A DNA stretch of 64,000 nucleotides from a phage. Shown one piece after another: positions 1-64,000 of this stretch. The stretch is from sequence record PV730302.1, one strand, 5' to 3'. Positions within the stretch are counted from its first letter, which is position 1, and the number at the start of each line of letters is the position of its first letter. Below the pieces are notes generated by a model. That model was not told the origin of the DNA and did no database searches. It saw only the letters and a program-made list of their open reading frames with translations. Made by a program: the position numbers and the translations under genes.

Positions 1-2943
1 GATAAGTTATTTTGGAGAAATTTAGGTTACACCCCGAACAATAACTGGTTCGAAGAAAGATTTATTTCTCCTAATTCGTTTTATAAAATGCGTGTCGCTG
101 TAGCTGCTCAAGGATTTGAACAATCTGACTGGGTTTATACAGAAGAATTCGAGACATTTTCTACTAACGCGTATACCTTCGAGCATATGCGTGAATTCAC
201 TTTATCCAATAAATTCATTGAAGAAAAATTTACCAAAAATAACCAGAGTTACGTGGATTTTAATAGTGATGCCATTATGGCTTCTATGATGTCCGAAGAT
301 TTTACTTGGACTCCGGCGTATTCACATCTTTCTTCAATTTCCAATTATGTATTAAAGGCCGACCGCTTCCATGAGATTCAAGGAAGTATCCAGGCCGTTT
401 GTAAAGACCCTAATCGTTCTATTTTAATGGAGCTTGGTGGCGTACTTTACCTTTTAGAAAGATTCCAGAACACCGCTAAGGTATCTAACGATAAGGCCCA
501 GAACTGGCATTATATCCGTTTGTTTAATGATAGAGTAGGTAATCCGGTTTCACGTACGGCTCATTATCAAACAGATACAACAACTTATATTTTAGGATAC
601 GACCGCATATTTTACGGACGTAAATCAAGTGATATTCGTTGGTCTGCCGATGATGTACGTTTTAGCTCACAAGACGTGACATTTGCCAAAATTGGTAGTG
701 ATATCGACCTGGACTTCGAAATCGAAATTTTCGGTTCTTATGCCCGTTTACCATTAGCTATTTCTACTATCGCAGAAGCTATGTGTGCTTCGGATGATTT
801 TATTTACGTTGCGGCTCGTGACAGAGTTTATAAAGCAAAAACTACTGATGCCCCTATTGACACCGACCCGGGCTCTCCTACTTACGGTGAGAAAATATTT
901 GAAAGTGGCTATTCGACCATAACCGGTAACCCTAAAGCGGTTTGTTATAAGTTAGATTCTATCCAAGGAAATACCTTTGCCTTAATTACGGGTGAAGTTA
1001 AAGAAGAAAGAATGGACCCTACTAAAGAAGAAAACGTGGTTGATTCTGAATCTAAAGGTGTTTATTGGTTGGATGCCGAAACCGATACATGGACCAGAGT
1101 ATTTGGTAATACTGAAGAAGAGAGACGTCGTATTGAGCATGGCTATACTAGCATGTCTACCGATGGCGAAGAAATATTCTTTAGCTCAAGTAACTTCAAA
1201 TATGAAGTAGAAGTTGATAACGAATTACCTTTAGAATACCCTATTGTGGCCTCAGCGGTAAAATACGTTAAGGACGAACAGTGGATTCATGATAAACATT
1301 ATCTGATGATGAGCTTTAGAGCTAACAGTAAGTCAGATTTTAAAGAATTCAAACCGGGTCGAATGGCCTATTATGCTGAACCGTTCTTTAGTTGGTCTAG
1401 ACGCGACGGGACACGTTCTTGGATTACCACAAGTAACCATGCAATGGTTGTTTATAATGATGCCTTATACCAGAAAATTATTGATTTAAACAGTGGTTCT
1501 TCTCCTGAACGTATTATCCGTGAAATTTGGGATAAAGGCTTTTGTACCGTAACATGTCCTAATATCGAATTCAATGGATTTAAAAAATACTCTTCAGGTA
1601 TAATGATTCACAAATCATCAGGTGAATTGGTTGGATATTTCGAGTTCGACTACCGAGTTCGAGATGAAGTTAAAATAATTTGGAAGCCTAAAGAAATAAT
1701 GTTTACGGCTGAACTCCAAAACCAAGAGCATGAAATTCCATGGGCCCCTAAAGAGGAAACTGGTGAACAAGACCCTGATTTGCGTCCTTTATTGGTTAAA
1801 ATGGTTCCTGATAGTTATTTGCTTCAAGATTCTAACTTTGAAAAATTCTGCGAATATTATCTCCAGTTTATTAGTGATGGCTCCGGCACCCATTATAATA
1901 ATCTATTAAATCTTATTCGTAACCAATATCCTAGAGAAGAAGATGCATGGGAATACTTATGGTCTGAAATCTATAAACGCAATATCTATTTGTCTAAAGA
2001 AAAACGCGACGAAGTAGTTCGTTTCTTCCAAGCAAGACAATCGGATTTCTGGTCTACAAAAGGTACCGAAGCTTCATATAAATTCCTGTTTAAATTGCTT
2101 TATAACGAAGATGTTGAAATTGACATCGAGTCCAAGAACTCGATTGAATATGATATCATCGTAGAATCCGACAATATCAGTGAAGATATCGTAGGCCAAA
2201 CAATTTATACCCCTACAGGAAGAAGTAATGTTACTTATATAGAACGAAATTACAAAGATGGTAAATTGCAATGGCGTTTAACCATTCACAATCTTTTAGG
2301 CCGTTTTATAGTCGGACAAGAGATTAAATCTGAACGCACCTCATTTAAAGGTATGATAGTGCAGGGTGTACGCGGTAAAGAATTGTTAAGTAACAATATC
2401 GATTATATTAACCGCAACCGTTCTTATTATGTTATGACTATTAAATCCAACCTCCCTACTTCTCGATACCGTAATGACGTGTTGAGATTTGTCCATCCTG
2501 TAGGATTTGGTTTTATAGGGATTACGTTGCTTTCTATGTTTGTTAATGTCGGTTTGACATTAAAGCACACGGAAACCATTATTAATATACTTAAGAACTA
2601 TAAGTGGGACTCAGGTCTTCCATCCGAGTGGTACGATAGAGTTGCTGTAATCGGATTTGATGGTAATATAGAAAGAGACCCTAGAACAGGACTTCCGGTT
2701 TATAACGTTGGACCTAAAGCAGGCGAACCGTTCCCTATTCCTGTTGATTATGATGCAGAAAATGATTTCTCTGTATTCCAAGGTCAATTACCTCATGAAC
2801 GTATTAAAAAGCATAGTCCTTTATTTGACCAAAGTGCAGTAACATTTTCAAAATGGCGTGCTTTAGTTGATGACAGACTTAAAGCTGATATTGGAAACCC
2901 TAGAGACCCGCAAGACCCAACTCAGGTAAAAATTGATGATTAA
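1..2943 (+). CDS. gp7: Baseplate wedge initiator gp7, 5' end truncated by window edge
   Basis: Reading frame is open from nt 1 with no stop before the ATG at 88; large ORF immediately upstream of gp8-gp12 as in T4. Confidence 0.8.
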   Translation, partial: DKLFWRNLGYTPNNNWFEERFISPNSFYKMRVAVAAQGFEQSDWVYTEEFETFSTNAYTFEHMREFTLSNKFIEEKFTKNNQSYVDFNSDAIMASMMSEDFTWTPAYSHLSSISNYVLKADRFHEIQGSIQAVCKDPNRSILMELGGVLYLLERFQNTAKVSNDKAQNWHYIRLFNDRVGNPVSRTAHYQTDTTTYILGYDRIFYGRKSSDIRWSADDVRFSSQDVTFAKIGSDIDLDFEIEIFGSYARLPLAISTIAEAMCASDDFIYVAARDRVYKAKTTDAPIDTDPGSPTYGEKIFESGYSTITGNPKAVCYKLDSIQGNTFALITGEVKEERMDPTKEENVVDSESKGVYWLDAETDTWTRVFGNTEEERRRIEHGYTSMSTDGEEIFFSSSNFKYEVEVDNELPLEYPIVASAVKYVKDEQWIHDKHYLMMSFRANSKSDFKEFKPGRMAYYAEPFFSWSRRDGTRSWITTSNHAMVVYNDALYQKIIDLNSGSSPERIIREIWDKGFCTVTCPNIEFNGFKKYSSGIMIHKSSGELVGYFEFDYRVRDEVKIIWKPKEIMFTAELQNQEHEIPWAPKEETGEQDPDLRPLLVKMVPDSYLLQDSNFEKFCEYYLQFISDGSGTHYNNLLNLIRNQYPREEDAWEYLWSEIYKRNIYLSKEKRDEVVRFFQARQSDFWSTKGTEASYKFLFKLLYNEDVEIDIESKNSIEYDIIVESDNISEDIVGQTIYTPTGRSNVTYIERNYKDGKLQWRLTIHNLLGRFIVGQEIKSERTSFKGMIVQGVRGKELLSNNIDYINRNRSYYVMTIKSNLPTSRYRNDVLRFVHPVGFGFIGITLLSMFVNVGLTLKHTETIINILKNYKWDSGLPSEWYDRVAVIGFDGNIERDPRTGLPVYNVGPKAGEPFPIPVDYDAENDFSVFQGQLPHERIKKHSPLFDQSAVTFSKWRALVDDRLKADIGNPRDPQDPTQVKIDD

Positions 2944-3940
2944 TTCAACAGTAATATACCGTTCTATTGTTACTTCTAAATTTAGAACGGAAAAGATGTA
3001 CAACTTTTACAGAACAATTGGTGATGGTGAAGACCAGAACACGATGTATGTATCTTTCGGGAGAGCCCAACCATGGGCTCCTAACGAAAACGACCCAGGC
3101 TTTGCTCCACCTTATCCTGTAGATGATTCTGAGGGCGTAGAAGACGTCTGGACAAACATGATGGGTTGTGTTAAGGTTTATAAGAGCATGTTGGATTGTG
3201 TTGTTCCTCGCAAAGACTGGGGCGATACCTCTTATCCTAACCCTTTCACTTTCCAAATTGGCGAAATTGTAGTGGCGAATAGCCAACCTCAAAACCGTAC
3301 TGATGTGGGTGCAGGTTGGATGGTTTATCGTTGTGTAGACGTACCGGAATCTGGAGCATGTTCTATTTTATCTCTTGATAACAAAACCGAGTGTATTAAA
3401 CTTGGCGGTAAATGGACTGCTAACGTTCCTTCAGTTAAAGCTCCGGCAGGACAAGGCGATACGGAAGGCATGGTAGACACTGGTGATGGTTACCTTTGGG
3501 AATACCTTTATGAGATTCCACCTGATGTAAGTATCAACCGTTGTACTAACGAATATATTGTAGTGCCATGGCCAGAAGAAATTGCCGAAGACCCGGAACG
3601 TTGGGGATATGAAAACAACCTCACTTGGCAGCAAGATGATTATGGTTTAATTTATCGTATTAAAGCCAATACTATTCGTTTTAAAGCATTCTTAGATTCA
3701 GTTTACTTCCCTGAATTTAGTCTGCCTGGTAACAAAGGGTTTAGACAGCTTTCGATAATTTCTAACCCGTTAGAAGCTAAAGCTCACCCATCCGATCCAA
3801 TCATTAAAGCTGAAAAAGAGTACTATGATGTTATAGACCTCTCCCGCCATTCAGGTGAAATGATTTATATGGAAAACCGTCCTCCGGTTATTCGTTCCAT
3901 GGACCAAACAGAAGAAATTAACATTATCTTCGAATTCTAA
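2933..3940 (+). CDS. gp8: Baseplate wedge subunit gp8
   Basis: 335 aa, colinear with T4 gp8 as recalled; overlaps gp7 stop. Confidence 0.9.
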   Translation: MMINSTVIYRSIVTSKFRTEKMYNFYRTIGDGEDQNTMYVSFGRAQPWAPNENDPGFAPPYPVDDSEGVEDVWTNMMGCVKVYKSMLDCVVPRKDWGDTSYPNPFTFQIGEIVVANSQPQNRTDVGAGWMVYRCVDVPESGACSILSLDNKTECIKLGGKWTANVPSVKAPAGQGDTEGMVDTGDGYLWEYLYEIPPDVSINRCTNEYIVVPWPEEIAEDPERWGYENNLTWQQDDYGLIYRIKANTIRFKAFLDSVYFPEFSLPGNKGFRQLSIISNPLEAKAHPSDPIIKAEKEYYDVIDLSRHSGEMIYMENRPPVIRSMDQTEEINIIFEF

Positions 3941-3943
3941 TAA

Positions 3944-3962
3944 GGGCCGCAAGGCCCTTTCG
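3944..3962 (+). terminator. Short GC hairpin after gp8 (GGGCC-gcaa-GGCCC)
   Basis: 5-bp GC stem directly after gp8 stop; weak T-run. Confidence 0.3.
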
Positions 3963-3966
3963 GGGG

Positions 3967-3974
3967 TATAAATA
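3967..3974 (+). promoter_or_regulatory. T4-type late promoter TATAAATA (gp9)
   Basis: Exact TATAAATA about 27 nt upstream of gp9 ATG. Confidence 0.6.
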
Positions 3975-4000
3975 CATTATATCAATAATGAGGCATACCT

Positions 4001-4861
4001 ATGATTAAGCAAACTGGTAAGTTACTAATTGACGTCGGTGAGATTGGTAATGCCAGCACCGGCGACATCTTATATGACGGTGGTGTTAAACTGAACACCG
4101 ACTTAAACAACATCTATAATACTTTTGGTGACCAACGTAAAGCAGCCCTTACAGGCGAAACTACTGGTCAAAAATTACATGCCACCGGATACTATCAAAA
4201 ATTCGGTGATACCGACCAAGCAGGTTCTGTTGATTTAGGCTCTTTGGTGGATGTCGATGCTTCTACCGGTTCTATAGTTTTAACAACTGTAAAAGGAGCT
4301 GTGGGCGAAGGTATTGAAATAATTAACTCTAATGGAAGTATTTCAGCTACCAACTATCTTGAAATCCGTATATTGGATTCGTTTTTGAACCATCCTACAT
4401 CAGCCTTAAGAATAGTAACTCCTTATACACGGGTACTTTTATGGTGTGTAAGTGATATAAACGGTATAGCTGTATGGGATTATTCTATTGAGAGTATGTT
4501 TGGTGACAAACGAGTACCATTAAATAGAACATATAACATTTCTAACGTACCTAGAGATATCCCAGTGGTTTTTTCAGGTCAATATTCTTTAGTTAAGCTT
4601 TTAGTTACGGCAGTAAATGCCAATGAAACCATTTATAAAGCTTCTGAATATCTTTTGTTTATGGATAACCAAGCTAAAAAAATATATTCTACGGAATACG
4701 CTGTTATCCGTCGTGGACAAGCCACTGATGAAGACGAAATTTACAATCTCGATTTTAAATTTGATACATCCAACTATATAGTGGCTACGGCATCATCTGA
4801 AATCCCTATGAGATTGGCAATTAAAGTCGTAGATACCCAAACTATTGGAGTCCCAGTATAA
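4001..4861 (+). CDS. gp9: Baseplate wedge tail-fiber connector gp9
   Basis: 286 aa; N-terminus (GEIGNASTGDIL) matches T4 gp9 as recalled; TATAAATA late promoter upstream. Confidence 0.9.
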   Translation: MIKQTGKLLIDVGEIGNASTGDILYDGGVKLNTDLNNIYNTFGDQRKAALTGETTGQKLHATGYYQKFGDTDQAGSVDLGSLVDVDASTGSIVLTTVKGAVGEGIEIINSNGSISATNYLEIRILDSFLNHPTSALRIVTPYTRVLLWCVSDINGIAVWDYSIESMFGDKRVPLNRTYNISNVPRDIPVVFSGQYSLVKLLVTAVNANETIYKASEYLLFMDNQAKKIYSTEYAVIRRGQATDEDEIYNLDFKFDTSNYIVATASSEIPMRLAIKVVDTQTIGVPV

Positions 4862-6672
4862 TGAAACAAGAATTAAAAATCGGCCAGGCCGTTGACGATG
4901 GCTCCGGAGATTACCTGCGCGCAGGTGGTCTAAAAATCAATAATAACTTTAATGAGTTATATTATCAATTAGGTGATGGAGATAATCCACACGCTGCTGG
5001 TGCCTGGAAACAATATTCTACTGCAGATGGTCCTTTACTTAATGCTGTTATGGGTCATAGCTATACATTGAATACTCAAGGTGGAAGGATTAACGTTCAA
5101 CTTCCTAAAGGCACTCCATCAGAATATAACTTTGTAATTCGTTTACGTGACGTTTATTCTTCTTGGCAAGCTAACCCTGTGACTATTATACCGGCCCCAG
5201 GTGATACAATTAAAGGTTCCGCCGTACAGGTTGAAATAGCTCGTAATTTTGCCGACCTTGAACTTGTTTACTGTGCCCCGGGACGTTGGGAATATGTTGA
5301 GAACAAGCAAGTTAACCGTATTCCAAATAACGACCTCGCTACTGTAGCAACTAAACAGTTTATTGCTACTGAAGGCCAAACTGATTTCTTGGATATTTTC
5401 CCAGGTCTAACCTATAATATTTCAAGTCTTAGCGTTATCCAACGTGGTAACACCTTGTTCTACGGTGTGGATGATATATTTGATGAAGCTACTTCTGAAT
5501 TTGGTAGCCCAGGTACAAACCCAGGCGAATTGGTTGAATTGAACGGTAAAGATATCCGTTTGAAATATCCTTGTGAAGCTGGCGATACGGTAATTATTAA
5601 ATCGTATAACGATGGATTGGCTCAATGGCGCAGTTCTTATAATCGTCGCGATATTACTATTTTAGATACGACCCTTACCCATGAAACCACAGTTAACGGT
5701 TCTAAAGTAGTATTAGACCTTTCTACCGTACAGACTATCACATCGGCAGAATTAAATGTTTCTCCTACAAGCCCTATTAACCCTAATGCTTGTCAGGTAA
5801 TGCTTAATAGTACTTTATTGCATCAAGCTGGTACTGCCGGATTCCCTGCTTTCTATTGTGAAGGTGTTGATACAGATGATGCGGGCCTTTGTGCAGATTC
5901 GGGTGGCGTATGGACGCAATCCAAATCCGATTATATTTTGAATATAGCAGATGACGATAAAATCGAATCATTTGAATTTGGACGTAAACTGGAACATGGC
6001 GATATCCTTACTGTAATTTGGTATAATAATGATATCGGTACCACTATGACTATTGATGAGATTTTAGATACCACAAACGATATCTATATTTCTCAAGGTC
6101 CTTCGGTGTCTTTAACAGGTCAAGTTCGTATTACTGATGTGGATAATCCATTTTCTCCTAACTTTGAACCTGTAGCAGAATCTGAAGTTTCTATTAATAC
6201 GGCAGCAGTGATGTTTGATTTGCTCCACCCTATTGGAACGATTTATGAGAACACTGTGAACCCTAATAACCCTGCAACTTATATGGGTATGGGTAGTTGG
6301 AAACGTCTGTCTGATAGTTTCCTTGTAGGTTGGTCTCCGGATGCTGACTCGTTGTTCAATGCAAACAATAATGATTTAGACTCTGGTGGTGTTCCTAAAT
6401 CTACTGCCGGCGGGACGGGCGGTTCTCATAATATTTCCATTAAATATGAAAACGTTCCTGAACTTAATACAGACGACAAGGTATTAGTTGCCGATGATAA
6501 CGGCCCTATTGTTATTGGCGGATGTTTGGTAGACCCGGATGCCCAAGGCCCGGCTTATACAAAATATCGTGAAGATAAAGCTACGATAAACAAACAGCAA
6601 TCTACAACGCCTATTCCTATTGGCACTTTGCCTCCATATACAACCGTTTATCGCTGGGTGAGGATTGCGTAA
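4861..6672 (+). CDS. gp10: Baseplate wedge subunit and tail pin gp10
   Basis: 603 aa; position and size match T4 gp10; start overlaps gp9 stop. Confidence 0.88.
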   Translation: MKQELKIGQAVDDGSGDYLRAGGLKINNNFNELYYQLGDGDNPHAAGAWKQYSTADGPLLNAVMGHSYTLNTQGGRINVQLPKGTPSEYNFVIRLRDVYSSWQANPVTIIPAPGDTIKGSAVQVEIARNFADLELVYCAPGRWEYVENKQVNRIPNNDLATVATKQFIATEGQTDFLDIFPGLTYNISSLSVIQRGNTLFYGVDDIFDEATSEFGSPGTNPGELVELNGKDIRLKYPCEAGDTVIIKSYNDGLAQWRSSYNRRDITILDTTLTHETTVNGSKVVLDLSTVQTITSAELNVSPTSPINPNACQVMLNSTLLHQAGTAGFPAFYCEGVDTDDAGLCADSGGVWTQSKSDYILNIADDDKIESFEFGRKLEHGDILTVIWYNNDIGTTMTIDEILDTTNDIYISQGPSVSLTGQVRITDVDNPFSPNFEPVAESEVSINTAAVMFDLLHPIGTIYENTVNPNNPATYMGMGSWKRLSDSFLVGWSPDADSLFNANNNDLDSGGVPKSTAGGTGGSHNISIKYENVPELNTDDKVLVADDNGPIVIGGCLVDPDAQGPAYTKYREDKATINKQQSTTPIPIGTLPPYTTVYRWVRIA

Positions 6673-7337
6673 TGACTTTAACAGAAATGAAAAGCGGGTT
6701 AAAATCCCGCCTTGCCGACTTTTTAGAATTTTCTTTTACAACTAATCAACCTGCCGCAGTGGCAGGTCAACGCCCTATTGGTGGTCCATCGGCAAACCAA
6801 ACCCAAAAAGGTGTTTATTACCCTACGGTCCAAAGTGCTATTGATGATATTGCTTTCCGTGCAGAACTTCCTGTCAATGCAGTGGTAACTACTACTGAAA
6901 ACAGGGCACCCGGCTTTATTCAACAATCAGATAAATTAACTTTCTCCGGCTCCATTTCTTCTGGTGGCGAATTAGGCGATACGGTTATTATTAAGGTATT
7001 CGGTTTGCCTGTTGAAGTTATTGTGGGTGATTCTTCGGTCCTGGTTGCTTCTAAAGTTAACGATGCTTTTATAAGCGCTATTGCCGATAGTTATATTTTG
7101 GCAGAAACGTCTATCGACCCTCTAGACCAGTCTACTTTAAACATTAAATATAACGACTACCAAAACCATATTTTTGAGCCATTTAAACAAGCAGGATGCA
7201 CCATTTCTCAGACTATAGTTCAACAGCCTCGTGCAGGTTATGGATACTGGGAATATTTAGGTTCTACTACAGAATCTATGACAGGTGGAACCGTAAATGG
7301 AACAACAACCTTATATCACTATAAGCGAGTAAGTTAA
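6672..7337 (+). CDS. gp11: Baseplate wedge subunit and tail pin gp11
   Basis: 221 aa; synteny gp10-gp11-gp12; start overlaps gp10 stop. Confidence 0.88.
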   Translation: MTLTEMKSGLKSRLADFLEFSFTTNQPAAVAGQRPIGGPSANQTQKGVYYPTVQSAIDDIAFRAELPVNAVVTTTENRAPGFIQQSDKLTFSGSISSGGELGDTVIIKVFGLPVEVIVGDSSVLVASKVNDAFISAIADSYILAETSIDPLDQSTLNIKYNDYQNHIFEPFKQAGCTISQTIVQQPRAGYGYWEYLGSTTESMTGGTVNGTTTLYHYKRVS

Positions 7338-8869
7338 TGTCTACAAATACACTAAAACACATAAGTGATAAATCAGAATTTAAAACATTCGACCCTACTG
7401 GGTCGAATTTTGACCCCTCTATTACTAATGTCCAGGATGCATTGGCGTCTATTTCCGCTATAGGTGTTACAGGTAATATACCTTCAGCTTCTGAAACAGA
7501 ACAGGGTATTATTAGATTAGCGACCCAACAAGAAGTTATTGATGGCACCGATACTTTCTCTGCAGTAACTCCGGCCACTTTAAAAGGCCGTTTAGATATT
7601 CCTACTCAAGCAACAGAAACTTATGTAGGTATCACCCGTTACGCCACTAATGCTGAAGCCATTGCCGGAACAGAAACCCAGGCTGCAATCGTAGCATCGT
7701 CTTTGAAAGCTACTATAGATTATACATTCACCAATCGTTTAGCCACAGAGAACACTACAGGCGTACTCAAGATTTCAACCCTGCCTGCTGCTCTAGCCGG
7801 TACAGATGATACGACGGCAATGACACCGCTGAAAACCGCCCAGGCAATTGGCGCTGCTACATCGGCATTACCAACTTATTCAAGTGCTACTCAAACTACT
7901 GAAGGTATTGTTAGAATCGCAACAAACGCTGAAGTGGCAAATGGTACATTGACTAATGGTGTGGCAATTTCTCCTTCTGGGTTAAAATCTTTAACTTCTA
8001 CCCAAGGACGAGCAGGTATTATTAGATTAGCCACTCCACAAGAAGCTTCTGCTGGCAGTGATTCTAATATAGCTTTATCTCCTTCAACTCTTCTTTCTCG
8101 TACCGGTACTACCGGAAGGTTGGGTGTTGTTAAATTATCGACTACGGTTGGTTCTGGTGATGGGAATACTGCATTGGCATATAATGCTAACGTTATTTCT
8201 ACCACAGGCGGCACCATTAATGGTACTTTAAACGTTAACGGTACTTTACGTCGCAATGGGCGTGATGTTGTTACTATCGACCAATTAAAAGATTCTGTCC
8301 CTATCGGTACTATTGTTATGTGGGGAGGCCAGATTAATAATATCCCTGCAGGTTGGGCTGTTTGTGATGGTGGTAACTCTGGTGAACAAGGATTCCGAAA
8401 TGTAGTTGGTAGTAAATGGGGTTCAACCGGCGCTCGTCCTGATTTCCGTGGATTATATCCTCGCGGTGCAAACCAGACTAACGACGGTGGATTAAGAGAA
8501 TGGGATGCCAACGTTAGAATTAGAGATGCCAAAGGTAATGATGCCAAAGGTAAACCTAAATTAGGCGTGGGTTGCGGTTCATATGGCCATGGCACTGTAC
8601 AAGCCCAGCAGCTTCGTTTCCATAAACACGCTGGTGGTTTTGGCGAACACGACAACGCAGGTGCATTTGGTAATACCGTTCGTTCCAACTTTGCAGGTAC
8701 TCGTAAAGGGCTGGACTGGGATAACCGTTCTTACTTTACAAACGAAGGATATGAAATTGACGGTTCAGGTTCACGAGATTCAAGAACTACTCTAAACAGC
8801 GAAGGGTTAGTTGGTAACGAAAACCGTCCTTGGACTATGTCCATCCTATTCATTATTAAAGTTGCTTAA
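7337..8869 (+). CDS. gp12: Short tail fiber gp12
   Basis: 510 aa with repeated GxxRxAT-type motifs (GIIRLATQQE, GITRYATNAEA, GIVRIATNAEV, GIIRLATPQEA) typical of T4 gp12. Confidence 0.9.
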   Translation: MSTNTLKHISDKSEFKTFDPTGSNFDPSITNVQDALASISAIGVTGNIPSASETEQGIIRLATQQEVIDGTDTFSAVTPATLKGRLDIPTQATETYVGITRYATNAEAIAGTETQAAIVASSLKATIDYTFTNRLATENTTGVLKISTLPAALAGTDDTTAMTPLKTAQAIGAATSALPTYSSATQTTEGIVRIATNAEVANGTLTNGVAISPSGLKSLTSTQGRAGIIRLATPQEASAGSDSNIALSPSTLLSRTGTTGRLGVVKLSTTVGSGDGNTALAYNANVISTTGGTINGTLNVNGTLRRNGRDVVTIDQLKDSVPIGTIVMWGGQINNIPAGWAVCDGGNSGEQGFRNVVGSKWGSTGARPDFRGLYPRGANQTNDGGLREWDANVRIRDAKGNDAKGKPKLGVGCGSYGHGTVQAQQLRFHKHAGGFGEHDNAGAFGNTVRSNFAGTRKGLDWDNRSYFTNEGYEIDGSGSRDSRTTLNSEGLVGNENRPWTMSILFIIKVA

Positions 8870-8878
8870 GGAAATAAA

Positions 8879-10468
8879 ATGATTGACAAACTGAGTATTA
8901 AAGAACTTCCGTTTGTCGATGGTGTACCCGATGCATCCCAAGAGCGTATCCGTTGGATACGCAATGGAGAATGTATTGAAGGAGCCACGACTAAATACGG
9001 TCACGACGGTAATTTGAATGCCCCTGCTTTAGGAGTACAAACCAACGTAGTTAGATTAGAAGAAAACAGTATAGCTTCTAAAGACAAAATTAACGAGCTT
9101 GTGGATAACGTTAATTTGATTAATGAAGCCCTAGATATTTCTACTGATACGGCGGTTATTCAGCAAATTGAAAAGAACCGTGTCGATATACTGGCTGTGG
9201 ATGAAAAGGCTTCCGAAACTAAACAAGAATTAGGTGACTTAACCGTTAATTTTAATTTTTTAGAAGAAGATGTAGGTTATTATGACCCGGCTTTAGACGG
9301 GACTTATCTAACCGTCAGAGAAAATATAAATCTTCTTAAATCTGAAATTGGTCATTATGCGAACCAGGATATAAACAGCCAACCGCTTCCTCCAGGTGAA
9401 ACTTCTGAAGCCACCGGCATGAAACGTCGCATTATGGATAATACCAGTGCTATTGTCGACCATTCACAACGTATAGATACCCTTGAAAAGAATTACGAAG
9501 ATTCTGATGTAGGGCAACTTGGGCTTAAGATTAACGAAATTCGTGAAGAACTCGGCCCTCATATCGATACCATAGGTAAACAACCGGCGTATACCAGGAT
9601 TTCCACTCTTGAAACTGCTGCTGTAAGCTTTAACGAATCAATAGATTCTATCAAAACCAGTATAGGTTTTAATAAAGGCCCTATTGATACAAGAGTAACC
9701 ACTCTGGAAACTAAAACTTCAACTTTAGAAAACACCGTTAATACCGGTTTGGTTCCTAGAGTTACTGCAGTGGAAACCGCTATCGGTACGGCAGATGCCC
9801 CTACTTCTATTAATGGTAGATTAGGTGGCTTACGTACCGATGTTAATGAACTAAAAACTATAGTAGGTGCTAGTTCGTCTGAAGGGCTTCGTTTCCAGGT
9901 TTCCGATATAGACCGTAAAATTGGTGCCGATGTAAGTCCGGCTGCGGGAACAATTAATAAACGTTTGAATGACCTTACGACTCAAGGTAATACTTCAGCC
10001 TCAACTATTCAGGATTTACAGGCTGAAATTGGTAATAACCAAACAGGTATTAAAGGTTCTATTCTTAAAATTACCAACCAAATTGAAGGAACAAACCCTA
10101 ACGGTAGTACTGTAGAAGAACGAGGGCTAATAAACTCTGTTAAAGGCCTTGAAGCTCAAATGCCTACTAAATTGAGTGACGCCCCTGCTGATGGTAAATT
10201 GTACGGACGTAAAGATGCGGCATGGGCTGAAGTTGTTGATGCAGGTACAGAAATAGCTGCAGTAAAAGCTTCTTTAGTAGTTACTGATGGTGAGGTTGAT
10301 GATTTAGGAACTCGTTTAACTGCGGCTGAAGGTAAAATCACTGCACTAGAAACTGAGTTGGCTAAACGCCCTCCTGTTGCTCCTGTGGCTGACGGACTTC
10401 CGTATGTTCTGGTTGATAACGCATGGGTACTATTGTCAGATTTTGTGACTTTAAACCCAGCACCGTAA
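8879..10468 (+). CDS. wac: Fibritin (whisker/neck fibre) Wac
   Basis: 529 aa, heptad-rich coiled coil with foldon-like C-terminus (DGLPYVLVDNAWVLLSDF); followed by rho-independent terminator. Confidence 0.85.
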   Translation: MIDKLSIKELPFVDGVPDASQERIRWIRNGECIEGATTKYGHDGNLNAPALGVQTNVVRLEENSIASKDKINELVDNVNLINEALDISTDTAVIQQIEKNRVDILAVDEKASETKQELGDLTVNFNFLEEDVGYYDPALDGTYLTVRENINLLKSEIGHYANQDINSQPLPPGETSEATGMKRRIMDNTSAIVDHSQRIDTLEKNYEDSDVGQLGLKINEIREELGPHIDTIGKQPAYTRISTLETAAVSFNESIDSIKTSIGFNKGPIDTRVTTLETKTSTLENTVNTGLVPRVTAVETAIGTADAPTSINGRLGGLRTDVNELKTIVGASSSEGLRFQVSDIDRKIGADVSPAAGTINKRLNDLTTQGNTSASTIQDLQAEIGNNQTGIKGSILKITNQIEGTNPNGSTVEERGLINSVKGLEAQMPTKLSDAPADGKLYGRKDAAWAEVVDAGTEIAAVKASLVVTDGEVDDLGTRLTAAEGKITALETELAKRPPVAPVADGLPYVLVDNAWVLLSDFVTLNPAP

Positions 10469-10470
10469 TA

Positions 10471-10492
10471 AAAGGGCTTCGGCCCTTTTTTG
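10471..10492 (+). terminator. Rho-independent terminator after wac
   Basis: AGGGC-ttcg-GCCCT hairpin followed by TTTTTT. Confidence 0.6.
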
Positions 10493-10493
10493 C

Positions 10494-10501
10494 TATAAAT
10501 A
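10494..10501 (+). promoter_or_regulatory. T4-type late promoter TATAAATA (gp13)
   Basis: Exact TATAAATA immediately after the wac terminator and upstream of gp13. Confidence 0.6.
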
Positions 10502-10522
10502 CGGTTATTAGAGGAATAAAAC

Positions 10523-11455
10523 ATGGCAAGTGAATCATTTAACCCTAAGCAACTCAAGGACGCTATCCTGCGCCGCCTGGGTGCGCCGATTACAAATATT
10601 GAAGTAACTACAGACCAAGTATATGATTGCATCCAGCGAGCCCTAGAGCTCTACGGTGAGTACCATTATAACGGGTATAACAAAGGTTATCAGGCTTTTT
10701 ATATCGGCCATGACGATGAAGAAAAATTCCGTAATGGGGTATTTGACCTTAAAGGCCGTAATATATTTGCAGTGACACAAATTTTGAGAACCAATGTAGG
10801 TTCTTTAACATCTATGGATGGGCAAGCGACTTATCCGTGGTTTACTGATTTTGTATTAGGCTTAGCAGGTATTAATGGCGGGCTAGGGTCTTCGTGTAAC
10901 AGTTTTGGACCTAATGCCTTCGGCGCCGACCTTGGTTATTTTACCCAACTAATGCAATATCGTTCTATGATGCAGGACCTTTTGGTTCCACTACCTGATT
11001 ATTGGTATAACGATGCCACCGAACAGTTGAAGGTAATGGGTAACTTTGTTAAAGGCGATTTTATTGTAATTGAAGTTTATACTCGCTCTTTTAATGGGGT
11101 TGATTCTATGGTAGGAAATACCGTAGGATACGGTTATGCTTCAGCTTGTGGTGAAGATGCATGGAGCCCGGGTGCTATTTGGGATAATCCGGCGCGTCGT
11201 ATTTCTGGTATGCGTGTAGGTGAGGACCTTGGTCTTCAAGATGGTGCATATAATAACCGTTGGGTCAAAGATTATGCCACGGCATTGGTTAAAGAAGTCA
11301 ATGGTAATATTTTAGCCAAACACCAAGGCATGCAACTTGCAGGTGGAACCACCGTAGATGGCATTCGATTGATTGAAGAAGCTCGTTTAGAAAAAGAACG
11401 ACTTCGCGAGGAATTAGATTTACTCGACCCACCAACACCTATTTTAATTGGATAA
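10523..11455 (+). CDS. gp13: Neck protein gp13
   Basis: 310 aa; synteny; TATAAATA late promoter at 10494-10501. Confidence 0.88.
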
Positions 11456-11457
11456 TT

Positions 11458-12231
11458 ATGGCTACTTTCGATTCGAGTTTATTCGCTAAGCTAGAAGATA
11501 ATACTGGCTATGCTAACACGAACGAAACTGAAATAATGAACCCTTTCGTCAACTTTTACAAGCATGAGAATACCCAAACATTGGCTGATGCTTTAGTTGC
11601 TGAGTCTATTCAAATGCGTGGTATTGAGCTTTATTATATACCACGTGAATATGTTAAACCAGACCAGCTATTTGGCGAAGACCTTCAGAACAAATTTACT
11701 AAAGCCTGGAAGTTTGCAGGATATTTGGATTCCTTTGAAGGTTATTCCGGTGACAATACTTATTTCAGTAAGTTCGGTATGATGGTTAATGATGAAGTGA
11801 CAATCACAATTAACCCTAACCTTTTTAAACATCAATGCAATGGCACTGAACCTGTTTCAGGCGACTTGATTTATTTCCCAATGGACAATAGCCTATTCGA
11901 AATTAACTGGGTACAACCTTACGACCCATTCTATCAAGTAGGTGCTAACGTCCAGCGTCGAATCACTGCTACCAAGTTCATTTATAATGGTGAAGAACTT
12001 CGTCCTGAATTACAGAGAAATGAAGGTATTAATATTCCTGAATTTAGTGAGCTTGATTTAATGCCTGTTAAGAATATCGACGGATTGGCAGATATCTCAG
12101 ACATTCAATACGAAGAGGTCAACGAGATTAATGCTGAAGCGGCTGAATTCGTACATCCTTATGTTGTAATTAATGGTCGAGGAGAGGATGCTCCTCCTAC
12201 AGCATTTGATGATGCTTTTTTAGATGATTAA
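11458..12231 (+). CDS. gp14: Neck protein gp14
   Basis: 257 aa; synteny with T4 gene 14. Confidence 0.88.
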
Positions 12232-12245
12232 ATAATACATGGCGC

Positions 12246-13132
12246 ATGGTGCGCCATTTAGGAGGTTTGATGTTTGGACATTGGTATAATAGTTCGCTAC
12301 GTCGCTATATTGTTTTGATGGGTGATTTATTTTCCCATGTTCAAGTAGCACGTCAAAGAGAAGATACAGGACTTAAATTTATTAAAGTTCCTATTACGTA
12401 TGCTTCTAAAGAAAGATTTATGGCAAATTTAGGTAAATGGACTGCTGTTCAAAATATTCCAAACCCTAATATGTCTCCTAAAGAACGAGCTGAACAAAAA
12501 GCTAAAGTGGAAACAGTTCTTCCACGTATGAACCTTCAAATGGTTGATATGCTTTATAACTCACAATACAAAACGGCTCTTCAGAACAGAACACAAATTC
12601 AATTTGAGAATGGTGACCCGAGAAAACGAGTTAGCCAATATTCTCCTACTCCAGTAAAAATGATTTTCGAACTGGGTATTTACACTAGAACCCAAGATGA
12701 TATGTTCCAAATTGTGGAACAGATTATGCCTTATTTCCAACCTCATTTTAATACTACAATTACCGAACTCTATACAAACGAGATTAAATTTGACCGTGAT
12801 ATTCGTATTGTGTTCCAGTCTATTGCAATGGATGAACAATTAGAAGGTGATACCACTTCACGTCGTCGCTTAGAATGGTCTATGATGTTTGAGGTTAACG
12901 GGTGGTTATATCCTCCAGTTAAAGAAATGGAAGGCGAAATTAAAACCATTTATCTTGATTTCTTTGCTAACTCAAAGGAACTCGCTCCTGAAGGTAATTT
13001 CGAATCGGTTGATAGCGAAGTGGTTCCTAGAGGTATAGAAGAAAAAGAATGGGATGGAAGTTCCGTTCAAACATATTCACAAGATATTCCAGTGCCTGTC
13101 GAGCCAGCGCCTCCAGCACCAAGGAGAACCCC

Positions 13133-13136
<4 letters not shown>
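12246..13136 (+). CDS. gp15: Tail sheath stabilizer / tail terminator gp15
   Basis: 296 aa; synteny; ends with a Pro-rich tail [15 protein letters not shown] adjacent to the gp16 start. Confidence 0.88.
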
Positions 13137-15446
<2,310 letters not shown>

Positions 15447-15475
15447 ACAATAAAGCATAACCAAGAGGATTCAAA

Positions 15476-17458
15476 ATGTCTTTATTATCACCGGGCATTG
15501 AGCTCAAAGAAACGTCCGTACAGAGTACTGTCGTTCGTAACGCAACGGGTCGTGCAGCGCTGGTTGGTAAATTCCAGTGGGGCCCTGCTTTCCAGGTAAC
15601 TCAAATTACTAACGAAGTTGAACTGGTGGATTTGTTTGGAGGTCCTAACAACGAAGTGGCAGATTATTTTATGTCTGGTATGAACTTCCTCCAATATGGT
15701 AACGACCTTCGTACTGTTCGTGTTGTTAACCGTGAATTCGCTAAAAACGCATCTCCTGTTGCAGGCAATATCGAAACCACTATTACTACGGCTGGTTCTA
15801 ACTATGCAGTAGGCGATAAAATTAATATCAAGCACAACCAAACTGTTGTTGAATCTGAAGGTCGTGTGACTTCTGTAGATACGGATGGTAAAATTCTTTC
15901 CGTGTTTATCCCATCAGCAAAAATTATTGCTTATGCACGTTCTTTAAACCAGTATCCTGCCCTGGGCCCGGCTTGGACGGCTGAAGTTACTTCCGCTTCT
16001 TCTGGTGTTTCCGGTACTATTACCGTAGGTAAAATTGTTACGGATTCAGGTATTCTTTTAACTGAAGCAGAGAACAGTGAAGAAGCTATTACTTCCCTGG
16101 AATTCCAAGCATCTCTTAAGAAATTTGCTATGCCGGGCGTAGTTGCTCTTTATCCAGGCGAAATTGGTTCCACCTTAGAAGTAGAAATCGTTTCCAAAGC
16201 CGCTTATGATGTTGGTTCTTCTAAAATGCTGGATATTTATCCGGGCGGTGGTTCTCGTGCTTCTATTGCCAAGGCGGTATTTAATTACGGCCCACAAACA
16301 GATGACCAATACGCGATTATTGTTCGTCGTGACGGCGCTATCGTAGAATCTGTCGTACTTTCTACCAAAGAAGGTGAAAAAGACGTTTACGGTAATAACA
16401 TTTATCTTGACGACTATTTCGCTAAAGGTACTTCTAACTATATTTTTGCTACCTCTTTGAACTGGCCTAAAGGCTTCAGTGGTATCATTAATCTGATGGG
16501 TGGTGTATCTGCTAACGATCAGGTTACTGCAAGTGATTTGATGCAGGGTTGGGATTTGTTTGCCGACCGTGAAGCACTCCATATTAACCTTTTGATTGCT
16601 GGTGCTGTTGCTGGTGAAGGCGATGAAGTTGCTTCTACCGTTCAGAAACACGTGGTGAGCATTGCTGATGAACGTCAAGATTGCTTAGCCTTTATTTCTC
16701 CTCCTAAAGGACTGTTGGTTAACGTTCCATTGACTCGTGCAGTAGATAACCTTATTGACTGGCGTACAGGTGCAGGTACTTTCGATACCAACAACATGAA
16801 CATTAGCACCACTTATGCTGCTATTGATGGTAACTATAAATATCAGTATGACAAATATAATGACGTAAACCGTTGGGTGCCTCTGGCCGCTGATATGGCT
16901 GGTTTGTGTGCGCGTACAGATGATGTTTCTCAGCCTTGGATGTCTCCGGCTGGTTATAACCGTGGTCAGATTCTTAACGTTCTGAAATTGGCAATTGAAC
17001 CACGCCAAGCTCAACGTGACCGCATGTACCAAGAAGCTATTAACCCGGTTGTTGGTTTTGCTGGTGGCGATGGTTTCGTATTGTTTGGTGATAAGACTGC
17101 AACTAAAGTTCCATCTCCGATGGACCATATTAACGTTCGCCGTCTGTTCAACATGCTTAAGAAAAATATCGGTGATGCCTCTAAATATAAACTGTTTGAA
17201 TTGAACGACAACTTCACTCGTTCAAGCTTCCGTATGGAAGTTTCTCAGTACTTAGATGGTATTAAGGCACTTGGTGGGATTTATGAAGGACGTGTGGTTT
17301 GTGATACTACAGTGAACACCCCTGCGGTTATCGACCGTAATGAGTTTATTGCTAATATCTATGTTAAACCTTCTCGTTCTATTAACTACATCACGTTGAA
17401 CTTCGTTGCAACGAGCACTGGTGCTGATTTTGATGAATTGATTGGACCTTTAGTATAA
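15476..17458 (+). CDS. gp18: Tail sheath protein gp18
   Basis: 660 aa; high similarity to T4 gp18 as recalled; TATAAATA at 15439-15446. Confidence 0.95.
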   Translation: MSLLSPGIELKETSVQSTVVRNATGRAALVGKFQWGPAFQVTQITNEVELVDLFGGPNNEVADYFMSGMNFLQYGNDLRTVRVVNREFAKNASPVAGNIETTITTAGSNYAVGDKINIKHNQTVVESEGRVTSVDTDGKILSVFIPSAKIIAYARSLNQYPALGPAWTAEVTSASSGVSGTITVGKIVTDSGILLTEAENSEEAITSLEFQASLKKFAMPGVVALYPGEIGSTLEVEIVSKAAYDVGSSKMLDIYPGGGSRASIAKAVFNYGPQTDDQYAIIVRRDGAIVESVVLSTKEGEKDVYGNNIYLDDYFAKGTSNYIFATSLNWPKGFSGIINLMGGVSANDQVTASDLMQGWDLFADREALHINLLIAGAVAGEGDEVASTVQKHVVSIADERQDCLAFISPPKGLLVNVPLTRAVDNLIDWRTGAGTFDTNNMNISTTYAAIDGNYKYQYDKYNDVNRWVPLAADMAGLCARTDDVSQPWMSPAGYNRGQILNVLKLAIEPRQAQRDRMYQEAINPVVGFAGGDGFVLFGDKTATKVPSPMDHINVRRLFNMLKKNIGDASKYKLFELNDNFTRSSFRMEVSQYLDGIKALGGIYEGRVVCDTTVNTPAVIDRNEFIANIYVKPSRSINYITLNFVATSTGADFDELIGPLV

Positions 17459-17583
17459 TCTATTATCCCAGGCTGTAATATAAAGAACCTAAAACCATTA
17501 TACCATGAGTTTGGTTACAGCGTACATCACGTAGAATTGCGCCTGGGATTGATTAGCTATCAGGAATATGATTTATCAACTGT

Positions 17584-17591
17584 TATAAATA
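17584..17591 (+). promoter_or_regulatory. T4-type late promoter TATAAATA (gp19)
   Basis: Exact TATAAATA in gp18-gp19 intergenic region. Confidence 0.6.
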
Positions 17592-17643
17592 AATTAATCA
17601 GAACGTTCCTGGTGTGTCCAGGAACTGACTTATGAGGCATCCC

Positions 17644-18135
17644 ATGGAGTTGACAGATATCACTCGTGCATTTGAGTCAGGTGACTTTGCACGCCCTAAC
17701 CTTTTCGAAGTGGAAATTCCATTTCTTGGTAAAAACTTTAGCTTTAAATGTAAAGCAGCACCTATGCCAGCAGGCATTGTAGAAAAAGTACCGGTTGGCT
17801 ACATGAACCGTAAAATTAACGTAGCTGGTGACCGTACGTTTGATGATTGGACCATTACCATTTATAACGATGATGCACATGACACTCGTCAAGCAATTGT
17901 TGATTGGCAGAATCTCTGTCATGGTATGACCAATGAAATTACCGGTGCAGCACCTGCAGAATATAAGAAACAAGCAGTAGTTCGCCAGTTCCATCGTGAC
18001 GGCAAGACTGTGACCAAAGAAGTTACAATTTACGGCTTATGGCCTACTAACGTTGGTGAAGTCCAGATGGATTGGGACAGTAACAACGAAGTTGAAACGT
18101 TTGAAAGTACGTTCGCTATCGATTGGTGGGAATGA
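17644..18135 (+). CDS. gp19: Tail tube protein gp19
   Basis: Start at internal ATG (MELTDITRAF) preceded by GAGG; 163 aa matching T4 gp19. Confidence 0.9.
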   Translation: MELTDITRAFESGDFARPNLFEVEIPFLGKNFSFKCKAAPMPAGIVEKVPVGYMNRKINVAGDRTFDDWTITIYNDDAHDTRQAIVDWQNLCHGMTNEITGAAPAEYKKQAVVRQFHRDGKTVTKEVTIYGLWPTNVGEVQMDWDSNNEVETFESTFAIDWWE

Positions 18136-18136
18136 G

Positions 18137-18144
18137 TATAAATA
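18137..18144 (+). promoter_or_regulatory. T4-type late promoter TATAAATA (gp20)
   Basis: Exact TATAAATA just after gp19 stop. Confidence 0.6.
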
Positions 18145-18154
18145 GAATTATCAA

Positions 18155-18168
18155 GGAGCTTCGGCTCC
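18155..18168 (+). other. Stem-loop GGAGC-ttcg-GCTCC in gp20 leader / after gp19
   Basis: Hairpin lies between late promoter 18137-18144 and gp20 ATG; weak U-run. Confidence 0.35.
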
Positions 18169-18192
18169 TTATCCCATTCATCGGAGACTCTA

Positions 18193-19767
18193 ATGGCAAA
18201 CTTTAATACAATATTAAGTTTTCTTAAGCCATGGGCTAATGAAGACGAAAAAGAATATAAACAACAAATTAATAACAATTTAGAGTCTGTCACCGCACCT
18301 AAGCTTGATGATGGCGCTCGCGAAATTGAGACACAAGAGCAAAATATCCCTTATAATGCTCTTATGCAACAGATGTTTGGTAGTAATGAGCCTGAAGTTA
18401 AAAATACCAGGGAACTTATTGATACCTACCGTAATTTAATGAATAACTACGAAGTCGACAACGCCGTACAGGAAATTGTGTCTGACGCTATTGTCTATGA
18501 GGATGATAAAGAAGTAGTTGCATTGAATTTAGACGGGACGGAATTTAGTCAAGCAATTAAAGATAAAATCTTGGCCGAATTCAGTGAAGTTTTAAACCTT
18601 TTAAATTTCCAACGTAAAGGCACTGACCATTTCCAACGCTGGTATGTAGACTCAAGAATTTTCTTTCATAAAATTATAAACCCTAAAAAAATGAAAGATG
18701 GTGTACAAGAGCTTCGTCGCTTAGACCCACGCCAAGTCCAATATATTCGTGAAATCGTTACACGTATGGAAGATGGTGTTAAAGTTGTAGACGGATATCG
18801 CGAGTTTTTCGTTTATGACACAGGTCATGAAAGTTATTGCGCAGATGGACGCATTTATTCAGCCGGGACTAAAGTTAAAATTCCTCGTGCTGCTGTGGTT
18901 TATGCCCATTCAGGATTATTAGATTGTTGTGGTAAAAACATCATTGGCTATTTGCAACGTGCTATTAAGCCGGCAAACCAGCTTAAATTGATGGAAGACG
19001 CAATGGTCATCTACCGTATTACCCGTGCTCCTGACCGTCGTGTGTTTTATATAGATACAGGTAATATGCCTTCACGTAAGGCTGCAGCACAAATGCAACA
19101 TATCATGAACACGATGAAAAACCGTGTGGTGTATGATGCTTCGACAGGTAAAATTAAAAACCAACAACACAATATGTCCATGACTGAAGACTATTGGTTG
19201 CAACGTCGTGATGGTAAAGCGGTAACAGAAGTTGATACAATGCCAGGTGCTACTGGTATGAGTGATATGGATGACGTTCTTTATTTCCGCACAGCACTTT
19301 ACCGTGCGTTGCGTGTTCCTGAATCACGTATCCCTAGCGAGTCTAATTCTGGTGTTATGTTTGATGCCGGTACAGCAATCACTCGTGACGAATTAAAATT
19401 CTCTAAATGGATTCGTCAACTACAAAACAAATTTGAAGAAATTTTCCTAGACCCGTTAAAAACAAACCTCATTCTTAAAAAGATTATTACAGAAGATGAG
19501 TGGGAAAAGGAAATAAATAATATTAAAGTTACGTTTAACCGTGATAGCTATTTCAGTGAAATGAAAGATGCTGAAATCATGGAACGCAGAATCAATATGC
19601 TAACGATGGCTGAACCATTTATTGGTAAGTACATTTCACATCAAACGGCTATGAAAGATTTCCTCCAAATGACCGACGAAGAAATTAATCAAGAAGCTAA
19701 GCAAATTGAAGAAGAGTCTAAAGAGGCTCGTTTCCAAAACCCAGATGAAGAAGAAGAGGATTTCTAA
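18193..19767 (+). CDS. gp20: Portal vertex protein gp20
   Basis: 524 aa, same length as T4 gp20; synteny; TATAAATA at 18137-18144. Confidence 0.93.
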
Positions 19768-20012
19768 TGGAAGATTTAATCGAAGCTATTAAATCAAACG
19801 ACCTCGTAGCAGTTCGTAAAGCAGCAGCCCCGCTTATCGAATCTCGAGTAACCGCTTTGATTGAAGCCCGTAAAGCAGAAATTGCTCGCTCCGTTATGAT
19901 TGAAGGCGAAGAAGCTGACGAAGATGACGAAGACGACGAAAAATCCGATAAAGCAGATAAGAAAGACAAAAAAGAATCTGACGATGCGGATGACGACGAG
20001 GACGACGAATAA
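19767..20012 (+). CDS. gp67: Prohead core protein gp67
   Basis: 81 aa with poly-acidic C-terminal tail; position between portal and gp68. Confidence 0.8.
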
Positions 20013-20440
20013 TGTTCCTTATCCCTGATGATTACGAATTAACTCTAGAAAGCGTAGAGGCCAAAATTCCAGAAGCACAGGGACGTTTTGCTGCTCTTTC
20101 TGAAGCGCTCGAGAAAAGCGATATAAATAATCTTGTAGAGAACATGATTGCTGAAGGCAATATCGAATGTGCTATCGCTCTTGGTTCTTTAAATGAATCA
20201 ATGGCTCTTAACGAATTTATAGTTAAACACGTTTCCTCTAAAGGTGAGCTTACTCGTACTAAAGATATTAAAACCCGTCAGCGTAATGCGTTCCAAACGA
20301 CAGGTTTATCTAAAGCAAAACGCCGTCAGATTGCTCGTAAAGCATCTAAAACCAAACGTGCTAATCCGTCTACTCAAGTACGTGCCGAACGTAAGCGTAA
20401 GAAAGCCCGTTCTAAACGTAAAGCTTTTGGACTTAACTAA
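20012..20440 (+). CDS. gp68: Prohead core protein gp68
   Basis: 142 aa, basic C-terminus; synteny. Confidence 0.8.
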
Positions 20441-21075
20441 TGAAACCTGAATTGCTCATCGAACATTGGGGACAACCAGGTGAAATTATCGATGGGGTTC
20501 CTATGTTGGAATCTCATGATGGAAAAAATTCTGGGCTTGCTCCCGGCCTTTATATAGAAGGCATTTTCATGCAAGCAGAGGTAGTTAACCGTAATAAACG
20601 CCTTTACCCAAAACCTATTTTGGAAAAAGCCGTTGCTGATTATATGGCAGAACAGGTTGCTACTAAACAAGCTTTAGGAGAATTAAACCATCCACCTCGT
20701 GCTAACGTTGACCCTATGCAAGCTGCTATCATTATTGAAGATATGTGGTGGAAAGGTAATGATGTTTATGGACGTGCACGTATCATCGAAGGTGACCATG
20801 GCCCTGGTGATAAACTAGCTGCTAATATTAGAGCTGGCTGGGTTCCTGGTGTTAGTTCTCGTGGTCTTGGTTCTTTAACCGAAACCAACAAAGGATATAA
20901 GCGTGTAAACGAAGGTTATAAATTAACTGTCGGTGTTGATGCAGTATGGGGACCATCTGCTCCTGATGCTTATGTAACTCCGAAGCAAATTACAGAATCA
21001 CAAACGGTAGAAACCGATACCAGTGCCGATGACGCCTTTATGGCTCTCGCAGAGGCCATGAAAAAAGCGTTATAA
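20440..21075 (+). CDS. gp21: Prohead core protease gp21
   Basis: 211 aa; position and size match T4 gp21. Confidence 0.88.
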   Translation: MKPELLIEHWGQPGEIIDGVPMLESHDGKNSGLAPGLYIEGIFMQAEVVNRNKRLYPKPILEKAVADYMAEQVATKQALGELNHPPRANVDPMQAAIIIEDMWWKGNDVYGRARIIEGDHGPGDKLAANIRAGWVPGVSSRGLGSLTETNKGYKRVNEGYKLTVGVDAVWGPSAPDAYVTPKQITESQTVETDTSADDAFMALAEAMKKAL

Positions 21076-21078
21076 ATA
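21071..21078 (+). promoter_or_regulatory. T4-type late promoter TATAAATA (gp22)
   Basis: Exact TATAAATA at gp21 stop, about 28 nt upstream of gp22. Confidence 0.6.
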
Positions 21079-21105
21079 TTATTATCTAAACAACAGGACT
21101 ACAAA

Positions 21106-21921
21106 ATGCTTAAAGAACAACTGATCGCTGAAGCACAGAATATTGATGCTTCCGTTGCTCTTGACAGTATTTTCGAATCAGTTAATATTTCTCCGGAAGC
21201 AAAAGAAACTTTCGGCACTGTATTCGAAGCTACCGTCAAGCAACACGCCGTGAAACTGGCTGAATCTCACATCGCTAAAATCGCTGAAAAAGCGGAAGAA
21301 GAAGTCGAGAAAAATAAAGAAGAAGCTGAAGAAAAAGCCGATAAGAAAATCCAAGAAGCTGCCGGTCGTTTCCTTGACCACGTTGCTAAAGAATGGATGG
21401 CTGAAAACCAGCTGGCTGTTGATAAAGGTATTAAAGCCGAACTGTTCGAATCCATGTTGATGGGTATGAAAGAACTGTTTGTTGAACACAATGTGGTTGT
21501 TCCAGAAGAAGCAGTAGATGTTGTTGCTGAAATGGAAGAAGAGCTCCAAGAGCAGAAAGATGAAACCGCTCGTCTGTTCGAAGAAGTTGGTAAGCGCGAT
21601 GCGTATATTAATTACGTACAGCGTGAAGTTGCTGTTACAGAAGCAACTAAAGACCTGACTGAATCCCAAAAAGAAAAAGTTAGTTCTCTGGTAGAAGGCA
21701 TGGATTATTCCGATGCATTCGGTAAAAAAATTGGCGCTATTGTTGAAATGGTTAAAGGTCAGTCTGACGTTGAAAACCCAATCACCGAAGCCGCTATAAA
21801 TAAAAATGTAGACGATGCTGCGGCCCTGAATTACATTTCAGAAGCAGTTGAAGAAAAAGGCTCTAAGCCTACCCTGTCCTTCGCGGACCTGTCTGCAATC
21901 GCAGCATCACGAATTTCTTAA
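21106..21921 (+). CDS. gp22: Prohead core scaffold protein gp22
   Basis: 271 aa, highly acidic helical protein; TATAAATA at 21071-21078. Confidence 0.88.
   Translation: MLKEQLIAEAQNIDASVALDSIFESVNISPEAKETFGTVFEATVKQHAVKLAESHIAKIAEKAEEEVEKNKEEAEEKADKKIQEAAGRFLDHVAKEWMAENQLAVDKGIKAELFESMLMGMKELFVEHNVVVPEEAVDVVAEMEEELQEQKDETARLFEEVGKRDAYINYVQREVAVTEATKDLTESQKEKVSSLVEGMDYSDAFGKKIGAIVEMVKGQSDVENPITEAAINKNVDDAAALNYISEAVEEKGSKPTLSFADLSAIAASRIS
21795..21802 (+). promoter_or_regulatory. Candidate late promoter TATAAATA for gp23, inside gp22 3' end
   Basis: Exact TATAAATA about 140 nt upstream of gp23 ATG. Confidence 0.4.
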
Positions 21922-21942
21922 TTTAATAAGGTTATACAACAC

Positions 21943-23502
21943 ATGAAAAAGAATGCATTAGTTCAAAAATGGTCCGCTCTGCTGGAAAACGAAGCCCTTC
22001 CTGAAATCGTGGGTGCTTCTAAACAAGCTATCATCGCTAAAATTTTCGAAAACCAGGAACAAGACATCCTGACTGCTCCGGAATACCGTGATGAAAAAAT
22101 CTCTGAAGCATTTGGTTCTTTCCTGACCGAAGCTGAAATTGGTGGTGACCACGGTTATGATGCTACCAATATCGCAGCTGGCCAGACTTCTGGTGCTGTA
22201 ACTCAGATTGGGCCGGCAGTAATGGGTATGGTTCGTCGTGCTATTCCTCATCTGATTGCTTTTGATATTTGCGGTGTTCAGCCTCTGAATAACCCTACCG
22301 GCCAGGTATTTGCCCTTCGTGCAGTTTATGGTAAAGACCCTATCGCTGCTGGCGCTAAAGAAGCTTTCCATCCGATGTATTCTCCGGACGCTATGTTCTC
22401 TGGTCAGGGTGCTGCTAAATCTTTCGAAGCACTGGCTGCAAGCAAAGTTCTGGAAGTTGGTAAAATTTATTCCCACTTCTTCGAAGCTACCGGTGCTGCA
22501 CACTTCCAGGCTGTTGAAGCTGTAACCGTTGATGCTGCTGCTACCGATGCCGCTAAACTGGATGCTGCTGTTACCGCTTTGATTGAAGCAGGTAAGTTGG
22601 CTGAATTGGCTGAAGGTATGGCTACTTCTATCGCTGAACTTCAGGAAGGCTTTAACGGTTCTACCGATAACCCGTGGAACGAAATGGGCTTCCGCATCGA
22701 CAAACAAGTTATCGAAGCTAAATCCCGTCAGCTGAAAGCAAGCTACTCTATCGAACTGGCACAGGACCTTCGTGCAGTACACGGTATGGATGCAGATGCT
22801 GAACTGTCCGGTATCCTTGCTACCGAAATTATGCTCGAAATCAACCGTGAAGTTATCGATTGGATTAACTACTCTGCACAGGTTGGTAAATCTGGTATGA
22901 CCAACACCGTTGGCGCTAAAGCTGGTGTGTTTGACTTCCAGGACCCGATTGATATCCGTGGTGCTCGTTGGGCCGGTGAGAGCTTTAAAGCCCTTCTGTT
23001 CCAGATTGATAAAGAAGCAGCCGAAATCGCTCGTCAGACCGGTCGTGGTGCTGGTAACTTCATCATCGCTTCCCGTAACGTAGTTAACGTACTGGCTGCA
23101 GTTGATACTTCTGTAAGTTATGCAGCTCAAGGTCTGGGTCAAGGTTTCAACGTTGACACAACCAAAGCAGTATTTGCCGGTGTTCTTGGTGGTAAATATC
23201 GCGTTTACATCGACCAGTATGCACGTTCCGATTACTTCACCATCGGTTATAAAGGCGCTAACGAAATGGACGCAGGTATCTACTATGCTCCGTACGTTGC
23301 ACTGACCCCGCTGCGTGGTTCCGATCCGAAGAACTTCCAACCGGTAATGGGCTTCAAAACTCGTTACGGTATCGGTATCAACCCGTTCGCTGACCCGTCT
23401 GCACAGGCTCCTACCAAACGTATTCAGAGCGGTATGCCTGACATCGTTAACAGCCTTGGTCTGAATGGTTACTTCCGTCGCGTATATGTTAAAGGTATCT
23501 AA
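21943..23502 (+). CDS. gp23: Major capsid protein gp23
   Basis: 519 aa; very high similarity to T4 gp23 as recalled; candidate late promoter TATAAATA at 21795-21802 inside the gp22 3' end. Confidence 0.97.
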   Translation: MKKNALVQKWSALLENEALPEIVGASKQAIIAKIFENQEQDILTAPEYRDEKISEAFGSFLTEAEIGGDHGYDATNIAAGQTSGAVTQIGPAVMGMVRRAIPHLIAFDICGVQPLNNPTGQVFALRAVYGKDPIAAGAKEAFHPMYSPDAMFSGQGAAKSFEALAASKVLEVGKIYSHFFEATGAAHFQAVEAVTVDAAATDAAKLDAAVTALIEAGKLAELAEGMATSIAELQEGFNGSTDNPWNEMGFRIDKQVIEAKSRQLKASYSIELAQDLRAVHGMDADAELSGILATEIMLEINREVIDWINYSAQVGKSGMTNTVGAKAGVFDFQDPIDIRGARWAGESFKALLFQIDKEAAEIARQTGRGAGNFIIASRNVVNVLAAVDTSVSYAAQGLGQGFNVDTTKAVFAGVLGGKYRVYIDQYARSDYFTIGYKGANEMDAGIYYAPYVALTPLRGSDPKNFQPVMGFKTRYGIGINPFADPSAQAPTKRIQSGMPDIVNSLGLNGYFRRVYVKGI

Positions 23503-23518
23503 GATATAACCTTATTAT

Positions 23519-23545
23519 GGGAGACTTCGGTCTCCCATTCTTGTT
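23519..23545 (+). terminator. Terminator hairpin after gp23 (GGGAGAC-ttcg-GTCTCCC)
   Basis: 7-bp stem with tetraloop; T-rich tail; also 3' of minus-strand ORF 23552..23818. Confidence 0.55.
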
Positions 23546-23551
23546 TCTGTA

Positions 23552-23818
23552 CTATGCAATCTTAACTCGACGGTTGATGATATCACGGAAGTCAATACGA
23601 TTTTCTTGGATTTTCAGCCAGTTACCAGATTTGTCTTTGGTATGGGTAGAGTATTCACCGTTCCACCAGAAATCAGTTTCATAAGCCAGAGCTTCGTATT
23701 TCTTAACCAATGCATTAACTGCATTACCATTAGGATTGGTACCAAATTTTTCTACCAGAGCTTTGATGTCTTTGTCAAGGTTAGAAAGAGTGGTACGGAT
23801 AAAGTTTAATTTGTTCAT
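23552..23818 (-). CDS. Hypothetical early protein (about 88 aa) between gp23 and gp24
   Basis: Minus-strand ORF; start taken as second ATG preceded by AGGAG; GTTTAC-N17-TAnTAT promoter upstream at 23845-23880. Confidence 0.55.
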   Translation of the reverse strand: MNKLNFIRTTLSNLDKDIKALVEKFGTNPNGNAVNALVKKYEALAYETDFWWNGEYSTHTKDKSGNWLKIQENRIDFRDIINRRVKIA

Positions 23819-23844
23819 TTTTAATCTCCTCATGTTTTGATAGG

Positions 23845-23880
23845 TCTATAGTAACACGACGCTTTTTGTGTGTAAACCAC
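23845..23880 (-). promoter_or_regulatory. T4 early-type promoter (GTTTAC, about 17-18 nt spacer, TACTAT)
   Basis: Minus strand reads GTTTAC..N17-18..TACTATAGACC upstream of ORF 23552..23818. Confidence 0.5.
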
Positions 23881-23883
23881 TTT

Positions 23884-23891
23884 TATAAATA
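23884..23891 (+). promoter_or_regulatory. T4-type late promoter TATAAATA (gp24)
   Basis: Exact TATAAATA about 30 nt upstream of gp24 ATG. Confidence 0.6.
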
Positions 23892-23920
23892 AAATTATAT
23901 TCTCAATAAGGAAAATAGCA

Positions 23921-25201
23921 ATGGCTAAAATTAACGACCTTTTAAAAGAGTCGACCATTACTTCGAGTTCTTCGATTGGTCGTCCAAATTTAGTAGCTTT
24001 AACCAGAGCTACGACCAAACTTGTTTATACCGACCTTGTAGCTCAGCAGCGTACTAACCAACCTTTGGCTGCTCTATATGGTATCAAATATCTTACAGAA
24101 AAAGATGAATTATCTTTCCAGACGGGTGCTACTTATTCCGGTGCAGTATCCGCTAAAGACCGTGCCACTATCCCAGTTTTCACTGCAGGTGCTGTTTACG
24201 CTAAAGATGATTTGTTCCAATTTGAAAACGTAGTTTATAAAGCTTTGGTAGCAACACCATTTGCAGGTGCTACTGGTGATGAATACGAACAACTTCAAGA
24301 AGCTATTGTTAAGTTGACTATTCGTATTATGTCTGACGCCGCACTGACTGAGCGTTTTGAAGGTCCTCAAGAAGTAGATATTTCTGAAGCTAAATTCGTC
24401 GTTAATAAATGGAACGCTCCAGTTAAATCCCGTAAGTTGAAGAGCACTGTTACTGTAGAACTGGCTCAAGACCTCGAAGCAAATGGTTTCGATGCCCCTA
24501 ATTTCTTGGAAGACCTCCTGGCTACTGAAATGGCTGATGAAATCAACAAAGATATTCTTCAGTCCCTGGTTACGGTTTCCAAGCGTTATAAAGTTGAAGG
24601 TTTGTGTGATGATGGCTTAATTGACCTGAGTTATGCTAACTCACCAGAAGCTTCTCGCAAGCTTTATGAGATAGTTTGTGAAATGGTTTCTCATATCCAG
24701 CGCGCAACCTCTTATACGGCAACTTATGTGGTAGCGAGTACTCGTGTAGCTGCTGTTCTGGCTGGTTCCGGATGGTTAAGACACACCCCACAGAACGACA
24801 AATATCTTTCTGCAAATGCATACGGATTCCTGGAAAACGGTTTGCCGGTGTATTGTGATACCAACACGCCAATTGATTATGTTACTGTAGGTGTTAAAGA
24901 GGAATTTGGTGGGAAAGAAGCAGTAGGTTCTTTGTTCTATGCGCCGTATACAGAAGGCCTTGATTTGGCTGACCCTGAACATGTGGGTACATTTAAAGTG
25001 GTTGTTGACCCTGAAAGCCTGCAACCATCTATTGCATTAATGGTTCGTTATGCACTGGCTGCTAACCCTTATACGGTTACTGCTGATGATAAACAAGCCC
25101 GTATTATTGATGCGACTAATATGGATTTGATGGCGGGACGTTCTGATATGTCTGTATTGCTTGGTGTGAAACTTCCTAAAGTTTTGACTGAATTAAACTA
25201 A
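23921..25201 (+). CDS. gp24: Capsid vertex protein gp24
   Basis: 426 aa; paralog-like to gp23; TATAAATA at 23884-23891. Confidence 0.9.
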   Translation: MAKINDLLKESTITSSSSIGRPNLVALTRATTKLVYTDLVAQQRTNQPLAALYGIKYLTEKDELSFQTGATYSGAVSAKDRATIPVFTAGAVYAKDDLFQFENVVYKALVATPFAGATGDEYEQLQEAIVKLTIRIMSDAALTERFEGPQEVDISEAKFVVNKWNAPVKSRKLKSTVTVELAQDLEANGFDAPNFLEDLLATEMADEINKDILQSLVTVSKRYKVEGLCDDGLIDLSYANSPEASRKLYEIVCEMVSHIQRATSYTATYVVASTRVAAVLAGSGWLRHTPQNDKYLSANAYGFLENGLPVYCDTNTPIDYVTVGVKEEFGGKEAVGSLFYAPYTEGLDLADPEHVGTFKVVVDPESLQPSIALMVRYALAANPYTVTADDKQARIIDATNMDLMAGRSDMSVLLGVKLPKVLTELN

Positions 25202-25202
25202 C

Positions 25203-25233
25203 AAAAAAGGGACCTCACGGTCCCTTTATCATT
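25203..25233. terminator. Bidirectional terminator between convergent gp24 and rnlB
   Basis: AGGGACC-tcac-GGTCCCT flanked by A-run on one side and T-run on the other. Confidence 0.65.
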
Positions 25234-26240
25234 TATTTGGATACTAGGTCAATCCATACATGTCTTAATGTTTCTTTTACAGACTCGATGAGTTGCTTTT
25301 TAACTTCAACAGGATTTTCAGCATCAGTTAATTCTAATTCTTCACGGGCAGCTTCTTCTAAGATATCTTGGACTGTCAAGCCCATTACCTTTCCAAAATC
25401 CTTCGGCGATACTTCACCAATCTTACTGATGACGTTGTTAATGCGGTTAACAGTCACATAATCAGTGAATTGCCACATCAAGTCCATATCGTCTTGGGAT
25501 AAAACCACTGCAACTTTAATAGGCTTATCAGACTTTTTCTTCTCGCTGAATTTAGAGTTCTTACATTTAATCGCTACACGATTTCCATTAGGAAGCCAGA
25601 GTGGGTAGCAAGGTTTTAATACATACCCTTCAGCCGTAAATACTTCGCCTTTTGCTTCAGCATTCCACACATGGGTATTAGCTTCAATTAGCCCGACGTT
25701 ATCTACCATAAAATTATAATCAGGAAGGACGGAATCTAAATCATTTGGCAATTTAATAAGGTCTTCAAATTTACCACGTCCTAAAAGTGGAGCCAGTTTA
25801 AATCCAAAGGTCTTACAAAATGATTCCATCATATAATCATCGACATAGGTCACATCACCGCTTTCGGTGGTAACAATAATGTCAAATACATAAAAATCTT
25901 TAGCACCGTAATCAACATTCTTCTGAATGCCCGTTCCAGCGAATTCACCGAAAACTTGATAAGATACAGCTGCCGAAGTTTCCATAATATCTTGTACGGC
26001 TTTAATAGAATCAGCATAGTTCTTAAGTACAATTTCATAACCATAGAAATCTTCAGCAGGGAGGATAGGGCCAGTGCGCTTGGCGCATGTGACTGCGTCA
26101 CGTTCTATGATTAAACTAAAGTTGGTCCCATGAATCTTCTCACGTGCTGCCCATTCACCACCAGTCAAACCGTTAGTACGGAGTTTTTCGATAAACTTAT
26201 TGTTGTAGTGGTTTTCGAGACTGCTATATTTCTTGAACAT
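25233..26240 (-). CDS. rnlB: RNA ligase 2 (Rnl2)
   Basis: 335 aa; strong similarity to T4 Rnl2 incl. KIHGTNFS adenylation motif. Confidence 0.9.
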
Positions 26241-26324
26241 AAATCACCATAATAAATATAATTAAATAGAAGAGCTAGTAGTCTTCTGTCACCAAGCCAA
26301 ATGGTTTAACGGAAGGACCTAGAC

Positions 26325-26354
26325 CCATTATATCACACCTAAATTTAAAGCATA
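26325..26354 (-). promoter_or_regulatory. Candidate T4 middle promoter (MotA box TGCTTTA + TATAAT) for rnlB
   Basis: Minus strand: aTGCTTTAa, 13-nt spacer, TATAAT, about 90 nt upstream of rnlB ATG. Confidence 0.45.
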
Positions 26355-26564
26355 TTACTTTGAACCAGAACGCGCTTTACGCCGAACCTTATTGTTCAAT
26401 CTTTTACGATAAACAACCTTTTCTTTCGCTTTAAATTTGGCCTTGGCTTGTTCTACATCAACCCATGCTTTGGCCATATCCTTAGCGGTCCCGCCCATTT
26501 TTTTAGCAATTTCTATAAAATTCAACCCAGATTCGTGTAAAAAATGTACTTTAACCTTGTCCAT
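26355..26564 (-). CDS. Hypothetical small basic protein with helix-turn-helix-like segment
   Basis: ORF 26355..26603; start revised to internal ATG (MDKVKVHF...); GLNFIEIAKKMGGTAKDMAKAW resembles HTH; Lys/Arg-rich C-terminus. Confidence 0.45.
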   Translation of the reverse strand: MDKVKVHFLHESGLNFIEIAKKMGGTAKDMAKAWVDVEQAKAKFKAKEKVVYRKRLNNKVRRKARSGSK

Positions 26565-26649
26565 AACAATTCTCTCGTTGAGTTGGTAAACCCATCTTAA
26601 CATAGGATTTTTAACTTGTAAACAGGAATTTTGTACTTTAATGCAAAAT

Positions 26650-26663
26650 GGGCCGAAAGGCCC
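26650..26663 (-). terminator. Hairpin downstream of hoc (GGGCC-gaaa-GGCCC)
   Basis: GC hairpin immediately 3' of hoc on minus strand with short T-run. Confidence 0.45.
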
Positions 26664-26667
26664 ATAA

Positions 26668-27516
26668 TTAGTAAACGTAATCGTATATAATACCAGCTTC
26701 TAAAGCGGTGCGATGAATAATTCGACCATTACGAGATTCTTGTACATCAACCTCTGGATAGTCGGTAATCATTTTTTGAAGTGTGTATCGGTGCAAATAA
26801 TACGGGCTATCTGGGTTATCTGTTTTCCAGTCTTGACCAGCAAGAGTCATTTTCTGAATTTCGTCCATAACCCACCAACCGCACCAAATATAAGCTGAAT
26901 TACGTACCGGCAGCGGATGAACGTAAGGTAGTTCACCATCCGGAACTGGTGCGACTTCAGCCGTGACTGTTACATTACCGGTTTTTGTGACAGTCGCCGG
27001 GTCATAATCAGTCGCCGAAACCACAACAGAAACTTCAATAACCTGTGAACCTTCAGTGCTTGTGTCGATTGCTAGAGTATCCGTGGTGCCAACTACAGGA
27101 GAACCGTCTTTCTTCCAAGAATAGGCAAAAGTAGCGCCAGCAGGCGCGCCGACTACATCCGCTTTAAAAGAAGCTGGAGTGCCTTCCGGAACATTAATTG
27201 ATTCTGGGGTTAATGTCACAGAAACATCTGACATAGTTTTGTTCTGGATAGTTAAAGTCGTCTCAGCTTCAGCAGTTTCCGGTTCGCCGTCCGCTGGTGT
27301 AGTTGTTGCAACAACTTTAATAGTCTTGCTGCCTGCTGGACCAACAGCAACATAATCCATTGCAGCAGTCACAGAAGATTGAGGAACGCCATCAACAGTC
27401 CAGACAAATGATTCGGTACCTTCAGCTGCAGCACCGGAACCGGTCGCAGTGAAATTGGTTGTTGCTCCAATAACGGCCGTAGCCGCCAAAGGAGCAATAT
27501 CTACGGTATAAGCCAT
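26668..27516 (-). CDS. hoc: Highly immunogenic outer capsid protein Hoc (short form)
   Basis: 282 aa; C-terminal region (ELPYVHPLP...SAYIWCGWWVMDEIQKMT...YYLHRYTLQKM) matches T4 Hoc as recalled; fewer N-terminal Ig-like repeats than T4. Confidence 0.85.
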   Translation of the reverse strand: MAYTVDIAPLAATAVIGATTNFTATGSGAAAEGTESFVWTVDGVPQSSVTAAMDYVAVGPAGSKTIKVVATTTPADGEPETAEAETTLTIQNKTMSDVSVTLTPESINVPEGTPASFKADVVGAPAGATFAYSWKKDGSPVVGTTDTLAIDTSTEGSQVIEVSVVVSATDYDPATVTKTGNVTVTAEVAPVPDGELPYVHPLPVRNSAYIWCGWWVMDEIQKMTLAGQDWKTDNPDSPYYLHRYTLQKMITDYPEVDVQESRNGRIIHRTALEAGIIYDYVY

Positions 27517-27526
27517 AATAAAACCC

Positions 27527-28198
27527 TTATTTTAAAGTGACAAAAGATGAGTTACGAGTTTCTCGTACTAGAACAGACCCATTACGATTGATGTAATAAA
27601 TCAAGCTGAATAGTGTTTGGTGTGCGGTAGGATGTTGGAAACTGGTTGGACGTTCTTTCCAATCCGGAGTCTCAGAAATCCATTGGTAAATCCACCAAGG
27701 AACGGTGCAATAACCAGGGTTCTTACCGATAAGCAAAAGATTAGGACTGAAGTTTTCAGGTAAAGAGAATACAGGTTTTTCAGATTCAACCACCTTGGCT
27801 ACAGCCTCTTTGAATTTCTCTTCGTCAAATGGAACATCCTCTTCGATAATCTCTACCTTAGGAAGTTCGGCCACCTCTATTACTTCAACAACCGCCTCAG
27901 GAGCATCGAACAACAGGGTTGCTTCTTCTTTAGCTGGTTCTACACCTTCGATAAAATCATTATCACCAGTGAGTTCGTCAGCAGCATCAATCAAATCAGA
28001 AATAGACAACCCGTCTGTTTCCGGAAGTGGTTCGTCAGCCAAGGCTTTAAGGCCTTCAGAGATATCGATAATCAAATTATCAAACGAACGGGTTTTCTTA
28101 AGTTTTAAACCGAACTGTTCGCCGTATTCGATTAACTTAGCTTTAGCTTCTTTTTTATCTTTGAGTGCACGAAGCTCTTCAATATATTGAGTATCCAT
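27527..28198 (-). CDS. inh: Putative Inh (inhibitor of prohead protease)
   Basis: 223 aa acidic protein in the T4 inh position between hoc and uvsW; called by synteny and size only. Confidence 0.55.
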   Translation of the reverse strand: MDTQYIEELRALKDKKEAKAKLIEYGEQFGLKLKKTRSFDNLIIDISEGLKALADEPLPETDGLSISDLIDAADELTGDNDFIEGVEPAKEEATLLFDAPEAVVEVIEVAELPKVEIIEEDVPFDEEKFKEAVAKVVESEKPVFSLPENFSPNLLLIGKNPGYCTVPWWIYQWISETPDWKERPTSFQHPTAHQTLFSLIYYINRNGSVLVRETRNSSFVTLK

Positions 28199-28217
28199 AA
28201 TTAGTCTCTTGTTGGTG

Positions 28218-28239
28218 TATAAATATAACTATATTTATA
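28218..28239. promoter_or_regulatory. Divergent late promoters: TATAAATA (+, uvsW) and TATAAATA on minus strand (inh)
   Basis: TATAAATA at 28218-28225 on + strand; TATTTATA at 28232-28239 reads TATAAATA on - strand. Confidence 0.5.
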
Positions 28240-28253
28240 ACTGAGAATTACTT

Positions 28254-29750
28254 ATGCAAATTCAAGTACATTTTGATAATTTTAGTCATGTCCGTATCGA
28301 GTGTGATGAATCCACATTCTACGAACTCAGAGACTATTTTAGCTTTGAAGCTGATGGATATAAATTCAACCCTAAATTTCGTTATGGGCAATGGGATGGG
28401 CGTATTCGTCTTCTAGATTATAACCGTAAACTGCCTTATGGACTTGTCCCTCAAATTAAAAAGTTCGCCGAACAATTTGAATATTCTCTGTGGATTGACC
28501 CACGTATTCTTGAACAGGAAGATATTTCTCGTGAAGATTTTGACTCATGGGTTGCTTCTCAAGAAATTTATTCAGGGTCTACCAAGATTGAGCCTCATTG
28601 GTATCAGAATGAAGCCGTATACAACGGCCTGACAAAACGACGCGCAATTCTGAATTTACCTACATCCGCAGGTAAATCATTGATTCAGGCGCTCCTGAGT
28701 CGATATTACGTTGAGAACTACGAAGGTAAAATCCTTATTCTGGTTCCTACTACTGCACTTGTCGACCAGATGATTAATGACTTCATCGATTATCGATTGT
28801 TCCCTAAAGCAGCAATGCTTGGTATTCGTTCAGGTACTGCTCGTGATTCTGATGCAATGATTTACGTTTCAACTTATCAAACTGCTATCAAGCAACCTAA
28901 AGAATGGTTTGCTCAGTTTGGTATGTTTATGAACGACGAATGCCATTTGGCTACAGGTAAATCTATTTCTACTATCATCGAAGGCCTAACCAACTGTATG
29001 TTTAAATTCGGTTTGTCTGGTTCTTTAAAAGATGGTAAAGCTAATTTAATGCAATATATGGGTTTGTTTGGTGATGTGTTTAAGCCGGTATCCACTTCCC
29101 AATTAATGGAAGAAGGACAGGTTACTGACCTTAAAATCAACAGTATTTTCCTTCGATACCCAGACGAATTCACTGTTAAGATGAAAGGTAAAGATTACCA
29201 ATCAGAAATTAAAGTCATTACTAAGGCTACTCGTCGTAATAAATGGGTTGCTAATTTAGCTGTTAAACTCGCTAAGAAAGAAGAGAACGTATTCCTGATG
29301 TTTAAAAACATCGAACACGGTAAAACTCTTTTTGAAATGGTTAAAGAGCAACATAAAGAAGTTTATTACGTATCAGGTGAAGTTAATACCGAAACGCGTA
29401 ATGCTCTGAAAGTAATGGCGGAAAATGGTAAGGGTATTATTGTTGTGGCAAGTTATGGTGTGTTCTCTACTGGTATTTCCGTTAAGAACCTTCACCACGT
29501 TGTATTTGCCCATCCAGTAAAATCTAAAATCATTGTACTCCAGACAATTGGTCGTGTACTCCGTAAACATGCCTCTAAATCAACAGCACAGGTGTGGGAT
29601 ATCATCGACGACATGGGTGTTAAGCCTAAATCAGCTACGGCTAAAAAGAAATATGTTCATTTGAACTACGCCCTCAAACACGCTTTAGAACGTATTCAAC
29701 GTTATGCTGATGAGAAATTTAATTACGTAATGAAACAGGTGGATTTATGA
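28254..29750 (+). CDS. uvsW: UvsW DNA/RNA helicase
   Basis: 498 aa; helicase motifs (LPTSAGKS Walker A, DECH box); strong similarity to T4 UvsW; TATAAATA at 28218-28225. Confidence 0.95.
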   Translation: MQIQVHFDNFSHVRIECDESTFYELRDYFSFEADGYKFNPKFRYGQWDGRIRLLDYNRKLPYGLVPQIKKFAEQFEYSLWIDPRILEQEDISREDFDSWVASQEIYSGSTKIEPHWYQNEAVYNGLTKRRAILNLPTSAGKSLIQALLSRYYVENYEGKILILVPTTALVDQMINDFIDYRLFPKAAMLGIRSGTARDSDAMIYVSTYQTAIKQPKEWFAQFGMFMNDECHLATGKSISTIIEGLTNCMFKFGLSGSLKDGKANLMQYMGLFGDVFKPVSTSQLMEEGQVTDLKINSIFLRYPDEFTVKMKGKDYQSEIKVITKATRRNKWVANLAVKLAKKEENVFLMFKNIEHGKTLFEMVKEQHKEVYYVSGEVNTETRNALKVMAENGKGIIVVASYGVFSTGISVKNLHHVVFAHPVKSKIIVLQTIGRVLRKHASKSTAQVWDIIDDMGVKPKSATAKKKYVHLNYALKHALERIQRYADEKFNYVMKQVDL

Positions 29751-29974
29751 AAACCTTTAAAGAAGTTATTCAAGAAGCATCTATTGAAAGCTTCATGGCT
29801 AAAATTGGTTCTTGTCAGACTATGGATGGTCTGAAGGAATTGGAAAAGTATTACAAAACTCGTAGTAAGGAAGCTGAACTTCGTGATTCGGATGATATTA
29901 GCGTGCGCGATGCATTGGCTGGTAAGAGAGCTGAATTGGAGTCGATGGACGACGAGGAAGAGGAAGATTTCTAA
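29747..29974 (+). CDS. uvsW.1: UvsW.1 small acidic protein
   Basis: 75 aa; overlaps uvsW stop; matches T4 UvsW.1 position and size. Confidence 0.8.
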   Translation: MKTFKEVIQEASIESFMAKIGSCQTMDGLKELEKYYKTRSKEAELRDSDDISVRDALAGKRAELESMDDEEEEDF

Positions 29975-29977
29975 ACA

Positions 29978-30010
29978 AAAAAGGCCCAACCTTTCGGAAG
30001 GGCCAATAAC
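29978..30010. terminator. Hairpin between convergent uvsW.1 and uvsY.-2-like gene
   Basis: GGCCcaaCCTT-tcgg-AAGGGCC bulged stem with A-run upstream. Confidence 0.4.
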
Positions 30011-30033
30011 CATAAATGGCTATACACACTAGA

Positions 30034-30201
30034 CTAAAGTAGTAATTGGGTTTCGTTCAGCTGTTCTTCAGTGTTTTCCGTAACCGGCAAGCTTTGAACG
30101 TAATTATAACATGAGCCCGGATGAACCGGACCTTTTTCTGTTTCAACAACCAATGCAGCATCGATTGGAGTTTTACAGACAACGCAAATCTTATCTGACA
30201 T
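30034..30201 (-). CDS. Small CxxC protein, uvsY.-2-like
   Basis: 55-aa ORF not in supplied track (MSDKICVVCKTPIDAAL...); CxxC plus HxxxC suggests zinc ribbon; position matches T4 uvsY.-2. Confidence 0.5.
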   Translation of the reverse strand: MSDKICVVCKTPIDAALVVETEKGPVHPGSCYNYVQSLPVTENTEEQLNETQLLL

Positions 30202-30229
30202 GATTGTCTCCTTAGTTTAACTTACATAT

Positions 30230-30328
30230 CTATTTATTACTTGATAAAGCGGTATTAATGAATTCTTGAAGAAGTTTCATTTTATCGGCATCTACTTTAA
30301 TGGGTTTGGTATTTTTAGTACGTCTCAT
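30230..30328 (-). CDS. Very small ORF (32 aa) translationally coupled to uvsY stop
   Basis: ATG overlaps uvsY TAA (TAATG); MRRTKNTKPIKVDADKMKLLQEFINTALSSNK; below track threshold. Confidence 0.3.
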   Translation of the reverse strand: MRRTKNTKPIKVDADKMKLLQEFINTALSSNK

Positions 30329-30762
30329 TATTTACCTGCCTCAAATTGTCTCATCTCATGCATGGTCTTAAGGTTAAAACCACGCGCCTTAATAGCATCA
30401 AGTGCTGAACTACAAAAGTCCTGTAATAAAGCCCAATACTGGATTGATGTATCGATTTTAATTACACTCGAATCTGCAGCCATAACGGTCTTTAATTCAG
30501 ACTTCTCATACTGGTCCATACAAACCTCATCACCAGGCTCTCCACGTCCCGTGTAGAAATCTAATCGCTTCTTAAGTGAGGTCTTTTTCTGGATTTCTAA
30601 TCTCATTATTTCTTTCTTACAATTCGTATACAGCCTTAGCCATTTGCTGTGCAGCAAAACGTTGTTCTGTACTTCATATTGTAAACGAGTTCCATCAATC
30701 TTTAAATCCTCGTCTAATGCGTCCTGAAATGATTCTAATTTATATTCAATCTCTTTACTCAT
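30328..30762 (-). CDS. uvsY: UvsY recombination mediator
   Basis: Start at internal ATG (MSKEIEYKLE...); strong similarity to T4 UvsY (KSELKTVMAADSSVIKIDTSIQYWALLQDFCSSALDAIKARGF). Confidence 0.88.
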   Translation of the reverse strand: MSKEIEYKLESFQDALDEDLKIDGTRLQYEVQNNVLLHSKWLRLYTNCKKEIMRLEIQKKTSLKKRLDFYTGRGEPGDEVCMDQYEKSELKTVMAADSSVIKIDTSIQYWALLQDFCSSALDAIKARGFNLKTMHEMRQFEAGK

Positions 30763-30791
30763 CGCATGTTTCCTGTGTAATAACCATAGGA

Positions 30792-30821
30792 CCATTATAC
30801 ACTATTCATTTGAACAGCAAT
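30792..30821 (-). promoter_or_regulatory. Candidate promoter for uvsY (TATAAT with partial MotA-like box TTGCTGTT)
   Basis: Minus strand TATAAT at 30794-30799 with TGCTGTT about 13 nt upstream; imperfect MotA box. Confidence 0.35.
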
Positions 30822-31210
30822 TAACCACTCTGTGAGAGCTGGATTCTAATTTGCTCTAATGTATCCGGGTCATCAACTATACTAAACTGAACGGTCACTA
30901 TAATCGAGTTATCATCGTACACAGGTGTCACACCTACAGCCAGGGTAGAAATTCTGGGTTCGAAGTTCCGCACAGCGGAAACTATATTACGCTTAATGGT
31001 ATCCGTGATTAGTGGAGTAATATTCTCAAACAATTGGTTACTGATGTCACAACCAAATTCAGGCATAAAAGGGCGTGAACCTTTGCGAGTAGTAATAATG
31101 CCTAACAAACTATTTTTTACTGCACGAGCACCTGTGGCTTTAGCGACGTCTCTATTCCAAGACGTCCTCATTTCAGGGTCTAAATCTGAATACATTTTAT
31201 TGATATTCAT
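30821..31210 (-). CDS. gp25: Baseplate wedge protein gp25
   Basis: 129 aa; strong similarity to T4 gp25 (LLGIITTRKGSRPF...EFGCD). Confidence 0.9.
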   Translation of the reverse strand: MNINKMYSDLDPEMRTSWNRDVAKATGARAVKNSLLGIITTRKGSRPFMPEFGCDISNQLFENITPLITDTIKRNIVSAVRNFEPRISTLAVGVTPVYDDNSIIVTVQFSIVDDPDTLEQIRIQLSQSG

Positions 31211-31833
31211 TACATCACCTTAAAGAACTCTTTAAGTCCCTCAATAACGTGGACGGTATGTTCACCGCATTCGCAAGAAATAGGTATAGCCAAAATAGGC
31301 TTAGGGGCAACTAGTGCATCATAAACTTCTTTTATGTCTTTTTCTGATATCACAGAATAAAGGTCATCAAGTTCCGCATCGCTTAAATCGGAAAGAAAAA
31401 GCTTTTCGCCTGCAGAAGTTAAAATATAATCGATACACCCTGCGACCATCATAGCTCTATTTTTATCTTCAAAGAGTTTAGGATATCTGAAAACAATTTT
31501 AAAGTTGCCAAAGTCTTTAATAACATCAGGCTCTTTACCTAATGTTGCGCGAGTTAGTGTCATAGGGACAACCTGTGAACGACCACAACTACAAACCCAC
31601 TCACGTTCTATATTCACTTCAGCTAATGAATGGGCCCACAGGTTTATCACCAGGAGCTCAGATTCTTGCTTGTTTAAATCACGAGCATCTGTGCAATTCG
31701 AAATGAGTTCATTGATAAAGGACTCTATTCTGCCTTCTAATTTAGCTTGGAGCAAGTCCTTATACTCTCTGAGGGTAAATGCTCTGCATTTTATGGTTTT
31801 GTTTTTAATTTTTACGTCAAAAGTATAATTCAT
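31210..31833 (-). CDS. gp26: Baseplate hub subunit gp26
   Basis: 207 aa; synteny upstream of gp25; AGGAG RBS; minus-strand TATAAATA at 31852-31859. Confidence 0.8.
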   Translation of the reverse strand: MNYTFDVKIKNKTIKCRAFTLREYKDLLQAKLEGRIESFINELISNCTDARDLNKQESELLVINLWAHSLAEVNIEREWVCSCGRSQVVPMTLTRATLGKEPDVIKDFGNFKIVFRYPKLFEDKNRAMMVAGCIDYILTSAGEKLFLSDLSDAELDDLYSVISEKDIKEVYDALVAPKPILAIPISCECGEHTVHVIEGLKEFFKVM

Positions 31834-31851
31834 TGTCTTCTCCTTTAAGCT

Positions 31852-31863
31852 TATTTATAAATA
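31852..31863. promoter_or_regulatory. Palindromic divergent late promoter TATTTATAAATA (gp26 on -, gp51 on +)
   Basis: 12-nt palindrome reads TATAAATA on both strands between divergently oriented gp26 and gp51. Confidence 0.55.
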
Positions 31864-31883
31864 CATCAATAAGAGGACACCCT

Positions 31884-32636
31884 ATGGCTAATATAGTACG
31901 TTGTGAAATGCCTGATGGAGTCCACCGATTTAAACCTTTTACAGTAGCTGATTATCGTGATTTTATTTTGATTCGAAATGACATGAATAATAAATCACCT
32001 GAAGAGCAAAAACAAATTTTAGATGAGTTACTGGAAGAATACTTCGGTGGATATCCTATGTCATGGCGCCCGTATATGTTCATTGAACTTTACACATCAT
32101 CACTCGGCAAGACCAAAATTCCTATCCGATACACTTGCAGTAAGTGTGAAAAGGATAGACAAGTCTTATTCAATTTGAAACAGGCCAAGTTAGATAACCC
32201 TACAATTGAAGTGGCAGGCTTGAAGCTAACATTCAAATTTCCGGAAATAGAATATCACGATAAATCTGAATTGATTTTGAACACCCTCCAAACCGTAGAA
32301 GATGAAAATGGAAAATATAATTGGTCAGACCTTTCTGAAGAGGACCAATTAGCCGTAATAGATGCTATAGACTTATCCACTTTAGAGGATATAGTTAAAC
32401 AAACTAGCCCTATTCATTTCGAACTCAAATACGGATGCTGTAATCGTAGAACAATTACGTATACCGATATTTTAGAGGTGTTTAAGCTTATAGTCAATCC
32501 GGATGAGATATTTTTATTTTACCAAATAAACCATTTATTGGTAAAGAACAATTATTCATTAGAAAGCATTATGCAGATGATTCCAATCGAACGCGGTATT
32601 GCTTTGTCTTTGGTTGAAAAGGACCTTAAGAAATGA
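31884..32636 (+). CDS. gp51: Baseplate hub assembly catalyst gp51
   Basis: Start revised to internal ATG ([12 protein letters not shown]) downstream of TATAAATA at 31856-31863; about 250 aa. Confidence 0.78.
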
Positions 32637-33802
32637 GTTCAAAAACTATGCAACGTGAAGGCTTTCCTAATATTAGTATACGCCTTTACGAAGATTATGA
32701 CGCCTGGTTAGAGCATCGTTTTGTTGAACTAGGCGCGACATTTACTACTCTAACAATGCGAGATGGACTTTACGGTAGTAATGAAGGATTGCTCCAGTTT
32801 TATGATGCAAAGAACCTTCATACTAAAATGGACGGCGAACAGATTATTCAAGTTTCCGTTAAGAACGCCAACTCTGAGCGTACCCAATCAAGAATTTATG
32901 GAAGTAAGCACTTTGCTGTAGGAGTGGATTCGAAGGGTGATAATATCATAACAATACAACTCGCCCCAATCCACTTTTTAGAAAATCTTAAATTCGGACG
33001 TATGTTCTTCCCAAGTGTTCAAGAAACATTAACCGAAATGATTGGTGTTATTTATCAAGACCGCCCACTTCTTGCACCTCCATTGAACGGGATAAACGTT
33101 TACGTTCCTAATGTTCCTTGGTGTGATTCAATGGACCGTTATATGGAATTTGTACGAGAAGTAGGTATGGCTGTTGAATCTGATAAATTTGTATTTGTCT
33201 GGGAAGATATAGATGGTATTTCTATTATGGACTACGAATTTATGGTTAATCAAGAGCCAATTAATTTTGTGGTAGGTGAGCCGCGTTTAATAGGCCAATA
33301 CGTTCAAGATATGGATACTCCTATCGCATTTGATTTTGAATGGTTAACTAAAGCCAACCAGCATTCCAGAAAGCCATATGAAAACGCTACTATATACGCC
33401 CACTCTTTCTTAGACAAAAACGCCACACGAATTACTTTTGGCGATGGGCAAAACAGTATATTGGTTTCTCGCTCTGGCGGATATTCCGATTATACCTATC
33501 GAAATGGATATGAAGAAGCTGATAGATTAGTTACAATGGCCCAATACGACGGCTACGCGCATTGTAAGGTATACGGTAACTTTGAACTAACTCCAGGTGA
33601 TAAGATTAATTTCTACGACCCTAAAAACCAATTCCAATACGATTTTTATGTAGACGAAGTTATTCATGAAGTGAGTAACAATACATCAATTACAAACCTT
33701 TATATGTTTACTAATGGTAAGCCTATTAAGATTGAAGAACCACCGAAGGTTAAAAATGAACTTAAAACTGATACTCCCGATCAAGAAAATAACGCTGGGT
33801 GA
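32633..33802 (+). CDS. gp27: Baseplate hub subunit gp27
   Basis: 389 aa; synteny and size match T4 gp27. Confidence 0.88.
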
Positions 33803-34283
33803 TAAAGAGATTTCTATTCCTAAATTGGGTCTTAAACACCAGAAATTGGTTAAAGATGAAAAAGACCCTTACAAGGCTCTTCACATATTAATGAATTCCA
33901 TTTATAAAGATTTATCCGCGGCAGAGACTGATTTTGCCGCTCTTCACCTTTTAGAATTCAATGGAAGATTAAAAAGTAAAGTAACCAAAGACGGGTTTAC
34001 TTATAACTTAAATGACCTTTATATTTGCCAACGACTTGAATTCCAATTCCAAGGTAAAACATTTAAATTTAAATCACATGAACCATTTCAAACATTTGGG
34101 CCTGTTGATAGTGTATTACAGTCCCTTTACCTTGGTGATGATGTACCAGATTTTCTGGATATGCCTGCCTTTGTTGCTACATGGGCCGACGATATAACTT
34201 CTACTATAGCTATCCCTGGTCCTAATGGTCCTATCAAAGGATTGCTTAAAATCATGGATATCTTAAATGAAGAACGAATCTAA
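33756..34283 (+). CDS. gp28: Baseplate hub distal subunit gp28
   Basis: Start at internal ATG ([28 protein letters not shown]); about 175 aa; overlaps gp27 3' end. Confidence 0.75.
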
Positions 34284-36003
34284 TCAGAATAGTTTTCGTC
34301 GCAATAAACTGATTGAAGAAATGGCTCCTCAGCGTCGTGCTGAGGCGCTAGCCCAAACTCAGAACGACGAATTAGGAAATATATCAGATGTTTTATCCGA
34401 TTCCCAGGCGGCGTCTGAATTGCTCTCTGAAGTGGTTGAGACAAAGTCTAATCAGATTATTAGTTCTGTAGACCGAGTAGATAAAAGCGTCCAAGATGTT
34501 GTTGCCGGGACAGAATTAACGGCTGAAGCTATATCAGAACAAACTCAACAATCTAAAGCTCTTTCGGATGCACTAAACGAAAAGATTAATAAGCTTTCTA
34601 ATATGTTAGAGGCTAAATTTTCTGGTATTTCTATTCCACCGGAAGGGAGCTCATTAAAGGTTATTGAAGACTCTATTCCGGAAGAACCTAAGGCCGAAAC
34701 TCCTAAAGTTCCTGCTGTTGTTGAAGATATTCTTCCACCTGAAGATAATAAACCTGACGCTGAATTTATGCCTGAGCCTCCTAAAAATTCAGATGAAGGT
34801 AAAGAAGGTGATAAGACTTCTCTTTCCGAGAAAATAGAAGCCCTTACTAAAATAACTGAAAAGGGATTTAAAGCTTCTATAGGCGTCGCTGATAGAATTT
34901 CAGGCATGCTTTTTAAGTATACCATTACCGCTGCCGCTGAAGCTGCTAAACTCGCCGCAGGTTTAGTCCTTTTAATATTTGGTATAGATGCCATTCGTGT
35001 GTACTTCCAATATTTCATGGACCAATTTGAGGCAGGATGGAAAGAATTTAACGATAAGTTTAAAGAGTGGGGACCATTACTTGAAGGGCTAATGACATGG
35101 GCCAAGAATGCTGAAGCCATGTTTAGTGAAGGGAACTGGTTAGGTCTGGCTGAAGCCATTATTCGTGGTATGGTTAATCTTACTAAAAATATGGCCCAGC
35201 TTTTAATGCTCGGTATTTCTAAGTTGATTTCTGCCATTTTAAGCAAAATACCTGGTATGGGTGAGTTAGCTGAAAACGTGGAGGCTTCCGCTTTAATGTC
35301 GTATCAGCAAAATACAGGAGCCACTTTGGATGATGAAGACCAAACTAAAGTAGCCAAGTACCACGATAGACGTTCTGCCGAGGCTTTAGAAACAGCCGAG
35401 AAAATGAATAAGAAGTATAAGGATAAACCCGAGCTTATAAACCAAGCAGAGAAATACGGTAATCTTACTAAAGAACAAGCTGACCAATTACGTGCAGGTG
35501 GAATTGACACAAGCTTCCGTGACCTCCCTGAAGAAGAACGATTAGAGTATTTCAAGAAGCGGGATAAAGCCCAAGCCGATATTATTCGTTTGACTCAAAC
35601 TGCTGATAATATAATGAAGCCTGATTCTAAAGATATCGAAAATGCTAAAGCATTTAAAGCTGATATCGAGAAACAATTGGCCGACCCTATTATGGCTAAA
35701 GGCGGAGCACCGAAGGACCTTAATATCCAGCAATTACTTGATAAGATGAATAAATCTTTAGAGAAATTTAATGAAGCTGAAAAGCCTAAACCTGCTTCTG
35801 TAGCGGAATCTCCTGAAAATACCCAGGTTAAAAAGGTGGATGAGCAAATGAGAGCAAAGGAAAATGCTAAATATAGTCAGCAGGCTCCAACTCAAATAAA
35901 TCAGCAAACGAATATCAAGAAAACGAGTAAGACTAGTTATAATTTACCTCCACAGTCCTCTACTCCTGCTCCTGGTATGCGTCAAGCTACTAAAGTTAAT
36001 TAG
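34267..36003 (+). CDS. gp29: Baseplate hub / tail length determinator gp29
   Basis: 578 aa, extended helical protein; synteny. Confidence 0.85.
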   Translation: MKNESNQNSFRRNKLIEEMAPQRRAEALAQTQNDELGNISDVLSDSQAASELLSEVVETKSNQIISSVDRVDKSVQDVVAGTELTAEAISEQTQQSKALSDALNEKINKLSNMLEAKFSGISIPPEGSSLKVIEDSIPEEPKAETPKVPAVVEDILPPEDNKPDAEFMPEPPKNSDEGKEGDKTSLSEKIEALTKITEKGFKASIGVADRISGMLFKYTITAAAEAAKLAAGLVLLIFGIDAIRVYFQYFMDQFEAGWKEFNDKFKEWGPLLEGLMTWAKNAEAMFSEGNWLGLAEAIIRGMVNLTKNMAQLLMLGISKLISAILSKIPGMGELAENVEASALMSYQQNTGATLDDEDQTKVAKYHDRRSAEALETAEKMNKKYKDKPELINQAEKYGNLTKEQADQLRAGGIDTSFRDLPEEERLEYFKKRDKAQADIIRLTQTADNIMKPDSKDIENAKAFKADIEKQLADPIMAKGGAPKDLNIQQLLDKMNKSLEKFNEAEKPKPASVAESPENTQVKKVDEQMRAKENAKYSQQAPTQINQQTNIKKTSKTSYNLPPQSSTPAPGMRQATKVN

Positions 36004-36011
36004 GATTAATA

Positions 36012-37100
36012 ATGAAAGCAAAAGAAATTGACATTAATGTAGCCTCCTTGTTTAAAGGAGGCTCAAAGACCTCCGCCGGCCAGTCTAAAGCTAAACCGGC
36101 CCAAACTACAGTAATGGCCCAATACCCGGCAGAAAGGGTCTCCGGTAATGATACCTCCACAGATATGGTGTTAAGCGATTTATATAAAAACGGCTTACTT
36201 TTTACAGCGTATAATTTTAGCTCTCGTGTATCACCTGATTTGCGTAATGACCGATCAAGTCAAATGTCTAAAAAGTTTTCAAAAGCTGCTAGTAAGCTTA
36301 CCGGCAATACCGGAGGATTCAGCGCGGTTAAAAACTTGTTCAGTAATAACTCTAAGGGAGTTAAATTTGACAACCAAGCTTTGGCGAATATTTTACTCCC
36401 ACGTTCTAAATCTGACGTAGATTCGGTGTCGCATAAATTTAATGATGTCGGTGAATCATTAATTACTAAAGGCGGAGGTACTGCTACAGGTATTTTAAGT
36501 AACGTTGCAAGTACTGCAGTATTTGGTGCGTTGGAATCTGTGACTAATGGCGTAATGGCCGATTCAGGCGAGCAGATATACACCACAGCCCGTAGTATGT
36601 ATGCAGGGCCTGATAACCGTACTAAGGTATTCACTTGGGAAATGACTCCACGAAACGCCCAAGACCTTATCCAGATTATTAAAATATACGAAATCTTTAA
36701 TTACTATTCTTATGGTGAAACCGGCAACTCAGCCTTCGCTGGTGAATTAAAAGAGAAGATTGATACCTGGTATCGTTCTACGTTTAAAAAAGAAGCTATT
36801 GACAAGTTTGACGGTAAGCTATTAGGGGAAAGTATTACAAGCTTCCTTTCTAATGTTATTGTGGTAAGTAATCCGACCATTTGGTATATCCGAAACTTTG
36901 GTGATAGCAGTTCATATGATGGTCGTGAAGATATTTTTGGTCCATGCCAAATCCAGAGTATCCGTTTTGATAAAACTCCGGACGGCCATTTTAACGGATT
37001 GGCTATTGCTCCTAACTTACCATCTACGTTTAGTTTAGAAGTTACTTTCCGTGAAATCATTACTTTGAACCGTGGCTCACTTTATACGGAAGGATTCTAA
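36012..37100 (+). CDS. gp48: Baseplate-tail tube junction protein gp48
   Basis: 362 aa; synteny and size. Confidence 0.88.
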   Translation: MKAKEIDINVASLFKGGSKTSAGQSKAKPAQTTVMAQYPAERVSGNDTSTDMVLSDLYKNGLLFTAYNFSSRVSPDLRNDRSSQMSKKFSKAASKLTGNTGGFSAVKNLFSNNSKGVKFDNQALANILLPRSKSDVDSVSHKFNDVGESLITKGGGTATGILSNVASTAVFGALESVTNGVMADSGEQIYTTARSMYAGPDNRTKVFTWEMTPRNAQDLIQIIKIYEIFNYYSYGETGNSAFAGELKEKIDTWYRSTFKKEAIDKFDGKLLGESITSFLSNVIVVSNPTIWYIRNFGDSSSYDGREDIFGPCQIQSIRFDKTPDGHFNGLAIAPNLPSTFSLEVTFREIITLNRGSLYTEGF

Positions 37101-38029
37101 TGTATACTTTACAAGAATTTCAGAACCAGGCAATTAATATTGACCTACAGAGGAATAACCTGTTTAGTGTAGTATTTGCAACGGTTCCTTCTTCTAAATC
37201 TCAAGCGCTCCTCGACCAGTTCGGTGGAGCTTTATTTAACAATATCCCATTGAATAGCGATTTGTTTGGTATTACACAAGGAGAGTTGACCCAAGGTGTT
37301 ACGACATTAGTGACAGCGGGCACTCAGAAGTTGATTCGTAAGTCAGGCATAAGTAAATATTTGATTGGAGCTATGTCATCCAGGGTTGTGCAGAGCTTAC
37401 TAGGAGAGTTTGAAGTAGGTACATATCTGATGGATTTTTTCAATATGGCCTATCCTACGGCAGGTCTTTTAGTCCACGCCGTTAAAATCCCGGATAATAC
37501 TTTGAACTATGAAATGGATTTGAACCACAACTCACCTAACATCAAAATTACCGGAAGAGAATATTCTCCATTAGTATTAAGCTTCCGTATGGATTCTGAA
37601 GCTGCTAACTACCGTGCTTTTAATGATTGGGTCAATAGTGTTCAAGACCCTATTACACAATTAAGAGCATTACCGGAGGATGTTGAAGCTGACATTCAAG
37701 TCAACCTTCATTCCCGTAATGGATTACCACATACGGTAGTAATGCTTAATGGTTGCGTTCCAATGAGCGTATCTTCCCCGGAATTATCTTACGACGGTGA
37801 TAACCAAATTGCTTCATTTGATGTTACATTTGCTTATAGAAGTGTACAGACTGGTGCAGTTGGCAAACAAGCTGCTTATGAATGGTTAGAAGATAAAGTC
37901 CTTAAAGGCGTGGCGGGTATAAGTGAGAGCAATTCCCTGAGTTCTTCAGTAGCTAAATTAAGCCGACTTTCAGGAGCTTCTAGTGGATTAACAGGATTGG
38001 TTAATAGTGGAATATCGAGGTTGTTATAA
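37100..38029 (+). CDS. gp54: Baseplate-tail tube initiator gp54
   Basis: 309 aa; synteny; followed by palindromic bidirectional terminator. Confidence 0.88.
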   Translation: MYTLQEFQNQAINIDLQRNNLFSVVFATVPSSKSQALLDQFGGALFNNIPLNSDLFGITQGELTQGVTTLVTAGTQKLIRKSGISKYLIGAMSSRVVQSLLGEFEVGTYLMDFFNMAYPTAGLLVHAVKIPDNTLNYEMDLNHNSPNIKITGREYSPLVLSFRMDSEAANYRAFNDWVNSVQDPITQLRALPEDVEADIQVNLHSRNGLPHTVVMLNGCVPMSVSSPELSYDGDNQIASFDVTFAYRSVQTGAVGKQAAYEWLEDKVLKGVAGISESNSLSSSVAKLSRLSGASSGLTGLVNSGISRLL

Positions 38030-38050
38030 CAAAAAAGGAGAGCATATGCT
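38021..38050. terminator. Bidirectional terminator between convergent gp54 and ORF 38064..38354
   Basis: Perfect 18-nt palindrome GGAGAGCATATGCTCTCC flanked by A6 and T-rich sequence. Confidence 0.65.
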
Positions 38051-38063
38051 CTCCTTTAGGGGT

Positions 38064-38354
38064 TTATTTACGGAACGAAATGAAACCTGCTGTGGTCATT
38101 AGTGGTTGCTTTTTAACAAACACCGTAACCGAAATAGGAGCTTCGGATTCGAGTTGTCCTGTCACTACACCGTTAAAAATGTTTTCGGTTTGTTCTGGAT
38201 AAGAAAAATTCTCAACAGGTCGGATATCAAACTGTTTGTCTTCACCGAAAACTCGACGTAATTCATTACCCACTGCACTGTCAAACTCTTCAGAAGCAGG
38301 GATAACGTTTTCAACTACCAGTTCTTGACCATTAAAACGGAATGTAGATTTCAT
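38064..38354 (-). CDS. Hypothetical early protein (96 aa)
   Basis: AGGAG RBS 7 nt upstream of ATG; GTTTAC-N17-TACTAT promoter at 38380-38412; terminator downstream. Confidence 0.6.
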   Translation of the reverse strand: MKSTFRFNGQELVVENVIPASEEFDSAVGNELRRVFGEDKQFDIRPVENFSYPEQTENIFNGVVTGQLESEAPISVTVFVKKQPLMTTAGFISFRK

Positions 38355-38379
38355 AATGTTCTCCTCATGTTTGTGTAAG

Positions 38380-38412
38380 GTAATAGTACCACATCCTTGT
38401 GGTAATGTAAAC
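38380..38412 (-). promoter_or_regulatory. T4 early-type promoter GTTTAC-N17-TACTAT
   Basis: Upstream of ORF 38064..38354; -35 element overlaps alt paralog 1 stop codon. Confidence 0.5.
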
Positions 38413-40538
38413 TACATTTTGAATTTATTTGATAAAGAAGAGATATCCAAAGATGCAGCAAGGATTTCCATAGCCTCGTTACTTTCAGAAATGGATTCAC
38501 TAACCAAGAACTGTTTAAAGCCGTCCATCAGGCGAACTTCACCAGTTTCCATCAAATGGTCACCATCGTAAACAGATTCACTGAGCTCTGAAGGAGGTGT
38601 TACGGTAGCTTCCATAAGGTATTTGTGAGATACTCTATCATTCATGGCAAAAGCCGCTACTTTATCAACCTTCAACAATAATCCACGCGGAAGGATAATT
38701 TCTGCTTCTTCGGCATATTCTGTAAGGTCACCAGGAGCGATAACTTTAACTGCTTCAGCACCTCGAATAACCATACCAATTTCAGCAATTCTATCCGCAG
38801 GACCTTCAGGTGCAATTGGATTACCGAACTCGTCTTCTTCCCATTCTACCTCTTCGTCATCGACTTCACCCACATCAGATGAACTACCGCTAGCCAATTT
38901 AAACAACTCATCAGCGGAGGATAAAGAACCTTCGCCGCCAACAAAAACGGCTTGGTTGTCGAGGGCCATATAATTTTTACCAAATTCACCAAAGATGTTA
39001 GGCTTTAATGAGGCTGACACAAAGTTCTTAAAGTAAAATGTTTTGTTATCGATATTATGGCGCAGAATTTTGTATGGCAAATCCTGACCACGATACAAAA
39101 TAGTACCCTTAGGAAGTTTAATACCCTTAGTAAATGCTGAGTCTAAATCCTTAATCAATTTAATAGCCGTTGTATTGTTTTCGGATTCAGGTTTACCTAA
39201 AAGGAATAAGTTCATAGGAGCATATTCAGCTGCGCAATATTCAATAATAGCATTGCTTTCGTCTTTGGTTAGGTCCTTAGGTTTAATGAGCTCGCCTGAA
39301 TAAGCATATGCATCACTAATAGAATCGTTAACCAGTTTATAAACGGCTTCCATAGCGAAAGCAATTCGAGAGGCCTTTTCTGAAGGAGAACCCTTAAAAC
39401 GAGCACTCAAGTTATTAACAATTTTCTTAATAATATCCAGACTATTGGTTGTATTGATTTGCGAAAGACCACTTAAAAGTCTATCGACTTCTGTATTAAA
39501 AAATGCCATATTATTAGAGTAAATTTCAAACCCTTGTTTATCTCTATTAGCATAATTTAGTTTAAATTTACTATCAGTCATTAAAGCGTGCGTGAGGGCA
39601 ATAGTGTATCTAAAGTTGGCAAGGTCCTCGCTCTTAGATTTAAACTGAGAAGCCTGGCGCATTTTAGTAATAGCACCTTTTTTAAAGTTCTGACTAATCT
39701 GTTCAATACCTTCATTCTCAGGGCCTTCAGCCGTGTGAACCGGTACAGAAGCTTCAAACTCGTTATAAACCTGCAATTCTTTAGGGGACAAAGTTTCAGG
39801 CTCAGCAGTAGAATACTGTGCGGCTGCTGCCATACGACGGGAAATCTTAGTACGGGTAATGACAGCCTTATCAGTACGTTTCTCTTCAACTTGTGCAATA
39901 GATGCCGCTACTGCTTCGACCTTACTTACGGCCTGGCCGGTTTTCTTAGAAACATACACTTCGCCAACTTTAGACTCAACTTTAGTATAAAGATCGGCAT
40001 TAATTTCAGGCATACCCTTGATATCTTCAATATTAGCACCGCGACGTACTAAAAGAACGTAGGTATGTTTTCCGCTGAATTGGAACATGTCGTCAACAAC
40101 TTTAAACTTACCACCGGTACGGGCCATAGCCAAACGAGCTAATACGCGCTGAACGGTAGGGCCTTTACCTTTCATTTTCTTAGTAGGGAAACGGAATAAA
40201 ACCGCGTCCATTTTAAGTTTGTTTATTTGTTCGTATATGGTATCGAAAATGGTGTTCAGTGTACCGAGTGGATCGGTACCCAACCCACCCTTGAGTTCTG
40301 CCGGAGCGCCTTTAGCAGACAAACTCATCAAAATAACATGAACATATTTGTCGCCCGGCTTAACCATTTTAATAGCGTCTCCTTGAGACGCATAAGATAC
40401 CATACGAGCAACCAGATTATCGTTACCTGGGGCTTGGATAGAGAAAATCTGTGGAATACCGGAACCTGGTTTAAGATTTGTTACTGGATAGTTTTTAGCG
40501 GAATCACTATCAAAAACCTCATTTAAATTTTCCATCAT
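38412..40538 (-). CDS. alt: Alt-like ADP-ribosyltransferase, paralog 1 (predicted capsid-packaged)
   Basis: 708 aa; conserved N-terminal half shared with paralog 2; C-terminal R (LYRGQ) / S-x-S (FVSASL) / E (EAEIILPRG) motifs. Confidence 0.85.
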   Translation of the reverse strand: MMENLNEVFDSDSAKNYPVTNLKPGSGIPQIFSIQAPGNDNLVARMVSYASQGDAIKMVKPGDKYVHVILMSLSAKGAPAELKGGLGTDPLGTLNTIFDTIYEQINKLKMDAVLFRFPTKKMKGKGPTVQRVLARLAMARTGGKFKVVDDMFQFSGKHTYVLLVRRGANIEDIKGMPEINADLYTKVESKVGEVYVSKKTGQAVSKVEAVAASIAQVEEKRTDKAVITRTKISRRMAAAAQYSTAEPETLSPKELQVYNEFEASVPVHTAEGPENEGIEQISQNFKKGAITKMRQASQFKSKSEDLANFRYTIALTHALMTDSKFKLNYANRDKQGFEIYSNNMAFFNTEVDRLLSGLSQINTTNSLDIIKKIVNNLSARFKGSPSEKASRIAFAMEAVYKLVNDSISDAYAYSGELIKPKDLTKDESNAIIEYCAAEYAPMNLFLLGKPESENNTTAIKLIKDLDSAFTKGIKLPKGTILYRGQDLPYKILRHNIDNKTFYFKNFVSASLKPNIFGEFGKNYMALDNQAVFVGGEGSLSSADELFKLASGSSSDVGEVDDEEVEWEEDEFGNPIAPEGPADRIAEIGMVIRGAEAVKVIAPGDLTEYAEEAEIILPRGLLLKVDKVAAFAMNDRVSHKYLMEATVTPPSELSESVYDGDHLMETGEVRLMDGFKQFLVSESISESNEAMEILAASLDISSLSNKFKM

Positions 40539-42623
40539 TTACCCTTGGATGAATTTTTCTGGGATGTCATAGAGGTCTATGCATGAAGCCAAAAGAGGCA
40601 ATACATCAAACCGTGTAGATTTAACAAATGAATCAAAAGATACAGGGCTTTCGGAAGTATCGAAGTCATCTTGATATACGACCAACTCGCCGGTTTCCAT
40701 TAGTACGTCACCATCATATACCACAGATTCTTGAAGCTCATCTGTTGTCATAACTTCAGCTTGGATGAGTTTTGTATTACTAGATGTTGTTCCATCATTA
40801 TTAGAAGCATCTGTTATTTTATTAACTTTGACCATTAATCCACGCGGTAGAATAACTTCAGCTTCAGTTGCTATTCCGAGATTTCCTGGATATACGACAT
40901 TAACTTTATGAGCTCCATCAATCGCCCATCCTATTTGAACTTTAACATAATCAGGATTTTCTTTATATGCTCTTATTTCATTAGGATTAATAGTTATTCC
41001 TTCTTCATTTTTATCGACTGTCAATTCATTACGAACTTCCGGTTCTAAAAGACCAATACCTGCGTGCGTAACACCAAAACGTCCAAAAATGATAGGAGTT
41101 AAAGAAGTAGATACAAAATTTCTGAAATAGAACACTTTATTTTTAACTAGTGCTTCGTATATAGGAGCAGTCATACTCTGGGCACGATAAACTGTAATGC
41201 CTTCTGGTATACGGTCACCATTTTCAAAAGCAGAATCCAAATTATTAACTGCGGATTCGATATCTTTTTCGCTCATAACCTCATAGTTCTGAGGATTATA
41301 ACGTCCTAAAAGAAGATTATTTATGTCTGTATATCCTGAACCACAATATTCTCTGATGCCGCGCTTTTGTGATGGGGTATATTTAGAGCCCTCACGAGCA
41401 ATAGTAATATCGACCATAATACCGCCACCCACACCAGCAAAACTATATACACGTTTTTTAATGAACTTGGTCTTGGTGGCTTTCCACTTCGCATCGGTCA
41501 ATTCATTCCAGAGGTCGTCAGGTTGGCCTTTACGAGTTTTGTTATGCCGGGCCAGCCATTCACCTTTGTATTCTTCGAAAACGGTATTAATAGCAGAGGC
41601 ATATTTTTCTAGAGCTTTAACAGATGTCAAAGGTTCGTTTTTGATGGCCGTAAGAATTTTATCTTTAATTTTCTCTTGGATTTCGCCAATACCGTGAAGT
41701 GGGAACAATTTATAGTCGTAATGCAATTCTTCAGCAGTGCCTTCAGCTACTATATTAGCAACCCTATTTTTAGCCGCAGGAGAATTGTTATTAATGACCA
41801 TTTCCTGGGCCTCAGGGATTAATGGAACTGTTGCCGGTTTATTAAAATCCGCTGCAGTAGCTTCATATTTCTTAAACAATTCACTTTCATTACGATAAGA
41901 TTCCAATGATTGGCTTGCTGCAATGGCGCGCCTAGAAATCTTAGTCTTGGTTATAACCATTTTATCAGTGCGACGTTCTTCAACCTTAGCAATACTGCCG
42001 GCAATAGCAGTTTCTTTAGTAACCTGCACACCTTCTTTTTTGGAAATATAAACTTCACCGACATCAGAATCTACCTTAGTATACAATTCAGCATTAATTC
42101 CAGGCATACCTTTGATATCTTCGATATCAGCTTGTTTACGAACTACTAAGATGTAAGTATGTTTACCGGTAAATTGGTACATAGCCGGAACCACTTTAAA
42201 ACGTCCACCGGTTTTCTGTGCTACCAAACGTTGGATAATACGTTGAACGATAGGGCCTTGACCTTTCATTTTCTTGGTAGGAAAACGGAACATCACGGCA
42301 TCCATACGAAGCTTTTTAACTTGGTCATAAACCACATCAAAAATAGTATTAATCGCATCTACAGGAGTAGGGCCAAGGCCACCTTTAAGTTCGGCTGGAG
42401 TACCTTTAGCTGAAAGGCTCATAAGGATAACGTGGGCATATTTATCACCCATTTTAACTTGTTTAATAGCATCACCTTCAGAAGCGTAGGATACCATACG
42501 AGCAACTAATTGGGATTCTGCGTCGCCGATCTTCCAAATCTGGGGTACTTTAAGTTTAGGGTTCAAGTTTACTGTAGGCAGTGTGCCTTCGGACTCAAAC
42601 ACTTCATTTAATTGTTCGGTCAT
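40539..42623 (-). CDS. Alt-like ADP-ribosyltransferase, paralog 2
   Basis: 694 aa; N-terminal region near-identical in places to paralog 1 (MVSYASEGDAIKQVKMGDKYAHVILMSLSAKG); C-terminal YRAQ / FVSTSL / EAEVILPRG motifs. Confidence 0.85.
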   Translation of the reverse strand: MTEQLNEVFESEGTLPTVNLNPKLKVPQIWKIGDAESQLVARMVSYASEGDAIKQVKMGDKYAHVILMSLSAKGTPAELKGGLGPTPVDAINTIFDVVYDQVKKLRMDAVMFRFPTKKMKGQGPIVQRIIQRLVAQKTGGRFKVVPAMYQFTGKHTYILVVRKQADIEDIKGMPGINAELYTKVDSDVGEVYISKKEGVQVTKETAIAGSIAKVEERRTDKMVITKTKISRRAIAASQSLESYRNESELFKKYEATAADFNKPATVPLIPEAQEMVINNNSPAAKNRVANIVAEGTAEELHYDYKLFPLHGIGEIQEKIKDKILTAIKNEPLTSVKALEKYASAINTVFEEYKGEWLARHNKTRKGQPDDLWNELTDAKWKATKTKFIKKRVYSFAGVGGGIMVDITIAREGSKYTPSQKRGIREYCGSGYTDINNLLLGRYNPQNYEVMSEKDIESAVNNLDSAFENGDRIPEGITVYRAQSMTAPIYEALVKNKVFYFRNFVSTSLTPIIFGRFGVTHAGIGLLEPEVRNELTVDKNEEGITINPNEIRAYKENPDYVKVQIGWAIDGAHKVNVVYPGNLGIATEAEVILPRGLMVKVNKITDASNNDGTTSSNTKLIQAEVMTTDELQESVVYDGDVLMETGELVVYQDDFDTSESPVSFDSFVKSTRFDVLPLLASCIDLYDIPEKFIQG

Positions 42624-42658
42624 AATAATTCCTCTTTAATAACCTTATTTATGCCAGA

Positions 42659-42674
42659 AAAGGCCCTAAGGCCT
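42659..42674 (-). terminator. Hairpin AAGGCC-ctaa-GGCCTT downstream of ORF 42678..42860
   Basis: GC hairpin followed on minus strand by TTTTCT. Confidence 0.45.
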
Positions 42675-42677
42675 TTA

Positions 42678-42860
42678 TTAAAGTACTAACAGCGTACGGT
42701 ACACTTCAAATTTAGGACCCTTTTCATAGCGGTCGAAATTATCTTTAAAATCGGCGAACGCGATTTCATTTTCAAATTCAAGGACAATTTGGGACACTGC
42801 AGTGGAGACATCCCCACCTTCTTTATATCCAATAACCACGGTTTCTAAATAAGCTTTCAT
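42678..42860 (-). CDS. Hypothetical small protein
   Basis: ORF 42678..42902 with start moved to internal ATG next to the gp30 stop; terminator hairpin downstream at 42659-42674. Confidence 0.4.
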   Translation of the reverse strand: MKAYLETVVIGYKEGGDVSTAVSQIVLEFENEIAFADFKDNFDRYEKGPKFEVYRTLLVL

Positions 42861-42861
42861 A

Positions 42862-44385
42862 TTATAGTCCAGTTTGAGACCAATCACCAAATACATCTTC
42901 AAATGTATCAGCTTCTGTTTTATCGAAACGCCAACCTTTAATAATTGGAAGGAAAATACCTACGGTATCAGTACGTCCTTTAGAGTGAACCCAACCATTA
43001 CATTCACAGTCGGCAATACGGCCAATCAATTTACCTTCACGAGCTTGTTTCATAAGAAGTTCACGGTCTAAATCAGGACGGTCTTCCAGTGGAATCAATA
43101 CCTTTTTACCTGATTTATCTTTCTTATGGGTAGTATCTTTAAAGCCTGAGCCACAGTCACTTGTAATTCGACGGCAATGTGATACTAATTCAACACCACC
43201 AAGTTTGTTAGGGTCCTTCGAGTGTTCATAATAACCTACCACTTCTAAAGCGATATCTATTACTTCTTTGAACTTGATAAGATTCTTAGAACGGCGATTT
43301 TCCCAGTAGGAGTCCATGTTCTTAAGGATAATACCTTCCAGACCTTGGTCGACATATTTTTTATAAACGACTTTAGCTTCTTCAAGATTATTAACCCACT
43401 GGTTTTCGATAGCTTCAACACGCGTTGTGCCATGCAATACGACATTATGAGCAACCATAAGTTCTAAGGCTGTAAAGCGTACATCATACTTATCGCCTTT
43501 AATTTTACCTTCGGAATATACGACATCCAATGGGACATAATCCCATGCCTGTAATACCATACCAGCGGCTTCAGTAGCCGAAATAGTTCCTTGAAGAGCT
43601 TTGTTAGCCAAGCCATTTGACGTAGAACGATCGGCGACAGTTTGGAATTCCTTAGCCTTACTTAATTCAGGAAGTTCCTCGTCAAACATACTAAACAAAT
43701 CATTAGATGCTTTAGGTTCTACCTTAGGAGTATGGTAAACTAATTCGCCATCAATCATAACGCCATTAGGATGGCGTTGTCGAGCTTCTTCGGTCATGGC
43801 CATTAATTCAGCAGCCAAAAGATTAAGCCCTTGATATTCATTACCACCACGAGTAAGGAATGTCACACCATCGTTACGAACTTCGGCAAAACAACGAGCA
43901 CCATCAGCTTTTAATTGAGCAAACGCTGGCCATTTAATATTTTTCTTAATCAAAGCTTCATCATAAGAACTCGCCAACATCTGCGGTTGTTCAGGGATTA
44001 AACCTTTCCAAACCTTGTTAGCAATAGAAATCGATGCACCACATTCAAGGTCGCGCATCATTACACGACGTAATACCTCGGCATCCGGGGCCTTAGCATC
44101 AGCAATGATTTGAGCCAGTTCTTCAATAGCCGCATTACCCGTAATCTTACGTGTGGCTAATGTGAATTCAGCGAAATCAAGAAGGTCTTCAAGAGTAATC
44201 ATACCAAAGGATTGAGATGTAAATCCAGGTTCTGGCCACTTTTTAATACCGTAGTTCAGACGACGGGTATAAGCCATACGATAAACACGTTTCAGAAGCT
44301 CATTGTCCTTTTCACGAGCAATAATGGCTTCTTTAGCTTTAGTAGAATCAATAGCAGCAATTTCGTTTAAAATATCTAAAATCAT
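42862..44385 (-). CDS. gp30: ATP-dependent DNA ligase gp30
   Basis: Start at internal ATG (MILDILNEIAAID); KADGARCF adenylation motif; strong similarity to T4 DNA ligase as recalled. Confidence 0.92.
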   Translation of the reverse strand: MILDILNEIAAIDSTKAKEAIIAREKDNELLKRVYRMAYTRRLNYGIKKWPEPGFTSQSFGMITLEDLLDFAEFTLATRKITGNAAIEELAQIIADAKAPDAEVLRRVMMRDLECGASISIANKVWKGLIPEQPQMLASSYDEALIKKNIKWPAFAQLKADGARCFAEVRNDGVTFLTRGGNEYQGLNLLAAELMAMTEEARQRHPNGVMIDGELVYHTPKVEPKASNDLFSMFDEELPELSKAKEFQTVADRSTSNGLANKALQGTISATEAAGMVLQAWDYVPLDVVYSEGKIKGDKYDVRFTALELMVAHNVVLHGTTRVEAIENQWVNNLEEAKVVYKKYVDQGLEGIILKNMDSYWENRRSKNLIKFKEVIDIALEVVGYYEHSKDPNKLGGVELVSHCRRITSDCGSGFKDTTHKKDKSGKKVLIPLEDRPDLDRELLMKQAREGKLIGRIADCECNGWVHSKGRTDTVGIFLPIIKGWRFDKTEADTFEDVFGDWSQTGL

Positions 44386-44395
44386 AATCACCTCA

Positions 44396-44674
44396 TTAGT
44401 CATGGATTCTATTATAAGCCACATCAGCCAAAAGCAAGTCTAATCGCTTATGATAAGAGAACACAAATCTCATTCGCCCATCAGATTTGAACTTGGACAT
44501 AAAGTGGACATAAATGAATCCCTGTTCGACGCATTCGCGCCAAACAGGATGGTCTTTAGCCGGATTTACATCAAATGAGTAATCATGATTCACATGACGA
44601 ATAAACTGGTTTACATGACCATAATCCATTGTAGTGGTAGGACCATAGTCTGAAATTGTATGAACTACAAACAT
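44396..44674 (-). CDS. Hypothetical protein (30.1 position)
   Basis: ORF 44396..44707; start set to internal ATG (MFVVHTISDYG) adjacent to upstream gene stop. Confidence 0.45.
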   Translation of the reverse strand: MFVVHTISDYGPTTTMDYGHVNQFIRHVNHDYSFDVNPAKDHPVWRECVEQGFIYVHFMSKFKSDGRMRFVFSYHKRLDLLLADVAYNRIHD

Positions 44675-44675
44675 A

Positions 44676-45314
44676 TTAACCTCGAGCAATCCATTCAACT
44701 GCGGCATTATTACGAAGGGATTCGATGGCTGCGATATCGTCCCATGAATTAACCTTTACGGCTAAATTAGGTTTAAAGTCACGTTCACCACGAGCTAACC
44801 AATAAACTTGGATATCCATGAGAACATTAGATGCAGCATCACAGTGGTGAGCCAAATCATCAACATAAAACTTAATACGTTTACCGTACGTATTTTTAGC
44901 TCTTATGAAGAGGTCTTCTTTTGATTCTGAATGACCACACATCAGAATCTCCTTGAATGCGCCAGGGAACAAAGCATTCAAATTGAATTGTCTATTCAGC
45001 AGGGCATCAATTGAGTCGCCTAGCGCAGTCACGGCTACAAAATCGAAGTCTTTTTTGAGCTTGTTGATATGTTTTAATGCGTCCATGTAAGGAGACAGAT
45101 AACGAATAAAATCTGACTGATTGTACTTCTCGATTAAACGAGCGCCTAATTCATTATCACAATTAAACAGCTCGCCTGGAGATAAGAAACGTTCGTCCTG
45201 AATCATATTCAAAATATGTTCTAAAGGCAAATTATATTTCTGTGCGAAATAAGGCAAGCCGGACTGCCAACTTAAACATACTCCATCGATATCTGTTAAG
45301 ATAACTGGTTTCAT
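44676..45314 (-). CDS. HAD-superfamily hydrolase-like protein (30.2 position)
   Basis: 212 aa; N-terminal DxDGV motif (LTDIDGV) and C-terminal DD motif (FYVDDLAHHCD) typical of HAD phosphatases. Confidence 0.65.
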   Translation of the reverse strand: MKPVILTDIDGVCLSWQSGLPYFAQKYNLPLEHILNMIQDERFLSPGELFNCDNELGARLIEKYNQSDFIRYLSPYMDALKHINKLKKDFDFVAVTALGDSIDALLNRQFNLNALFPGAFKEILMCGHSESKEDLFIRAKNTYGKRIKFYVDDLAHHCDAASNVLMDIQVYWLARGERDFKPNLAVKVNSWDDIAAIESLRNNAAVEWIARG

Positions 45315-45778
45315 AATAAATCTCTCAATTTGTTTAGGATGTCGATAAACTCTTTTTCAGTTAGTATTGTATCACATTCTGTAAGGTGGCTTGCCATAGA
45401 ATGCTTTAAAACTTTGCCCTTTGTAGCTTGTAACGCATCGCGAAATCCTGGGTTTTGGATCGCTGCTTCAAAATAAGCATTTTCGTACAACTCTTTCCAT
45501 GCTGTAGAGTATCTTGAAATGGGAGTTCCAAGCCAGAACAGCGTCCCGCGGTCCGCAGCTCTAGCATAAGCTCTTCCAGTTTGTTGTGCGGCCAGACCGG
45601 ACATCCCAAATATACGTTTTTGTTGTTCAACATTTTTCACCTTACACCCTTGGAGGAATCCTTCGAGTCCTCCAAATTGGATACCATCCATAACGAAAGG
45701 CCATTTAGCAAAGTTACTTAATGCGCATGATGGCCATGGGAAGTTGCTTCTAATTTCTAATTCAGACATCTTTGACAC
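45311..45778 (-). CDS. NADAR / YbiA-like (DUF1768) protein (30.3 position)
   Basis: 155 aa; SNFAKWP...DG segment resembles the YbiA/NADAR signature; assignment from recall only. Confidence 0.55.
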   Translation of the reverse strand: MSKMSELEIRSNFPWPSCALSNFAKWPFVMDGIQFGGLEGFLQGCKVKNVEQQKRIFGMSGLAAQQTGRAYARAADRGTLFWLGTPISRYSTAWKELYENAYFEAAIQNPGFRDALQATKGKVLKHSMASHLTECDTILTEKEFIDILNKLRDLL

Positions 45779-45977
45779 TTATAATTTCAACATCAGCCCA
45801 ATGCCCATAACCCGGCAGACGGTCTTCAATAGATAATCCGCCATCAGATTTCAGCATTTTAATTGTCATGATATAAGGGTCTAAATGGTCTGCCGTATGA
45901 GGAGAAACATCAGTCACACGATAAGTCACTTCGACCATTTCCGTACCTAATAATTTCTGAATCAATTTCTTAAACAT
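45762..45977 (-). CDS. Hypothetical protein
   Basis: 71-aa ORF in compact co-directional gene array. Confidence 0.45.
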   Translation of the reverse strand: MFKKLIQKLLGTEMVEVTYRVTDVSPHTADHLDPYIMTIKMLKSDGGLSIEDRLPGYGHWADVEIISVKDV

Positions 45978-45978
45978 A

Positions 45979-46173
45979 TTATCCTCGCTTTAAACATTTG
46001 ATTACAGACAGTTCACCACCCATGCGAACGTCTTCAGTTCCATCGACCCATAAGACGGTGTAGGCTTCTTTAATAGTATCATTACCTAATTTAAAAGCAG
46101 GTAGAACCTTGGAAATCATTCCGGGAATACCTACACCTTTTAACTGAACCGTTTGCGATAAGAATAATTTCAT
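45979..46173 (-). CDS. Hypothetical protein
   Basis: 64-aa ORF tightly packed between neighbours. Confidence 0.45.
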   Translation of the reverse strand: MKLFLSQTVQLKGVGIPGMISKVLPAFKLGNDTIKEAYTVLWVDGTEDVRMGGELSVIKCLKRG

Positions 46174-46174
46174 G

Positions 46175-46483
46175 TTAGCCTCGGTATTTCATTTGGAAGC
46201 AATGCTGCTCGTTACATTCAATAAAGAACTTGCGGTCTGCAGCAGAAATAATAATTCGTTCGTCTTGACGGGCGTCCGTTTTGATAGATTTCATATCATA
46301 AGACACTTTATCATACGGTATATAGATTTTATACACGTCGCCATTCTGGGCGAAATCAACACGGAATAGCTCTAGACCTATTAAATCAGTTACAAGACTG
46401 TTTATAGCATAGAACCCGTCAAGCTGACTAGTAGGCAAACAGTACCATTTACCTTCAATAAACTCTAACATAATTAACCTCAA
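46175..46483 (-). CDS. Hypothetical protein
   Basis: 102-aa ORF; C-terminus HCFQMKYRG. Confidence 0.5.
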   Translation of the reverse strand: MRLIMLEFIEGKWYCLPTSQLDGFYAINSLVTDLIGLELFRVDFAQNGDVYKIYIPYDKVSYDMKSIKTDARQDERIIISAADRKFFIECNEQHCFQMKYRG

Positions 46484-46767
46484 TATCTCATCTGAAAGCC
46501 GTGTGATTTAACATTACCACCATAGATGTCAGAGGTATTGACTTCACGGGCGACACTTGGGTCGATATTGATATCATGGTTGAGCTTAGTGATTGCTAGG
46601 GTATCACGACCATTAACAGTACGGAATTCTACAGGGCATACAACATCGGCATAAGCCTTAATAGATTCACGAGTAGGTTGTTTGTCGGCAGGAACGTCTT
46701 TACCTGCTTTAGAGAAAACAACTTCACAGAAATTTTTACGAGTATCAAAATAAGTGGTCATAAACAT
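46480..46767 (-). CDS. Hypothetical protein
   Basis: ORF 46480..46800; start at internal ATG (MFMTTYF) preceded by GAGG; hairpin 46783-46798 upstream; C-terminus HGFQMRY. Confidence 0.5.
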   Translation of the reverse strand: MFMTTYFDTRKNFCEVVFSKAGKDVPADKQPTRESIKAYADVVCPVEFRTVNGRDTLAITKLNHDINIDPSVAREVNTSDIYGGNVKSHGFQMRY

Positions 46768-46808
46768 AATATTTTCCTCAAAGGAGGCCGAAGCCTCCAT
46801 TTTTAAGA

Positions 46809-47174
46809 TTAGATATCGAATTCGTTCAGAACTACATCAAAGATTGCTTCCAGGTGTTCAGGTTTAGCTCGGTTGCTCAGGATGTGACGAATCCAAGTTT
46901 TAACCAGAAGCTTACGATTAACACCGTTCCAGCAAGGATGGGTACCTAAATCACGTTGACGGAAATCGTCATCTAAAGCGATTTTAAAAGTAGAACCTTC
47001 CATTGTGATTGAAACCGTAATACCATTTTCAAAGCGCATATAAACGTAGTTAGGAGTCATGCACTGTTCGATTTCGCACACGGTGCCGTTGTTGTGTTTC
47101 CACAGGCAAATAACTTCAGAAGAACCAGCGATACCGTTAGAAACATATTTACGTTCGAAGTTGATGTAGTTCAT
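46809..47174 (-). CDS. Hypothetical early protein
   Basis: 121 aa; GGAG RBS and GTTTAC-N16/17-TATTAT promoter (47212-47244) upstream. Confidence 0.55.
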   Translation of the reverse strand: MNYINFERKYVSNGIAGSSEVICLWKHNNGTVCEIEQCMTPNYVYMRFENGITVSITMEGSTFKIALDDDFRQRDLGTHPCWNGVNRKLLVKTWIRHILSNRAKPEHLEAIFDVVLNEFDI

Positions 47175-47211
47175 TTTATTCTCCAGTTTGTTTTCGTATT
47201 ATTTGGTACAG

Positions 47212-47244
47212 GTCTATAATAACACAACCTGTACCAAAGTAAAC
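47212..47244 (-). promoter_or_regulatory. T4 early-type promoter GTTTAC-N16/17-TATTAT
   Basis: Upstream of gene 46809..47174; part of repeated leader cassette. Confidence 0.5.
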
Positions 47245-47248
47245 TGTT

Positions 47249-47617
47249 TTATGCAACTTTAATCCAATTATCTAAATTTAATTCACCTTTAGCTTTCATT
47301 TTTTCAATCAACTCATCAGCAGTAGTGCGACCATTTTGATACCATGTAACATCTTCAGAATAACCAGTTTCTTCATCTTCATAAGTCTTACAACGAATCT
47401 TACCAAGAATCAAAGTTTTCAGTTCGTAGGTATCACCGGTAAAAAAGTTTGTTACTATAATTTTCCAAGAGAAGTCATCAGAAGGACCTTCCGGAGTCAT
47501 GCAACCTACAAATTCAAATTGTTCTTTGTACAAGTGCCATTGCATTTCTTTGGTTTCGATAGCTTTATAACCGTCGTGGTCTTTACCTTTGATGTATGAG
47601 TTAAGATTGATTTTCAT
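47249..47617 (-). CDS. Hypothetical early protein
   Basis: 122 aa; 5' leader identical to that of the 46809..47174 gene. Confidence 0.55.
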   Translation of the reverse strand: MKINLNSYIKGKDHDGYKAIETKEMQWHLYKEQFEFVGCMTPEGPSDDFSWKIIVTNFFTGDTYELKTLILGKIRCKTYEDEETGYSEDVTWYQNGRTTADELIEKMKAKGELNLDNWIKVA

Positions 47618-47654
47618 TTTATTCTCCAGTTTGTTTTCGTATTATTTGGTACAT

Positions 47655-47690
47655 GTCTATAGTATCATGCCTACCGGAGATGTACACCCT
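47655..47690 (-). promoter_or_regulatory. Early-type promoter variant (TGTACA / TACTAT)
   Basis: Second copy of the leader cassette upstream of gene 47249..47617; -35 diverged. Confidence 0.35.
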
Positions 47691-47704
47691 TTTTTTAAAG
47701 ATTT

Positions 47705-47735
47705 AGAAACAAAAATGGGACTCCGAAGAGTCCCA
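47705..47735 (-). terminator. Rho-independent terminator after small basic ORF
   Basis: GGGACTC-ttcg-GAGTCCC hairpin followed on minus strand by ATTTTTGTTT. Confidence 0.6.
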
Positions 47736-47739
47736 TAAC

Positions 47740-47901
47740 TTATGCCTGAGGCTTACCAAAGCAAGCAGCATCTGCACGCAATACTGCACGAGCACGAGCT
47801 TGAAGCTTATCAACTACCTGATTGATACGCTTGTTGGACGCACGCTTGTAACCAGCGCGTTTAGAGGTACCGTCAACTACTTTAACTTCTTTCTTAGCCA
47901 T
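47740..47901 (-). CDS. Hypothetical small highly basic protein (53 aa)
   Basis: Not in track; MAKKEVKVVDGTSKRAGYKRASNKRINQVVDKLQARARAVLRADAACFGKPQA; followed by terminator hairpin plus T-run. Confidence 0.5.
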   Translation of the reverse strand: MAKKEVKVVDGTSKRAGYKRASNKRINQVVDKLQARARAVLRADAACFGKPQA

Positions 47902-48109
47902 TTTTAAATCTCTTAAATTAGGATGCAGGACTTATTGGCGTTGCCTGCGCAAGCCCTCAAGGGGAACATAGGTTTCGGATATTTAACGACAGGATAACCA
48001 TAAACCTCGTCATCATACCAACCACGACTTAGACAGATAACCTTTTTCTGACGCGTGATAGTACAAAATACATTCAAGAGGTACACCGTAAAACTGTTGG
48101 GGTCTTAAA

Positions 48110-48138
48110 ACTATAATGATTCGCAAATCATTAATCAA
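48110..48138 (-). promoter_or_regulatory. Sigma70-like promoter TTGATT-N17-TATAGT with palindromic spacer (AATGATT-cgca-AATCATT)
   Basis: Minus strand; inverted repeat occupies the 17-nt spacer; lies downstream of rIII and about 200 nt upstream of the small basic ORF. Confidence 0.4.
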
Positions 48139-48164
48139 ACAGTTCGACGGCTCCTCGATTTAAC

Positions 48165-48413
48165 TTACTTCAGGGTAATAATAAAATGACGTACTGCTTT
48201 ACGAGCTGCTGAAGCCAAAGGCTTAGCAAATTTCAGTTCATCTTTAGCTTCCAGTTCAGCAGCCAGAGTAGCCTGAGCTGGGTTCAGATGTTTGAAATAA
48301 CGCAGGATTTCCAGTGCTTCGGCTTCAACATCAATAGATGCGCCGTAGTTTTCGTGACCGTTGTTCCAAGCGTTGCGTTGCAGTTCAAGAGCGTGATTCA
48401 GATGTTTGTTCAT
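48165..48413 (-). CDS. rIII: rIII lysis-inhibition accessory protein
   Basis: 82 aa, same length as T4 rIII; position between the 30.x cluster and gene 31. Confidence 0.8.
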   Translation of the reverse strand: MNKHLNHALELQRNAWNNGHENYGASIDVEAEALEILRYFKHLNPAQATLAAELEAKDELKFAKPLASAARKAVRHFIITLK

Positions 48414-48559
48414 TTTAAATTCTCAATTCGAGATAAAGATTGGTGGACACGTTCTTCTGAATTTCACTTCCTTTCGGCAAGTCTCTCAGTTGTAGTCCAC
48501 CGCTTAGGATTCTCCGGTTAACTAACTAGTCCGGCAGCCAATCCATATTATTATTTATA

Positions 48560-48883
48560 TCACTTATAAAGACACGGAATAGCTTTATAGTGACAGGTAA
48601 CGAATTTTTGTTTAATTTCTTTAGGTTGTTTAATACCTAATGCAACCAACGGATGAGGCACGTTAGCAATCTTACCAACAGGAAGTGGAGTCAAATCACC
48701 TACTTCACAAAAATCTTCAGGGACATCAGGTCCTACAGAATAAATTTCACAAAGTTCAGGGATTTCACCTTGATGAAGTTTGCCAATAACGATACCAGAT
48801 GCAGTAGTTTCTTCATCACCAGCTTGTTTTGGTTCGGAAACGAGAATAACATATTCTCCGACCGCTTTAATAGGAAGTTCCAT
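48560..48883 (-). CDS. gp31: Co-chaperonin gp31 (GroES analogue)
   Basis: 107 aa; C-terminus [23 protein letters not shown] matches T4 gp31 as recalled. Confidence 0.9.
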
Positions 48884-48941
48884 ATTTAATCCATATTGTT
48901 TTGTTGATAGATTAATAATAACACGCTATTCTTAAAGCATA

Positions 48942-49241
48942 TTACAGGACAAGCAGAGTTTCAGTCTGAAGGCCGTTAATGGAAATCAGCTTATCGAAAC
49001 GGAATGAGCGCCAATCACTGGCCTTAGTATCAAATACTCTGATATAATTAACAGGTTCTTTATTGGCTTCTGGTCCAGGGGCCTGGACTTCTTTATACGG
49101 AAGCAGGTCTAAGTCACGTGTACAAGTCATACGACGGGCACTACCATCAGCCTTTTCAAACAGGACTTCATGAGTACCGACAGACAAAATAGTCTTGACT
49201 TTTTCACGGAGACGAATTGTTTCTTGTTCAGTTAAAATCAT
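48942..49241 (-). CDS. Hypothetical protein (31.1 position)
   Basis: 99-aa ORF; synteny. Confidence 0.5.
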   Translation of the reverse strand: MILTEQETIRLREKVKTILSVGTHEVLFEKADGSARRMTCTRDLDLLPYKEVQAPGPEANKEPVNYIRVFDTKASDWRSFRFDKLISINGLQTETLLVL

Positions 49242-49243
49242 AA

Positions 49244-49477
49244 TTACCCCAGAATAGTTTTTATAGTGGTTGCATTACGCTCTTTTAGAGCATTTAAGAG
49301 CCTATGGCAATTATCAAGAATAGGTACTGTTTTGTAATTCATGTTGGCATAAACCCACTCAGATTTATAGTACGATTTCCATCGAGAGAAAAAGTACTTT
49401 TTGTATTCTACTGAATAGGCTACTAAGCTTTCGCCTTTTGAGTTCAGACCTGAAAACTTAACTAGACGAAATTTCAT
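49244..49477 (-). CDS. Hypothetical protein (31.2 position)
   Basis: 77-aa ORF; synteny. Confidence 0.5.
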   Translation of the reverse strand: MKFRLVKFSGLNSKGESLVAYSVEYKKYFFSRWKSYYKSEWVYANMNYKTVPILDNCHRLLNALKERNATTIKTILG

Positions 49478-50022
49478 TATTCACCACAATAGTTTTGAAT
49501 TGATTCCCAGTTCAAAGAACGGAGACCTGTACGGTTATACTGGATAACTTCGATGCCTGATTCACGGAGGATATCGTCCCACCCTTCAGGATTTCGGTCA
49601 TAGAGCTCAGCATAAACCAATGTTTTAATTCCAGACTGCGCAATAGACTTAGCACAATCCGCGCAAGGAGATAACGTCACGTACATCGTAGCGCCATCAA
49701 TAGAACTTCCGGTACGAGCTGCAAACAAAATAGCATTCAGTTCAGCATGGATTTCATTTTTGGATGACCATGCAGCGTGAGCCATACGGTGTTCTTTAAG
49801 AAGAACAGATTTATGCGACATCCGCGTCGGGTCGTACACGACACGAGTCCAGTCCTGTTCCACTGCGTGGTCACAACAGTTCACACCACCGGACGGTGAA
49901 CCGTTATACCCTGTAGAAATAATGCGGCCATTCTTTTCAATAACCGCACCCACTTTCCATGAACAACATTTTGATTCCTGAGAAATCAGATAGGCAATCT
50001 GAAGATATGTACTTGCTTTCAT
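49477..50022 (-). CDS. cd: dCMP deaminase
   Basis: 181 aa; zinc-binding deaminase motifs (HAELNAI...SPCADCA). Confidence 0.9.
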   Translation of the reverse strand: MKASTYLQIAYLISQESKCCSWKVGAVIEKNGRIISTGYNGSPSGGVNCCDHAVEQDWTRVVYDPTRMSHKSVLLKEHRMAHAAWSSKNEIHAELNAILFAARTGSSIDGATMYVTLSPCADCAKSIAQSGIKTLVYAELYDRNPEGWDDILRESGIEVIQYNRTGLRSLNWESIQNYCGE

Positions 50023-50360
50023 TACATCACCATGATATAGGCAGATTTAGCAGTTTCAACACGATATAATTCATGTCGCAATTTCGTGATTGATTTTACA
50101 CGTGAGGTTAATATACCATAACCATCTTTAAAGCGTTTTTTCTTATCGAAAAATACTACACCCGCTAATGAACTACCAATTTCAACTGGTAACATAGTCA
50201 GCAGCACACCATCATAATCAGCTGGGTTAATGCTTTTGAACAGGGTATCATTCATCAACAAAGATCGGATAAATTGTATAGCGCCATCAGAGAGACCGCG
50301 ATGGTCTCCATCCTTATCTTCTTGTAATGCGGTGGTAATAGCTTCTACTAAACTAATCAT
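50022..50360 (-). CDS. Hypothetical protein (cd.1 position)
   Basis: ORF 50022..50393 with start at internal ATG (MISLVEAI). Confidence 0.45.
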   Translation of the reverse strand: MISLVEAITTALQEDKDGDHRGLSDGAIQFIRSLLMNDTLFKSINPADYDGVLLTMLPVEIGSSLAGVVFFDKKKRFKDGYGILTSRVKSITKLRHELYRVETAKSAYIMVM

Positions 50361-50589
50361 TAATATACACCCTCTGCGCTTCGACCAAACCATCTGAACC
50401 GAGTTTCAACTGGGTAATTTGGTCGCCATTTTTAGGATTAACGATAACCAATACCGCGCGCGGTGATTCCTGGATTACTCGCAGAGTTGCGTCAGGAAAA
50501 CGTACAGAAACCTTATTAATCAGGGCTTGAGCAAATTCTTTAACTTTAACGTGGAACTGCTCTACAGTAATAGGTTGTTCGCTCAGCAT
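50353..50589 (-). CDS. Hypothetical protein
   Basis: 78-aa ORF in cd-pseT small-gene array. Confidence 0.45.
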   Translation of the reverse strand: MLSEQPITVEQFHVKVKEFAQALINKVSVRFPDATLRVIQESPRAVLVIVNPKNGDQITQLKLGSDGLVEAQRVYIND

Positions 50590-51143
50590 TAGATGGTCTC
50601 CAACTTAAGTTGTTTGGTAGTGGTAGCTTGGGTAACATCGCCTTTAACAATATAACACACTTGTTGGAACGAGCTGGTCAAAAGCTCTTCGGCCTGACGA
50701 TCGGCTTGTTCCTTTGTGTTATGGCGAGAATGAACTTCAATCTTACCATTTTTAACAATAAGCACTTTCCAATCGGCTGTAGCTTTTACTGGCTTAGGTT
50801 CCGGCTTTACAGCAATACTCGTAGTAGCCAGTGGACGTACTACTTCAATAAAGTATTCGAATTCATGGGCAAAGGCGCCTACTGAATTAAAAAGAACACT
50901 AGTTGCATCGTCGGGATTACCTGTGATTTTGCTCAGGTCAACAAACATCAACTCATCGTATACACGAATTCGGCTTACACGTGGCTTCCCGTTATGGTAA
51001 TCAATTTCAACTTCAAACGGGTTCATACCTACATACTTGGCAAAAGCTGTATTGAGGCCGTAAGCACCGTTATTAGTGAATTTGTTTTTAGTGTATTCAC
51101 CGACGAACTTATAAAACTTACGCTCTTCAAAGAACTGGCTCAT
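50589..51143 (-). CDS. Hypothetical protein
   Basis: 184-aa ORF; candidate GTTTAC promoter upstream (about 51150-51205). Confidence 0.5.
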   Translation of the reverse strand: MSQFFEERKFYKFVGEYTKNKFTNNGAYGLNTAFAKYVGMNPFEVEIDYHNGKPRVSRIRVYDELMFVDLSKITGNPDDATSVLFNSVGAFAHEFEYFIEVVRPLATTSIAVKPEPKPVKATADWKVLIVKNGKIEVHSRHNTKEQADRQAEELLTSSFQQVCYIVKGDVTQATTTKQLKLETI

Positions 51144-51205
51144 TTCGATTTCCTCATTTGTTTCGGTAGGGTCATCATATCACCGTCCTTGGTGAAAGTA
51201 AACAC

Positions 51206-51484
51206 TTAAATTGCTTCGACAACTACCGTTTGTTTCTGGAAGTCCATTTTGCATGAAATAGCCAAAATGTGATTATCAATTTTAAATGGAACAATTGCAA
51301 ATGCTGCCCCAGGCGTGAGTTGAACAGTGATTGCATCAACCGCATCCGGGAACATGATTTCCAGAATAGCAGACAAACGACCGTGCACTTTTAGTTCAGT
51401 CGACGTGTCGACGGGTTCGTATAGGTAATCAGATACAATCTGACTAAAAACGGTTTTAACAATTTCAGAATAAGTAGGGAACAT
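51206..51484 (-). CDS. Hypothetical protein
   Basis: 92-aa ORF. Confidence 0.45.
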   Translation of the reverse strand: MFPTYSEIVKTVFSQIVSDYLYEPVDTSTELKVHGRLSAILEIMFPDAVDAITVQLTPGAAFAIVPFKIDNHILAISCKMDFQKQTVVVEAI

Positions 51485-51491
51485 AATAACC

Positions 51492-51707
51492 TCAGTGTAC
51501 TGTATGGACCTTCACGTTAACAATAAACCTGTCAACGACTTCAGTCAGAGGAACGAACTCAACATAGTACTCGCCTTTGTAACGTTCATTGAGGTCATTA
51601 CGAAGGGCTGCTAGTGAGTTAATGAGGGCAGGAGACATATTCAGACCTACCAGTTTCTGAAGCTCTTTATAAGCTTCTTCTTCAACTTCATGGTGTTTGT
51701 TATACAT
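51492..51707 (-). CDS. Hypothetical protein
   Basis: ORF 51492..51812 trimmed to internal ATG (MYNKHHEVEEE) so it does not overlap the upstream gene. Confidence 0.4.
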   Translation of the reverse strand: MYNKHHEVEEEAYKELQKLVGLNMSPALINSLAALRNDLNERYKGEYYVEFVPLTEVVDRFIVNVKVHTVH

Positions 51708-51896
51708 AATGTTCTTCCAAGAAGGCAAGGAGTTCAGGAGCGGATTTAAAAATACCACCATCGACCTTGTCTTCATCTTTATAGTCCATAACATCCAGGC
51801 CAATGCGTCCATCAGTTAAAGGCCACACGCCGAAGAAAAAGCATTTACGTTTTTCAATTTCTTCGATTGTACGAAAAATCTTTTCGATATTATTCA

Positions 51897-51897
<1 letters not shown>
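51700..51897 (-). CDS. Hypothetical protein
   Basis: ORF 51700..51927 trimmed to internal ATG (MNNIEKIF) abutting the pseT stop. Confidence 0.4.
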
Positions 51898-53098
<1,201 letters not shown>

Positions 53099-53129
53099 AA
53101 TAATTTCCTCAATTTTTATAATCCGTAGG

Positions 53130-53162
53130 AGCATTATACTCTGCTCCCAAGAGTTTGTAAAC
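53130..53162 (-). promoter_or_regulatory. T4 early-type promoter GTTTAC-N18-TATAAT
   Basis: Minus strand consensus-like -35 and perfect TATAAT upstream of the pseT.1-position gene. Confidence 0.5.
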
Positions 53163-53265
53163 TACTTTCCAAAAAGACCATGCATACACATGCTGAACAC
53201 AATCCCAAAACAAAAGAATGCAGCGCCAAATCTAACGGCATCCCAACCACAAACACATGTCTCAA

Positions 53266-53556
53266 TCATTTGCACTTCTCCTCTTTTAGTCCGGAACGAT
53301 AATAACATAACATAGATTTCTGGTCTTGTACATATCTTTTTACGTCATTCAACCAAATACGATGTTCTTGAGAATCTTCAAATGGCATTCCAACCCAAGC
53401 TTTACCATCGATTACCTTAACCTGCCATTTAACATTATGTTCGGCGATAGGTTGTGGCCATGAAGGATGCAGTTGTTGCTTAGGCACTACAGGGATGTCC
53501 TGGGCACATCCAACTAACAAGCCAATAGATAATACTACCACAGATAATTTAATCAT
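53266..53556 (-). CDS. Outer-membrane spanin lipoprotein (o-spanin)
   Basis: 96 aa; signal peptide with lipobox LVGC (MIKLSVVVLSIGLLVGCAQ); adjacent to i-spanin as in T4 PseT.2/PseT.3. Confidence 0.7.
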   Translation of the reverse strand: MIKLSVVVLSIGLLVGCAQDIPVVPKQQLHPSWPQPIAEHNVKWQVKVIDGKAWVGMPFEDSQEHRIWLNDVKRYVQDQKSMLCYYRSGLKEEKCK

Positions 53557-53906
53557 TCTGTAATGCTCCTGAAGTCTTCTGTAAAGGAATCGAAGGACTT
53601 GTTGATTTGTTTTTCGACCAGTCCTGGCTTACTTGCCACCACGTGCGCCTTCTTCGAATCTTTACGGAGCTTTTCATTTTCTACCTTAATTTTATCCATT
53701 CGGGCATTCATTTCAGTAGTACGGAATTCAATATCCGAGTATTGGCCACGAAGGTCATCCACTGCTTCGGCATTCTGTTTGGCCGTTTGCTGGGTTGTTT
53801 TCAGTTCTTCGGTAAGGGTATCAATACGGCTTGATTGATACGAAATAAAACCGTAAGCCCCTACTGCAATGGCCCCAGCTAAAAGGTAAATACTTAATTT
53901 AGACAT
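53553..53906 (-). CDS. Inner-membrane spanin (i-spanin)
   Basis: 117 aa; N-terminal TM segment then coiled-coil periplasmic domain; start overlaps alc 3' end. Confidence 0.7.
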   Translation of the reverse strand: MSKLSIYLLAGAIAVGAYGFISYQSSRIDTLTEELKTTQQTAKQNAEAVDDLRGQYSDIEFRTTEMNARMDKIKVENEKLRKDSKKAHVVASKPGLVEKQINKSFDSFTEDFRSITE

Positions 53907-54394
53907 TTGGTAATAATCTCGATGATGTCATCACGTGACAGGGAATTGATAAGAACCGTTTTAGGGTTTTCACACTGGATTTTATACGTTTCGAACATAA
54001 AACATAATTCTTCAGCGGTGTGGTAAGGACTTGAAATGCCAAGGCGATTAAACTTGTCGCTTAATGGGTCGCAAATCAAATAGAACGTGATGCCTGAGAT
54101 TTTAACATTAGGCTGGCTGATGTTAATGAATACCTCGGCATCGTACTTGGAAAGGTTGTTTTGGAGAAACTCAACCATAGAGTTGACAGCTTCAGGCATG
54201 GCTTCACGCTTTTCTTCAGCATAACGGGTAGAGTATTCTTTTTGCTTGATTTTCTTTTTAGCATTTTTGGCTAAAGTAACACGAAGATCGGTCAGGTAAC
54301 CTACTGCACGAGAACCTTTAAAAACTTGGATACCGTCAGTAGAGTCACCAAAAGCCTTAACAACCATTTCGTTAGTAATCATTTGCATATTCAT
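53894..54394 (-). CDS. alc: Putative Alc (blocks host transcription of cytosine DNA)
   Basis: Start at internal ATG (MNMQMITNEMV) after AGGAG; about 166 aa; T4 alc position between pseT region and rnlA. Confidence 0.55.
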   Translation of the reverse strand: MNMQMITNEMVVKAFGDSTDGIQVFKGSRAVGYLTDLRVTLAKNAKKKIKQKEYSTRYAEEKREAMPEAVNSMVEFLQNNLSKYDAEVFINISQPNVKISGITFYLICDPLSDKFNRLGISSPYHTAEELCFMFETYKIQCENPKTVLINSLSRDDIIEIITKCLN

Positions 54395-54419
54395 TTGTTT
54401 TCTCCTCATTAGTTGGTAA

Positions 54420-54452
54420 GTCTATACTAACACAACATGAGGAGATGTAAAC
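54420..54452 (-). promoter_or_regulatory. T4 early-type promoter GTTTAC-N17-TAGTAT (alc)
   Basis: Minus strand; -35 overlaps rnlA stop; AGGAG RBS follows. Confidence 0.5.
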
Positions 54453-55600
54453 TACTCTACCATAATTTCTTTCAAATATTTTTCAGGGATTTGGGCTTTA
54501 TGGTTTTTCAAGAACACAGAGTTAATCTGGTCTACAACCGTATCATAATTAATGCCACCTACGTACGCCTGCATAAGAATAGAGAACAACCCTGGGAAGT
54601 CCTTAAGGATTAATTGACCTGTAACAGCGTAGTCCTTACGGTCGCGGCCCTTAAGTTGGGAGTACGCTGCTTCTAACAAGGCCAATGATTGTTCTAAGTA
54701 ATCTAAATGGATGCGTTCAAAGGCATCGATTTTCTCGATAGCAAACGAATCCGTACTGAACAGGCCACGAAGGTCGTCGGTTCCGCCAGCCACTACAACT
54801 TCAAACAAACGTTCGTTATTGTTAATGGAATCTTTGGTATGATGCAGTGCACTGTACCAGGCAGTTTTGAGTTTAAAGAACGTACCATCTTTAAGTACAA
54901 AGATGAAACCTTCAATACCCTCTTGTTTACGGATGTTTTCTACGAAATCACCTTCAGTGAGGTCATAGCTTTCAACCAAATGCTTACGCAGGGCCCCATC
55001 TTTAAACAATTCGGCATACGGAATATATTCACCTGTTTCATTATTACGAACGTTCAACAGGATGAGATTTGTTTCTTGGTAAGCCAGCACGATACGGTTG
55101 GTAGGTGCAACATATTCAAGGTTGCAGGTATACCCAGCTTTGGTGATTTCTTCCAGACGGGCAGCAAAAGCCTCGTTCTCAGGGAGACGAAGGAACCGTA
55201 AAGAATCATGCACCATTGATGAATGGATAGAGCCTTTAGATTTAACAGAAAGATACTGCCGGTCCATGAATGTAGAAATCAGAGAACCATCTTCCTTAGC
55301 CATTACGAGGTCAATATTTTCTGGTGACAAATCCAGACCGATAGTCAGTGGGTTTTCGTCGAGGTTAAAGAACTTTTGCATAGGACGAGCAGCAATACGT
55401 ACAGGACCGTTCTCGTCCATTTCAAACATAATGCCTCGGCACTCTAGTGCGCCGTCTTCCAACCAATCACTGTACGATGCATAGTTATAACTAAAGATGC
55501 GATAGTTGACTCCTAGCGCACTCTGAAAGTCTTTAAAGAAGAACTTAGATTTAGTCGAGTTTTTAACCAGGGCCATCAAGTTATCATATAATTCAATCAT
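54452..55600 (-). CDS. rnlA: RNA ligase 1 (Rnl1)
   Basis: 382 aa; strong similarity to T4 Rnl1 (YRIFSYNYASYSDWL...ALECRGIMFEMD). Confidence 0.9.
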   Translation of the reverse strand: MIELYDNLMALVKNSTKSKFFFKDFQSALGVNYRIFSYNYASYSDWLEDGALECRGIMFEMDENGPVRIAARPMQKFFNLDENPLTIGLDLSPENIDLVMAKEDGSLISTFMDRQYLSVKSKGSIHSSMVHDSLRFLRLPENEAFAARLEEITKAGYTCNLEYVAPTNRIVLAYQETNLILLNVRNNETGEYIPYAELFKDGALRKHLVESYDLTEGDFVENIRKQEGIEGFIFVLKDGTFFKLKTAWYSALHHTKDSINNNERLFEVVVAGGTDDLRGLFSTDSFAIEKIDAFERIHLDYLEQSLALLEAAYSQLKGRDRKDYAVTGQLILKDFPGLFSILMQAYVGGINYDTVVDQINSVFLKNHKAQIPEKYLKEIMVE

Positions 55601-56010
55601 TGCTTTATCCTATGTTGGGTATTCCAAGGTGGATTAAATTTTTTTATGAACATTGGCTCTTCAAGAGACATGGTCTCAACTGACATAGTTCCAAGTTCGT
55701 TAGTCATCGACAGATTAAAGCACTGCCGTGCATAGAACTCTACCTTTTTACCTGCCATTAATGCTTCATGAATCAGAATGGACTTAGTCGAATCTGACGT
55801 TTGGTCCTTACGATTAATGGCTGTTCGGTAGTAGTTGATGCGCTTACGAAGATTTTTAGTCTTCCCGATGTAGACTAGTATATCATCAACCGCTATAGCA
55901 TATATGACATTTTGTTTATTTGGTACCGTAAGTGGAGCTATGGTGGCGTCATCTTGGAGTTCTAGGGTGACGTACTTGATAAAGCTAAATTCGTCTGCGA
56001 TTTCTTTCAT
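55597..56010 (-). CDS. denA: Endonuclease II (GIY-YIG family)
   Basis: Start at internal ATG (MKEIADEFSF); VIYAIAVDDILVYIGKTKNLRKRINYY matches T4 EndoII GIY-YIG motif. Confidence 0.85.
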   Translation of the reverse strand: MKEIADEFSFIKYVTLELQDDATIAPLTVPNKQNVIYAIAVDDILVYIGKTKNLRKRINYYRTAINRKDQTSDSTKSILIHEALMAGKKVEFYARQCFNLSMTNELGTMSVETMSLEEPMFIKKFNPPWNTQHRIKQ

Positions 56011-56018
56011 AGCAATAA

Positions 56019-56032
56019 GGGGCCGAAGCCCC
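56019..56032 (-). terminator. Hairpin GGGGC-cgaa-GCCCC between nrdB and denA
   Basis: GC hairpin in the 27-nt gap after nrdB stop; poor T-run. Confidence 0.35.
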
Positions 56033-56037
56033 ATTCC

Positions 56038-57177
56038 TTAAAAATATTTCTTATACGATGCCATTACTTTTTCATCAACATCGTTATCAATTTGTGCTAC
56101 AAGGTAAGAACTGATTTCCACTTCCTGAGGAGCAGCCTGTACAGCATCAGAGTTCAGGTATTCGCGAATCCAAGGATATGGATGGCGGGCAGGGGCATCA
56201 GTAATAGGACATGGTAAGCCACATTGCTTCATACGAGAAACTGTCAGGTAATCGACAAAAGCACCCATGTTCTGAGTATTTAATCCAGGGCAAGTACCAT
56301 CTTTGAACAGGTGAGCGGCCCATTCTTTTTCTTGACGGTTAACTTCCATGAAAATATCAACTGCTTCTTGTTCACACTCTTGAGCAATTTTAACCCATTC
56401 AGCACCATCAGTACCAAGTTGGAGTTGACGAATAATGTACTGGGTACCTTTAAGGTGAAGCTGTTCATCACGTGCAATGAACTTCATAATCTTAGCATTA
56501 CCTTCCATGATTTCCATGTTTTTATGGAAGTTAAAGGTGCATGCGAAAGATACGTAAAAACGAATAGCTTCCAGGGCGTTGATTACGTGCAGACAGAGGT
56601 AAAGAGAACGCATTAGTTCGTATTTAGCCTGTTTTACGCCTTCGCTAAACTCATGATATTCTTCTAAAGCATTCTGATAAAGGCGAGTTTTCTCGATAAC
56701 GTCATCATAATAACGACCAATGGATTCGGCACGTTTCATGATAGCATCATCTAACAGAATTTCATCAAATACCTTAGATGGGTCTGTATAGAGGTTACGC
56801 ATGATATGGGTATATGAACGAGAGTGAATGGTCTCACTAAAGGTCCATGTAGCCACCCAAGTATCAAGGCTAGGGTCGGAAATCAAGGCTTGGAGTGCTG
56901 CAGAAGGAGCACGACCTTGGATACTATCCAGAAGTGATTGATACTTCAGGTTATTGGTAAAAATATTTTGTTGGAATTGTGGAAGCTTATTAAATTGAGC
57001 AGCATCCATCATCAAGTTGACTTCTTCTGGACGCCAGAAAAAACTCAACTGCTTTTCACAAAGCTCTTCGAATACTTTATGACGTTGGATATCATAACGG
57101 GCAATACCCAATCCTGAACCAAAGAACATCGGCTCGACTAAAACATCAACTGGGGTAGTATTAAAAACTGTAGACAT
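56038..57177 (-). CDS. nrdB: Ribonucleotide reductase small (beta) subunit, uninterrupted
   Basis: 379 aa continuous ORF; di-iron/tyrosyl radical protein; no intron-sized interruption visible. Confidence 0.93.
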   Translation of the reverse strand: MSTVFNTTPVDVLVEPMFFGSGLGIARYDIQRHKVFEELCEKQLSFFWRPEEVNLMMDAAQFNKLPQFQQNIFTNNLKYQSLLDSIQGRAPSAALQALISDPSLDTWVATWTFSETIHSRSYTHIMRNLYTDPSKVFDEILLDDAIMKRAESIGRYYDDVIEKTRLYQNALEEYHEFSEGVKQAKYELMRSLYLCLHVINALEAIRFYVSFACTFNFHKNMEIMEGNAKIMKFIARDEQLHLKGTQYIIRQLQLGTDGAEWVKIAQECEQEAVDIFMEVNRQEKEWAAHLFKDGTCPGLNTQNMGAFVDYLTVSRMKQCGLPCPITDAPARHPYPWIREYLNSDAVQAAPQEVEISSYLVAQIDNDVDEKVMASYKKYF

Positions 57178-57212
57178 ATTATTCTCATTTATTATGGGTT
57201 TAAATTATTTTA

Positions 57213-58016
57213 TCACATATTATGTATAAGCACTTCAGTCTGGAATGACACACCTTTTGATACTTTTTGATATCTAGTTTCAAAATATTCAATTTTGAAA
57301 TTGTTGGATAGGGCCCAATCTTTTAGAATGTTGTTATTAGTAACATCTGATAAATTATTAGTTATAATAAATTTAGACTTTGACTGTTTAATTTTATCTA
57401 ACAATTCTAATTCATCCTTTTCTTCCCATCCTGAATATTTAAATTTGGTAGAAAGATATGGTGGGTCGATGAATAAGTTCTTGTTTTCAAAATCTAAATC
57501 TCTGAATGATTTATTTGAAAAACTTAACAGATGTTGTCTATTTTTAAAAGCGGCGAATTTATCCTGTTGCGATTTATTAAAAGAAGTTCTAGAGTATTTG
57601 GCTCTATCCGCAAAAGAAGCTATATACTTATCATCTTTAGAAAATTTTAACATTGAACTGAATGCAAATAAATGTAGAACATACAAATACAGTCCGTTTT
57701 TAGTTTTATCGTATTCCTTTGCCAGAGAGTAAAACGGTTTAGGGTCCACATCATTTAAGCCGAAATCATCAATGATTTGGACAACATCGTTCATTGATGA
57801 AGTTTTCATCGCGTTGTACATATTGATGACATGATAATTAATATCATTACACTCAACTCGTCGCCCACAATTCATAGAAAATCCGAGGCCACCACAAAAG
57901 GCATCTAAAACTGTATTATCATCAAAGCCCAATACAAATCTATTAATAAAATCCATGTATTTGTGTTTTGAACCCGGGTAAGTTATTGCCGAACAGTATT
58001 TCATATTACTCCTCAT
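57213..58016 (-). CDS. Dam-family DNA N6-adenine methyltransferase (orphan)
   Basis: 267 aa; FCGGLG (motif I) N-terminal and DPPY (motif IV) C-terminal; AT-rich relative to flanks. Confidence 0.78.
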   Translation of the reverse strand: MRSNMKYCSAITYPGSKHKYMDFINRFVLGFDDNTVLDAFCGGLGFSMNCGRRVECNDINYHVINMYNAMKTSSMNDVVQIIDDFGLNDVDPKPFYSLAKEYDKTKNGLYLYVLHLFAFSSMLKFSKDDKYIASFADRAKYSRTSFNKSQQDKFAAFKNRQHLLSFSNKSFRDLDFENKNLFIDPPYLSTKFKYSGWEEKDELELLDKIKQSKSKFIITNNLSDVTNNNILKDWALSNNFKIEYFETRYQKVSKGVSFQTEVLIHNM

Positions 58017-58058
58017 TTGTTAGTGACTCGTCCGTGAGTCAATTATAATCAGATTTTA

Positions 58059-60314
58059 TTAAAGCTTACATGCTGCACAATCGTCGGCTTTAGGAGTTTC
58101 GATTTCATAGTCATCAGTACCAGAGCCATCACGGGTATTATGGTAATAAAGGTTCTTACCACCGTAGTACCAGAAATACAACAGGTCATCAAGCATTACT
58201 GACATCGGAACTTTTCCTTTTGGGAAAATCTGCGGGTCATAATATGTATTAGCTGATGCCGATTGACACACCCATTTCAACGCTATTGCCACTTGGGTAA
58301 GATAAGGTTTATTACCTTTCTTAGCAAGGGTCCAAGCGTAATCGTAGAGTCCTTGGTTATGTTCTACATTAGGAACTACCTGACGGAAGTTACCTTCTTT
58401 AGATTCTTTAATACTTACCGGACCGCGTGGAGGTTCGATACCGTTTGTAGAGTTGGAAACCTGGCTGCTTGATTCACACGGCATAAGTGCTGATAATGTG
58501 CTATTACGGATGCCATGTTTAGCCAAGTCTTCCCGCAACGACGTCCAGTCACAAACATAGTTAGGGGCTGCGATTTGGTCAATCTTTTTATTGTACCAGT
58601 CGATAGGTAATTCGCCTCGAGACCATTTAGTGTCTGAATAATACTCGCAAGGTCCTTTTTCTTCGGCCAACTTGATTGATGCTCGGATAAGTCCATATTG
58701 TAATCTCTCAAACAGTTCATGAGTTAAATCATTAGCGTCTTCATAAGAAGCAAAGTTGCTTGCCAACCAAGCGGCGTAGTTAGTAACACCAACACCCAGA
58801 TTACGACGTTTCTTGGCCTTCAGAGCTTCAGGAACAGGATAATCTTGGTAGTCCAATAGGTTATCAAGTGCACGTACCTGGACTTCAGCGAGCTCGTTGA
58901 TTTTGTCTTGGTCCTGCCAATCGAAGTTATCCAATACGAATGCAGACAACGTACACAAACCAATTTCAGCGTCCGGACTATTCACGTCAGTAGTAGGGAT
59001 AGCAATTTCACAACACAAGTTGCTCTGTCGAATAGGAGCTTTTTCACGAATAAATGGTGTGAAGTTGTTAGTGTTATCAACGAACTGAGGATAAATTCGT
59101 GCAGTGCCTGAGCGTTCGGTCATGAACAATTCGAAAAGGTCGCGTGCTTTAATACGTTTCTTACGAATACTAGGGTCTTTTTCTGCGGCTTCATACAATT
59201 CACGGAAACGGTCTTGGTCTTCGAAATAAGAATAATAAAGCTCACCACCCATTTCGTGAGGACTAAACAACGTGATGTAATCATTTTTACCGAAACGTTC
59301 CATCATAAGGTCGTTCATCTGGATTCCGTAGTCCATATGGCGAATACGGTTCTCATCGACACCTTTGTTGTTTTTCAGAACGAGCAGATTTTCAACTTCC
59401 AAATGCCAAATAGGATAATAAGCAGTAGCAGCGCCGCCACGGATTCCACCTTGTGAACATGATTTAACAGCAGTCTGGAAATGTTTCCAGAATGGAATAA
59501 CGCCAGTATGTTTGACTTCACCCATGCCAATACGAGAACCTTCAGCACGAATCATACCAACGTTGATACCAATACCTGCACGTTTAGAAATGTATTCAAT
59601 TATTGAGTTAGCAGTTTTGTTAATAGATTTCAGCGAGTCGCCTGCTTCAATAACCACACAAGAACTAAATTGACGAGTCGGTGTACGTGCTCCAGCCATA
59701 ATAGGAGTTGGTAATGAAACCTGACGGGTACTTACAGCATCATAAAAACGAATAATATGTGCCAAACGATTACCTGGCTCTTCTTGGTGTAAGGCCATGC
59801 CAATACACATGATAGCGAACTGAGGGGTTTCGTAGATTTTACCCGTGGTCTTATCTTTAACCAGATATTTCTCTTTCAGCTGCATCGCACCTGCATAGGT
59901 CAATTCAAAGTCACGTTCATGCTTGATATGAGATTCTAAGAAAGTAATTTCTTCTGCAGAATATCGAGACAGCAATTCAGGGTCATATTTACCTTCGTTA
60001 ACACAATAGGAAATATGGTCGATAAAGCTACGTGGTTCGAACTGGCCATAAACTTCTTTACGCAGTGCAAACATCAATTGCTTTGCAGCAACATATTGGT
60101 AATCAGGTTCCTCAACCGAAATAAGGTTGGCTGCGACCTTAACAGTCAGATTCTGGATATCTTTGGTAGTCATACCATCACGAAGATGAGATTTGATTTC
60201 TTCGTATAATTCATAGGGGTCGATTTGGGTTCCTTCACAGCCCCAAGTCAGAACTTTAATAATTTTTTGTGCGTCAAAATCTTGGGATACACCACTACTT
60301 TTTTGTACTTGCAT
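58059..60314 (-). CDS. nrdA: Ribonucleotide reductase large (alpha) subunit
   Basis: 751 aa; class Ia RNR with C-terminal CxxC tail; synteny with T4 nrdA. Confidence 0.95.
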   Translation of the reverse strand: MQVQKSSGVSQDFDAQKIIKVLTWGCEGTQIDPYELYEEIKSHLRDGMTTKDIQNLTVKVAANLISVEEPDYQYVAAKQLMFALRKEVYGQFEPRSFIDHISYCVNEGKYDPELLSRYSAEEITFLESHIKHERDFELTYAGAMQLKEKYLVKDKTTGKIYETPQFAIMCIGMALHQEEPGNRLAHIIRFYDAVSTRQVSLPTPIMAGARTPTRQFSSCVVIEAGDSLKSINKTANSIIEYISKRAGIGINVGMIRAEGSRIGMGEVKHTGVIPFWKHFQTAVKSCSQGGIRGGAATAYYPIWHLEVENLLVLKNNKGVDENRIRHMDYGIQMNDLMMERFGKNDYITLFSPHEMGGELYYSYFEDQDRFRELYEAAEKDPSIRKKRIKARDLFELFMTERSGTARIYPQFVDNTNNFTPFIREKAPIRQSNLCCEIAIPTTDVNSPDAEIGLCTLSAFVLDNFDWQDQDKINELAEVQVRALDNLLDYQDYPVPEALKAKKRRNLGVGVTNYAAWLASNFASYEDANDLTHELFERLQYGLIRASIKLAEEKGPCEYYSDTKWSRGELPIDWYNKKIDQIAAPNYVCDWTSLREDLAKHGIRNSTLSALMPCESSSQVSNSTNGIEPPRGPVSIKESKEGNFRQVVPNVEHNQGLYDYAWTLAKKGNKPYLTQVAIALKWVCQSASANTYYDPQIFPKGKVPMSVMLDDLLYFWYYGGKNLYYHNTRDGSGTDDYEIETPKADDCAACKL

Positions 60315-60344
60315 AATTTCCTCAATATGTTAGGTTCTACAATT

Positions 60345-60369
60345 ATTCTATCATAGAACCTGTTAAGCA
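60345..60369 (-). promoter_or_regulatory. Candidate middle promoter for nrdA (MotA-like box TGCTTAA + TAGAAT)
   Basis: Minus strand TGCTTAA then 12 nt then TAGAAT, about 30 nt upstream of nrdA ATG; overlaps inverted repeat GGTTCTA...TAGAACC. Confidence 0.35.
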
Positions 60370-60380
60370 TGGACTGATAT

Positions 60381-60674
60381 TTATAGGTCTTCTAATGAGA
60401 ACGTGTCTTTGAAAAGTTTGTTAACAATCAAGGCTATCACATCCCCATGACAGTCCTTAGGTTTACAGGTACACGCTATTCGCATACCTCTAAGGGTTTC
60501 AAGATGTTCTCTTTTAATTTCACCTGATTTTATTTTAGCAATAAAGTATTCTTTAAAGTTCTTGATGTTTTCCTCACGGGTCCCATCTTTAAATGGATTA
60601 CCCCACATGGTTCCACGTTGGATGTTGACATCAAAATCTTCTTTATACTTGTTAACAACTCTACAGACTCTCAT
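60381..60674 (-). CDS. Hypothetical small Cys/His-containing protein
   Basis: 97 aa; WGNPF ... CTCKPKDCHGD; between td and nrdA. Confidence 0.5.
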   Translation of the reverse strand: MRVCRVVNKYKEDFDVNIQRGTMWGNPFKDGTREENIKNFKEYFIAKIKSGEIKREHLETLRGMRIACTCKPKDCHGDVIALIVNKLFKDTFSLEDL

Positions 60675-60735
60675 TATAGCACCAAATTAAGTCCGACCAT
60701 AATAACCAAAAACAGAGTACAGATTATTTGAATTT

Positions 60736-62512
<1,777 letters not shown>

Positions 62513-62522
62513 TATATTTTCC

Positions 62523-62762
62523 TCACGCTTTCTTAGCGATTTTCCAGTCAGCTTTAAATTGGTCAACGTCTGAGTGGTGAATCCAGAAACCCGATGAGCT
62601 ACCGTCTTCGTAAAGAGGACAACCATCACACTCATCTTTCCACCCCATTGCACACAAAGCTTGTTCAGCTTTTTCCAGAGCTTCCGGGTTATTACCTTGG
62701 ATTGTGAAGTACCATTTGCCTTTAACTTCAGAATCGTTGATTGATTCACGTTGTAATTTCAT
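62523..62762 (-). CDS. Hypothetical protein
   Basis: 79-aa ORF with Cys cluster (CDGCP). Confidence 0.45.
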   Translation of the reverse strand: MKLQRESINDSEVKGKWYFTIQGNNPEALEKAEQALCAMGWKDECDGCPLYEDGSSSGFWIHHSDVDQFKADWKIAKKA

Positions 62763-62838
62763 TTTATTCTCCGGTGTTTAGTTGTTATCTCAGTATGGGG
62801 CCATTATATCATAGCCCCATTTGGCTGTACACCACTTT

Positions 62839-63216
62839 TTACTGAATATCAAAAGTCGCTTTAATCAGGGCAATGACTTCAGCGGCATTTTTGTGATTGA
62901 CTTGTACATGAATGGTTTGGGTATCAATATCAGGGGCATCGCTATCAACTTCTAGGAAGTGACAGAATTCCCATTCACCGAGTTCAAAGTACTCATCAGG
63001 CCCACCCATACTATTCAGGATGGTGCCATCTTTCATTTCAACTTTTTCAACAAAATAATCACCTTCAATATAACTCATATCCAGGACTTTGAAGGAATTG
63101 CCATGTCGTTCCATCAACCTGACCATGCACGAATTATAATTATCATCAGGACTACCAGCGATGAATTGTTTTTTAGCAGCAGGGTCTAATACGTAAAATT
63201 TACCAGTTTCCATCAT
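62839..63216 (-). CDS. Hypothetical protein
   Basis: Track ORF begins at a non-ATG codon; start set to ATGATG (MMETGKFYV) preceded by GAGGAA; hairpin 63239-63262 upstream. Confidence 0.5.
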   Translation of the reverse strand: MMETGKFYVLDPAAKKQFIAGSPDDNYNSCMVRLMERHGNSFKVLDMSYIEGDYFVEKVEMKDGTILNSMGGPDEYFELGEWEFCHFLEVDSDAPDIDTQTIHVQVNHKNAAEVIALIKATFDIQ

Positions 63217-63274
63217 TTTAATTTCCTCATTTTTGTTGAGGGAACATATTATCATGTTCCCGTCGGTTTGTATA

Positions 63275-63502
63275 CTAAGCTTCAATCAAATTCATATAAA
63301 ATTCAGCGTCTTCCGGGTGCATCCCTTCGCAATATTCATTTTGCATAAAGCGGGTAAGGTCTTCAAGAGGACCTTGGACTTCAATTTGAATACTAAAGAA
63401 TTGGGTATCTTTAATGTAAGTCATACACAAAGAAGGATAACGATTACGGATAACTTCGTAAGTGTATTCAAAATCAACGATATCAATATTAACCTTAGCC
63501 AT
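63275..63502 (-). CDS. Hypothetical early protein
   Basis: Start at second ATG ([13 protein letters not shown]) after GAGG; GTTTAC-N17-TACTAT promoter at 63532-63563. Confidence 0.5.
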
Positions 63503-63531
63503 TTTATTTTCCTCACTCATTAGTTGATAGG

Positions 63532-63563
63532 TCTATAGTATCATGTTTAAAGCAGATGTAAAC
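63532..63563 (-). promoter_or_regulatory. T4 early-type promoter GTTTAC-N17-TACTAT
   Basis: Upstream of ORF 63275..63502. Confidence 0.5.
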
Positions 63564-63565
63564 AC

Positions 63566-63826
63566 TTATTTTTGAATTTTATCGAGCCATTTACCAAGTT
63601 TAATCATTTCTTTGGTAGCTTTTTCCATACTTCTGAATTTAACCAGTAAAGGTTGAGCATCAACACCCATAACTAAAGTGGTTACAAGACTATGTTCACC
63701 TACAAGCCATAACGAATACGTTTGGATATCGAGCCCATAATTTCGGTCTTTATGAACTCGTACACCCATCACTTCAAACTGTTCGCTGGCTTTTTCTACT
63801 GCATCCAGGAAATCATCTTTAGTCAT
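63566..63826 (-). CDS. Hypothetical protein
   Basis: Start at internal ATG (MTKDDFLDAVEK) overlapping upstream stop (TAACATG). Confidence 0.45.
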   Translation of the reverse strand: MTKDDFLDAVEKASEQFEVMGVRVHKDRNYGLDIQTYSLWLVGEHSLVTTLVMGVDAQPLLVKFRSMEKATKEMIKLGKWLDKIQK

Positions 63827-63827
63827 G

Positions 63828-64000
63828 TTAGGCCTTAAAAGTTTTTTGCAAAAGTTCAATGATTTGGTCAACGTTCTGTTCGGTAACAATGCAATGGATT
63901 TGAGTCACACCTGCTTTAGTAACAGGTCCGTCAACTTCATCTTGTTCGGCATATTCACGGAAGCAATAGAACTCGTCTTCATGCAATTCAAAATATTCCT
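63828..64000 (-). CDS. 3' end of hypothetical gene extending beyond window
   Basis: Open minus-strand frame from window edge ending ...IIELLQKTFKA with stop at 63828-63830. Confidence 0.4.
   Translation of the reverse strand, partial: EYFELHEDEFYCFREYAEQDEVDGPVTKAGVTQIHCIVTEQNVDQIIELLQKTFKA

Follow-up and report, generated by a model that had tools for sequence, protein, structure and literature searches.

A predicted JS98-type fibritin with an internal and a terminal foldon-like motif on either side of a short coiled-coil spacer

The window, by which we mean the whole 64,000-nucleotide stretch of phage DNA that was analysed (PV730302.1), contains a wac gene whose product carries two foldon-like segments near its C-terminus. 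The foldon, the autonomous trimerisation domain of T4 fibritin, is able to form a stable homotrimer by itself. It is a fold of about 27 aa in which a β-hairpin follows an extended Pro-containing segment (PMC12644675), and trimer folding of the T4 and JS98 fibritins proceeds via small foldon motifs only (PMC3797505). Is the internal segment a relative of the foldon, and how did one chain come to hold two copies? An earlier note, made from the sequence alone, had described a Wac longer than that of T4, with a terminal foldon-like sequence, a second one about 60 residues upstream and a short coiled coil between them, and had proposed a module duplication that could affect trimerisation or whisker architecture.

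The gene had been named correctly: phmmer matched Wac to T4 fibritin (2bsg, also 3j2o) with E=2e-74, aa 6-428 against T4 residues 5-430, and the protein matched PHROG 1056 'fibritin neck whisker' with E=3e-183. Pfam Fibritin_C (PF07921) was detected on the whole protein with 86.1 bits at aa 373-453. The homology to T4 fibritin (PDB 1AA0, 1AVY, 1RFO, 2BSG) thus covers aa 6-428, and the gene occupies the same position in both phages. At 529 aa, Wac is indeed longer than the T4 protein, which has 487 aa and a single foldon, and to which the window Wac adds an internal hairpin and a spacer. The open reading frames at 7337-8869, 8879-10468 and 10523-11455 correspond to gene 12, wac and gene 13, an order that is the same in the annotated records of IME08, JS98, 04086, Bp7 and T4. 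Gene 12 encodes the short tail fibre and gene 13 a neck protein. The wac DNA was 94-97% identical to that of the Dhakavirus phages 04086, C6, IME08 and JS98-C3 (95% for JS98-C3), and the window was 97% identical to Dhakavirus C6, AnYang and fDHCT2 across 25 kb. On sequence grounds, we identify the gene as the wac of a Dhakavirus, a JS98-like T4-type coliphage. By homology and from the published account (PMC3797505), its product would be a parallel trimeric segmented coiled coil at the phage neck.

The features of the locus are collected in Table 1. Directly 3' of the wac stop codon lies a stem-loop with a folding energy of -14 kcal/mol (z = -3.4, strand folding), which is a probable intrinsic terminator bounding wac; a simple terminator scan did not flag this stem-loop. 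The octamer TATAAATA that follows it matches the T4 late-promoter consensus and was taken as a putative late promoter.

Table 1. Positions of wac, its C-terminal modules and the adjacent 3' elements in the window
Feature	Residues	Sequence	Position	Strand	Basis or remark
wac, fibritin (neck whisker), both foldon-like motifs included	529 aa		8879..10468	+	ORF listing
Last helix of T4-homologous shaft	aa 414-426	ERGLINSVKGLEA	10118..10156	+	directly upstream of internal motif
Internal foldon-like segment	aa 434-454	DAPADGKLYGRKDAAWAEVVD	10178..10240	+	alignment, Pfam, phmmer, AlphaFold2, Foldseek
Coiled-coil spacer	aa 455-497	AGTEIAAVKASLVVTDGEVDDLGTRLTAAEGKITALETELAKR	10241..10369	+	heptad pattern, AlphaFold2
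Terminal foldon	aa 498-529	PPVAPVADGLPYVLVDNAWVLLSDFVTLNPAP	10370..10465	+	alignment, phmmer, AlphaFold2, Foldseek
wac stop codon		TAA	10466-10468	+	
Stem-loop, UUCG loop then U run			10465..10493	+	sequence read directly; folding
T4 late-promoter consensus match		TATAAATA	10494..10501	+	read directly; upstream of gene 13 (10523..11455)

A single-chain AlphaFold2 model, computed from a shallow alignment of 16 sequences by a method whose training included many foldon structures, showed a hairpin, a 41-residue helix and a second hairpin with a short helix (mean pLDDT 79.6). The hairpins, at aa 442-451 and 509-518, each come after AP/PPVAP, and the shaft-end helix occupies residues 15-27 of the model. 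Superposition on 1rfo, 2ww7 and 1nay gave 1.0-1.3 Å in Foldseek. The best PDB matches were T4 fibritin fragments, isolated foldons and foldon fusions, along with the JBD30 receptor-binding trimer for the internal motif; the Foldseek E-values all exceeded 0.1, owing to the tiny size of the domain, and the single-motif phmmer E-values were marginal (0.003 to 0.5). A search of all real reading frames in the 64-kb window found no further motif of the foldon kind.

The terminal segment (aa 501-525, APVADGLPYVLVDNAWVLLSDFVTL; DGLPYVLVDNAWVLLSDF is present exactly at aa 505-522, nt 10391-10444) scored 58 against the T4 foldon (27 aa) in a Smith-Waterman alignment with BLOSUM62, where 2000 shuffles of the whole Wac gave a mean of 23.5, an sd of 3.7 and a maximum of 42. 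phmmer matched the terminal module to T4 fibritin M (1avy, E=0.0027) and then to many foldon fusion constructs; in the phmmer alignment of Wac to T4 fibritin, T4 440-484 pair with Wac aa 476-523. That Wac ends in a foldon-like sequence was therefore confirmed. In the AlphaFold2 model, a Pro-rich lead-in precedes a β-hairpin (Y509-V512 / A515-L518), with a short helix (519-525) at the C-terminal end, and the predicted hairpin superposed at 1.0-1.7 Å on foldon structures, with an rmsd of 1.1 Å over 26 for 1rfo, and of 1.7 Å over 66 columns at a TM(target) of 0.80 for 1avy. Pfam Fibritin_C gave no detection on the terminal motif alone. After the Trp the terminal copy continues as VLLSDFV, compared to VLLSTFL in T4; the hairpin reads YVLVDNAW in Dhakavirus instead of the YVRKDGEW of T4, and the Pro-rich lead-in is one residue longer. 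The positions of E461/R471, the intersubunit salt-bridge pair of T4, are V and L, and the terminal interface may for this reason differ from that of T4. Alignment and predicted fold mark the terminal copy as equivalent to the T4 foldon.

The internal segment, in which PADGKLYGRKDAAWAEVVD is present exactly (aa 436-454, nt 10184-10240), scored 55 against the T4 foldon, again above the shuffled maximum, and the best score elsewhere in Wac was 24. On its own, it passed Pfam Fibritin_C with 22.3 bits (profile positions 68-91 of 93) at a gathering cut-off of 21 bits, and phmmer matched it to 8rk3 (E=0.0048) and to T4 fibritin 1aa0 (E=0.011). AlphaFold2 predicted a β-hairpin (Y442-K445 / A448-E451, pLDDT about 82-86), which Foldseek superposed on JBD30 chain 8rk3_E with an rmsd of 1.5 Å over 24 residues. 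The two outcomes that the earlier note had named as refuting a second, internal segment, no predicted hairpin and no significant similarity on alignment, were hence both contradicted. Its distance estimate of about 60 residues was close, as the conserved Trp residues W449 and W516 lie 67 residues apart, and the stretch 10180-10468 that it singled out begins at the internal motif and ends with the stop codon. Upstream of the motif, T4 and every relative examined share the EERGL... block at the shaft end. Downstream, the internal copy is without the hydrophobic tail VLLSTFL that follows the Trp in T4; it has AEVVDAG instead, runs straight into the spacer helix and, lacking this tail, may not trimerise on its own. 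Asp434 and Arg444 align with the T4 salt-bridge pair.

Could the internal resemblance be due to chance or amino-acid composition, so that there is no second motif? The motif is short (~20 residues) and its individual database E-values are marginal, but none of the 2000 shuffles reached its score, it exceeds the Pfam gathering threshold, a hairpin is predicted for it by AlphaFold2, and its position is unchanged in all relatives examined but DK-13; we regard this reading as refuted and its probability as negligible. A stronger competitor holds that the segment is a generic fibre repeat of the form DAPxDGxxYxRKxxxW, of DUF2793 type, which serves as a joint, a hinge or a tail-fibre-binding surface and leaves trimerisation to the terminal foldon alone. 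In the PDB, the sequence that the internal motif matches best, ahead of T4 fibritin, is the JBD30 receptor-binding protein gp54 (8RK3/8RK4, a DUF2793 protein according to the deposition), a siphophage baseplate protein otherwise unrelated to the window Wac and solved as a trimer, with SDAPSDGKAYARESGAWTEL at residues 122-147. There the motif starts the 'knee' after the thigh domain (residues 1-118), at a mid-chain domain junction and not at the chain end. Pfam DUF2793 (PF10983) was not among the window Wac matches at E<=1, and the resemblance to 8rk3 is at motif level only. The same repeat was present at 1-6 per protein, mostly internally, in 111 metagenomic fibre-like proteins obtained by a profile search (a single-sequence search with the C-terminal 130 aa gave 2), and 5-6 copies stand in tandem in the fibritins of EcS1 and Gravdalen. 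By its sequence pattern, the internal copy is to be placed in this widespread fibre motif, and its missing tail speaks for the generic reading. Against a purely generic role speak the Pfam Fibritin_C match of the segment alone and the retention of Asp434 and Arg444 at the T4 salt-bridge positions. We consider a generic joint without a trimerising function a real possibility, if a somewhat less probable one; the segment could be both a joint and a second trimer node, and this reading overlaps with our preferred explanation of a second foldon-like node.

The suggestion of a module duplication stood in part. Two homologous foldon-like copies do exist, both related to the T4 foldon and each preceded by a coiled-coil segment, and the JS98 and T4 types could be converted into each other by a single deletion or duplication (Letarov and Krisch, PMC3797505). 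A recent, lineage-specific tandem duplication in this phage is, however, highly improbable and in our view refuted by the comparisons. The two copies are identical at only 7/19 positions, with a mutual alignment score of 32 (P about 0.02) against 55-58 for each with T4. The terminal copy is identical at 10-12/19 positions to the terminal foldons of T4, CIP9 and PEi20, and the internal copy at 10-13/19 to the internal copies of other phages. Both motifs were present in every Dhakavirus Wac examined, in Gaprivervirus (VR7) and in Kanagawavirus (CIP9, PEi20), and the layout was found in at least 75 phage records of these three genera. The only tandem DNA repeat in the window's wac is a 9-bp repeat in the Pro-linker. 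From the spread over three genera and the grouping of like with like, any duplication would predate Dhaka-, Gapriver- and Kanagawavirus, and the two-foldon layout is an old, conserved architecture and not an event particular to this phage.

Copy number differs among related fibritins. T4 has one foldon, and the three genera above have two. The fibritins of Enterobacter phage ZX14, Escherichia phage EcS1 and Erwinia phage Gravdalen are products of the same gene and have the EERG... shaft end followed by a DAPxDG...W motif at the same position. ZX14 Wac (455 aa) ends in one foldon, whose upstream part corresponds to the internal context of CIP9 and whose hairpin and tail correspond to the CIP9 terminal foldon; it seems to be a hybrid, resembling an internal/terminal crossover relative to CIP9. 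The repeats of EcS1 and Gravdalen follow each other without a coiled-coil spacer. A chimeric origin was also considered for the T4 foldon, from an internal N-half (APxDGxxYxRKD..W) and a terminal C-half (WVLLSxF), but was ruled out as unnecessary: the PEi20 terminal foldon is identical to that of T4 at 16/19 positions over its whole length, and the terminal class alone therefore accounts for the T4 foldon.

The combination of two T4-like foldon motifs with a coiled-coil spacer whose length varies has been described as the JS98-type fibritin (Letarov and Krisch, 2013; PMC3797505, citing Latypov et al., 2007). The two-foldon architecture is thus already known, having been published between 2007 and 2013 (PMC3797505), and the window Wac shows the same two T4-like motifs and variable-length spacer. 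The Wac proteins of JS98 (AAU29287.1) and JS98-C3 (ABW89019.1) agree with it in gene, genus and architecture, with the internal motif at aa 434; the terminal foldon ends ...AWVLLSDFVTLN(P/S)AP in the JS98-type proteins and in the window, and the window Wac differs only in its spacer allele.

The spacer comprises 40 aa with 10/11 hydrophobic a/d positions in one continuous register of ~5.5 unbroken heptads, and AlphaFold2 predicted one helix at aa 455-495 (pLDDT block means 82-97, above 90 at aa 460-489), so the short coiled coil described between the segments was found as well. Phages 04086 and JS98-C3 have 26 aa, a difference of exactly two heptads, and in JS98, CLB_P2 and IME08 the spacer is much longer (Wac 751-799 aa), which makes 40 aa a short allele. 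Dhakavirus Wac ranges from 514 to 799 aa owing to the spacer, and among two-copy fibritins the spacer length at protein level varies more than tenfold. Spacers were compared anchored on the motifs, as a MAFFT DNA alignment put the long gap at an arbitrary place within the internal foldon. Relative to IME08 and JS98, the deletion junction is ...VTDG(K/E)V | (A/D)DLGTRL.... Long alleles such as that of IME08 contain a 93-bp tandem array, which is absent from the window. No record of the phage collection contained the exact C-terminal 117 aa (best 81%), and an exact-sequence look-up in a collection of 15 billion proteins did not find the Wac protein.

Taken together, we consider it highly probable that this Wac is a JS98-type fibritin, with a T4-like shaft, an internal foldon-like node, a coiled coil and a genuine C-terminal foldon, for which we propose a role in assembly. 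Residues 1-430 are T4-like, an N-terminal neck-attachment domain followed by the segmented coiled-coil shaft. At the distal end, the hairpin node (aa 434-454) would sit on the last shaft helix and be followed by the 40-residue coiled coil, a Pro-rich linker and the foldon (~498-525). As for T4, the C-terminal foldon may act as a fast trimerisation nucleus that brings three chains into register, after which the coiled coil would zip up in the C- to N-terminal direction. A second three-fold β-node may be formed by the internal hairpin, where the chains passing from the distal extension into the main shaft would be set in register again. The spacer would set the reach of the distal tip and appears to be plastic, through in-frame, heptad-preserving deletions and gain or loss of repeat units, with both foldon nodes kept. 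In T4, the C-terminal part of fibritin touches the long tail fibre close to the knee (PMC3797505). Trimer formation by each node, the folding order and an effect on tail-fibre handling are what we infer from these comparisons, and an effect of the two-foldon layout on trimerisation or whisker architecture, as the earlier note had put forward, is plausible.

The discovery value is small because earlier publications already cover the JS98-like two-foldon architecture with its variable spacer. Foldon tags are widely used to trimerise vaccine antigens. Three natural variants could be useful in protein engineering: a foldon-like node inside the chain, which can run on into a coiled coil; a terminal foldon with hydrophobic residues at the T4 salt-bridge positions; and tandem arrays of the motif. 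The spacer series (26 aa, 40 aa, proteins of 751-799 aa) offers a natural experiment relating whisker reach to tail-fibre assembly and environmental sensing. In a wider and more speculative reading, which we think rather unlikely, the foldon hairpin would be a reusable, recombination-prone unit of Tevenvirinae fibritins, and the internal copy an independent trimerisation and registration node. If so, the 40-residue spacer of the window would be a new allele in the series, the main shaft would fold whatever befalls the distal module, and the whisker tip would be free to evolve, with a length tunable to control long tail fibre retraction.

Judged by its sequence, the 529-codon ORF encodes fibritin (Wac), which forms the trimeric neck whiskers of T4-type phages. 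Residues 6-428 aligned with residues 5-430 of T4 fibritin (2bsg, 3j2o; phmmer, E=2e-74), the protein matched PHROG 1056 'fibritin neck whisker' (E=3e-183), and Pfam Fibritin_C scored 86.1 bits (cut-off 21). Gene order around wac, flanked by gene 12 and genes 13, 14, and 15, was identical to that of annotated relatives and T4. The Dhakavirus phages C6, AnYang, and fDHCT2 were 97% identical to the window over 25 kb; wac DNA was 94-97% identical to that of 04086, C6, IME08, and JS98-C3, one stretch near the 3' end excepted.

Coordinates of features in and around wac
Feature	Window (nt)	Wac (aa)	Strand	Source or remark
gene 12	7337-8869			flanks wac
wac ORF, 529 codons	8879..10468		+	ORF listing; 10180-10468 is the 3' end
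genes 13, 14, 15	10523 onward			flank wac
predicted helix		414-426		AlphaFold2
internal foldon-like segment, DAPADGKLYGRKDAAWAEVVD	10178-10240	434-454	+	
predicted β-hairpin, internal segment		Y442-K445 / A448-E451		AlphaFold2
predicted continuous helix, spacer		455-495		AlphaFold2; pLDDT block means 82-97, >90 over aa 460-489
terminal foldon segment, APVADGLPYVLVDNAWVLLSDFVTL		501-525	+	
predicted second β-hairpin, terminal segment		Y509-V512 / A515-L518		AlphaFold2
predicted short helix		519-525		AlphaFold2
9-bp unit CTCCTGTGG, 2.2 copies	10371-10390			
stem-loop	10465-10493			directly 3' of wac stop
TATAAATA	10494-10501			after stem-loop, upstream of gene 13
antisense ORF, 158 codons	10156-10632		-	across wac end and gene 13 start

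The stem-loop behind wac (UUCG tetraloop plus U run; -14 kcal/mol, z -3.4) was not flagged by a simple terminator scan, and the TATAAATA that follows it matches the T4 late-promoter consensus. The antisense ORF is very probably spurious, because its Ser/Thr/Ala-rich product is a mirror of the coding strand. Annotation of wac varies: in IME08 (HM071924.1) the CDS (relative's sequence L001, 1432-3900) has a start annotated 23 codons upstream that overlaps gene 12, ESCO10 (OM386655.1) carries the label 'phospholipase' and CLB_P2 (OL770107.1) 'hypothetical protein', and the JS98-C3 record (EU224420.1) is filed under Tequatrovirus, its gene being 95% identical to Dhakavirus wac.

The earlier note had described a Wac longer than that of T4, with an internal foldon-like segment upstream of the terminal one. 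Both peptides it quoted were found, exactly, in Wac, which has 529 aa vs 487 aa in T4, and the conserved Trp residues of the two segments lie 67 residues apart. In the alignment to the T4 foldon that it had suggested (Smith-Waterman, 27-residue query), the internal segment scored 55 and the terminal segment 58, above the maximum of 42 among 2000 shuffles of whole Wac (best scores: mean 23.5, sd 3.7); elsewhere in real Wac the best score was 24. Pfam Fibritin_C detected the internal segment alone (22.3 bits, above the gathering threshold; profile positions 68-91 of 93), and gave no detection on the terminal segment alone. The terminal module retrieved T4 fibritin M (1avy, E=0.0027; with so short a motif, E-values of database searches using one motif are marginal) and many foldon fusion constructs in phmmer, and in the full-length phmmer alignment it paired (aa 476-523) with the T4 foldon region (440-484). 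Its proline-rich lead-in PPVAPVA, encoded by the 9-bp repeat, is one residue longer than the T4 counterpart. No further motifs of the foldon kind were found in real reading frames of the 64-kb window.

Residues 400-529 were modelled as one chain with AlphaFold2 (mean pLDDT 79.6). The model, built on a shallow 16-sequence alignment and likely biased towards the foldon fold, predicted the β-hairpin on which the earlier note had made its internal segment depend. Foldseek against the PDB gave weak E-values, the domain being tiny, in a list headed by T4 fibritin fragments and foldons: 1avy (TM normalised to target 0.80, rmsd 1.7 Å over 66 columns) and 1rfo, 2ww7, and 1nay (rmsd 1.0-1.3 Å over 24-27 residues). 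High in the list as well, and corresponding to the internal motif, was a baseplate chain of phage JBD30, 8rk3_E (54% identity and rmsd 1.5 Å over 24 residues). The coiled coil proposed between the segments was likewise borne out, with one unbroken heptad register, hydrophobic residues at 10/11 a/d positions, and a single predicted helix.

The two-foldon architecture is thus a correct finding that is already published, because Letarov and Krisch (Ecol Evol 2013, PMC3797505), citing Latypov et al. (2007) on JS98-C3 Wac as source, describe a 'JS98-type' fibritin with two T4-like foldon motifs, separated by a spacer whose length varies and whose pattern is that of a coiled coil; they consider a change between T4 and JS98 types possible via a single deletion or duplication. 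In the relatives examined, Dhakavirus Wac length differed solely through the spacer: 514 aa in 04086, 515 in JS98-C3, 529 in the window and Bp7, 751 in JS98, 772 in CLB_P2, and 799 in IME08. The 40-residue spacer of the window corresponds to the first and last parts of the long IME08/JS98 spacer, joined between ...VTDG(K/E)V and (A/D)DLGTRLTAAEGK..., and 04086 and JS98-C3 have a 26-residue spacer with another junction (between ...KASLL and EAEGKITALE...). The latter is exactly two heptads shorter, and therefore both alleles preserve the phase of the coiled coil. The long alleles hold a 93-bp (31-residue) tandem array within the spacer (IME08 wac, L001 3330-3768), absent from the window, which probably drives the length changes; its copy number seems to vary among IME08, JS98, and CLB_P2. 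We regard the window Wac as a new allele of this known polymorphism, because its junction differs, no record of the phage collection holds its exact C-terminus (best 81% over 117 aa), and an exact look-up of the protein in a large protein collection found none.

The 'module duplication' of the earlier note stands in so far as the modules are homologous, and fails as a recent event. Both motifs occupied equivalent positions in every Dhakavirus Wac examined, and the layout recurred in Gaprivervirus VR7 and in Kanagawavirus CIP9 and PEi20; in DK-13, the second Gaprivervirus examined, a motif search found the terminal copy only. Queried with the 117 C-terminal residues, tblastn hit 105 phage records, 75 of them with at least 80% of the query covered at one place. 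Over 19 comparable positions, the two window copies shared 7 identities; the terminal copy matched T4 at 10 positions and the terminal copies of CIP9 and PEi20 at 12 (PEi20 vs T4: 16), and the internal copy matched those of JS98, VR7, CIP9, and EcS1 at 10-13. Since copies match their own class across genera better than each other, we assign them to old, distinct classes, with the terminal copy corresponding to the T4 foldon; these values rule out that the module was duplicated recently in this phage.

The motif DAPxDGxxYxRKxxxW, to which the internal copy belongs, occurred one to six times, mostly internally and often every 24-28 residues, in each of 111 metagenomic and genomic proteins obtained by a profile search; many of these proteins carried the Pfam label Fibritin_C, some DUF2793. 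Escherichia phage EcS1 (LC371242.1; L011 1259-3082) and Erwinia phage Gravdalen (PQ464594.1; L014 1259-3013) differ from the window in having five or six tandem foldon-like copies, ~25-30 residues apart at the fibritin end without a coiled-coil spacer. Of these copies, the last (EAPKDGKAYVRKDGAWVD...) resembles T4 most. Enterobacter phage ZX14 (PP236086.1; L013 1262-2629), of the same genus as two-foldon phage CIP9 (L009 1262-2908), has a 455-aa Wac in which the only foldon occupies the internal position. The sequence upstream of the hairpin (EERGVVNSVKQLETNKISDAP) matches the context of the CIP9 internal copy, and the hairpin with its tail (RDGQAYVRV..WVLLSTFL) matches the CIP9 terminal foldon. 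Recombination between two foldon copies would yield such a protein, and it looks like a natural deletion of that origin. In the otherwise unrelated metagenomic protein P0002 (202 aa), IPDAPADGRLYGRKDAAWAEVADPG precedes a coiled coil whose KITALET-type heptads closely resemble the window spacer, a hint that internal foldon and coiled coil travel as a unit from one fibre gene to another.

The main alternative for the internal motif is that it serves solely as a structural joint or binding surface and not as an autonomous nucleus. In its favour, the motif has no hydrophobic VLLSTFL tail and is closer to a generic fibre repeat than to the T4 foldon. The residues that occupy the places of the T4 intersubunit salt-bridge pair Glu461-Arg471 are presumably Asp434/Arg444 in the internal copy and Val/Leu in the terminal one. 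Among PDB sequences, the internal segment best matched gp54 of JBD30 (E=0.0048), a receptor-binding protein deposited under the name DUF2793. In the solved trimer of gp54 the motif spans residues 122-147, where the 'knee' begins immediately behind the thigh domain (1-118), and this sets a structural precedent for a hairpin of this kind within a trimeric fibre and not at the tip. In T4 and JS98 fibritins, small foldon motifs alone are used for trimer folding, and the C-terminal part of T4 fibritin contacts the long tail fibre near the knee (PMC3797505).

The T4-like shaft, internal hairpin motif, coiled-coil spacer, and terminal foldon were all conserved, and the spacer was length-polymorphic. 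By analogy with T4 and in line with the cited work, the terminal foldon would nucleate trimerisation and set the chain register. The internal hairpins would build a second three-fold node at which the distal extension meets the main shaft, and spacer length may determine how far the whisker tip, which handles the long tail fibres, can reach.

Follow-up and report, generated by a model that had tools for sequence, protein, structure and literature searches.

A small antisense gene behind an early-type promoter at the gene 23/24 junction of T4-type phages

The window, that is, the whole stretch of DNA analysed here, comprises 64,000 nt of sequence record PV730302.1, and all coordinates count from its first letter. 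A 601-nt query across the site of interest (window 23400-24000) shares 99.2% identity with Escherichia phage KIT01, which is classified in the genus Dhakavirus, and 98–99% identity with PSD9, AnYang, and C6; all four are JS98/JS10-like T4-type coliphages. Genes 23 and 24 of the window enclose a minus-strand open reading frame (ORF) that encodes 88 amino acids (aa), as an original prediction made from the letters alone had proposed. The ORF listing and a direct reading of the sequence bear this out, and the strands of the ORFs likewise agree with its claim that the gene is antisense to both late genes. The complete unit consists of a T4-early-type sigma-70 promoter, an AGGAG ribosome binding site, 88 codons, and a hairpin held in common with gene 23, and it is squeezed between the gene 23 terminator and the gene 24 late promoter (Table 1). 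The extent first proposed for it, 23519-23891, does hold the ORF unit, but its left end splits the terminator hairpin (23517-23538), which is part of the unit.

Table 1. Features at and around the gene 23/24 junction, in window coordinates
Feature	Position	Strand	Remarks
Gene 23 (major capsid protein)	21943..23502	+	Left flank; ORF listing, KIT01 annotation
G+C-rich hairpin, ATGGGAGAC-ttcg-GTCTCCCAT	23517..23538	both	Separates the gene 23 stop (23502) from the convergent ORF stop (23552)
Coding sequence of the 88-aa protein, stop included	23552..23818	-	10.3 kDa, pI 9.5, PHROG 6003 family
Shine-Dalgarno sequence AGGAG	23826..23830	-	7 nt 5′ of the ATG; sequence reading
Extended -10 element TGtTACTAT	23848..23856	-	TACTAT 23853-23848, TG 23856-23855
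-35 element GTTTACA (T4 early type)	23871..23877	-	TTTACA invariant in 6/6 rows of the spacer alignment
Gene 24 late promoter TATAAATA	23884..23891	+	Faces away from the early promoter, whose -35 element is 6 nt distant
Gene 24 (capsid vertex protein)	23921..25201	+	Right flank; ORF listing, KIT01-like annotation
rnlB	25233-26240	-	ORF listing, annotated relatives
Further early-type promoters	26594-26623, 38383-38412, 47216-47244, 51174-51203, 53133-53162, 54424-54452, 63535-63563	-	

The hairpin at the left edge of the unit has a 9-bp stem with a T-rich tail on the plus strand and no U-run on the minus strand. Its two strands are about equally stable, with folding energies of -15.2 and -14.8 kcal/mol (z -3.1 and -4.5), and the stem carries compensatory changes across genera that keep the structure. 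This hairpin is the intrinsic terminator for gene 23 and probably a weaker stop for the ORF transcript. An Rfam search of the region returned no structured-RNA match of note. At the right edge stands the late promoter of gene 24, whose motif, TATAAATA, occurs 17 times in the window (7.3 copies expected), 13 of them on the plus strand. The promoter is invariant as TATTTATA in an alignment of the spacer between the ORF and gene 24 (six rows, covering Dhaka-, Mosig-, and Gaprivervirus and the region upstream of T4 segD; hereafter, the spacer alignment), and the annotation of phage fPS-90 places a late promoter at the equivalent position. The motif TATAAATA is not present on the ORF's own strand at the locus.

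Examination of the ORF itself indicates a real gene. The open minus-strand frame spans 23552..23833; the chosen start is the ATG at 23818-23816, the stop is the TAG at 23554-23552, and the 88-aa product reads MNKLNF...RRVKIA. A further in-frame ATG five codons 5′ of the chosen start is unlikely to be used because it overlaps the Shine-Dalgarno sequence. The latter, which the original prediction had already recognised as AGGAG, lies where it was claimed to be (23830-23826, 7 nt ahead of the ATG) and is kept as GAGGAG in the Dhaka- and Mosigvirus rows of the spacer alignment. Pairwise Nei-Gojobori comparisons give a dN/dS of 0.06-0.12 in every unsaturated pair (the window against JS98, VR5, Bp7, W143, and EcoM005; JS98 against VR5; and VR7 against SP18); between the window ORF and that of JS98, for example, there are 15.5 synonymous and 6.5 nonsynonymous differences. 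Given this low dN/dS, a confident fold model, and syntenic orthologues in three genera (both below), the 88-codon ORF is a genuine protein-coding gene under strong purifying selection where present. One could suppose instead that the frame is incidental, that it yields no functional protein, and that the effect at the 23/24 junction is one of antisense or divergent transcription. Transcription from the ORF promoter does converge on gene 23, and, as the hairpin lacks a U-run on the minus strand, read-through antisense to gene 23 is conceivable. Such an origin is scarcely credible, however, for a frame in which synonymous changes far exceed nonsynonymous ones, whose Shine-Dalgarno sequence is strong and conserved, and whose protein retains its length and fold at 32% identity.

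The sequence upstream of the gene resembles a T4 early promoter. The original prediction described it as GTTTAC-N17-TACTAT; both hexamers are there (GTTTAC at 23877-23872, TACTAT at 23853-23848), but the spacer was off by one, being 18 nt between the hexamers as written and 17 nt in the sigma-70 register, which begins with TTTACA. The base preceding TTTACA is G in five of the six rows of the spacer alignment and A in T4, and in Mosigvirus and T4 the extended -10 element reads TGATACTAT or TGATATTAT. The TG and the two hexamers are thus retained from Dhakavirus through Mosigvirus to T4, between genera whose proteins share 32% identity. The T4 early consensus GTTTAC sits at -36 to -31 (PMC1524935), and the ORF promoter combines this hexamer with a ∼17-nt spacer and a -10 element with TG, and faces an early-strand ORF. 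Transcription is predicted from these elements to start near 23841 on the minus strand. The class as a whole (GTTTAC-N17-19-TAnnAT) is ∼9-fold enriched in the window, with eight copies against 0.89 expected from shuffles, and none of 100 shuffles reached eight; all eight copies lie on the minus strand, which carries the early genes. This enrichment and the complete strand bias place the ORF promoter motif beyond chance. The seven other T4-early-type promoters of the window (GTTTAC ... TAnnAT, most with TG; Table 1) mark local early transcription units, and read-through from upstream early promoters such as that at 26594-26623 might also yield an ORF transcript. A second promoter-like site, TTGCTA-16-TATAAT (23921-23894, minus strand, 10/12 matches), overlaps the gene 24 start codon and ribosome binding site; we rejected it as a promoter since its -10 element is without conservation among relatives in the spacer alignment, and it probably arose by chance.

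These promoter features bear on when the gene is expressed. In T4, segD is classed as ‘early RNA / middle protein’, as are its minus-strand neighbours rnlB, 24.2, and 24.3 (PMC9697503 supplements). Our literature search did not find a Dhakavirus or Mosigvirus transcriptome. The promoter class with its strand bias, the conservation of the promoter across genera, and the early RNA of T4 segD together support early expression, and we infer that the 88-aa ORF is probably transcribed early.

Comparison across T4-like phages identifies four states of the 23/24 site. The original prediction had described this site as variable and as occupied in T4 by a seg homing endonuclease, and indeed T4 carries segD there, antisense between genes 23 and 24. 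In the empty state, seen in many Tequatroviruses and Karamviruses, the site is spanned in about 330 fewer bases; in Yersinia phage fPS-90, for example, an 83-nt spacer contains only the hairpin, TATAAATA, and the gene 24 ribosome binding site, and no early promoter. A second state, that of T4, has segD only, and a third has the ORF only, also antisense (the window, Gaprivervirus, and most Mosigviruses). In the fourth state the ORF is followed by a segD-like endonuclease (vB_EcoM_005, ATK47, IME08, F2, and LF82 phages). This endonuclease is a 219-aa GIY-YIG protein that shares 58% identity with T4 SegD, starts 3 nt past the ORF stop, and has no Shine-Dalgarno sequence of its own. In all occupied states the cargo lies between the hairpin and the late promoter, behind a homologous early promoter. 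Because the empty allele lacks the early promoter, the promoter travels with the cargo. The view that the ORF is different cargo from seg stands insofar as the two proteins differ, but the ORF is not a simple alternative to the endonuclease: the two co-occur in some phages and share one promoter, which makes them two passengers of the same site.

The protein itself carries no endonuclease motif, as had been predicted. SegD and the ATK47 endonuclease match the Pfam families SegE_GIY-YIG, GIY-YIG, and HTH_17, none of which the 88-aa ORF matches. We also considered that the ORF might be a decayed endonuclease and rejected this, as an hhalign comparison of the ORF family with SegD returned a probability of 0.8%. 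The T4 segD locus and the ORF locus are alike in their site of insertion, flanked by the hairpin of gene 23 and the late promoter of gene 24, in their antisense orientation, and in a homologous promoter, TTTACA-17-TAYTAT with TG. They differ in the protein encoded, which is unrelated and measures 223 aa in segD and 88 aa in the ORF, the latter without a GIY-YIG or HTH domain. In T4, the sigma-70 match TTTACA-17-TATTAT with TG (10/12) lies about 20 nt upstream of the segD start, at T4 coordinates 107253-107281 on the minus strand (2454-2482 in our T4 locus extract, L008). A 2010 review stated that a segD-specific promoter could not be found in T4 (PMC2988022). As a by-product of the present comparison, this conserved sequence directly upstream of the gene is a clear candidate for that promoter.

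Mosigvirus ATK47 suggests how the two passengers may spread. Its gene 23, gene 24, and promoter DNA are 93-98% identical to those of Mosigvirus TU01 (97-98% for the flanks). Its ORF, in turn, matches the Dhakavirus type at 95-98% identity and that of TU01 at only 53%, with the junction in the 5′ UTR (ORF and endonuclease at L007 887-1975). Mosigvirus flanks around a Dhakavirus-type ORF and an endonuclease are the expected outcome of homing with co-conversion of the adjacent gene between genera (compare PMC10448857), and the endonuclease appears to have carried the ORF into ATK47 in this way. The 23/24 site thus appears to be a clean natural example of a homing endonuclease that carries a neighbour gene across genera, which is a second by-product of this work. 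Another phage with both genes shows an anomaly of a different kind. In vB_EcoM_005 (ORF and endonuclease at L002 1565-2705), gene 23 (L002 177-1565) is annotated with 462 aa, against 519 aa in the window, and has an aberrant C-terminus (...DYFTVSTRSLTRLH...). The short gene adjoins the endonuclease insertion, and the record measures only 155 kb; the anomaly may reflect a deletion, a frameshift, or an assembly error.

Such associations invite the explanation that the ORF is itself part of a selfish homing-endonuclease cassette, in which it supplies the promoter, a 5′ leader, and translational coupling, and that it persists as a passenger, or as a remnant after loss of the endonuclease, with no function for the phage. 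The common promoter ahead of segD in T4, the tight spacing of the 219-aa endonuclease behind the ORF in the fourth state, and the joint arrival of the Dhakavirus-type ORF and the endonuclease in ATK47 would all fit. However, the dN/dS of 0.06-0.12 also holds between endonuclease-free genomes, and most records with the ORF are without the endonuclease (131 contain the ORF, whereas 38 contain an endonuclease copy of at least 80% identity). Furthermore, divergent orthologues (32-65% identity) retain length, fold, and site without it, some phages carry a family member with no endonuclease in its vicinity, and the ORF protein and the endonuclease are unrelated. We consider a mere cassette component quite improbable.

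The gene is widespread among phages. A tblastn search finds the protein in 131 phage records, and more than 100 genomes annotate it as a hypothetical protein. The label ‘unknown gene’ given in the original prediction therefore holds for its function and not for its novelty, as the gene is already annotated in these genomes and forms a protein family, PHROG 6003. Syntenic orthologues, antisense between genes 23 and 24, occur in Dhakavirus (JS98 orf173, JS10, Bp7, and VR5), Gaprivervirus (VR7 ORF190c and SP18, 65% identity), and Mosigvirus (TU01, 32% identity), and metagenomic T4-like contigs also encode the ORF between these two genes. More distant members (34-41% identity) lie elsewhere: Acinetobacter phage ABPH49 and two metagenomic contigs carry them within long arrays of small ORFs that share one strand, and a siphovirus-like contig carries one 3′ of a GpJ-type tail gene. 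No conserved partner gene was found near the non-T4 homologues. Looking for a host or prophage origin, we did not find the ORF in 5,426 complete E. coli genomes, nor does the window contain a paralogue. Judged by the phages in which its homologues occur, the gene has moved between unrelated lytic phages.

The gene is nonetheless, from the alleles compared, dispensable for this type of phage, since it is absent in T4 and most Tequatroviruses, is frameshifted in RB69, and exists in truncated forms (in phage mogra, P0022, and in a second copy, P0027). In RB69 the gene is split into ORF188c and ORF189c (L023 160-432, minus strand) by one +1 and one -1 frameshift with a cluster of substitutions, while the DNA remains 96% identical to the intact TU01 gene; the split gene is either a pseudogene or the product of old sequencing errors. 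Two further peculiarities appear among the relatives. The record of Escherichia phage W143 (L017) bears the label Tequatrovirus and describes gene 23 as AR1-like, but the ORF at its 23/24 site is of the Dhakavirus type (92% identity), which reflects either a further lateral transfer or imprecise taxonomic labelling. In addition, gene 24 is present as a tandem pair beside the ORF in Gaprivervirus VR7 and in two metagenomic T4-like contigs (L003 1-2395; L011 1337-3901; L018 1338-3897).

A family HMM places the window protein in PHROG 6003 with an E-value of 2.2e-49, aligning residues 1-88 with positions 1-88 of the 90 in the profile. Members of this family include JS98 orf173 (EpJS98_gp173), JS10_0170, VR7 ORF190c, and SP18gp189, all of them annotated as ‘hypothetical protein’, and our literature search found no mention of these locus tags or of PHROG 6003. 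Compared with PHROG 6003 and JS98 orf173, the window gene belongs to the same family and occupies the same genomic site, with no difference seen. Its protein matches those of JS10, KIT01, MX01, and AnYang at 100% identity, that of JS98 at 94%, that of VR7 at 65%, and the Mosigvirus type at 32%. An AlphaFold2 model built from a 20-sequence alignment has a mean pLDDT of 94.2 and a pTM of 0.80, and contains a helix (residues 3-25), a second helix (31-48), a β-hairpin (52-61 and 67-71), and a C-terminal helix (77-87). The BFVD model of a 41%-identical relative superposes on it with a TM-score of 0.91. Thus, the product is, as modelled, a single-domain helix–helix–β-hairpin–helix protein. Down to 28-32% identity, the family keeps its length (87-93 aa), an invariant Asn-Gly-Asn turn between helices 1 and 2, and the residues Lys40, Ala45, Gly65, and Gln71. 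Inspection of the protein sequence found no evident signal peptide, transmembrane segment, or catalytic motif.

Homology searches and structure prediction, the checks that the original prediction called for, matched no described T4-like protein of known function. Pfam and NCBIfam contain no match to the 88-aa protein. The defence HMMs of PADLOC returned nothing for three of the four members tested and one marginal match for the fourth, a distant member (P0024), to NsnC (E 0.0023, 15 bits). A family-profile search of PDB sequences found no relative, and structure comparison against the PDB and BFVD gave no neighbour beyond the protein's own small family. A word-index search of 5.8 billion proteins likewise recovered only this family. 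An exhaustive HMM search of 1.84 billion cluster representatives yielded no more than 10 proteins at E <= 0.001, of which several are fragments or spurious matches to repeats. Two apparent members (P0025 and P0026) are long repeat proteins that match only via a short ‘NGN...’ stretch, and we discarded them as spurious. A third (P0023, 160 aa, from a 701-bp ENA contig) fuses ORF residues of about 32-63 to an unrelated N-terminus; it is probably a chimeric assembly and was also set aside.

The composition of the protein raises the question of whether it binds nucleic acids. Of seven members for which a pI was computed, six fall at 9.5-9.8 and one at 8.0, and Arg and Lys abound in the C-terminal helix of the Dhaka and Gapriver types. 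With the gene adjoining the gene 24 late promoter, these properties are consistent with a small basic protein that regulates phage expression or DNA transactions, for example at the adjacent late promoter or terminator, or that coats or bends DNA in the manner of DsbA, MotB, or HU-type proteins. The basic pI, however, fits equally well with a protein that binds a host component, and no known DNA-binding fold was matched: solved members of the HU/IHF, winged-helix, and ribbon-helix-helix folds gave no superposition. We therefore regard a nucleic-acid binder of this kind as unlikely, if less so than the cassette component discussed above.

The location of the gene between the major capsid and vertex genes might also suggest a product that associates with the capsid, as an internal head protein or as a factor in assembly. 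The internal proteins of T4 are likewise small and basic. Against this, the promoter is of the early and not the late type, with no TATAAATA on the ORF strand; the protein is absent from T4 heads; and homologues elsewhere lie outside head modules. Nor is there an N-terminal capsid-targeting sequence with an (L/I)-x-E gp21 cleavage site of the IPI/II/III type. Residues 1-22 contain no Glu, and the sole L-x-E (L21-V22-E23) lies inside helix 1 and is not kept in the family, reading LVN in VR7 and LNA in ABPH49. A role in the head is very improbable.

We propose instead that the ORF is a real early accessory gene whose product binds a component of the host or of host defence. That it is a real early accessory gene we hold to be highly probable; that the product is such a binder, which we suggest by analogy, is possible but somewhat short of an even chance; and the explanation taken whole seems to us about evenly poised. 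Unmodified host RNA polymerase would transcribe the ORF in the first minutes of infection. The protein would then act stoichiometrically on a host or host-defence macromolecule, by binding and not by catalysis, and, as an accessory factor in anti-defence or host takeover, might confer a benefit that depends on the strain. The ORF would probably be silenced late in infection, as early promoters are shut off and convergent transcription of gene 23 starts. A binder is favoured over an enzyme because the protein has just 88 aa in a single domain, a basic pI, no Pfam, NCBIfam, or PADLOC match of note, and no structural neighbour; the assignment to the anti-defence or host-takeover class follows from its size, predicted timing, patchy distribution, and lack of motifs. 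A small, basic protein that is constrained yet dispensable and is exchanged between lytic phages bears the usual signature of early accessory binders. A toxicity screen of 45 early genes of Mosigvirus AV110 took in only genes with a T4 homologue, so that the ORF, which has none, was left out.

More speculatively, the protein may found a structurally novel family of phage inhibitors directed against a strain-variable immunity or host factor of E. coli or Acinetobacter, spread among T4-like genera by hitch-hiking on the segD-type co-conversion tract. Neither solved nor predicted structures (PDB, BFVD) offered a neighbour for its helix–helix–β-hairpin–helix fold. This extended conjecture is tentative, and we think it doubtful on balance.

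Small early ORFs with no assigned function number in the dozens in T4-like phages, and one more such ORF, already annotated and clustered, adds little by itself. Its value lies in being a well-defined candidate: a single-gene early-type unit that evolves under strong purifying selection and encodes a protein whose confident model has no counterpart among known folds. A gene that is both dispensable and horizontally exchanged also has the usual profile of anti-defence and host-takeover factors. Novel ORFs behind early promoters have been described in T4-type genomes (Nolan et al. 2006, PMC1524935), and, with such ORFs so well documented, the gene is an ordinary accessory gene and no surprise.

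Among known systems, a parallel in organisation is provided by the PeSLs, early-promoter/stem-loop cassettes on the flanks of T4-type phage ORFans (Arbiol et al. 2010, PMC2839356). In PeSL cassettes as in the ORF unit, a short, non-essential ORF has a strong sigma-70-like early promoter to itself, together with a stem-loop that acts as terminator; both are present in only some relatives and move as a module. An early promoter and a stem-loop also bracket the ORF here, but this stem-loop serves as the terminator of gene 23 itself and occurs in the empty allele as well. The ORF unit further differs from the PeSLs in lying within the conserved late head-gene block and not in a hyperplastic early region. 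A second parallel, in kind of protein, is with the small early ‘monkey-wrench’ or anti-defence proteins of T4-type phages (e.g., Arn, Dmd, IPI*, and AsiA), which measure about 60-100 aa and are early, non-enzymatic, dispensable, and patchy in distribution. The 88-aa protein differs from these in having no sequence or structural similarity to any solved structure; it resembles them in size, in predicted timing, in its presumably non-enzymatic action, in being dispensable, and in patchiness.

Follow-up and report, generated by a model that had tools for sequence, protein, structure and literature searches.

Judging from its sequence and genomic position, the open reading frame (ORF) at 38064..38354 on the minus strand of the window (the whole 64-kb stretch of phage DNA analyzed here) is the ortholog of bacteriophage T4 alt.-3. 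We propose that it constitutes a monocistronic immediate-early unit, i.e., a single gene with its own T4-type early promoter, ribosome-binding site (RBS), and intrinsic terminator, and that its small product may act by binding. Taken as a whole, this explanation has in our estimation a probability of about 0.9, the binding function within it being put forward more tentatively. The unit and its neighbors are laid out as follows.

34267..36003, plus strand: gp29-like ORF of the baseplate operon.
36012..37100, plus strand: gp48-like ORF of the baseplate operon.
37100..38029, plus strand: gp54, baseplate tail-tube initiator, with which the convergent late baseplate operon ends; it forms the downstream boundary of the unit.
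38030..38057, minus strand: predicted intrinsic terminator, hairpin AAAGGAGAGC-ATAT-GCTCTCCTTT with a TTTTTTG tail; core palindrome at 38037..38054.
38064..38354, minus strand: coding sequence of the putative alt.-3 ortholog, 96 aa, 10.9 kDa; member of Pfam DUF5498 and of phrog_1739.
38361..38365, minus strand: Shine-Dalgarno sequence AGGAG, 6 nt 5' of the ATG.
38383..38391, minus strand: extended -10 element TGgTACTAT (TACTAT at 38388..38383, preceded by TG).
38407..38412, minus strand: -35 element GTTTAC of a T4-type early (sigma-70) promoter, part of a GTTTACA invariant in the ten-lineage alignment.
38412..40538, minus strand: Alt paralog 1 (ADP-ribosyltransferase), the upstream neighbor, whose 3' end holds the upstream part of the alt.-3 promoter.
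40539..42623, minus strand: Alt paralog 2 (ADP-ribosyltransferase), with an ADP-ribosyltransferase domain, as in paralog 1.
42646..42676, minus strand: hairpin AAAGGCCTTAGGGCCTTT followed by the late-promoter-like CATAAATA and an RBS, upstream of the alt block.

The window itself comes, on sequence grounds, from a Dhakavirus, i.e., a T4-like coliphage; at 37900..38600, its DNA shares 100% identity with Shigella phage PSD9 and with Escherichia phage 04086, the value for WG01 (Dhakavirus) being 97.7%. The 96-aa product matched Pfam DUF5498 (PF17602) with a score of 116.6 bits, where the cut-off is 27 (E = 7e-34; residues 1 to 96 of 96), and, in a profile search, phrog_1739, likewise over residues 1 to 96 (E = 2.6e-42). 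It aligned without gaps along all 96 aa with T4 Alt.-3 (NP_049808, UniProt P39493) at 58% identity, 100% coverage, and E = 3e-29; the two proteins share their 96-aa length and the place and orientation of their genes between gp54 and alt, and they differ at ~42% of their residues. The name alt.-3 is given to the gene in the annotations of T4 (NP_049808), SP18, PG7, and SQ17, and an identical protein has been deposited from PSD9. In other words, alt.-3 is already known and annotated in T4 and hundreds of its relatives. The original prediction had found "no recognisable motif" in the product, a statement that does not survive its full-length membership in DUF5498 and phrog_1739 and its orthology to a named T4 gene. 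Recognizable homology to a characterized protein had been named as what would refute the original prediction; the homolog does have a name, T4 alt.-3, but is itself functionally uncharacterized.

A tblastn search retrieved 847 phage records, each matching over at least 80% of the query and with identities down to ~35%, and across these 847 records the position of alt.-3 between gp54 and alt is fixed. The order gp48, gp54, convergent alt.-3, and alt is kept in T4, WG01, PSD9, SP18, EcS1, and SQ17, and the same arrangement was found in Klebsiella phages pzk-kv8 and KMI13, Enterobacter phages Q7622 and PG7, Serratia phage X20, and Proteus phage Pp2. Given this constant, syntenic location, the term "cargo" that had been applied to it is wrong: it is not a mobile accessory. 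When 1.84 billion proteins (representatives at 50% identity) were searched exhaustively with a profile, 21 matched, nearly all of them single-domain proteins of 90 to 115 aa; two long matches, P0052 and P0054, were dismissed as relatives, being low-complexity repeat proteins. By these searches, the alt.-3 family is small and phage restricted, without relatives outside the T4-like phages.

As predicted, the ORF encodes an acidic 96-aa protein (pI 4.78; net charge, ~-4.5; 14 D+E versus 10 K+R). With a pI of 4.8 the acidity is only moderate, and on this account the possibility of a DNA mimic was rejected. The dN/dS ratio of the ORF is 0.03 versus SP18 and 0.34 versus T4, and codon positions 1, 2, and 3 carry 13, 3, and 46 differences, respectively, in the comparison with SP18, indicating that the ORF is under purifying selection. 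This bears on whether the ORF might be spurious and the region a mere regulatory spacer separating convergent operons. Nothing other than its small size favors such a reading, which has already been refuted by the full-length conservation down to ~35% identity in 847 records, the dN/dS of 0.03, the confident fold predicted by AlphaFold2, and the detection of the T4 protein by proteomics; it is effectively excluded, with a negligible probability.

T4 early promoters are defined by GTTTAC at -36 to -31, a TAnnnT -10 element ~18 nt further on, often with TGn, and an A-rich stretch upstream, the position of GTTTAC being that of the canonical T4 early-promoter geometry (PMC1524935). The minus-strand sequence 5' of the ORF, caaaatgtaGTTTACattaccacaaggatgTGgTACTATtaccttacacaaacatgAGGAGaacattATG, contains a promoter that conforms to this definition, caaaatgtaGTTTACa-N14-TGgTACTAT. 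Its spacer measures 18 nt when counted from GTTTAC; in the sigma-70 TTTACA register, in which a promoter scan reported it with the TG extension flagged, it measures 17 nt. Counted from GTTTAC, the spacer exceeds the sigma-70 optimum by one nucleotide, which is the usual arrangement in T4. The elements of the GTTTAC-N17-TACTAT promoter initially described are thus present, but the N17 is one nucleotide short. The overlap with the stop codon of alt paralog 1 was correctly recognized, base 38412 doubling as the G of GTTTAC and the last base of the TAG stop (38412..38414), as was the AGGAG RBS, found at 38365..38361 on the minus strand. In its strict form, GTTTAC-N15-TGNTANNNT, the early motif occurs four times in the 64-kb window versus 0.06 expected, all four on the minus strand, the strand of early transcription.

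The 89 nt 5' of the start codon were aligned for ten Tevenvirinae lineages. Invariant in this alignment are GTTTACA, the G-T-G-n-T-A-n-n-n-T of the extended -10 element, and the TGAGGA of the RBS, with variable bases around these columns. T4 alt.-3 shares with the window gene the early promoter motif (aaaatgtaGTTTACa...TGnTAnnnT), the RBS, and a downstream hairpin, and both its RNA and its protein are classed as early (PMC9697503 supplementary files 4 and 6); the promoter conservation supports early expression of alt.-3 in the window as well. The view of the ORF as an early gene with its own promoter, RBS, and terminator is hence borne out, all three being conserved in the ten Tevenvirinae lineages and the T4 ortholog being early. 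Since promoter, RBS, and hairpin are conserved across these lineages, the single-gene promoter-ORF-terminator unit is an ancestral feature that the Tevenvirinae have maintained.

The sequence GGAGAGCATATGCTCTCC at 38037..38054 is the sole perfect palindrome of at least 18 nt in the 64-kb window (0.35 expected). Together with flanking A/T pairs it forms a hairpin with a 10-bp stem and a 4-nt loop (-16.3 kcal/mol; z = -6.5). On the alt.-3 strand the stem is directly followed by TTTTTTG, and a terminator scan classified the structure as an intrinsic (Rho-independent) terminator, confirming the perfect 18-nt palindromic terminator of the original prediction. That the same element "also ends the gp54 transcript" was upheld only insofar as the hairpin does face gp54: on the gp54 (plus) strand the scan made no call, just TTT following the stem (TTTAGGGG). 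Because only TTT follows and the scan criteria were not reached there, gp54 termination is the least well supported element of the original prediction. As a terminator of gp54 the hairpin is weak, and it could stabilize the gp54 RNA or partly terminate the transcript. A GC-rich hairpin lies directly after the alt.-3 stop codon in all ten lineages, with different stems (GGAGAGC, GGACC, GGGAGCC, GGGAGAC, and GGGGACC), and a run of 5 to 10 T's is found on the alt.-3 side in every aligned lineage except T4, whose hairpin differs in sequence from that of the window and has its U-run on the gp54 side. A search of Rfam over the terminator gave a sub-threshold chance match (STnc390, 18.6 bits versus a gathering score of 50).

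Upstream, the insulation of the unit depends on the phase of transcription. By virtue of the hairpin and late-type promoter in front of it, the alt block is a late-type unit into which early transcription from upstream does not pass, and it is therefore the dedicated promoter that makes alt.-3 early. The terminator 5' of alt is conserved in five of six T4-like genomes (Nolan et al., PMC1524935). In the same place upstream of alt, a hairpin in T4 precedes the late promoter TATAAATA, whereas the window has AAAGGCCTTAGGGCCTTT followed by CATAAATA; T4 also differs in carrying alt.-1 and alt.-2 remnants upstream where the window has a second alt paralog of full length. The alt.-3 promoter, in contrast, is not separated from alt paralog 1 by a terminator, the alt stop codon overlapping the -35 element, and late alt transcripts can therefore read into alt.-3. 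The description of the gene as "fully insulated" consequently applies to its downstream side and, because a terminator precedes the alt block, to early transcription, but not to late read-through from alt.

The AlphaFold2 model of the protein, based on a 29-sequence alignment, has a pLDDT of 96.4 and a pTM of 0.84. The predicted topology is beta-beta-alpha-beta-alpha-beta-beta, the last long hairpin ending in a conserved F-x-F-R-K C terminus; a C-terminal beta-clamp-binding motif was considered and rejected, because the model places the F-x-F segment in a core beta-strand. Fold neighbors in BFVD are all uncharacterized T4-like proteins (Klebsiella F48, Salmonella CGG4-1, PG7, BovinicusUrsus, Yersinia TG1, and Morganella MP1). 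Against the PDB, the best Foldseek hit of the model had an E value of 0.19, and a sequence profile search returned noise (E ~0.6). Pfam recognized DUF5498 alone and no other domain, PADLOC gave no match, and a literature search for DUF5498 yielded nothing relevant. Homology to a characterized anti-defense or defense-associated protein was found in none of the Pfam, PADLOC, PDB sequence, and fold searches. The homology and structure prediction check suggested at the outset has thus provided a named family and a confident fold, but no match among solved structures.

From these features we envisage that unmodified host sigma-70 RNA polymerase would read the GTTTAC-N15-TGnTAnnnT promoter, the transcript starting ~22 nt 5' of the ATG, and that the strong Shine-Dalgarno sequence would drive alt.-3 translation. 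The GC-rich hairpin with its U-run would stop the alt.-3 transcript before it enters gp54 in antisense. The alt genes would form a separate late unit with its own terminator and late-type promoter, and read-through from alt into alt.-3 would be unblocked at late times. The product would be a compact, stable, acidic globular protein without a catalytic signature.

AsiA, Arn, Stp, Dmd, and PinA are small immediate-early proteins with which T4 modulates its host. By description, Alt.-3 may be likened to them (~10 kDa, early, dispensable in laboratory hosts, no enzymatic motif), and by analogy it may share what is presumed to be a common mode of action, i.e., the stoichiometric binding of a host protein; it differs from them in that the Pfam, PDB sequence, and fold searches provided no characterized relative. 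Based on this analogy, and on a DUF as the only Pfam domain, no PDB sequence match, and 21 small representatives among 1.84 billion proteins, we suggest, at odds just short of even, that Alt.-3 binds a host protein stoichiometrically early in infection and in this way modulates the host or counters a defense, being of use to the phage only in certain hosts or under certain conditions. The "host-takeover or anti-defence" role initially attributed to the gene is plausible by the same analogy. The free, invariant F-x-F-R-K end of the last strand is probably either part of the functional surface or must stay unextended for native function. Wild-type T4 Alt.-3 has no detected phenotype on laboratory E. 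coli or CmdTAC (PMC11618068, PMC11879866); in a CRISPRi-ART screen, T4 alt.-3 was scored "Not Fit," i.e., its knockdown had no fitness effect in laboratory E. coli (PMC11879866 supplement).

In a full-text literature search, discussion of alt.-3 was found solely in Vassallo et al. (Nature 2024; PMC11618068) and in the preprint of that study, in connection with the toxin-antitoxin-chaperone defense system CmdTAC. The T4 escapers from CmdTAC, in every replicate lineage, had all gained mutations that lengthen the 96-aa Alt.-3 to 110 or 117 aa, and the extended protein by itself, in the absence of CmdC, stabilizes the antitoxin CmdA against ClpP-dependent degradation (PMC11618068). Conceivably, then, wild-type Alt.-3 natively and conditionally modulates Clp-dependent (ClpXP/ClpAP) proteolysis or labile TA/TAC antitoxins and is already docked on the protease or the antitoxin, the escape alleles merely strengthening a pre-existing activity, by analogy with the action of T4 PinA, named as a Lon inhibitor by the same authors (PMC11618068). 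If true, such docking would explain how one stop-loss or frameshift mutation creates a full CmdTAC inhibitor, and also why no other T4 gene gave an escape route. Indeed, once alt.-3 had been deleted, 17 rounds passed without any alternative escape from CmdTAC (PMC11618068), which suggests that the Alt.-3 body is needed and not just any tail; the strong conservation of the C terminus would also fit. However, wild-type T4 Alt.-3 does not stabilize CmdA, neither triggers nor blocks CmdTAC, and does not relieve the toxicity of CmdTA, and T4 lacking alt.-3 is viable and restricted by CmdTAC to the same degree (PMC11618068). Moreover, a -1 frameshift in T4 appends a strongly hydrophobic tail (GRAVY +1.0) to a very stable fold; this alone could jam an unfoldase or bind CmdA, a neomorphic effect, and the whole activity of the escape alleles could come from such a hydrophobic addition, which would leave them silent on native function. 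With, in addition, no homology to any protease inhibitor in the Pfam, PDB sequence, and fold searches, we regard a native activity of this kind as unlikely.

The genomic neighborhood raises two other candidate functions, both of which we rejected. Alt.-3 might be a partner of the Alt ADP-ribosyltransferases, whether as an early inhibitor or immunity protein, a specificity factor, or a regulator of injected Alt, given that an alt gene directly precedes alt.-3 in all Tevenvirinae genomes inspected and that the alt.-3 promoter is embedded in the alt 3' end. Adjacency is weak evidence here because T4-like genomes are collinear in general, and the timing is discordant: in T4, alt belongs to the middle class by RNA and to the late class by protein, and its product is packaged, whereas alt.-3 is early (PMC9697503 supplements). 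The number of alt paralogs, furthermore, is 1, 2, or 3 while alt.-3 stays single, and alt.-3 has its own promoter, with no translational coupling to alt. In Aeromonas phage 31, three alt-like genes converge directly on gp54 and alt.-3 is absent, and this, together with the timing, renders the partnership quite improbable. A role as a baseplate or tail assembly factor would suit a gene that adjoins the gp29, gp48, and gp54 operon, but alt.-3 is on the opposite strand under an early promoter, no late promoter TATAAATA was found near it on the minus strand, and in T4 the protein is early (PMC9697503) and the gene dispensable (PMC11618068, PMC11879866). On strand and timing, an assembly factor is effectively excluded.

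The alt.-3 promoter and terminator in the window are textbook T4 elements, and the finding as it stands matters little. What retains value is the combination of a highly conserved early gene, a confident fold without a match among solved structures, and a tiny phage-restricted family, for which there is one published genetic handle, the gain-of-function alleles, which prevent a defense antitoxin from being degraded. The host partner of Alt.-3, once identified, would fill one of the blanks left in the T4 early program and could in addition show how proteolysis in the host is adjusted by phages.

As read from the downstream frame, the Dhakavirus of the window has the same one-step route to an extended protein: as in the CmdTAC escape alleles, loss of the stop codon would give 117 aa, the tail TPKGEHMLSFFVITTSIFHY being read through the terminator hairpin. 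The window protein differs from those alleles in having the wild-type 96-aa form that ends in FRK and that in T4 is inactive against CmdTAC. With the reference T4 alt.-3 sequence, the published lengths of 110 and 117 aa were not reproduced, a -1 frameshift giving 116 aa and in-frame read-through continuing without a stop for >45 codons. The hypothetical window tail is less hydrophobic than the T4 -1 frameshift tail (GRAVY, 0.32 versus 1.01).

Loss of the stop codon of alt.-3, the 96-aa early gene convergent with gene 54, is predicted to yield a 117-aa protein whose tail, TPKGEHMLSFFVITTSIFHY (positions 37964..38066, minus strand), would be read through the terminator hairpin, while a -1 frameshift close to the 3′ end of the gene would give a predicted protein of 109 aa. 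These predicted extensions resemble the extended Alt.-3 alleles by which T4 escapes the CmdTAC defence system. By analogy with T4, the phage may thus have the identical one-step escape route from CmdTAC available to it.

In the published T4 classification (PMC9697503, supplementary file 4), the late baseplate gene 54 (positions 254..1216 of L004, the T4 comparison locus) appears to be assigned to the late class at the protein level but to the early class at the RNA level. One possible cause is antisense read-through of the alt.-3 early transcript, which is conceivable because the T4 hairpin is without a U-run on the alt.-3 side.

Upstream of alt.-3, the sequence ttcaaaatgTAGtttac at the 3′ end of alt paralog 1 (38407..38425, minus strand) is near-identical to the end of T4 alt.-2, gttcaaaatgtagtttac (approximately 1585..1605 in L004); the T4 alt remnants thus derive from the paralog adjoining alt.-3. 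Half of the alt.-3 promoter, the upstream one, lies within the coding end of alt and constrains it. Copy number differs between phages: the window has two full-length alt genes, WG01 and PSD9 have three, and T4 has one plus the alt.-1/alt.-2 remnants. Over the 700 bp probed, WG01 and PSD9 are otherwise 98–100% identical to the window and yet have one more alt gene, the difference from PSD9 corresponding to an indel of ~1.9 kb. The features of this region are as follows.

38412..42623, minus strand: two full-length alt genes
42624..44424: alt.1 and DNA ligase, following directly
42646..42676, minus strand: hairpin AAAGGCCTTAGGGCCTTT then CATAAATA, preceding alt paralog 2

The hairpin in front of alt paralog 2 was overlooked by a simple terminator scan. 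T4 has a hairpin and an exact late promoter octamer, TATAAATA, at the corresponding place, whereas in the window hairpin AAAGGCCTTAGGGCCTTT is accompanied by CATAAATA, which differs from that octamer at one position. The alt.1 homolog (60 aa; 42678..42860, minus strand) gave a full-length match to Pfam PF24647, "Phage blade protein" (E = 4.5e-29); in T4-type records, alt.1 is still labelled a conserved hypothetical protein.

Copies of TATAAATA number 17 against 7.3 expected, and 13 of them lie on the plus strand between 3.9 and 32 kb (3967..31863), a clustering consistent with a late structural gene block. Besides alt.-3, another early gene is housed in a late operon, between gp23 (21943..23502) and gp24 (23921..25201), occupying 23552..23877 (minus strand) with its promoter. 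Its product had no Pfam family match, and its sole family match was phrog_6003, of unknown function. This gene and the additional T4-type early promoter motifs are as follows.

23552..23833, minus strand: 93-aa ORF
23877..23848, minus strand: T4-type early promoter motif of the 93-aa ORF
26594..26623, minus strand: additional early promoter motif
51174..51203, minus strand: additional early promoter motif
53133..53162, minus strand: additional early promoter motif

The first of the additional motifs (26594..26623) runs across the start annotated for a DUF2774 ORF (26355..26603), an overlap suggesting that translation of this ORF truly begins farther downstream.

Follow-up and report, generated by a model that had tools for sequence, protein, structure and literature searches.

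The two adjacent alt genes of the phage sequence record PV730302.1 probably encode two functional ADP-ribosyltransferases that are packaged, injected and equipped with different substrate-recognition parts. The window analyzed (the whole stretch, 64,000 nucleotides) shows ~97% identity to Dhakavirus IME281, and its source is a JS98-like (Dhakavirus) T4-type coliphage. The tandem is real, yet it has been annotated before and is common among T-even phages. The pair is not a discovery, because it is annotated in IME08 and JS10 (as alta and altb, with nothing essential differing here) and the duplication has been reported in published papers; tandem alt genes are documented in JS98-like and many other T4-type phages, and our analysis mainly confirms that annotation. 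What goes beyond it is a mosaic structure: the ends of each protein track phage genus and the central cassette tracks copy type.

T4 is atypical in having lost its second (B-type) Alt, so that knowledge of Alt comes almost wholly from one cassette type. The other type is a widely conserved transferase under purifying selection, probably injected and provided with a recognition domain of its own, and it is a sensible candidate for an anti-defense or host-takeover role early in infection.

The alt locus and its two genes

An earlier note had described two adjacent minus-strand reading frames of 708 and 694 aa, and the list of open reading frames contains exactly these. We refer to the 694-aa gene as altA (copy A) and to the 708-aa gene as altB (copy B). 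Predicted features are as follows.

40539..42623, minus strand: altA, Alt-family ADP-ribosyltransferase with T4-Alt-type catalytic cassette, 694 aa
41904..42623, minus strand: genus-specific N-terminal module of altA, residues 1-240 (E7 codon of L-N-E7 at 42603-42605)
40728..41903, minus strand: central cassette of altA, residues 241-632, helical middle domain plus ART domain, ending at L-Q-E632
41184-41186, 41103-41111, 40863-40865 and 40857-40859, minus strand: altA catalytic codons R480, S505-T-S507, E587 and E589
40542..40727, minus strand: C-terminal tail of altA, residues 633-694, predicted propeptide after L-Q-E632
38412..40538, minus strand: altB, Alt-family ADP-ribosyltransferase, B type, 708 aa
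39819..40538, minus strand: genus-specific N-terminal module of altB, residues 1-240 (E7 codon of L-N-E7 at 40518-40520)
38577..39818, minus strand: central cassette of altB, residues 241-654, helical middle domain plus ART domain, ending at L-S-E654
39090-39092, 39009-39017, 38706-38708 and 38700-38702, minus strand: altB catalytic codons R483, S508-A-S510, E611 and E613
38415..38576, minus strand: C-terminal tail of altB, residues 655-708, predicted propeptide after L-S-E654, of low pLDDT

The genes abut, the stop codon of altA leading directly to the ATG of altB with no open reading frame in between, and neither is frameshifted or interrupted by an internal stop. In the annotation of relatives altB starts at the second ATG, 40535. 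Flanked by gene 54/alt.-3 on one side and alt.1/gene 30 on the other, the pair is encoded on the opposite strand from the baseplate genes, and the gene order (gp29-48-54, alt.-3, altB, altA, alt.1, gene 30) is likewise that of T4; alt.-3 and alt.1 are kept as neighbors whatever the cassette type. The same genes occupy the same position in the dhakaviruses JS98, JS10, IME08, IME281, C6 and PSD9 (89-97% DNA identity over the 5-kb locus, 96-100% protein identity); altA is 96-99% identical to altA of IME08 and C6, and the altB ortholog of IME08 is annotated altb. QL01, MX01, C6, AnYang and fDHCT2 carry a third alt copy between altA and altB, which is absent here.

Both products are, by profile matches, full-length Alt-family ADP-ribosyltransferases, in agreement with the earlier assignment. 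PHROG 802 matches altA over residues 1-693 (E 7e-263) and altB over residues 1-708 (E 1.5e-250). Both exceed the gathering threshold (23.4 bits) of PF03496 (ADPrib_exo_Tox): altA with 124.4 bits, and altB with 64.1 bits in two stretches, this weaker match being broken by an acidic, low-confidence insert of ~25 residues. Cluster representatives 96-98% identical to each copy bear PF03496 and PF26846; NCBIfam holds no model for either protein.

Module boundaries and descent of the cassettes

Aligned with each other, altA and altB are 40% identical (BLASTP, E 7e-147). The similarity is unevenly distributed. Of the ‘highly similar N-terminal half’ noted earlier the similarity stands (66%), although its extent is smaller: it covers residues ~1-240, a third of the protein. 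Beyond this the sequences are strongly diverged, as had been noted: residues 241-405 are 11% identical, essentially unalignable, and the catalytic domain is 36% identical.

Comparison with other phages shows that the N-terminal module (~240 residues) and the C-terminal tail track phage genus, and that the central cassette (~241-630) tracks copy type. The N module of altA is 98% identical to that of JS98 altA and 66% to that of altB, but only 46-47% identical to those of T4 and RB3; the N module of altB is 93% identical to that of the third Alt copy of QL01. Similarly, the altA tail is 100% identical to that of JS98 altA and 30-55% identical to that of RB3. The catalytic module follows another pattern: that of altA is 85% identical to the upstream alt of RB3 and 61% to T4 Alt, with which it has its cassette type in common. 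Even within the genus the cassette may differ: relative to JS98 altA, the N module is 98% identical but the middle domain only 32% and the ART domain 70%.

The change is abrupt. Identity of altA stops after a conserved TKISRR at ~residue 240, and just after this motif three independent pairs fall from 95-100% to 5-65% identity; among the 127 pairs whose N modules are at least 90% identical, 45 show no more than 35% identity in the middle domain. Trees agree with this picture: the C-module tree groups B-type sequences from different genera with 100% bootstrap support, and N-terminal modules cluster by genus. The central cassette moves horizontally between genera, with sharp common breakpoints, and the A and B catalytic types are older than the split of Tequatrovirus and Dhakavirus.

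By its catalytic cassette, altB is orthologous to a second gene found intact in many Tequatroviruses (‘alt.-2’ in RB3, the second Alt in W143) and decayed in T4 to alt.-1/alt.-2. The RB3/W143 copies occupy the same downstream position and match altB with 60% identity in the ART domain and 45% in the middle domain, but the N module of the Tequatrovirus second Alt is 67% identical to that of its own neighbor and 46% to that of altB; its serine motif is S-T-S and it is without the acidic insert, whereas altB has S-A-S and the insert. In T4, alt.-1/alt.-2 corresponds, with 97% identity and a frameshift, to codons 1-116 of the B-type gene in RB3, leaving one intact alt gene where the window has both intact. 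About one in three phage records encoding Alt has a B-type domain (at least 54% identity).

Both copies are intact and under strong purifying selection. Against Dhakavirus orthologs dN/dS is 0.04-0.08 per copy (0.045-0.076 for altA, 0.038-0.065 for altB) and no module reaches 0.14. We considered recent gene conversion between the copies and rejected it: even the N module has a dS of ~2, and the longest exact run common to both copies is 17 nt. Thus, of the proposal that duplication was followed by specialization, intact and selected paralogs remain; a lineage-specific duplication with simple divergence does not, given that the types predate the genera and the cassette has been swapped.

An alternative reading is one of redundancy or dosage, in which both copies are packaged, active and directed at essentially the same host targets (RNA polymerase alpha and others), the second only raising the dose or buffering host variation. 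Both copies have the same catalytic residues and an arginine-type ExE, T4 Alt is itself promiscuous (at least 27 targets; PMC8120803), and T4 manages without the B copy. However, the cassette types are distinct across genera (ART domain 36%, middle domain 11%, and a fully supported B clade), each copy is under strong purifying selection, and a third cassette, distinct from both, occurs in some relatives; plain redundancy should not maintain such a pattern, and we regard it as rather unlikely. More probably the two enzymes differ in what they recognize. Copy B has its own helical domain, its own loop ahead of ExE (DLTEYAE, against GNLGIAT in altA) and an acidic insert (~residues 553-578), and for this reason its substrate set is most likely partly different from that of copy A. 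A defense protein, as suggested earlier, is a plausible example of a B target.

Predicted processing, promoter and delivery

T4 Alt, an internal head protein and NAD:arginine ADP-ribosyltransferase, is of the same family, architecture and neighborhood, with protease motifs at both ends and an R / S-T-S / E-x-E active site (S-A-S in altB). Its cleavage sites have been mapped to ITE-6 and LTE-619 (PMC5694885). The first aligns with LNE-7 of both copies and the second with LQE-632 of altA and LSE-654 of altB; E7 is nearly invariant, and E632/E654 is invariant in 79 homologs. Both proteins retain both prohead-protease motifs of T4 Alt, with cleavage itself predicted. The protease, and the elements flanking the genes, are listed here.

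20440..21075, plus strand: gene of the gp21 prohead protease, trans-acting (Pfam Peptidase_S77, E 6e-103)
42659-42676, minus strand: hairpin before CATAAATA
42646..42653, minus strand: CATAAATA, late-promoter-like, 22 nt upstream of the altA ATG, a one-base variant of T4 TATAAATA
42631-42636, minus strand: AAGAGG, ribosome-binding site after CATAAATA
38034..38057, minus strand: terminator-like hairpin plus T run downstream of alt.-3 (consensus scan; 10-bp stem, 5 G-C pairs)

A hairpin followed by TATAAATA is found in T4 at the homologous place upstream of alt; here CATAAATA is one mismatch from this late promoter, with no exact-consensus match, and would act as the promoter. The consensus scan revealed no separate promoter for altB. 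The hairpin at 38034..38057 likely marks the end of an altA-altB-alt.-3 transcription unit.

From these elements a course of events may be proposed. The two genes are probably co-transcribed from the late-type promoter upstream of altA, and by analogy with T4 Alt their products would be incorporated in the core of the prohead. The role of gp21 on T4 Alt has been described (PMC5694885, PMC9026906), and it is expected to cut both proteins at their L-x-E motifs, trimming them after L-N-E7 and after L-Q-E632 (A) or L-S-E654 (B). The trimmed proteins would stay in the head and enter the host with the DNA, as does T4 Alt, of which about 40 copies are present per virion (PMC9026906). T4 Alt performs NAD-dependent ADP-ribosylation of Arg265 of RNA polymerase alpha and of other host proteins (PMC8120803), and the injected enzymes would similarly consume host NAD+ and mono-ADP-ribosylate proteins of the host as soon as infection begins. 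For this, copy A would use a T4-Alt-type cassette and copy B a second, old cassette type that has its own helical domain, pre-ExE loop and additional acidic insert. The T4 representative of the first type modifies MazF, among others, in addition to the polymerase. We found no virion proteomics or enzymology of any B-type Alt in the searchable literature; packaging, processing, injection, enzymatic activity and target differences are all proposed by analogy. The B type is dispensable, at least on laboratory hosts, since T4 lost it without obvious laboratory cost.

It is very unlikely that copy B is left unpackaged and acts inside the infected cell in the manner of ModA and ModB. That the scan showed no separate promoter for altB could be read in this way, but copy B lies directly behind altA, in the same orientation and after the late-type promoter, and it keeps the whole Alt N module, the C-terminal tail and both L-x-E motifs, all of which are missing from the short ModA and ModB.

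Active site, fold and a possible wider effector system

The R / S-x-S / E triad claimed for both proteins holds on alignment: LYRGQ, FVSASL and EAEIILPRG are present in altB, VYRAQ, FVSTSL and EAEVILPRG in altA, and no variation occurs across 79 homologs at the Arg, the first Ser, E-x-E or the C-terminal cleavage-motif Glu (active-site columns R480/S505/E587/E589 in altA and R483/S508/E611/E613 in altB). Sequence searches of the PDB returned no match for altB alone (E<=0.01) and only weak iota/CDTa matches for altA, making comparison of folds necessary. AF2 models of both proteins match C3/Vis/VIP2/iota-type enzymes, with an ART fold superposable on solved members; Foldseek matches listed for the altB cassette are Vis, C3bot, Certhrax, CDTa and VIP2 (E 4e-7 to 5e-4). 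These toxins (PF03496) have the same catalytic fold and R-S-ExE active site as altA and altB, but they are secreted, have other delivery domains and are only 13-22% identical in sequence to the Alts. A viral fold search returned only Alt homologs and ART-MuF fusions, the latter previously described (PMC9503650).

Could copy B be a weakened or inactive enzyme, kept as a structural head protein or binding decoy? Its S-A-S is fixed across all Dhakavirus B copies in place of the S-T-S otherwise usual (Thr in 75 of 79 homologs), its Pfam score is lower and split, and the acidic, disordered insert lies between the Ser motif and the ExE loop. However, the family-invariant R483, S508, E611 and E613 are all kept, the catalytic module has a dN/dS of ~0.06, model confidence is high for the fold near the active site, and Tequatrovirus B-type orthologs have the canonical S-T-S; loss of activity is highly improbable. 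That either copy arose by misassembly or is undergoing decay has nothing beyond the tandem arrangement to suggest it and can be dismissed, because even the N-terminal parts are only 64% identical in DNA, with no longer common run than that given above, while the frames are intact, dN/dS is far below 1 and the pair recurs in 32 records (DNA search, at least 80% of the 5-kb query covered) and in dozens of independently sequenced phages. Loss of catalytic residues, frameshift and assembly duplication, which the earlier note named as grounds for abandoning its proposal, were thus looked for and none was found.

More tentatively, the alt locus of T-even phages may be a polymorphic injected-effector system. 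The genus-specific N module and C-terminal propeptide would form a ‘chassis’ for head packaging and ejection (a putative role), and the helical-plus-ART cassette a swappable warhead, of which each genome would keep two or three versions. The B-type cassette, unstudied because T4 lost it, would modify a target other than RNA polymerase alpha, for example a component of a defense system or a nucleic acid. Polymorphic toxins and T4 internal proteins likewise combine a conserved delivery part with a variable effector, a sharp junction, tandem variants and exchange between lineages. Unlike polymorphic toxins, the alt locus has no identified immunity gene or silent cassettes, and it is not classed with them because no cognate immunity gene stands beside the cassettes.

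A profile of eight N modules matched nothing among all PDB sequences (E<=10) and only scattered single-member noise in Pfam (E<=10). More speculatively, the module may itself be GNAT-fold-like and bind a cofactor. Searched against sequence databases, the N-module profile returned only four proteins, missing full-length Alts; these comprised incomplete pieces of Alt and a contig that is evidently chimeric, and no fusion to other cargo types was present among the four. The chimera joins the N-terminal 100 aa of a Phi1-like Alt to an AMP-binding enzyme. In T4 internal proteins, whose conserved capsid-targeting sequence has been described (PMC3012670), the conserved part is a 10-residue signal, whereas in alt it is a folded module of 240 residues plus the C-terminal tail; the sharp boundaries of these parts suggest that they could be used as a packaging chassis for cargo in T4-type heads.

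The tandem alt genes and their neighbourhood

Two adjoining minus-strand ORFs encode Alt-like proteins, here called A (product of altA) and B (product of altB). Both appear in the ORF list at the lengths described in an earlier note made from the sequence alone, and every peptide quoted in that note was located in the two proteins. The altA stop codon (TAA) is followed at once by the ATG of altB, with an AGGG ribosome-binding site within the 3′ end of altA. Gene content around the pair is that of T4: the plus strand carries gp29, gp48 and gp54, and the minus strand carries alt.-3, altB, altA, alt.1 and DNA ligase gene 30. Details of the alt genes are as follows:

40539..42623, minus strand: altA, 694 aa
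38412..40538, minus strand: altB, 708 aa, adjoining altA
38064-38354, minus strand: alt.-3, DUF5498, 96 aa, directly downstream of altB
42678-42902, minus strand: alt.1, Pfam PF24647 'Phage blade protein', E 9e-29

The 5-kb alt locus is 97% identical to that of Dhakavirus IME281 and 89–94% identical to those of JS10, IME08, QL01, MX01 and others. Mutants of T4 Alt.-3 with a C-terminal extension block CmdA degradation and thereby escape the CmdTAC defence system (PMC11618068). As listed, the alt.1 ORF and the end of the ligase gene overlap, a shorter start being annotated in relatives; for the equivalent of alt.1 in Enterobacter phage IME523 the annotation is a GnsA/GnsB-type toxin.

By every feature testable from sequence, A and B belong to the T4 Alt family. 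Each gives a full-length match to PHROG 802 (Alt-like RNA polymerase ADP-ribosyltransferase) and scores above the gathering threshold for Pfam PF03496 (A, 124 bits; B, 64 bits). The R / S-x-S / E triad noted earlier is kept in both proteins: the Arg (A480/B483), the first Ser (A505/B508) and both Glu residues of the E-x-E motif (A587 and 589; B611 and 613) are invariant when aligned with 78 homologs from the database. In B an Ala replaces the usual Thr of S-T-S, as it does in every Dhakavirus B copy; B-type copies from Tequatroviruses carry S-T-S. Nei-Gojobori dN/dS against Dhakavirus orthologs is 0.045–0.076 for A and 0.038–0.065 for B, and below 0.14 in all modules, so both genes are being kept functional.

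The altA/altB pair has already been annotated and the duplication already published. In IME08 and JS10 the downstream gene is labelled altb and the upstream gene alta. Duplication of alt is listed for JS98, Bp7, Ac42 and ZZ1 by Jin et al. 2014 (PMC4177764), while Nolan et al. 2006 describe T4 alt.-1/alt.-2 and ORFs of RB49 and 44RR as paralogous duplications of alt (PMC1524935); a remark in a T4 GenBank record derives alt.-1 and alt.-2 from an old duplication that covered the first part of alt. Three tandem alt genes are present in QL01, MX01, C6, AnYang and fDHCT2. The third gene (in QL01, L003 4039-6084) sits between altA and altB, where the window has no such gene (40538/40539 junction). 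Its N module (residues 1–240) is 93% identical to that of B, and the middle and ART domains represent a third type, with 44% identity to A and 34% to B.

Exchange of the central cassette

A and B are 40% identical overall (BLASTP, E 7e-147), but the identity is unevenly distributed. The similar N-terminal half recognised in the earlier note is real (66%) but spans residues 1–240 only; residues 241–405 are effectively unalignable (11%) and the catalytic region is 36% identical, which bears out the divergence reported for the C-terminal part. At the DNA level identity reaches just 64% in the most similar part and the longest common exact run is 17 nt, which together exclude an assembly duplication.

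We compared modules among 19 Alt proteins from Dhakavirus, Tequatrovirus, Mosigvirus, Kanagawavirus and Krischvirus. N modules are more alike within a genome (A versus B, 66%; RB3 upstream versus downstream, 67%) than across genera (A versus T4/RB3 upstream, 47%; B versus RB3 downstream, 46%), and those of Tequatrovirus form a single clade (100% bootstrap). The catalytic module of A is 85% identical to that of the RB3 upstream protein and 61% to that of T4 Alt; that of B is 60% identical to the downstream copies of RB3 and W143, and B-type catalytic modules form a cross-genus clade (100% bootstrap). These comparisons indicate that the N module tracks genus and the catalytic module copy type.

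Sliding-window comparisons locate the boundaries. A and JS98 AltA are ∼100% identical to residue ∼240, just past a conserved TKISRR; identity is 10–75% from 241 to ∼620 and 90–100% again over the final ∼70 residues. The RB3 upstream protein and T4 Alt show the same breakpoint pattern, and B and the QL01 middle copy are 95–100% identical to ∼240 and 5–45% beyond. The mirror image is seen between A and the RB3 upstream protein: 25–55% in the N module, 80–100% over residues 419–620 and 30–55% in the tail. The breakpoints are sharp and shared, so the central cassette (∼241–630) has been exchanged between lineages: as judged from these alignments, the N module and C-terminal tail stay with the resident genome while the helical and ART cassette moves. 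In a set of 75 full-length database homologs, 127 pairs share N-module identity of at least 90%; in 45 of these the middle domains are no more than 35% identical. The B-type ART cluster contains two N-module lineages. The earlier note had proposed duplication followed by specialisation: tandem paralogs with diverged catalytic parts are indeed present, but breakpoints and trees point to cassette swaps between lineages rather than divergence alone.

Recent gene conversion between altA and altB is ruled out, since dS is saturated (∼2) even in the N module. Three readings may account for the clustering of N modules by genus: homogenisation long ago, separate duplications accompanied by cassette import, or co-adaptation to the head.

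A conserved delivery part combined with exchangeable effector parts gives the locus a likeness to polymorphic toxin systems. There is, however, no cognate immunity gene at the alt locus, so the likeness is one of analogy, not membership. In a 338-aa metagenome protein (P0124), an AMP-binding enzyme follows the opening ∼100 residues of an Alt N module of the Phi1-like kind; this arrangement most likely stems from a chimeric contig and not from a real fusion.

Probable substrate differences and the distribution of B-type Alt

T4 Alt modifies Arg265 of RNA polymerase alpha, Arg84 of MazF, and EF-Tu, with at least 27 target proteins altogether (PMC8120803; PMC5512222). A shares the T4 Alt cassette type. 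B has a different helical middle domain, and middle and ART domains co-vary across homologs (r = 0.91). The loop preceding E-x-E reads GNLGIAT in A versus DLTEYAE in B, and between the Ser motif and the E-x-E loop B carries an acidic insert, SSSDVGEVDDEEVEWEEDEFGNPIAPEG, at about residues 553–578 (span 540–585; window 38784-38921), which has pLDDT <50 and is missing in Tequatrovirus B-type orthologs. In C3-like enzymes these loops take part in substrate choice, and their differences make it likely that A and B have divergent targets.

The catalytic domain of B, used as a tblastn query, matched 1222 phage records, ∼44 of them (Dhakavirus) at ≥95% identity. Roughly one-third of the ranking, a share estimated from an evenly spaced listing of the matches, lies at 54–55% with two places per record: these are Tequatroviruses with a B-type copy. 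T4 is atypical in this respect and matches at 35% only. Between alt and alt.-3, T4 (strain 147, L004 3553-3973) retains codons 1–116 of the RB3 B-type gene, in two frames and at 96–97% identity. T4 alt.-1/alt.-2 is thus a frameshifted remnant of which the RB3 downstream gene is the intact counterpart; nothing equivalent exists in the window. Deletion and frameshift have therefore cost T4 its B-type gene, orthologous to altB, and, given the identity of the remnant, the loss was quite recent. Because T4 lacks it, B-type Alt has been left uncharacterised; this, together with the sharply defined cassette boundaries, is where the residual value of the locus lies.

Predicted packaging and processing, and putative expression signals

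T4 Alt is a prohead core protein (∼40 copies) injected with the DNA (PMC9026906). Cleavage by gp21 at ITE-6 and LTE-619 removes a 63-residue C-terminal propeptide (PMC5694885). ITE-6 aligns with LNE-7 in both A and B, and LTE-619 with LQE-632 in A and LSE-654 in B; all 79 homologs share the Glu of the C-terminal site. The protease itself is encoded in the window:

20440-21075: gp21 prohead protease gene, Peptidase_S77, E 6e-103

A hairpin lies 5′ of altA, followed by CATAAATA, whereas T4 has a hairpin and then the late promoter TATAAATA at the equivalent position. A terminator-like hairpin lies 3′ of alt.-3. Exact copies of TATAAATA occur 17 times in the whole window (7.3 expected), mostly on the plus strand, 5′ of structural genes in the 3.9–32 kb region, a distribution consistent with T4-type late promoters. 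Motifs, gp21, promoter-like site and hairpins all fit a scheme in which A and B would both be co-expressed late, packaged and trimmed.

Tandem copy number also varies at another head gene within Dhakavirus: the window carries one gp24 head-vertex gene (23921-25201, plus strand) with rnlB directly behind it, while IME281, the closest relative, has two in tandem (L011 9673-12237).

What the first reader, a model, noticed from the sequence alone, without database searches (positions are those of the whole stretch)
44396..45778. HAD-like hydrolase and NADAR/YbiA-like gene pair next to DNA ligase and near the Alt pair
ORF 44676..45314 carries a HAD-type DxDG motif (LTDIDGV) and ORF 45311..45778 resembles the YbiA/NADAR family (SNFAKWP...DG). 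NADAR proteins are reported to hydrolyse ADP-ribose or N-glycosidic linkages on nucleic acid bases. Their position next to ligase, and about 2 kb from two ADP-ribosyltransferases, fits a nucleic-acid ADP-ribosylation repair or counter-defence module, for example against DarT-type DNA ADP-ribosylation. The link is inference only.
Basis: inference. Interest (0 to 1): 0.5.

Follow-up and report, generated by a model that had tools for sequence, protein, structure and literature searches.

The report
Known anti-DarT NADAR plus unrelated HAD phosphatase
One gene of the pair is this T4-like phage's copy of AdfN (gp30.3), an enzyme already shown to strip ADP-ribose off phage DNA and defeat the bacterial DarTG1 defence; its neighbour is a real HAD-type phosphatase (gp30.2), but published T4 data show it is not needed for that counter-defence.

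Summary
The window comes from a T4-like coliphage of the Bp7/IME08 (Dhakavirus) group. The finding covers the homologues of T4 genes 30.3, 30.2 and 30.1, just upstream of DNA ligase.

ORF 45311-45769 (true start ATG 45769) is 86% identical to T4 gp30.3, also called AdfN. AdfN is a published NADAR DNA ADP-ribosylglycohydrolase that counters DarTG1. The catalytic residues E36, K43 and H123 and the C-terminal helix are intact. The predicted structure matches only the three solved NADAR structures.

ORF 44676-45314 is gp30.2. It is a confident HAD-fold phosphatase with all four catalytic motifs and a helical cap, closest to deoxyribonucleotidases. Its substrate is unknown.

In published T4 transposon sequencing, gene 30.2 shows no effect under DarTG1 (log2FC -0.12), whereas 30.3 shows -7.25. 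In related phages gp30.2 stays next to ligase in 28 of 28 loci but next to 30.3 in only 13 of 28. Most gp30.3 homologues have other neighbours.

The only other T4 gene significantly depleted under DarTG1 is the small upstream gene 30.4 (window 45762-45977). That could be a polar effect on adfN, or it could point to AdfN's unidentified helper protein from T-even phages.

The NADAR part is correct but already known. The module is not real.

The parts
45311..45769 (-). adfN (gene 30.3 orthologue), 152 aa: a NADAR-superfamily DNA ADP-ribosylglycohydrolase of the phage gp30.3 subfamily. The mechanical ORF extends to a GTG at 45778; ATG 45769 corresponds to the T4 start.
   Evidence: Pfam PF08010 at 8e-65. 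86% identity to T4 gp30.3, with E36, K43, H123 and the C-terminal helix conserved. AlphaFold2 pLDDT 93.2; Foldseek top three hits are YbiA, PnNADAR and GlNADAR. The T4 orthologue's function is published.
44676..45314 (-). Gene 30.2 orthologue, 212 aa: a HAD-superfamily phosphatase with a C1 helical cap. Its start overlaps the adfN stop (ATGA). It lacks the roughly 65-aa Pro/Tyr/Asn-rich C-terminal tail of T4 gp30.2.
44396..44674 (-). Gene 30.1 orthologue, 92 aa from the ATG at 44674: a DUF3045 protein of unknown function lying between 30.2 and the ligase.
   Evidence: PF11243 at 5.9e-16 and phrog_2054 at 1.9e-34. The alignment to T4 gp30.1 begins at MFVVHTI. The junction reads TAA-n-ATG. T4 30.1 shows no DarTG1 phenotype.
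45762..45977 (-). Gene 30.4 orthologue, 71 aa, function unknown. Its stop overlaps the adfN start (ATGTCTGA). It lies outside the finding's coordinates but is the only T4 gene besides adfN that is significantly depleted under DarTG1.
   Evidence: phrog_2042 at 1e-35. Junction sequence. T4 transposon sequencing: log2FC -1.79, q 0.014, one of only two significant genes. Distribution is limited to T-even-like enterobacterial phages, always directly upstream of 30.3.
42862..44385 (-). Gene 30, ATP-dependent DNA ligase. It is the conserved downstream neighbour of 30.2/30.1. The likely start is ATG 44385, preceded by GAGG.
   Evidence: PF01068 at 1.6e-23 and phrog_114 at 1.3e-158. Sequence at the junction. 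Ligase lies directly downstream of gp30.2 in 28 of 28 related loci.

Best explanation
The region is the conserved T4-type early gene string 30.4-30.3-30.2-30.1-30 of a Dhakavirus-like phage. It is best read as two separate functions that happen to be co-transcribed.

(1) Gene 30.3 is the orthologue of AdfN. It is a small free-standing NADAR enzyme. It hydrolyses the N-glycosidic bond between guanine in DNA and the ADP-ribose that the DarT1 toxin attaches after infection. This restores replicable phage DNA and defeats DarTG1. That activity is shown for the T4 protein. It is inferred here from 86% identity with every catalytic residue and the C-terminal helix intact.

(2) Gene 30.2 encodes an active-looking HAD phosphomonoesterase with the DxD nucleophile/acid pair, Thr, Lys and DD motifs. 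Its helical C1 cap points to a small-molecule substrate, most probably a nucleotide or deoxynucleotide monophosphate. It belongs evolutionarily with the ligase block, is dispensable in the laboratory, and is not part of the anti-DarT mechanism. The fold and motifs are shown. The substrate is inferred.
For: AdfN identity:
- Pfam PF08010 at 8e-65.
- 86% identity to T4 gp30.3.
- E36, K43 and H123 are invariant in 36 diverse homologues.
- The NADAR fold is recovered independently.
- Published T4 work covers genetics, mutagenesis of E36 and K43, the truncation variant, and in vitro de-ADP-ribosylation of guanine-modified DNA.
- An independent transposon-sequencing study confirms the phenotype: log2FC -7.25 under DarTG1.

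gp30.2 as a HAD phosphatase:
- AlphaFold2 pLDDT 94.5, with motifs I-IV at the ends of strands 4-7, 91-96 and 147-152 and at the start of helix 133-146. The cap is formed by helices 16-86.

gp30.2 leaning towards a nucleotidase:
- NT5C is the only family-specific Pfam hit besides the generic HAD models Hydrolase and HAD_2 (5 of 38 members, best E 0.002).
- Mouse cdN (2jao) is the best PDB hit to the family profile and the only HAD enzyme among them. The invariant W16 aligns to a Phe of cdN that, from my recollection of the cdN/mdN structures, stacks on the base.

Separateness of the two genes:
- T4 30.2 shows log2FC -0.12 under DarTG1, -0.10 in M9 versus LB, and 72 of 72 TA sites disrupted on K-12.
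- Ligase is adjacent in 28 of 28 loci, gp30.3 in 13 of 28.
- Downstream neighbours of gp30.3 vary widely across 88 loci.
Against: - No experiment has been done on this phage's own proteins.
- AdfN(T4) fails to neutralise DarT1 outside a T-even infection, so something else in the phage matters. A redundant contribution from gp30.2 would not show up in a single-gene transposon screen.
- 30.3 and 30.2 are translationally coupled (ATGA overlap). They are directly adjacent in T4-, Dhaka- and some Acinetobacter- and Vibrio-type phages.
- In KVP40-like vibriophages, gp30.3 has moved to another locus yet is again overlapped by a HAD enzyme, a bona fide NT5C (PF06941, 3e-12). That recurrence hints at some functional affinity between NADAR and HAD nucleotidases.
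- The nucleotidase specificity rests on sub-threshold sequence hits. Fold neighbours with very similar scores include dehalogenases and sugar phosphatases.
Confidence: 0.78

Rival explanations
1. One reading: NADAR and HAD form one ADP-ribosylation repair or counter-defence module. After AdfN releases ADP-ribose from DNA, gp30.2 would dephosphorylate a product or by-product such as ribose-5-phosphate, AMP or a phospho-ADP-ribose derivative. Alternatively it would be the T-even-specific helper that AdfN needs.
For: - ATGA start/stop overlap and direct adjacency in T4-like, Dhaka-like, and some Acinetobacter- and Vibrio-type phages.
- An independent NADAR-plus-NT5C pairing at a different locus in about 49 KVP40-like vibriophages.
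- AdfN(T4) works fully only during a T-even infection, and RB69, which it rescues, carries an intact 30.2.
Against: - T4 insertions in 30.2 (71 TA sites) are not depleted under DarTG1 (log2FC -0.12, p 0.61). Only 30.3 and 30.4 are significant genome-wide.
- 64 of 88 gp30.3 loci lack gp30.2 within 6 kb.
- gp30.2 stays with the ligase when gp30.3 is elsewhere, for example 60 kb apart in Erwinia phage COW86c.
- Distant gp30.2 relatives sit near PhoH, not near any ADP-ribose gene.
Confidence: 0.08
2. gp30.2 is a nucleic-acid end-healing enzyme (a polynucleotide 3'-phosphatase) that prepares nicks for the adjacent DNA ligase, analogous to the HAD phosphatase domain of T4 polynucleotide kinase.
For: - Strict 30.2-(30.1)-ligase synteny in 28 of 28 loci.
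Against: - The model has a roughly 70-residue helical C1 cap between motifs I and II. From general knowledge of the HAD superfamily, such caps enclose small substrates, whereas macromolecule-directed HADs such as Pnkp are capless.
- Pnkp aligns over the core only (125-129 residues). Capped small-molecule enzymes align over 160-180 residues.
- T4-like phages already encode PseT.
Confidence: 0.08
3. The physiological substrate of this phage's gp30.3 is not, or not only, DarT1-modified DNA. It could act on soluble ADP-ribose-derived defence signals, or on ADP-ribose adducts made by the phage's own two Alt enzymes.
For: - Iyer et al. 2022 argued that phage NADARs mainly target low-molecular-weight ADP-ribose derivatives, and noted co-expression with ARTs in T4-like phages.
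- The family is very large (at least 7197 proteins) and present in phages of hosts where DarTG1 may be rare.
- Two Alt paralogues lie 2.7 kb away.
Against: - Direct genetics and biochemistry for T4 AdfN show DNA-guanine de-ADP-ribosylation and a DarTG1-specific phenotype.
- alt insertions have no DarTG1 phenotype, and adfN has no phenotype without DarTG1.
- No data support another substrate.
Confidence: 0.1

Closest known systems
T4 gp30.3 = AdfN (anti-DarT factor NADAR), Johannesman et al. 2025, PMC11825919. In vitro activity in Toxins 2024, PMC11125620. Classed as a phage NADAR in Schuller et al. 2023, PMC11543638.
   Same: - 86% identical over the full length.
- Same Pfam family (PF08010).
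- Same catalytic Glu, Lys and last-strand His.
- Same C-terminal helix, which RB69 lacks.
- Same genomic position between 30.4 and 30.2.
- Same overlapping start and stop codons.
   Different: Twenty-one substitutions relative to T4 (131 of 152 positions identical), none at known catalytic positions. It comes from a Dhakavirus-type phage rather than a Tequatrovirus. Its activity and DarTG1 phenotype have not been tested.
DarG1, the DarT1-associated NADAR antitoxin (BC4488 subfamily; Geobacter lovleyi 8bat, E. coli C7)
   Same: Same fold (Foldseek probability 0.84) and the same reaction: guanine-ADP-ribose hydrolysis on DNA, shown for the T4 orthologue.
   Different: - Last-strand catalytic residue is His rather than Asp.
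- It is an orphan gene with no DarT partner.
- The T4 orthologue cannot replace DarG1 in uninfected cells.
- No PADLOC hit.
E. coli YbiA (2b3w), the riboflavin-intermediate N-glycosidase and founding NADAR member
   Same: Best structural match (E 2.2e-4, TM 0.69) and best profile match (E 0.0033).
   Different: 19% identity. YbiA has Glu in the last strand. Its physiological role is different. The window protein does not reach the Pfam NADAR (PF08719) threshold.
T4 gp30.2 (NP_049815), an uncharacterised hypothetical protein
   Same: 72% identity over the roughly 195-aa HAD core, and the same position and coupling to 30.3 and 30.1.
   Different: The window protein ends about 65 residues earlier and lacks the Pro/Tyr/Asn-rich tail. 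Tail length is variable across the family.
5'(3')-deoxyribonucleotidases cdN/mdN and the NT5C family (PF06941), including 3bwv and the KVP40-group phage NT5C
   Same: HAD core with a four-helix C1 cap. Motif I reads DxDGV followed by an aromatic residue eight positions after the nucleophile. These are the best family-specific sequence and structure neighbours.
   Different: Scores are below Pfam's threshold (13.4 bits against 24.8). Only 14-18% identity. Pairwise similarity to the vibriophage NT5C is limited to motif I. Specificity is untested.

Membership tests
Phage gp30.3 / AdfN subfamily of NADAR | Significant match to the gp30.3 family model and full-length orthology to T4 gp30.3 | tested here: met
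   PF08010 at 8.3e-65 and 217 bits against a cut-off of 36. 86% identity end to end with T4 gp30.3.
Phage gp30.3 / AdfN subfamily of NADAR | Catalytic Glu and Lys (T4 E36 and K43), and His in the last beta-strand in place of the Glu of YbiA or the Asp of DarG1 | tested here: met
   E36, K43 and H123 are present in the window protein and invariant in 36 homologues. H123 directly follows the last strand, residues 120-122, in the model.
Phage gp30.3 / AdfN subfamily of NADAR | Intact C-terminal helix, whose loss in RB69 abolishes protection | tested here: met
   The alignment runs to the last residue of T4 gp30.3. The model has helix 138-151. The truncated RB69 gene is seen.
Phage gp30.3 / AdfN subfamily of NADAR | Hydrolysis of guanine-linked ADP-ribose on DNA, and protection of the phage from DarTG1 | not testable with these tools
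   Shown only for the T4 protein. Inferred here by orthology.
NADAR superfamily (YbiA fold) | YbiA-type alpha+beta fold | tested here: met
   The Foldseek top three are the three solved NADARs (2b3w at E 2.2e-4 and TM 0.69; 8bau at probability 0.99; 8bat at 0.84). Every other match has probability 0.06 or lower.
NADAR superfamily (YbiA fold) | Match to Pfam NADAR (PF08719) above the gathering score | tested here: not met
   No PF08719 hit for the window protein at E<=0.1. The vibriophage orthologue reaches only 18.2 bits against 35.1. Pfam models gp30.3 as a separate family, so this reflects divergence and not exclusion from the superfamily.
HAD superfamily phosphatase | Rossmannoid HAD core fold | tested here: met
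HAD superfamily phosphatase | Motifs I-IV: DxD, Thr/Ser, Lys, DD. The second Asp in motif I marks phosphotransferases as opposed to dehalogenases. | tested here: met
   D8-x-D10, K132 and D152-D153 are invariant and T96 is at least 90% conserved in 38 homologues. All sit at strand ends or a helix start in the model. That the +2 Asp marks phosphotransferases is established knowledge of the HAD superfamily.
HAD superfamily phosphatase | Significant sequence match to a curated HAD model | tested here: inconclusive
   The window protein has only NT5C at E 0.074. Among 38 family members, 6 hit PF00702 (best 3.5e-4), 5 hit NT5C (best 2e-3) and 3 hit HAD_2. No NCBIfam hit.
NT5C / 5'(3')-deoxyribonucleotidase family | Pfam PF06941 above the gathering score, and nucleotidase activity | tested here: not met
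   13.4 bits against 24.8. The family profile against cdN 2jao gives E 0.12. Structural similarity is no better than to other capped HADs. Activity is not testable here. I therefore do not file it as NT5C, only as nucleotidase-like.
Anti-DarTG counter-defence module (NADAR + HAD acting together) | Both genes required for protection from DarT | tested here: not met
   Published T4 transposon sequencing read: 30.3 at log2FC -7.25 (q 0); 30.2 at -0.12 (q 1).
Anti-DarTG counter-defence module (NADAR + HAD acting together) | Conserved co-localisation of the two genes across lineages | tested here: not met
   24 of 88 gp30.3 loci have gp30.2 within 6 kb, all of them T4-related. 13 of 28 gp30.2 loci have gp30.3 nearby, against 28 of 28 with ligase. 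The one exception that points the other way is the NADAR+NT5C pair in KVP40-like phages.

The most novel reading that the evidence does not exclude
AdfN of T-even phages works fully only during a T-even infection, and the reason is unknown. The missing helper may be neither the HAD enzyme nor Alt, but the 71-aa protein gp30.4 encoded immediately upstream (window 45762-45977). Three observations fit:
- Its stop codon overlaps the adfN start.
- Its distribution is restricted to T-even-like enterobacterial phages.
- It is the only gene other than adfN that is significantly depleted in T4 transposon sequencing under DarTG1.

A weaker second reading is that the recurrent NADAR-next-to-HAD-nucleotidase arrangement (gp30.2 in T4-like phages, NT5C in KVP40-like phages) reflects a redundant clean-up step that single-gene screens cannot see.
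Probability: 0.15. Interest if true: 0.55.

Novelty: already known. Interest (0 to 1): 0.25.

Why it matters
The NADAR gene matters because it is a working example of a phage carrying an orphan antitoxin-like enzyme to undo DNA ADP-ribosylation by a bacterial defence. That is already published for T4. This window adds only that Dhakavirus-type phages carry an intact copy and should resist DarTG1.

There are two useful results here.
- A negative one: the neighbouring HAD phosphatase should not be annotated as part of an ADP-ribosylation module. It is a ligase-linked, dispensable enzyme, probably nucleotide-directed, whose substrate is still unknown.
- A lead: re-reading the T4 transposon data points to gp30.4 as a cheap, testable candidate for the open question of why AdfN(T4) needs a T-even infection to work.

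Tried and rejected
- Single-sequence searches of both proteins against PDB sequences gave nothing useful. NCBIfam and PADLOC gave no hits.
- The first homology search for gp30.3 returned only 21 close relatives. An alignment that included distant phage orthologues was needed to reach the wider family.
- I considered gp30.2 as the T-even-specific cofactor of AdfN. I rejected this on the T4 transposon data and on synteny.
- I considered whether the shorter gp30.2 (212 aa against 278 aa in T4) is a truncation or frameshift. I rejected this because the HAD core is complete and C-terminal tails vary freely in the family.
- I checked the T4-annotated internal out-of-frame ORF 30.3' (window 45406-45633). 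Close relatives have a non-start codon (ATC, ATT or ACG) at its start position, and one has an internal stop, so it is most likely not a gene.
- I scanned the neighbours of distant gp30.2 relatives for functional clues. Only a weak PhoH association emerged (12 of 110 neighbours), with no ADP-ribose or NAD genes.
- The promoter and terminator scan of 42.5-49 kb was no better than shuffled sequence and gave no operon boundary inside the gene string.
- A literature search for gp30.2 found nothing.
- I did not use the large representative-protein search, because its top 150 hits would all be close family members and carry no annotation.
Full report
**Context.** The 1.4-kb region is 96-98% identical in nucleotide sequence to Escherichia phages Bp7, IME08, WG01, QL01 and relatives. 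The window is therefore a T4-like myovirus of the Dhakavirus type. All genes in the region lie on the minus strand. Comparison with the annotated T4 genome gives the order 30.4, 30.3, 30.2, 30.1, 30 (DNA ligase), alt.1, then Alt. The finding covers 30.3, 30.2 and, without saying so, 30.1.

**The observation.** Both ORFs and both quoted motifs are present. Gene boundaries need small corrections.
- The ATG at 45769 (MSELEIR...) matches the T4 gp30.3 start. It overlaps the stop of the upstream gene (ATGTCTGA), exactly as in T4, so the GTG at 45778 is probably not used.
- The 30.3 stop and the 30.2 start overlap (ATGA).
- 30.1 starts at 44674 (MFVVHTI, as in T4), one base after the 30.2 stop.
- The ligase most likely starts at 44385, behind a GAGG.
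- The string is tightly packed. A promoter and terminator scan found no more sites than in shuffled sequence.
- The two upstream Alt-like genes (38412-40538 and 40539-42623) both carry the ADP-ribosyltransferase domain PF03496.

**The NADAR gene.**
- The protein hits Pfam Phage_30_3 (PF08010) at 8e-65, not the NADAR model. It is 86% identical to T4 gp30.3 over its whole length.
- A profile of twelve diverse orthologues finds E. coli YbiA as the best PDB sequence hit (E 0.0033). The alignment covers the LSNF...EGFLQ..K segment.
- An AlphaFold2 model built on 36 homologues has pLDDT 93.2. Its only credible Foldseek matches in the PDB are the three solved NADARs: YbiA 2b3w (E 2.2e-4, TM 0.69), Phytophthora NADAR 8bau (probability 0.99) and Geobacter DarG1-type NADAR 8bat (probability 0.84).
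- The literature settles the function of the T4 orthologue.
  - Schuller et al. 2023 defined phage NADARs as the subfamily with His in place of the last-strand Glu or Asp.
  - The 2024 Toxins paper showed that T4 gp30.3 hydrolyses guanine-linked but not thymine-linked ADP-ribose on DNA.
  - Johannesman et al. 2025 named it AdfN. It is necessary for T4 to resist DarTG1 and sufficient to rescue RB69. E36 and K43 are needed for full activity. The 15-residue C-terminal truncation found in RB69 reduces activity.
- In the window protein, E36, K43 and H123 and the C-terminal helix (residues 138-151 of the model) are all present. The three residues are invariant in 36 homologues. By orthology the gene is adfN and is predicted to be active.

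**The HAD gene.**
- Sequence evidence alone is weak: NT5C at E 0.074, mouse cdN at E 0.25 as a single sequence and 0.12 as a family profile, and no NCBIfam hit.
- The protein is 72% identical to T4 gp30.2 over the core and lacks T4's Pro/Tyr/Asn-rich tail of about 65 residues. Tail length varies freely in the family.
- D8, D10, G11, K132, D152 and D153 are invariant and T96 nearly so across 38 homologues down to 37% identity. They fall where HAD motifs I-IV should be in the model.
- The second Asp of motif I marks a phosphoryl-transfer enzyme, not a dehalogenase. The helical insertion at 16-86 is a C1 cap, typical of small-molecule HADs. Both points come from established knowledge of the HAD superfamily.
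- Several hints point to a nucleotide monophosphatase.
  - NT5C is the only family-specific Pfam model hit by family members.
  - cdN is the best PDB sequence hit to the family profile. The invariant W16 aligns with a Phe of cdN that I recall as base-stacking.
- These hints do not meet the NT5C family threshold. I call the protein a HAD phosphatase of unknown, probably nucleotide, substrate.

**Are the two genes a module?**

Three lines of evidence say no.
1. **Genetics.** The HIDEN-SEQ preprint supplies per-gene transposon data for T4.
   - On a DarTG1 host exactly two genes are significant: 30.3 (log2FC -7.25, q 0) and 30.4 (-1.79, q 0.014).
   - Gene 30.2, with 71 TA sites, is unchanged (-0.12, p 0.61). 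So are 30.1 (-0.01) and alt (-0.01).
   - 30.2 is also non-essential on K-12 (72 of 72 sites hit) and neutral in M9 versus LB (-0.10).
2. **Synteny from the 30.3 side.**
   - Of 88 gp30.3 loci (8 chosen phages plus 80 IMG/VR contigs), only 24 have a gp30.2 homologue within 6 kb, and all 24 are T4-related.
   - Elsewhere the downstream neighbour varies. Examples are a ligase, a second canonical NADAR, a DprA/SLOG-like protein, a dUTPase-like protein and helicases.
   - In Erwinia phage COW86c the two genes are 60 kb apart. Caulobacter and Sinorhizobium phages have gp30.3 with no gp30.2 in the 3.5-kb flanks inspected.
3. **Synteny from the 30.2 side.**
   - All 28 close gp30.2 homologues have the DNA ligase directly downstream, usually with 30.1 in between. 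Only 13 have gp30.3 within 6 kb.
   - Distant gp30.2 relatives in marine viral contigs have neither. Their only recurrent neighbour is PhoH.

Some evidence points the other way.
- 30.3 and 30.2 are translationally coupled.
- In KVP40-like vibriophages gp30.3 sits beside gene 47, yet is again overlapped by a HAD enzyme. This one is a bona fide NT5C (PF06941, 3e-12) that is only distantly related to gp30.2. That is one lineage, so at most one extra evolutionary event.
- A single-gene screen cannot exclude a redundant role.

I put the module reading at about 8%.

**A lead outside the finding.**
- AdfN(T4) removes ADP-ribose in vitro and protects T-even phages. It cannot replace DarG1 in uninfected cells and hardly rescues T5 or Bas25. 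The authors suggested that an additional T-even protein is required.
- The transposon data leave few candidates among non-essential genes. The only other significant gene is 30.4.
- Its homologue here (45762-45977, 71 aa, phrog_2042) overlaps the adfN start. It occurs in 722 phage records, nearly all enterobacterial and mostly Escherichia, Shigella and Yersinia phages. In every locus where I found it, it lies directly upstream of 30.3. It is intact in RB69, the phage that AdfN(T4) rescues.
- The simpler explanation is polarity. The adfN start has no obvious Shine-Dalgarno sequence and lies inside the 30.4 reading frame, so insertions in 30.4 could lower AdfN translation. That would fit the partial depletion.
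- I rate a true helper role at about 15%. The test is simple and is listed under next steps.

**Verdict.**
Both have been published for the T4 orthologue, so novelty is nil beyond recording an intact copy in a Dhakavirus-type phage.
- The HAD assignment is correct at fold level.
- The proposed NADAR-HAD-ligase-Alt module is not supported. The gene order is inherited T4-type synteny, the HAD gene travels with the ligase, and it is dispensable for DarTG1 resistance.
- Interest is low overall, with a modest residual lead in gp30.4 and an uncharacterised, widely conserved phage HAD phosphatase.

Noticed in passing
window 45762-45977 (-): The gene 30.4 homologue (71 aa, phrog_2042, no Pfam) overlaps the adfN start. 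In published T4 transposon sequencing, 30.4 is the only gene besides adfN significantly depleted under DarTG1 (log2FC -1.79, q 0.014). The gene is confined to T-even-like enterobacterial phages. This could be polarity on adfN, or 30.4 could be the unidentified T-even helper of AdfN.
   Followed up: partly
window 38412-40538 and 40539-42623 (-): Two full-length tandem Alt-like ADP-ribosyltransferase genes (708 and 694 aa), both carrying PF03496. T4 has one alt plus the short remnants alt.-1 and alt.-2 of an old duplication, and RB69 has one.
   Followed up: partly
window 45406-45633 (-), inside adfN in another frame: Counterpart of the T4-annotated internal ORF 30.3' (75 aa). In close relatives its start position is ATC, ATT or ACG, and one relative has an internal stop. 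It is absent in distant orthologues. It is probably not a gene.
   Followed up: yes
L004:3507-4458 (Vibrio phage VH7D; the same arrangement in KVP40 and about 49 vibriophages): The gp30.3 homologue has moved next to gene 47 and is overlapped by a bona fide NT5C 5'(3')-deoxyribonucleotidase-family HAD enzyme (PF06941, 3e-12). That enzyme is only remotely similar to gp30.2. This is a second NADAR-plus-HAD-nucleotidase pairing.
   Followed up: partly
L088:6001-6890 (IMG/VR contig 3300033997_000035): A gp30.3-type NADAR is followed, with a 4-nt overlap, by a canonical NADAR (PF08719, 8e-21). Two NADAR subfamilies in tandem suggests different substrates. In L047 the downstream neighbour is DprA/SLOG-like (PF02481, 1.3e-5, below threshold). 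In L024 the neighbour appears from its N-terminal sequence to be a DNA ligase, though it was not scored against a profile.
   Followed up: partly
L002:3501-3944 (Aeromonas phage Ah1, NC_055733, record coordinates about 166305-166748): A clear gp30.3/AdfN homologue (PF08010, 1.3e-42) lies in a stretch with no annotated CDS in the RefSeq record.
   Followed up: no
window 44676-45314 compared with L001:6475-7311: gp30.2 proteins share a conserved HAD core of about 195 aa but have highly variable C-terminal tails of 0 to about 140 aa. T4 has a Pro/Tyr/Asn-rich tail of about 65 aa that is absent here. The role of the tail is unknown.
   Followed up: partly
L117-L168 (marine and environmental viral contigs): Distant gp30.2-family HAD genes (24-33% identity) occur in smaller phage contigs without ligase or gp30.3 nearby. 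A PhoH-like ATPase is the most frequent neighbour, at 12 of 110 neighbouring proteins.
   Followed up: partly
window 42678-42902 (-): The alt.1-position ORF (74 aa) matches the recently defined Pfam family Phage_blade (PF24647, 8.8e-29).
   Followed up: no
L169:8268-8681 (RB69): The RB69 gene 30.3 is annotated at 414 nt and ends 42 nt before 30.2, so the ATGA coupling to 30.2 is lost. This is consistent with the published frameshift that truncates AdfN(RB69).
   Followed up: yes
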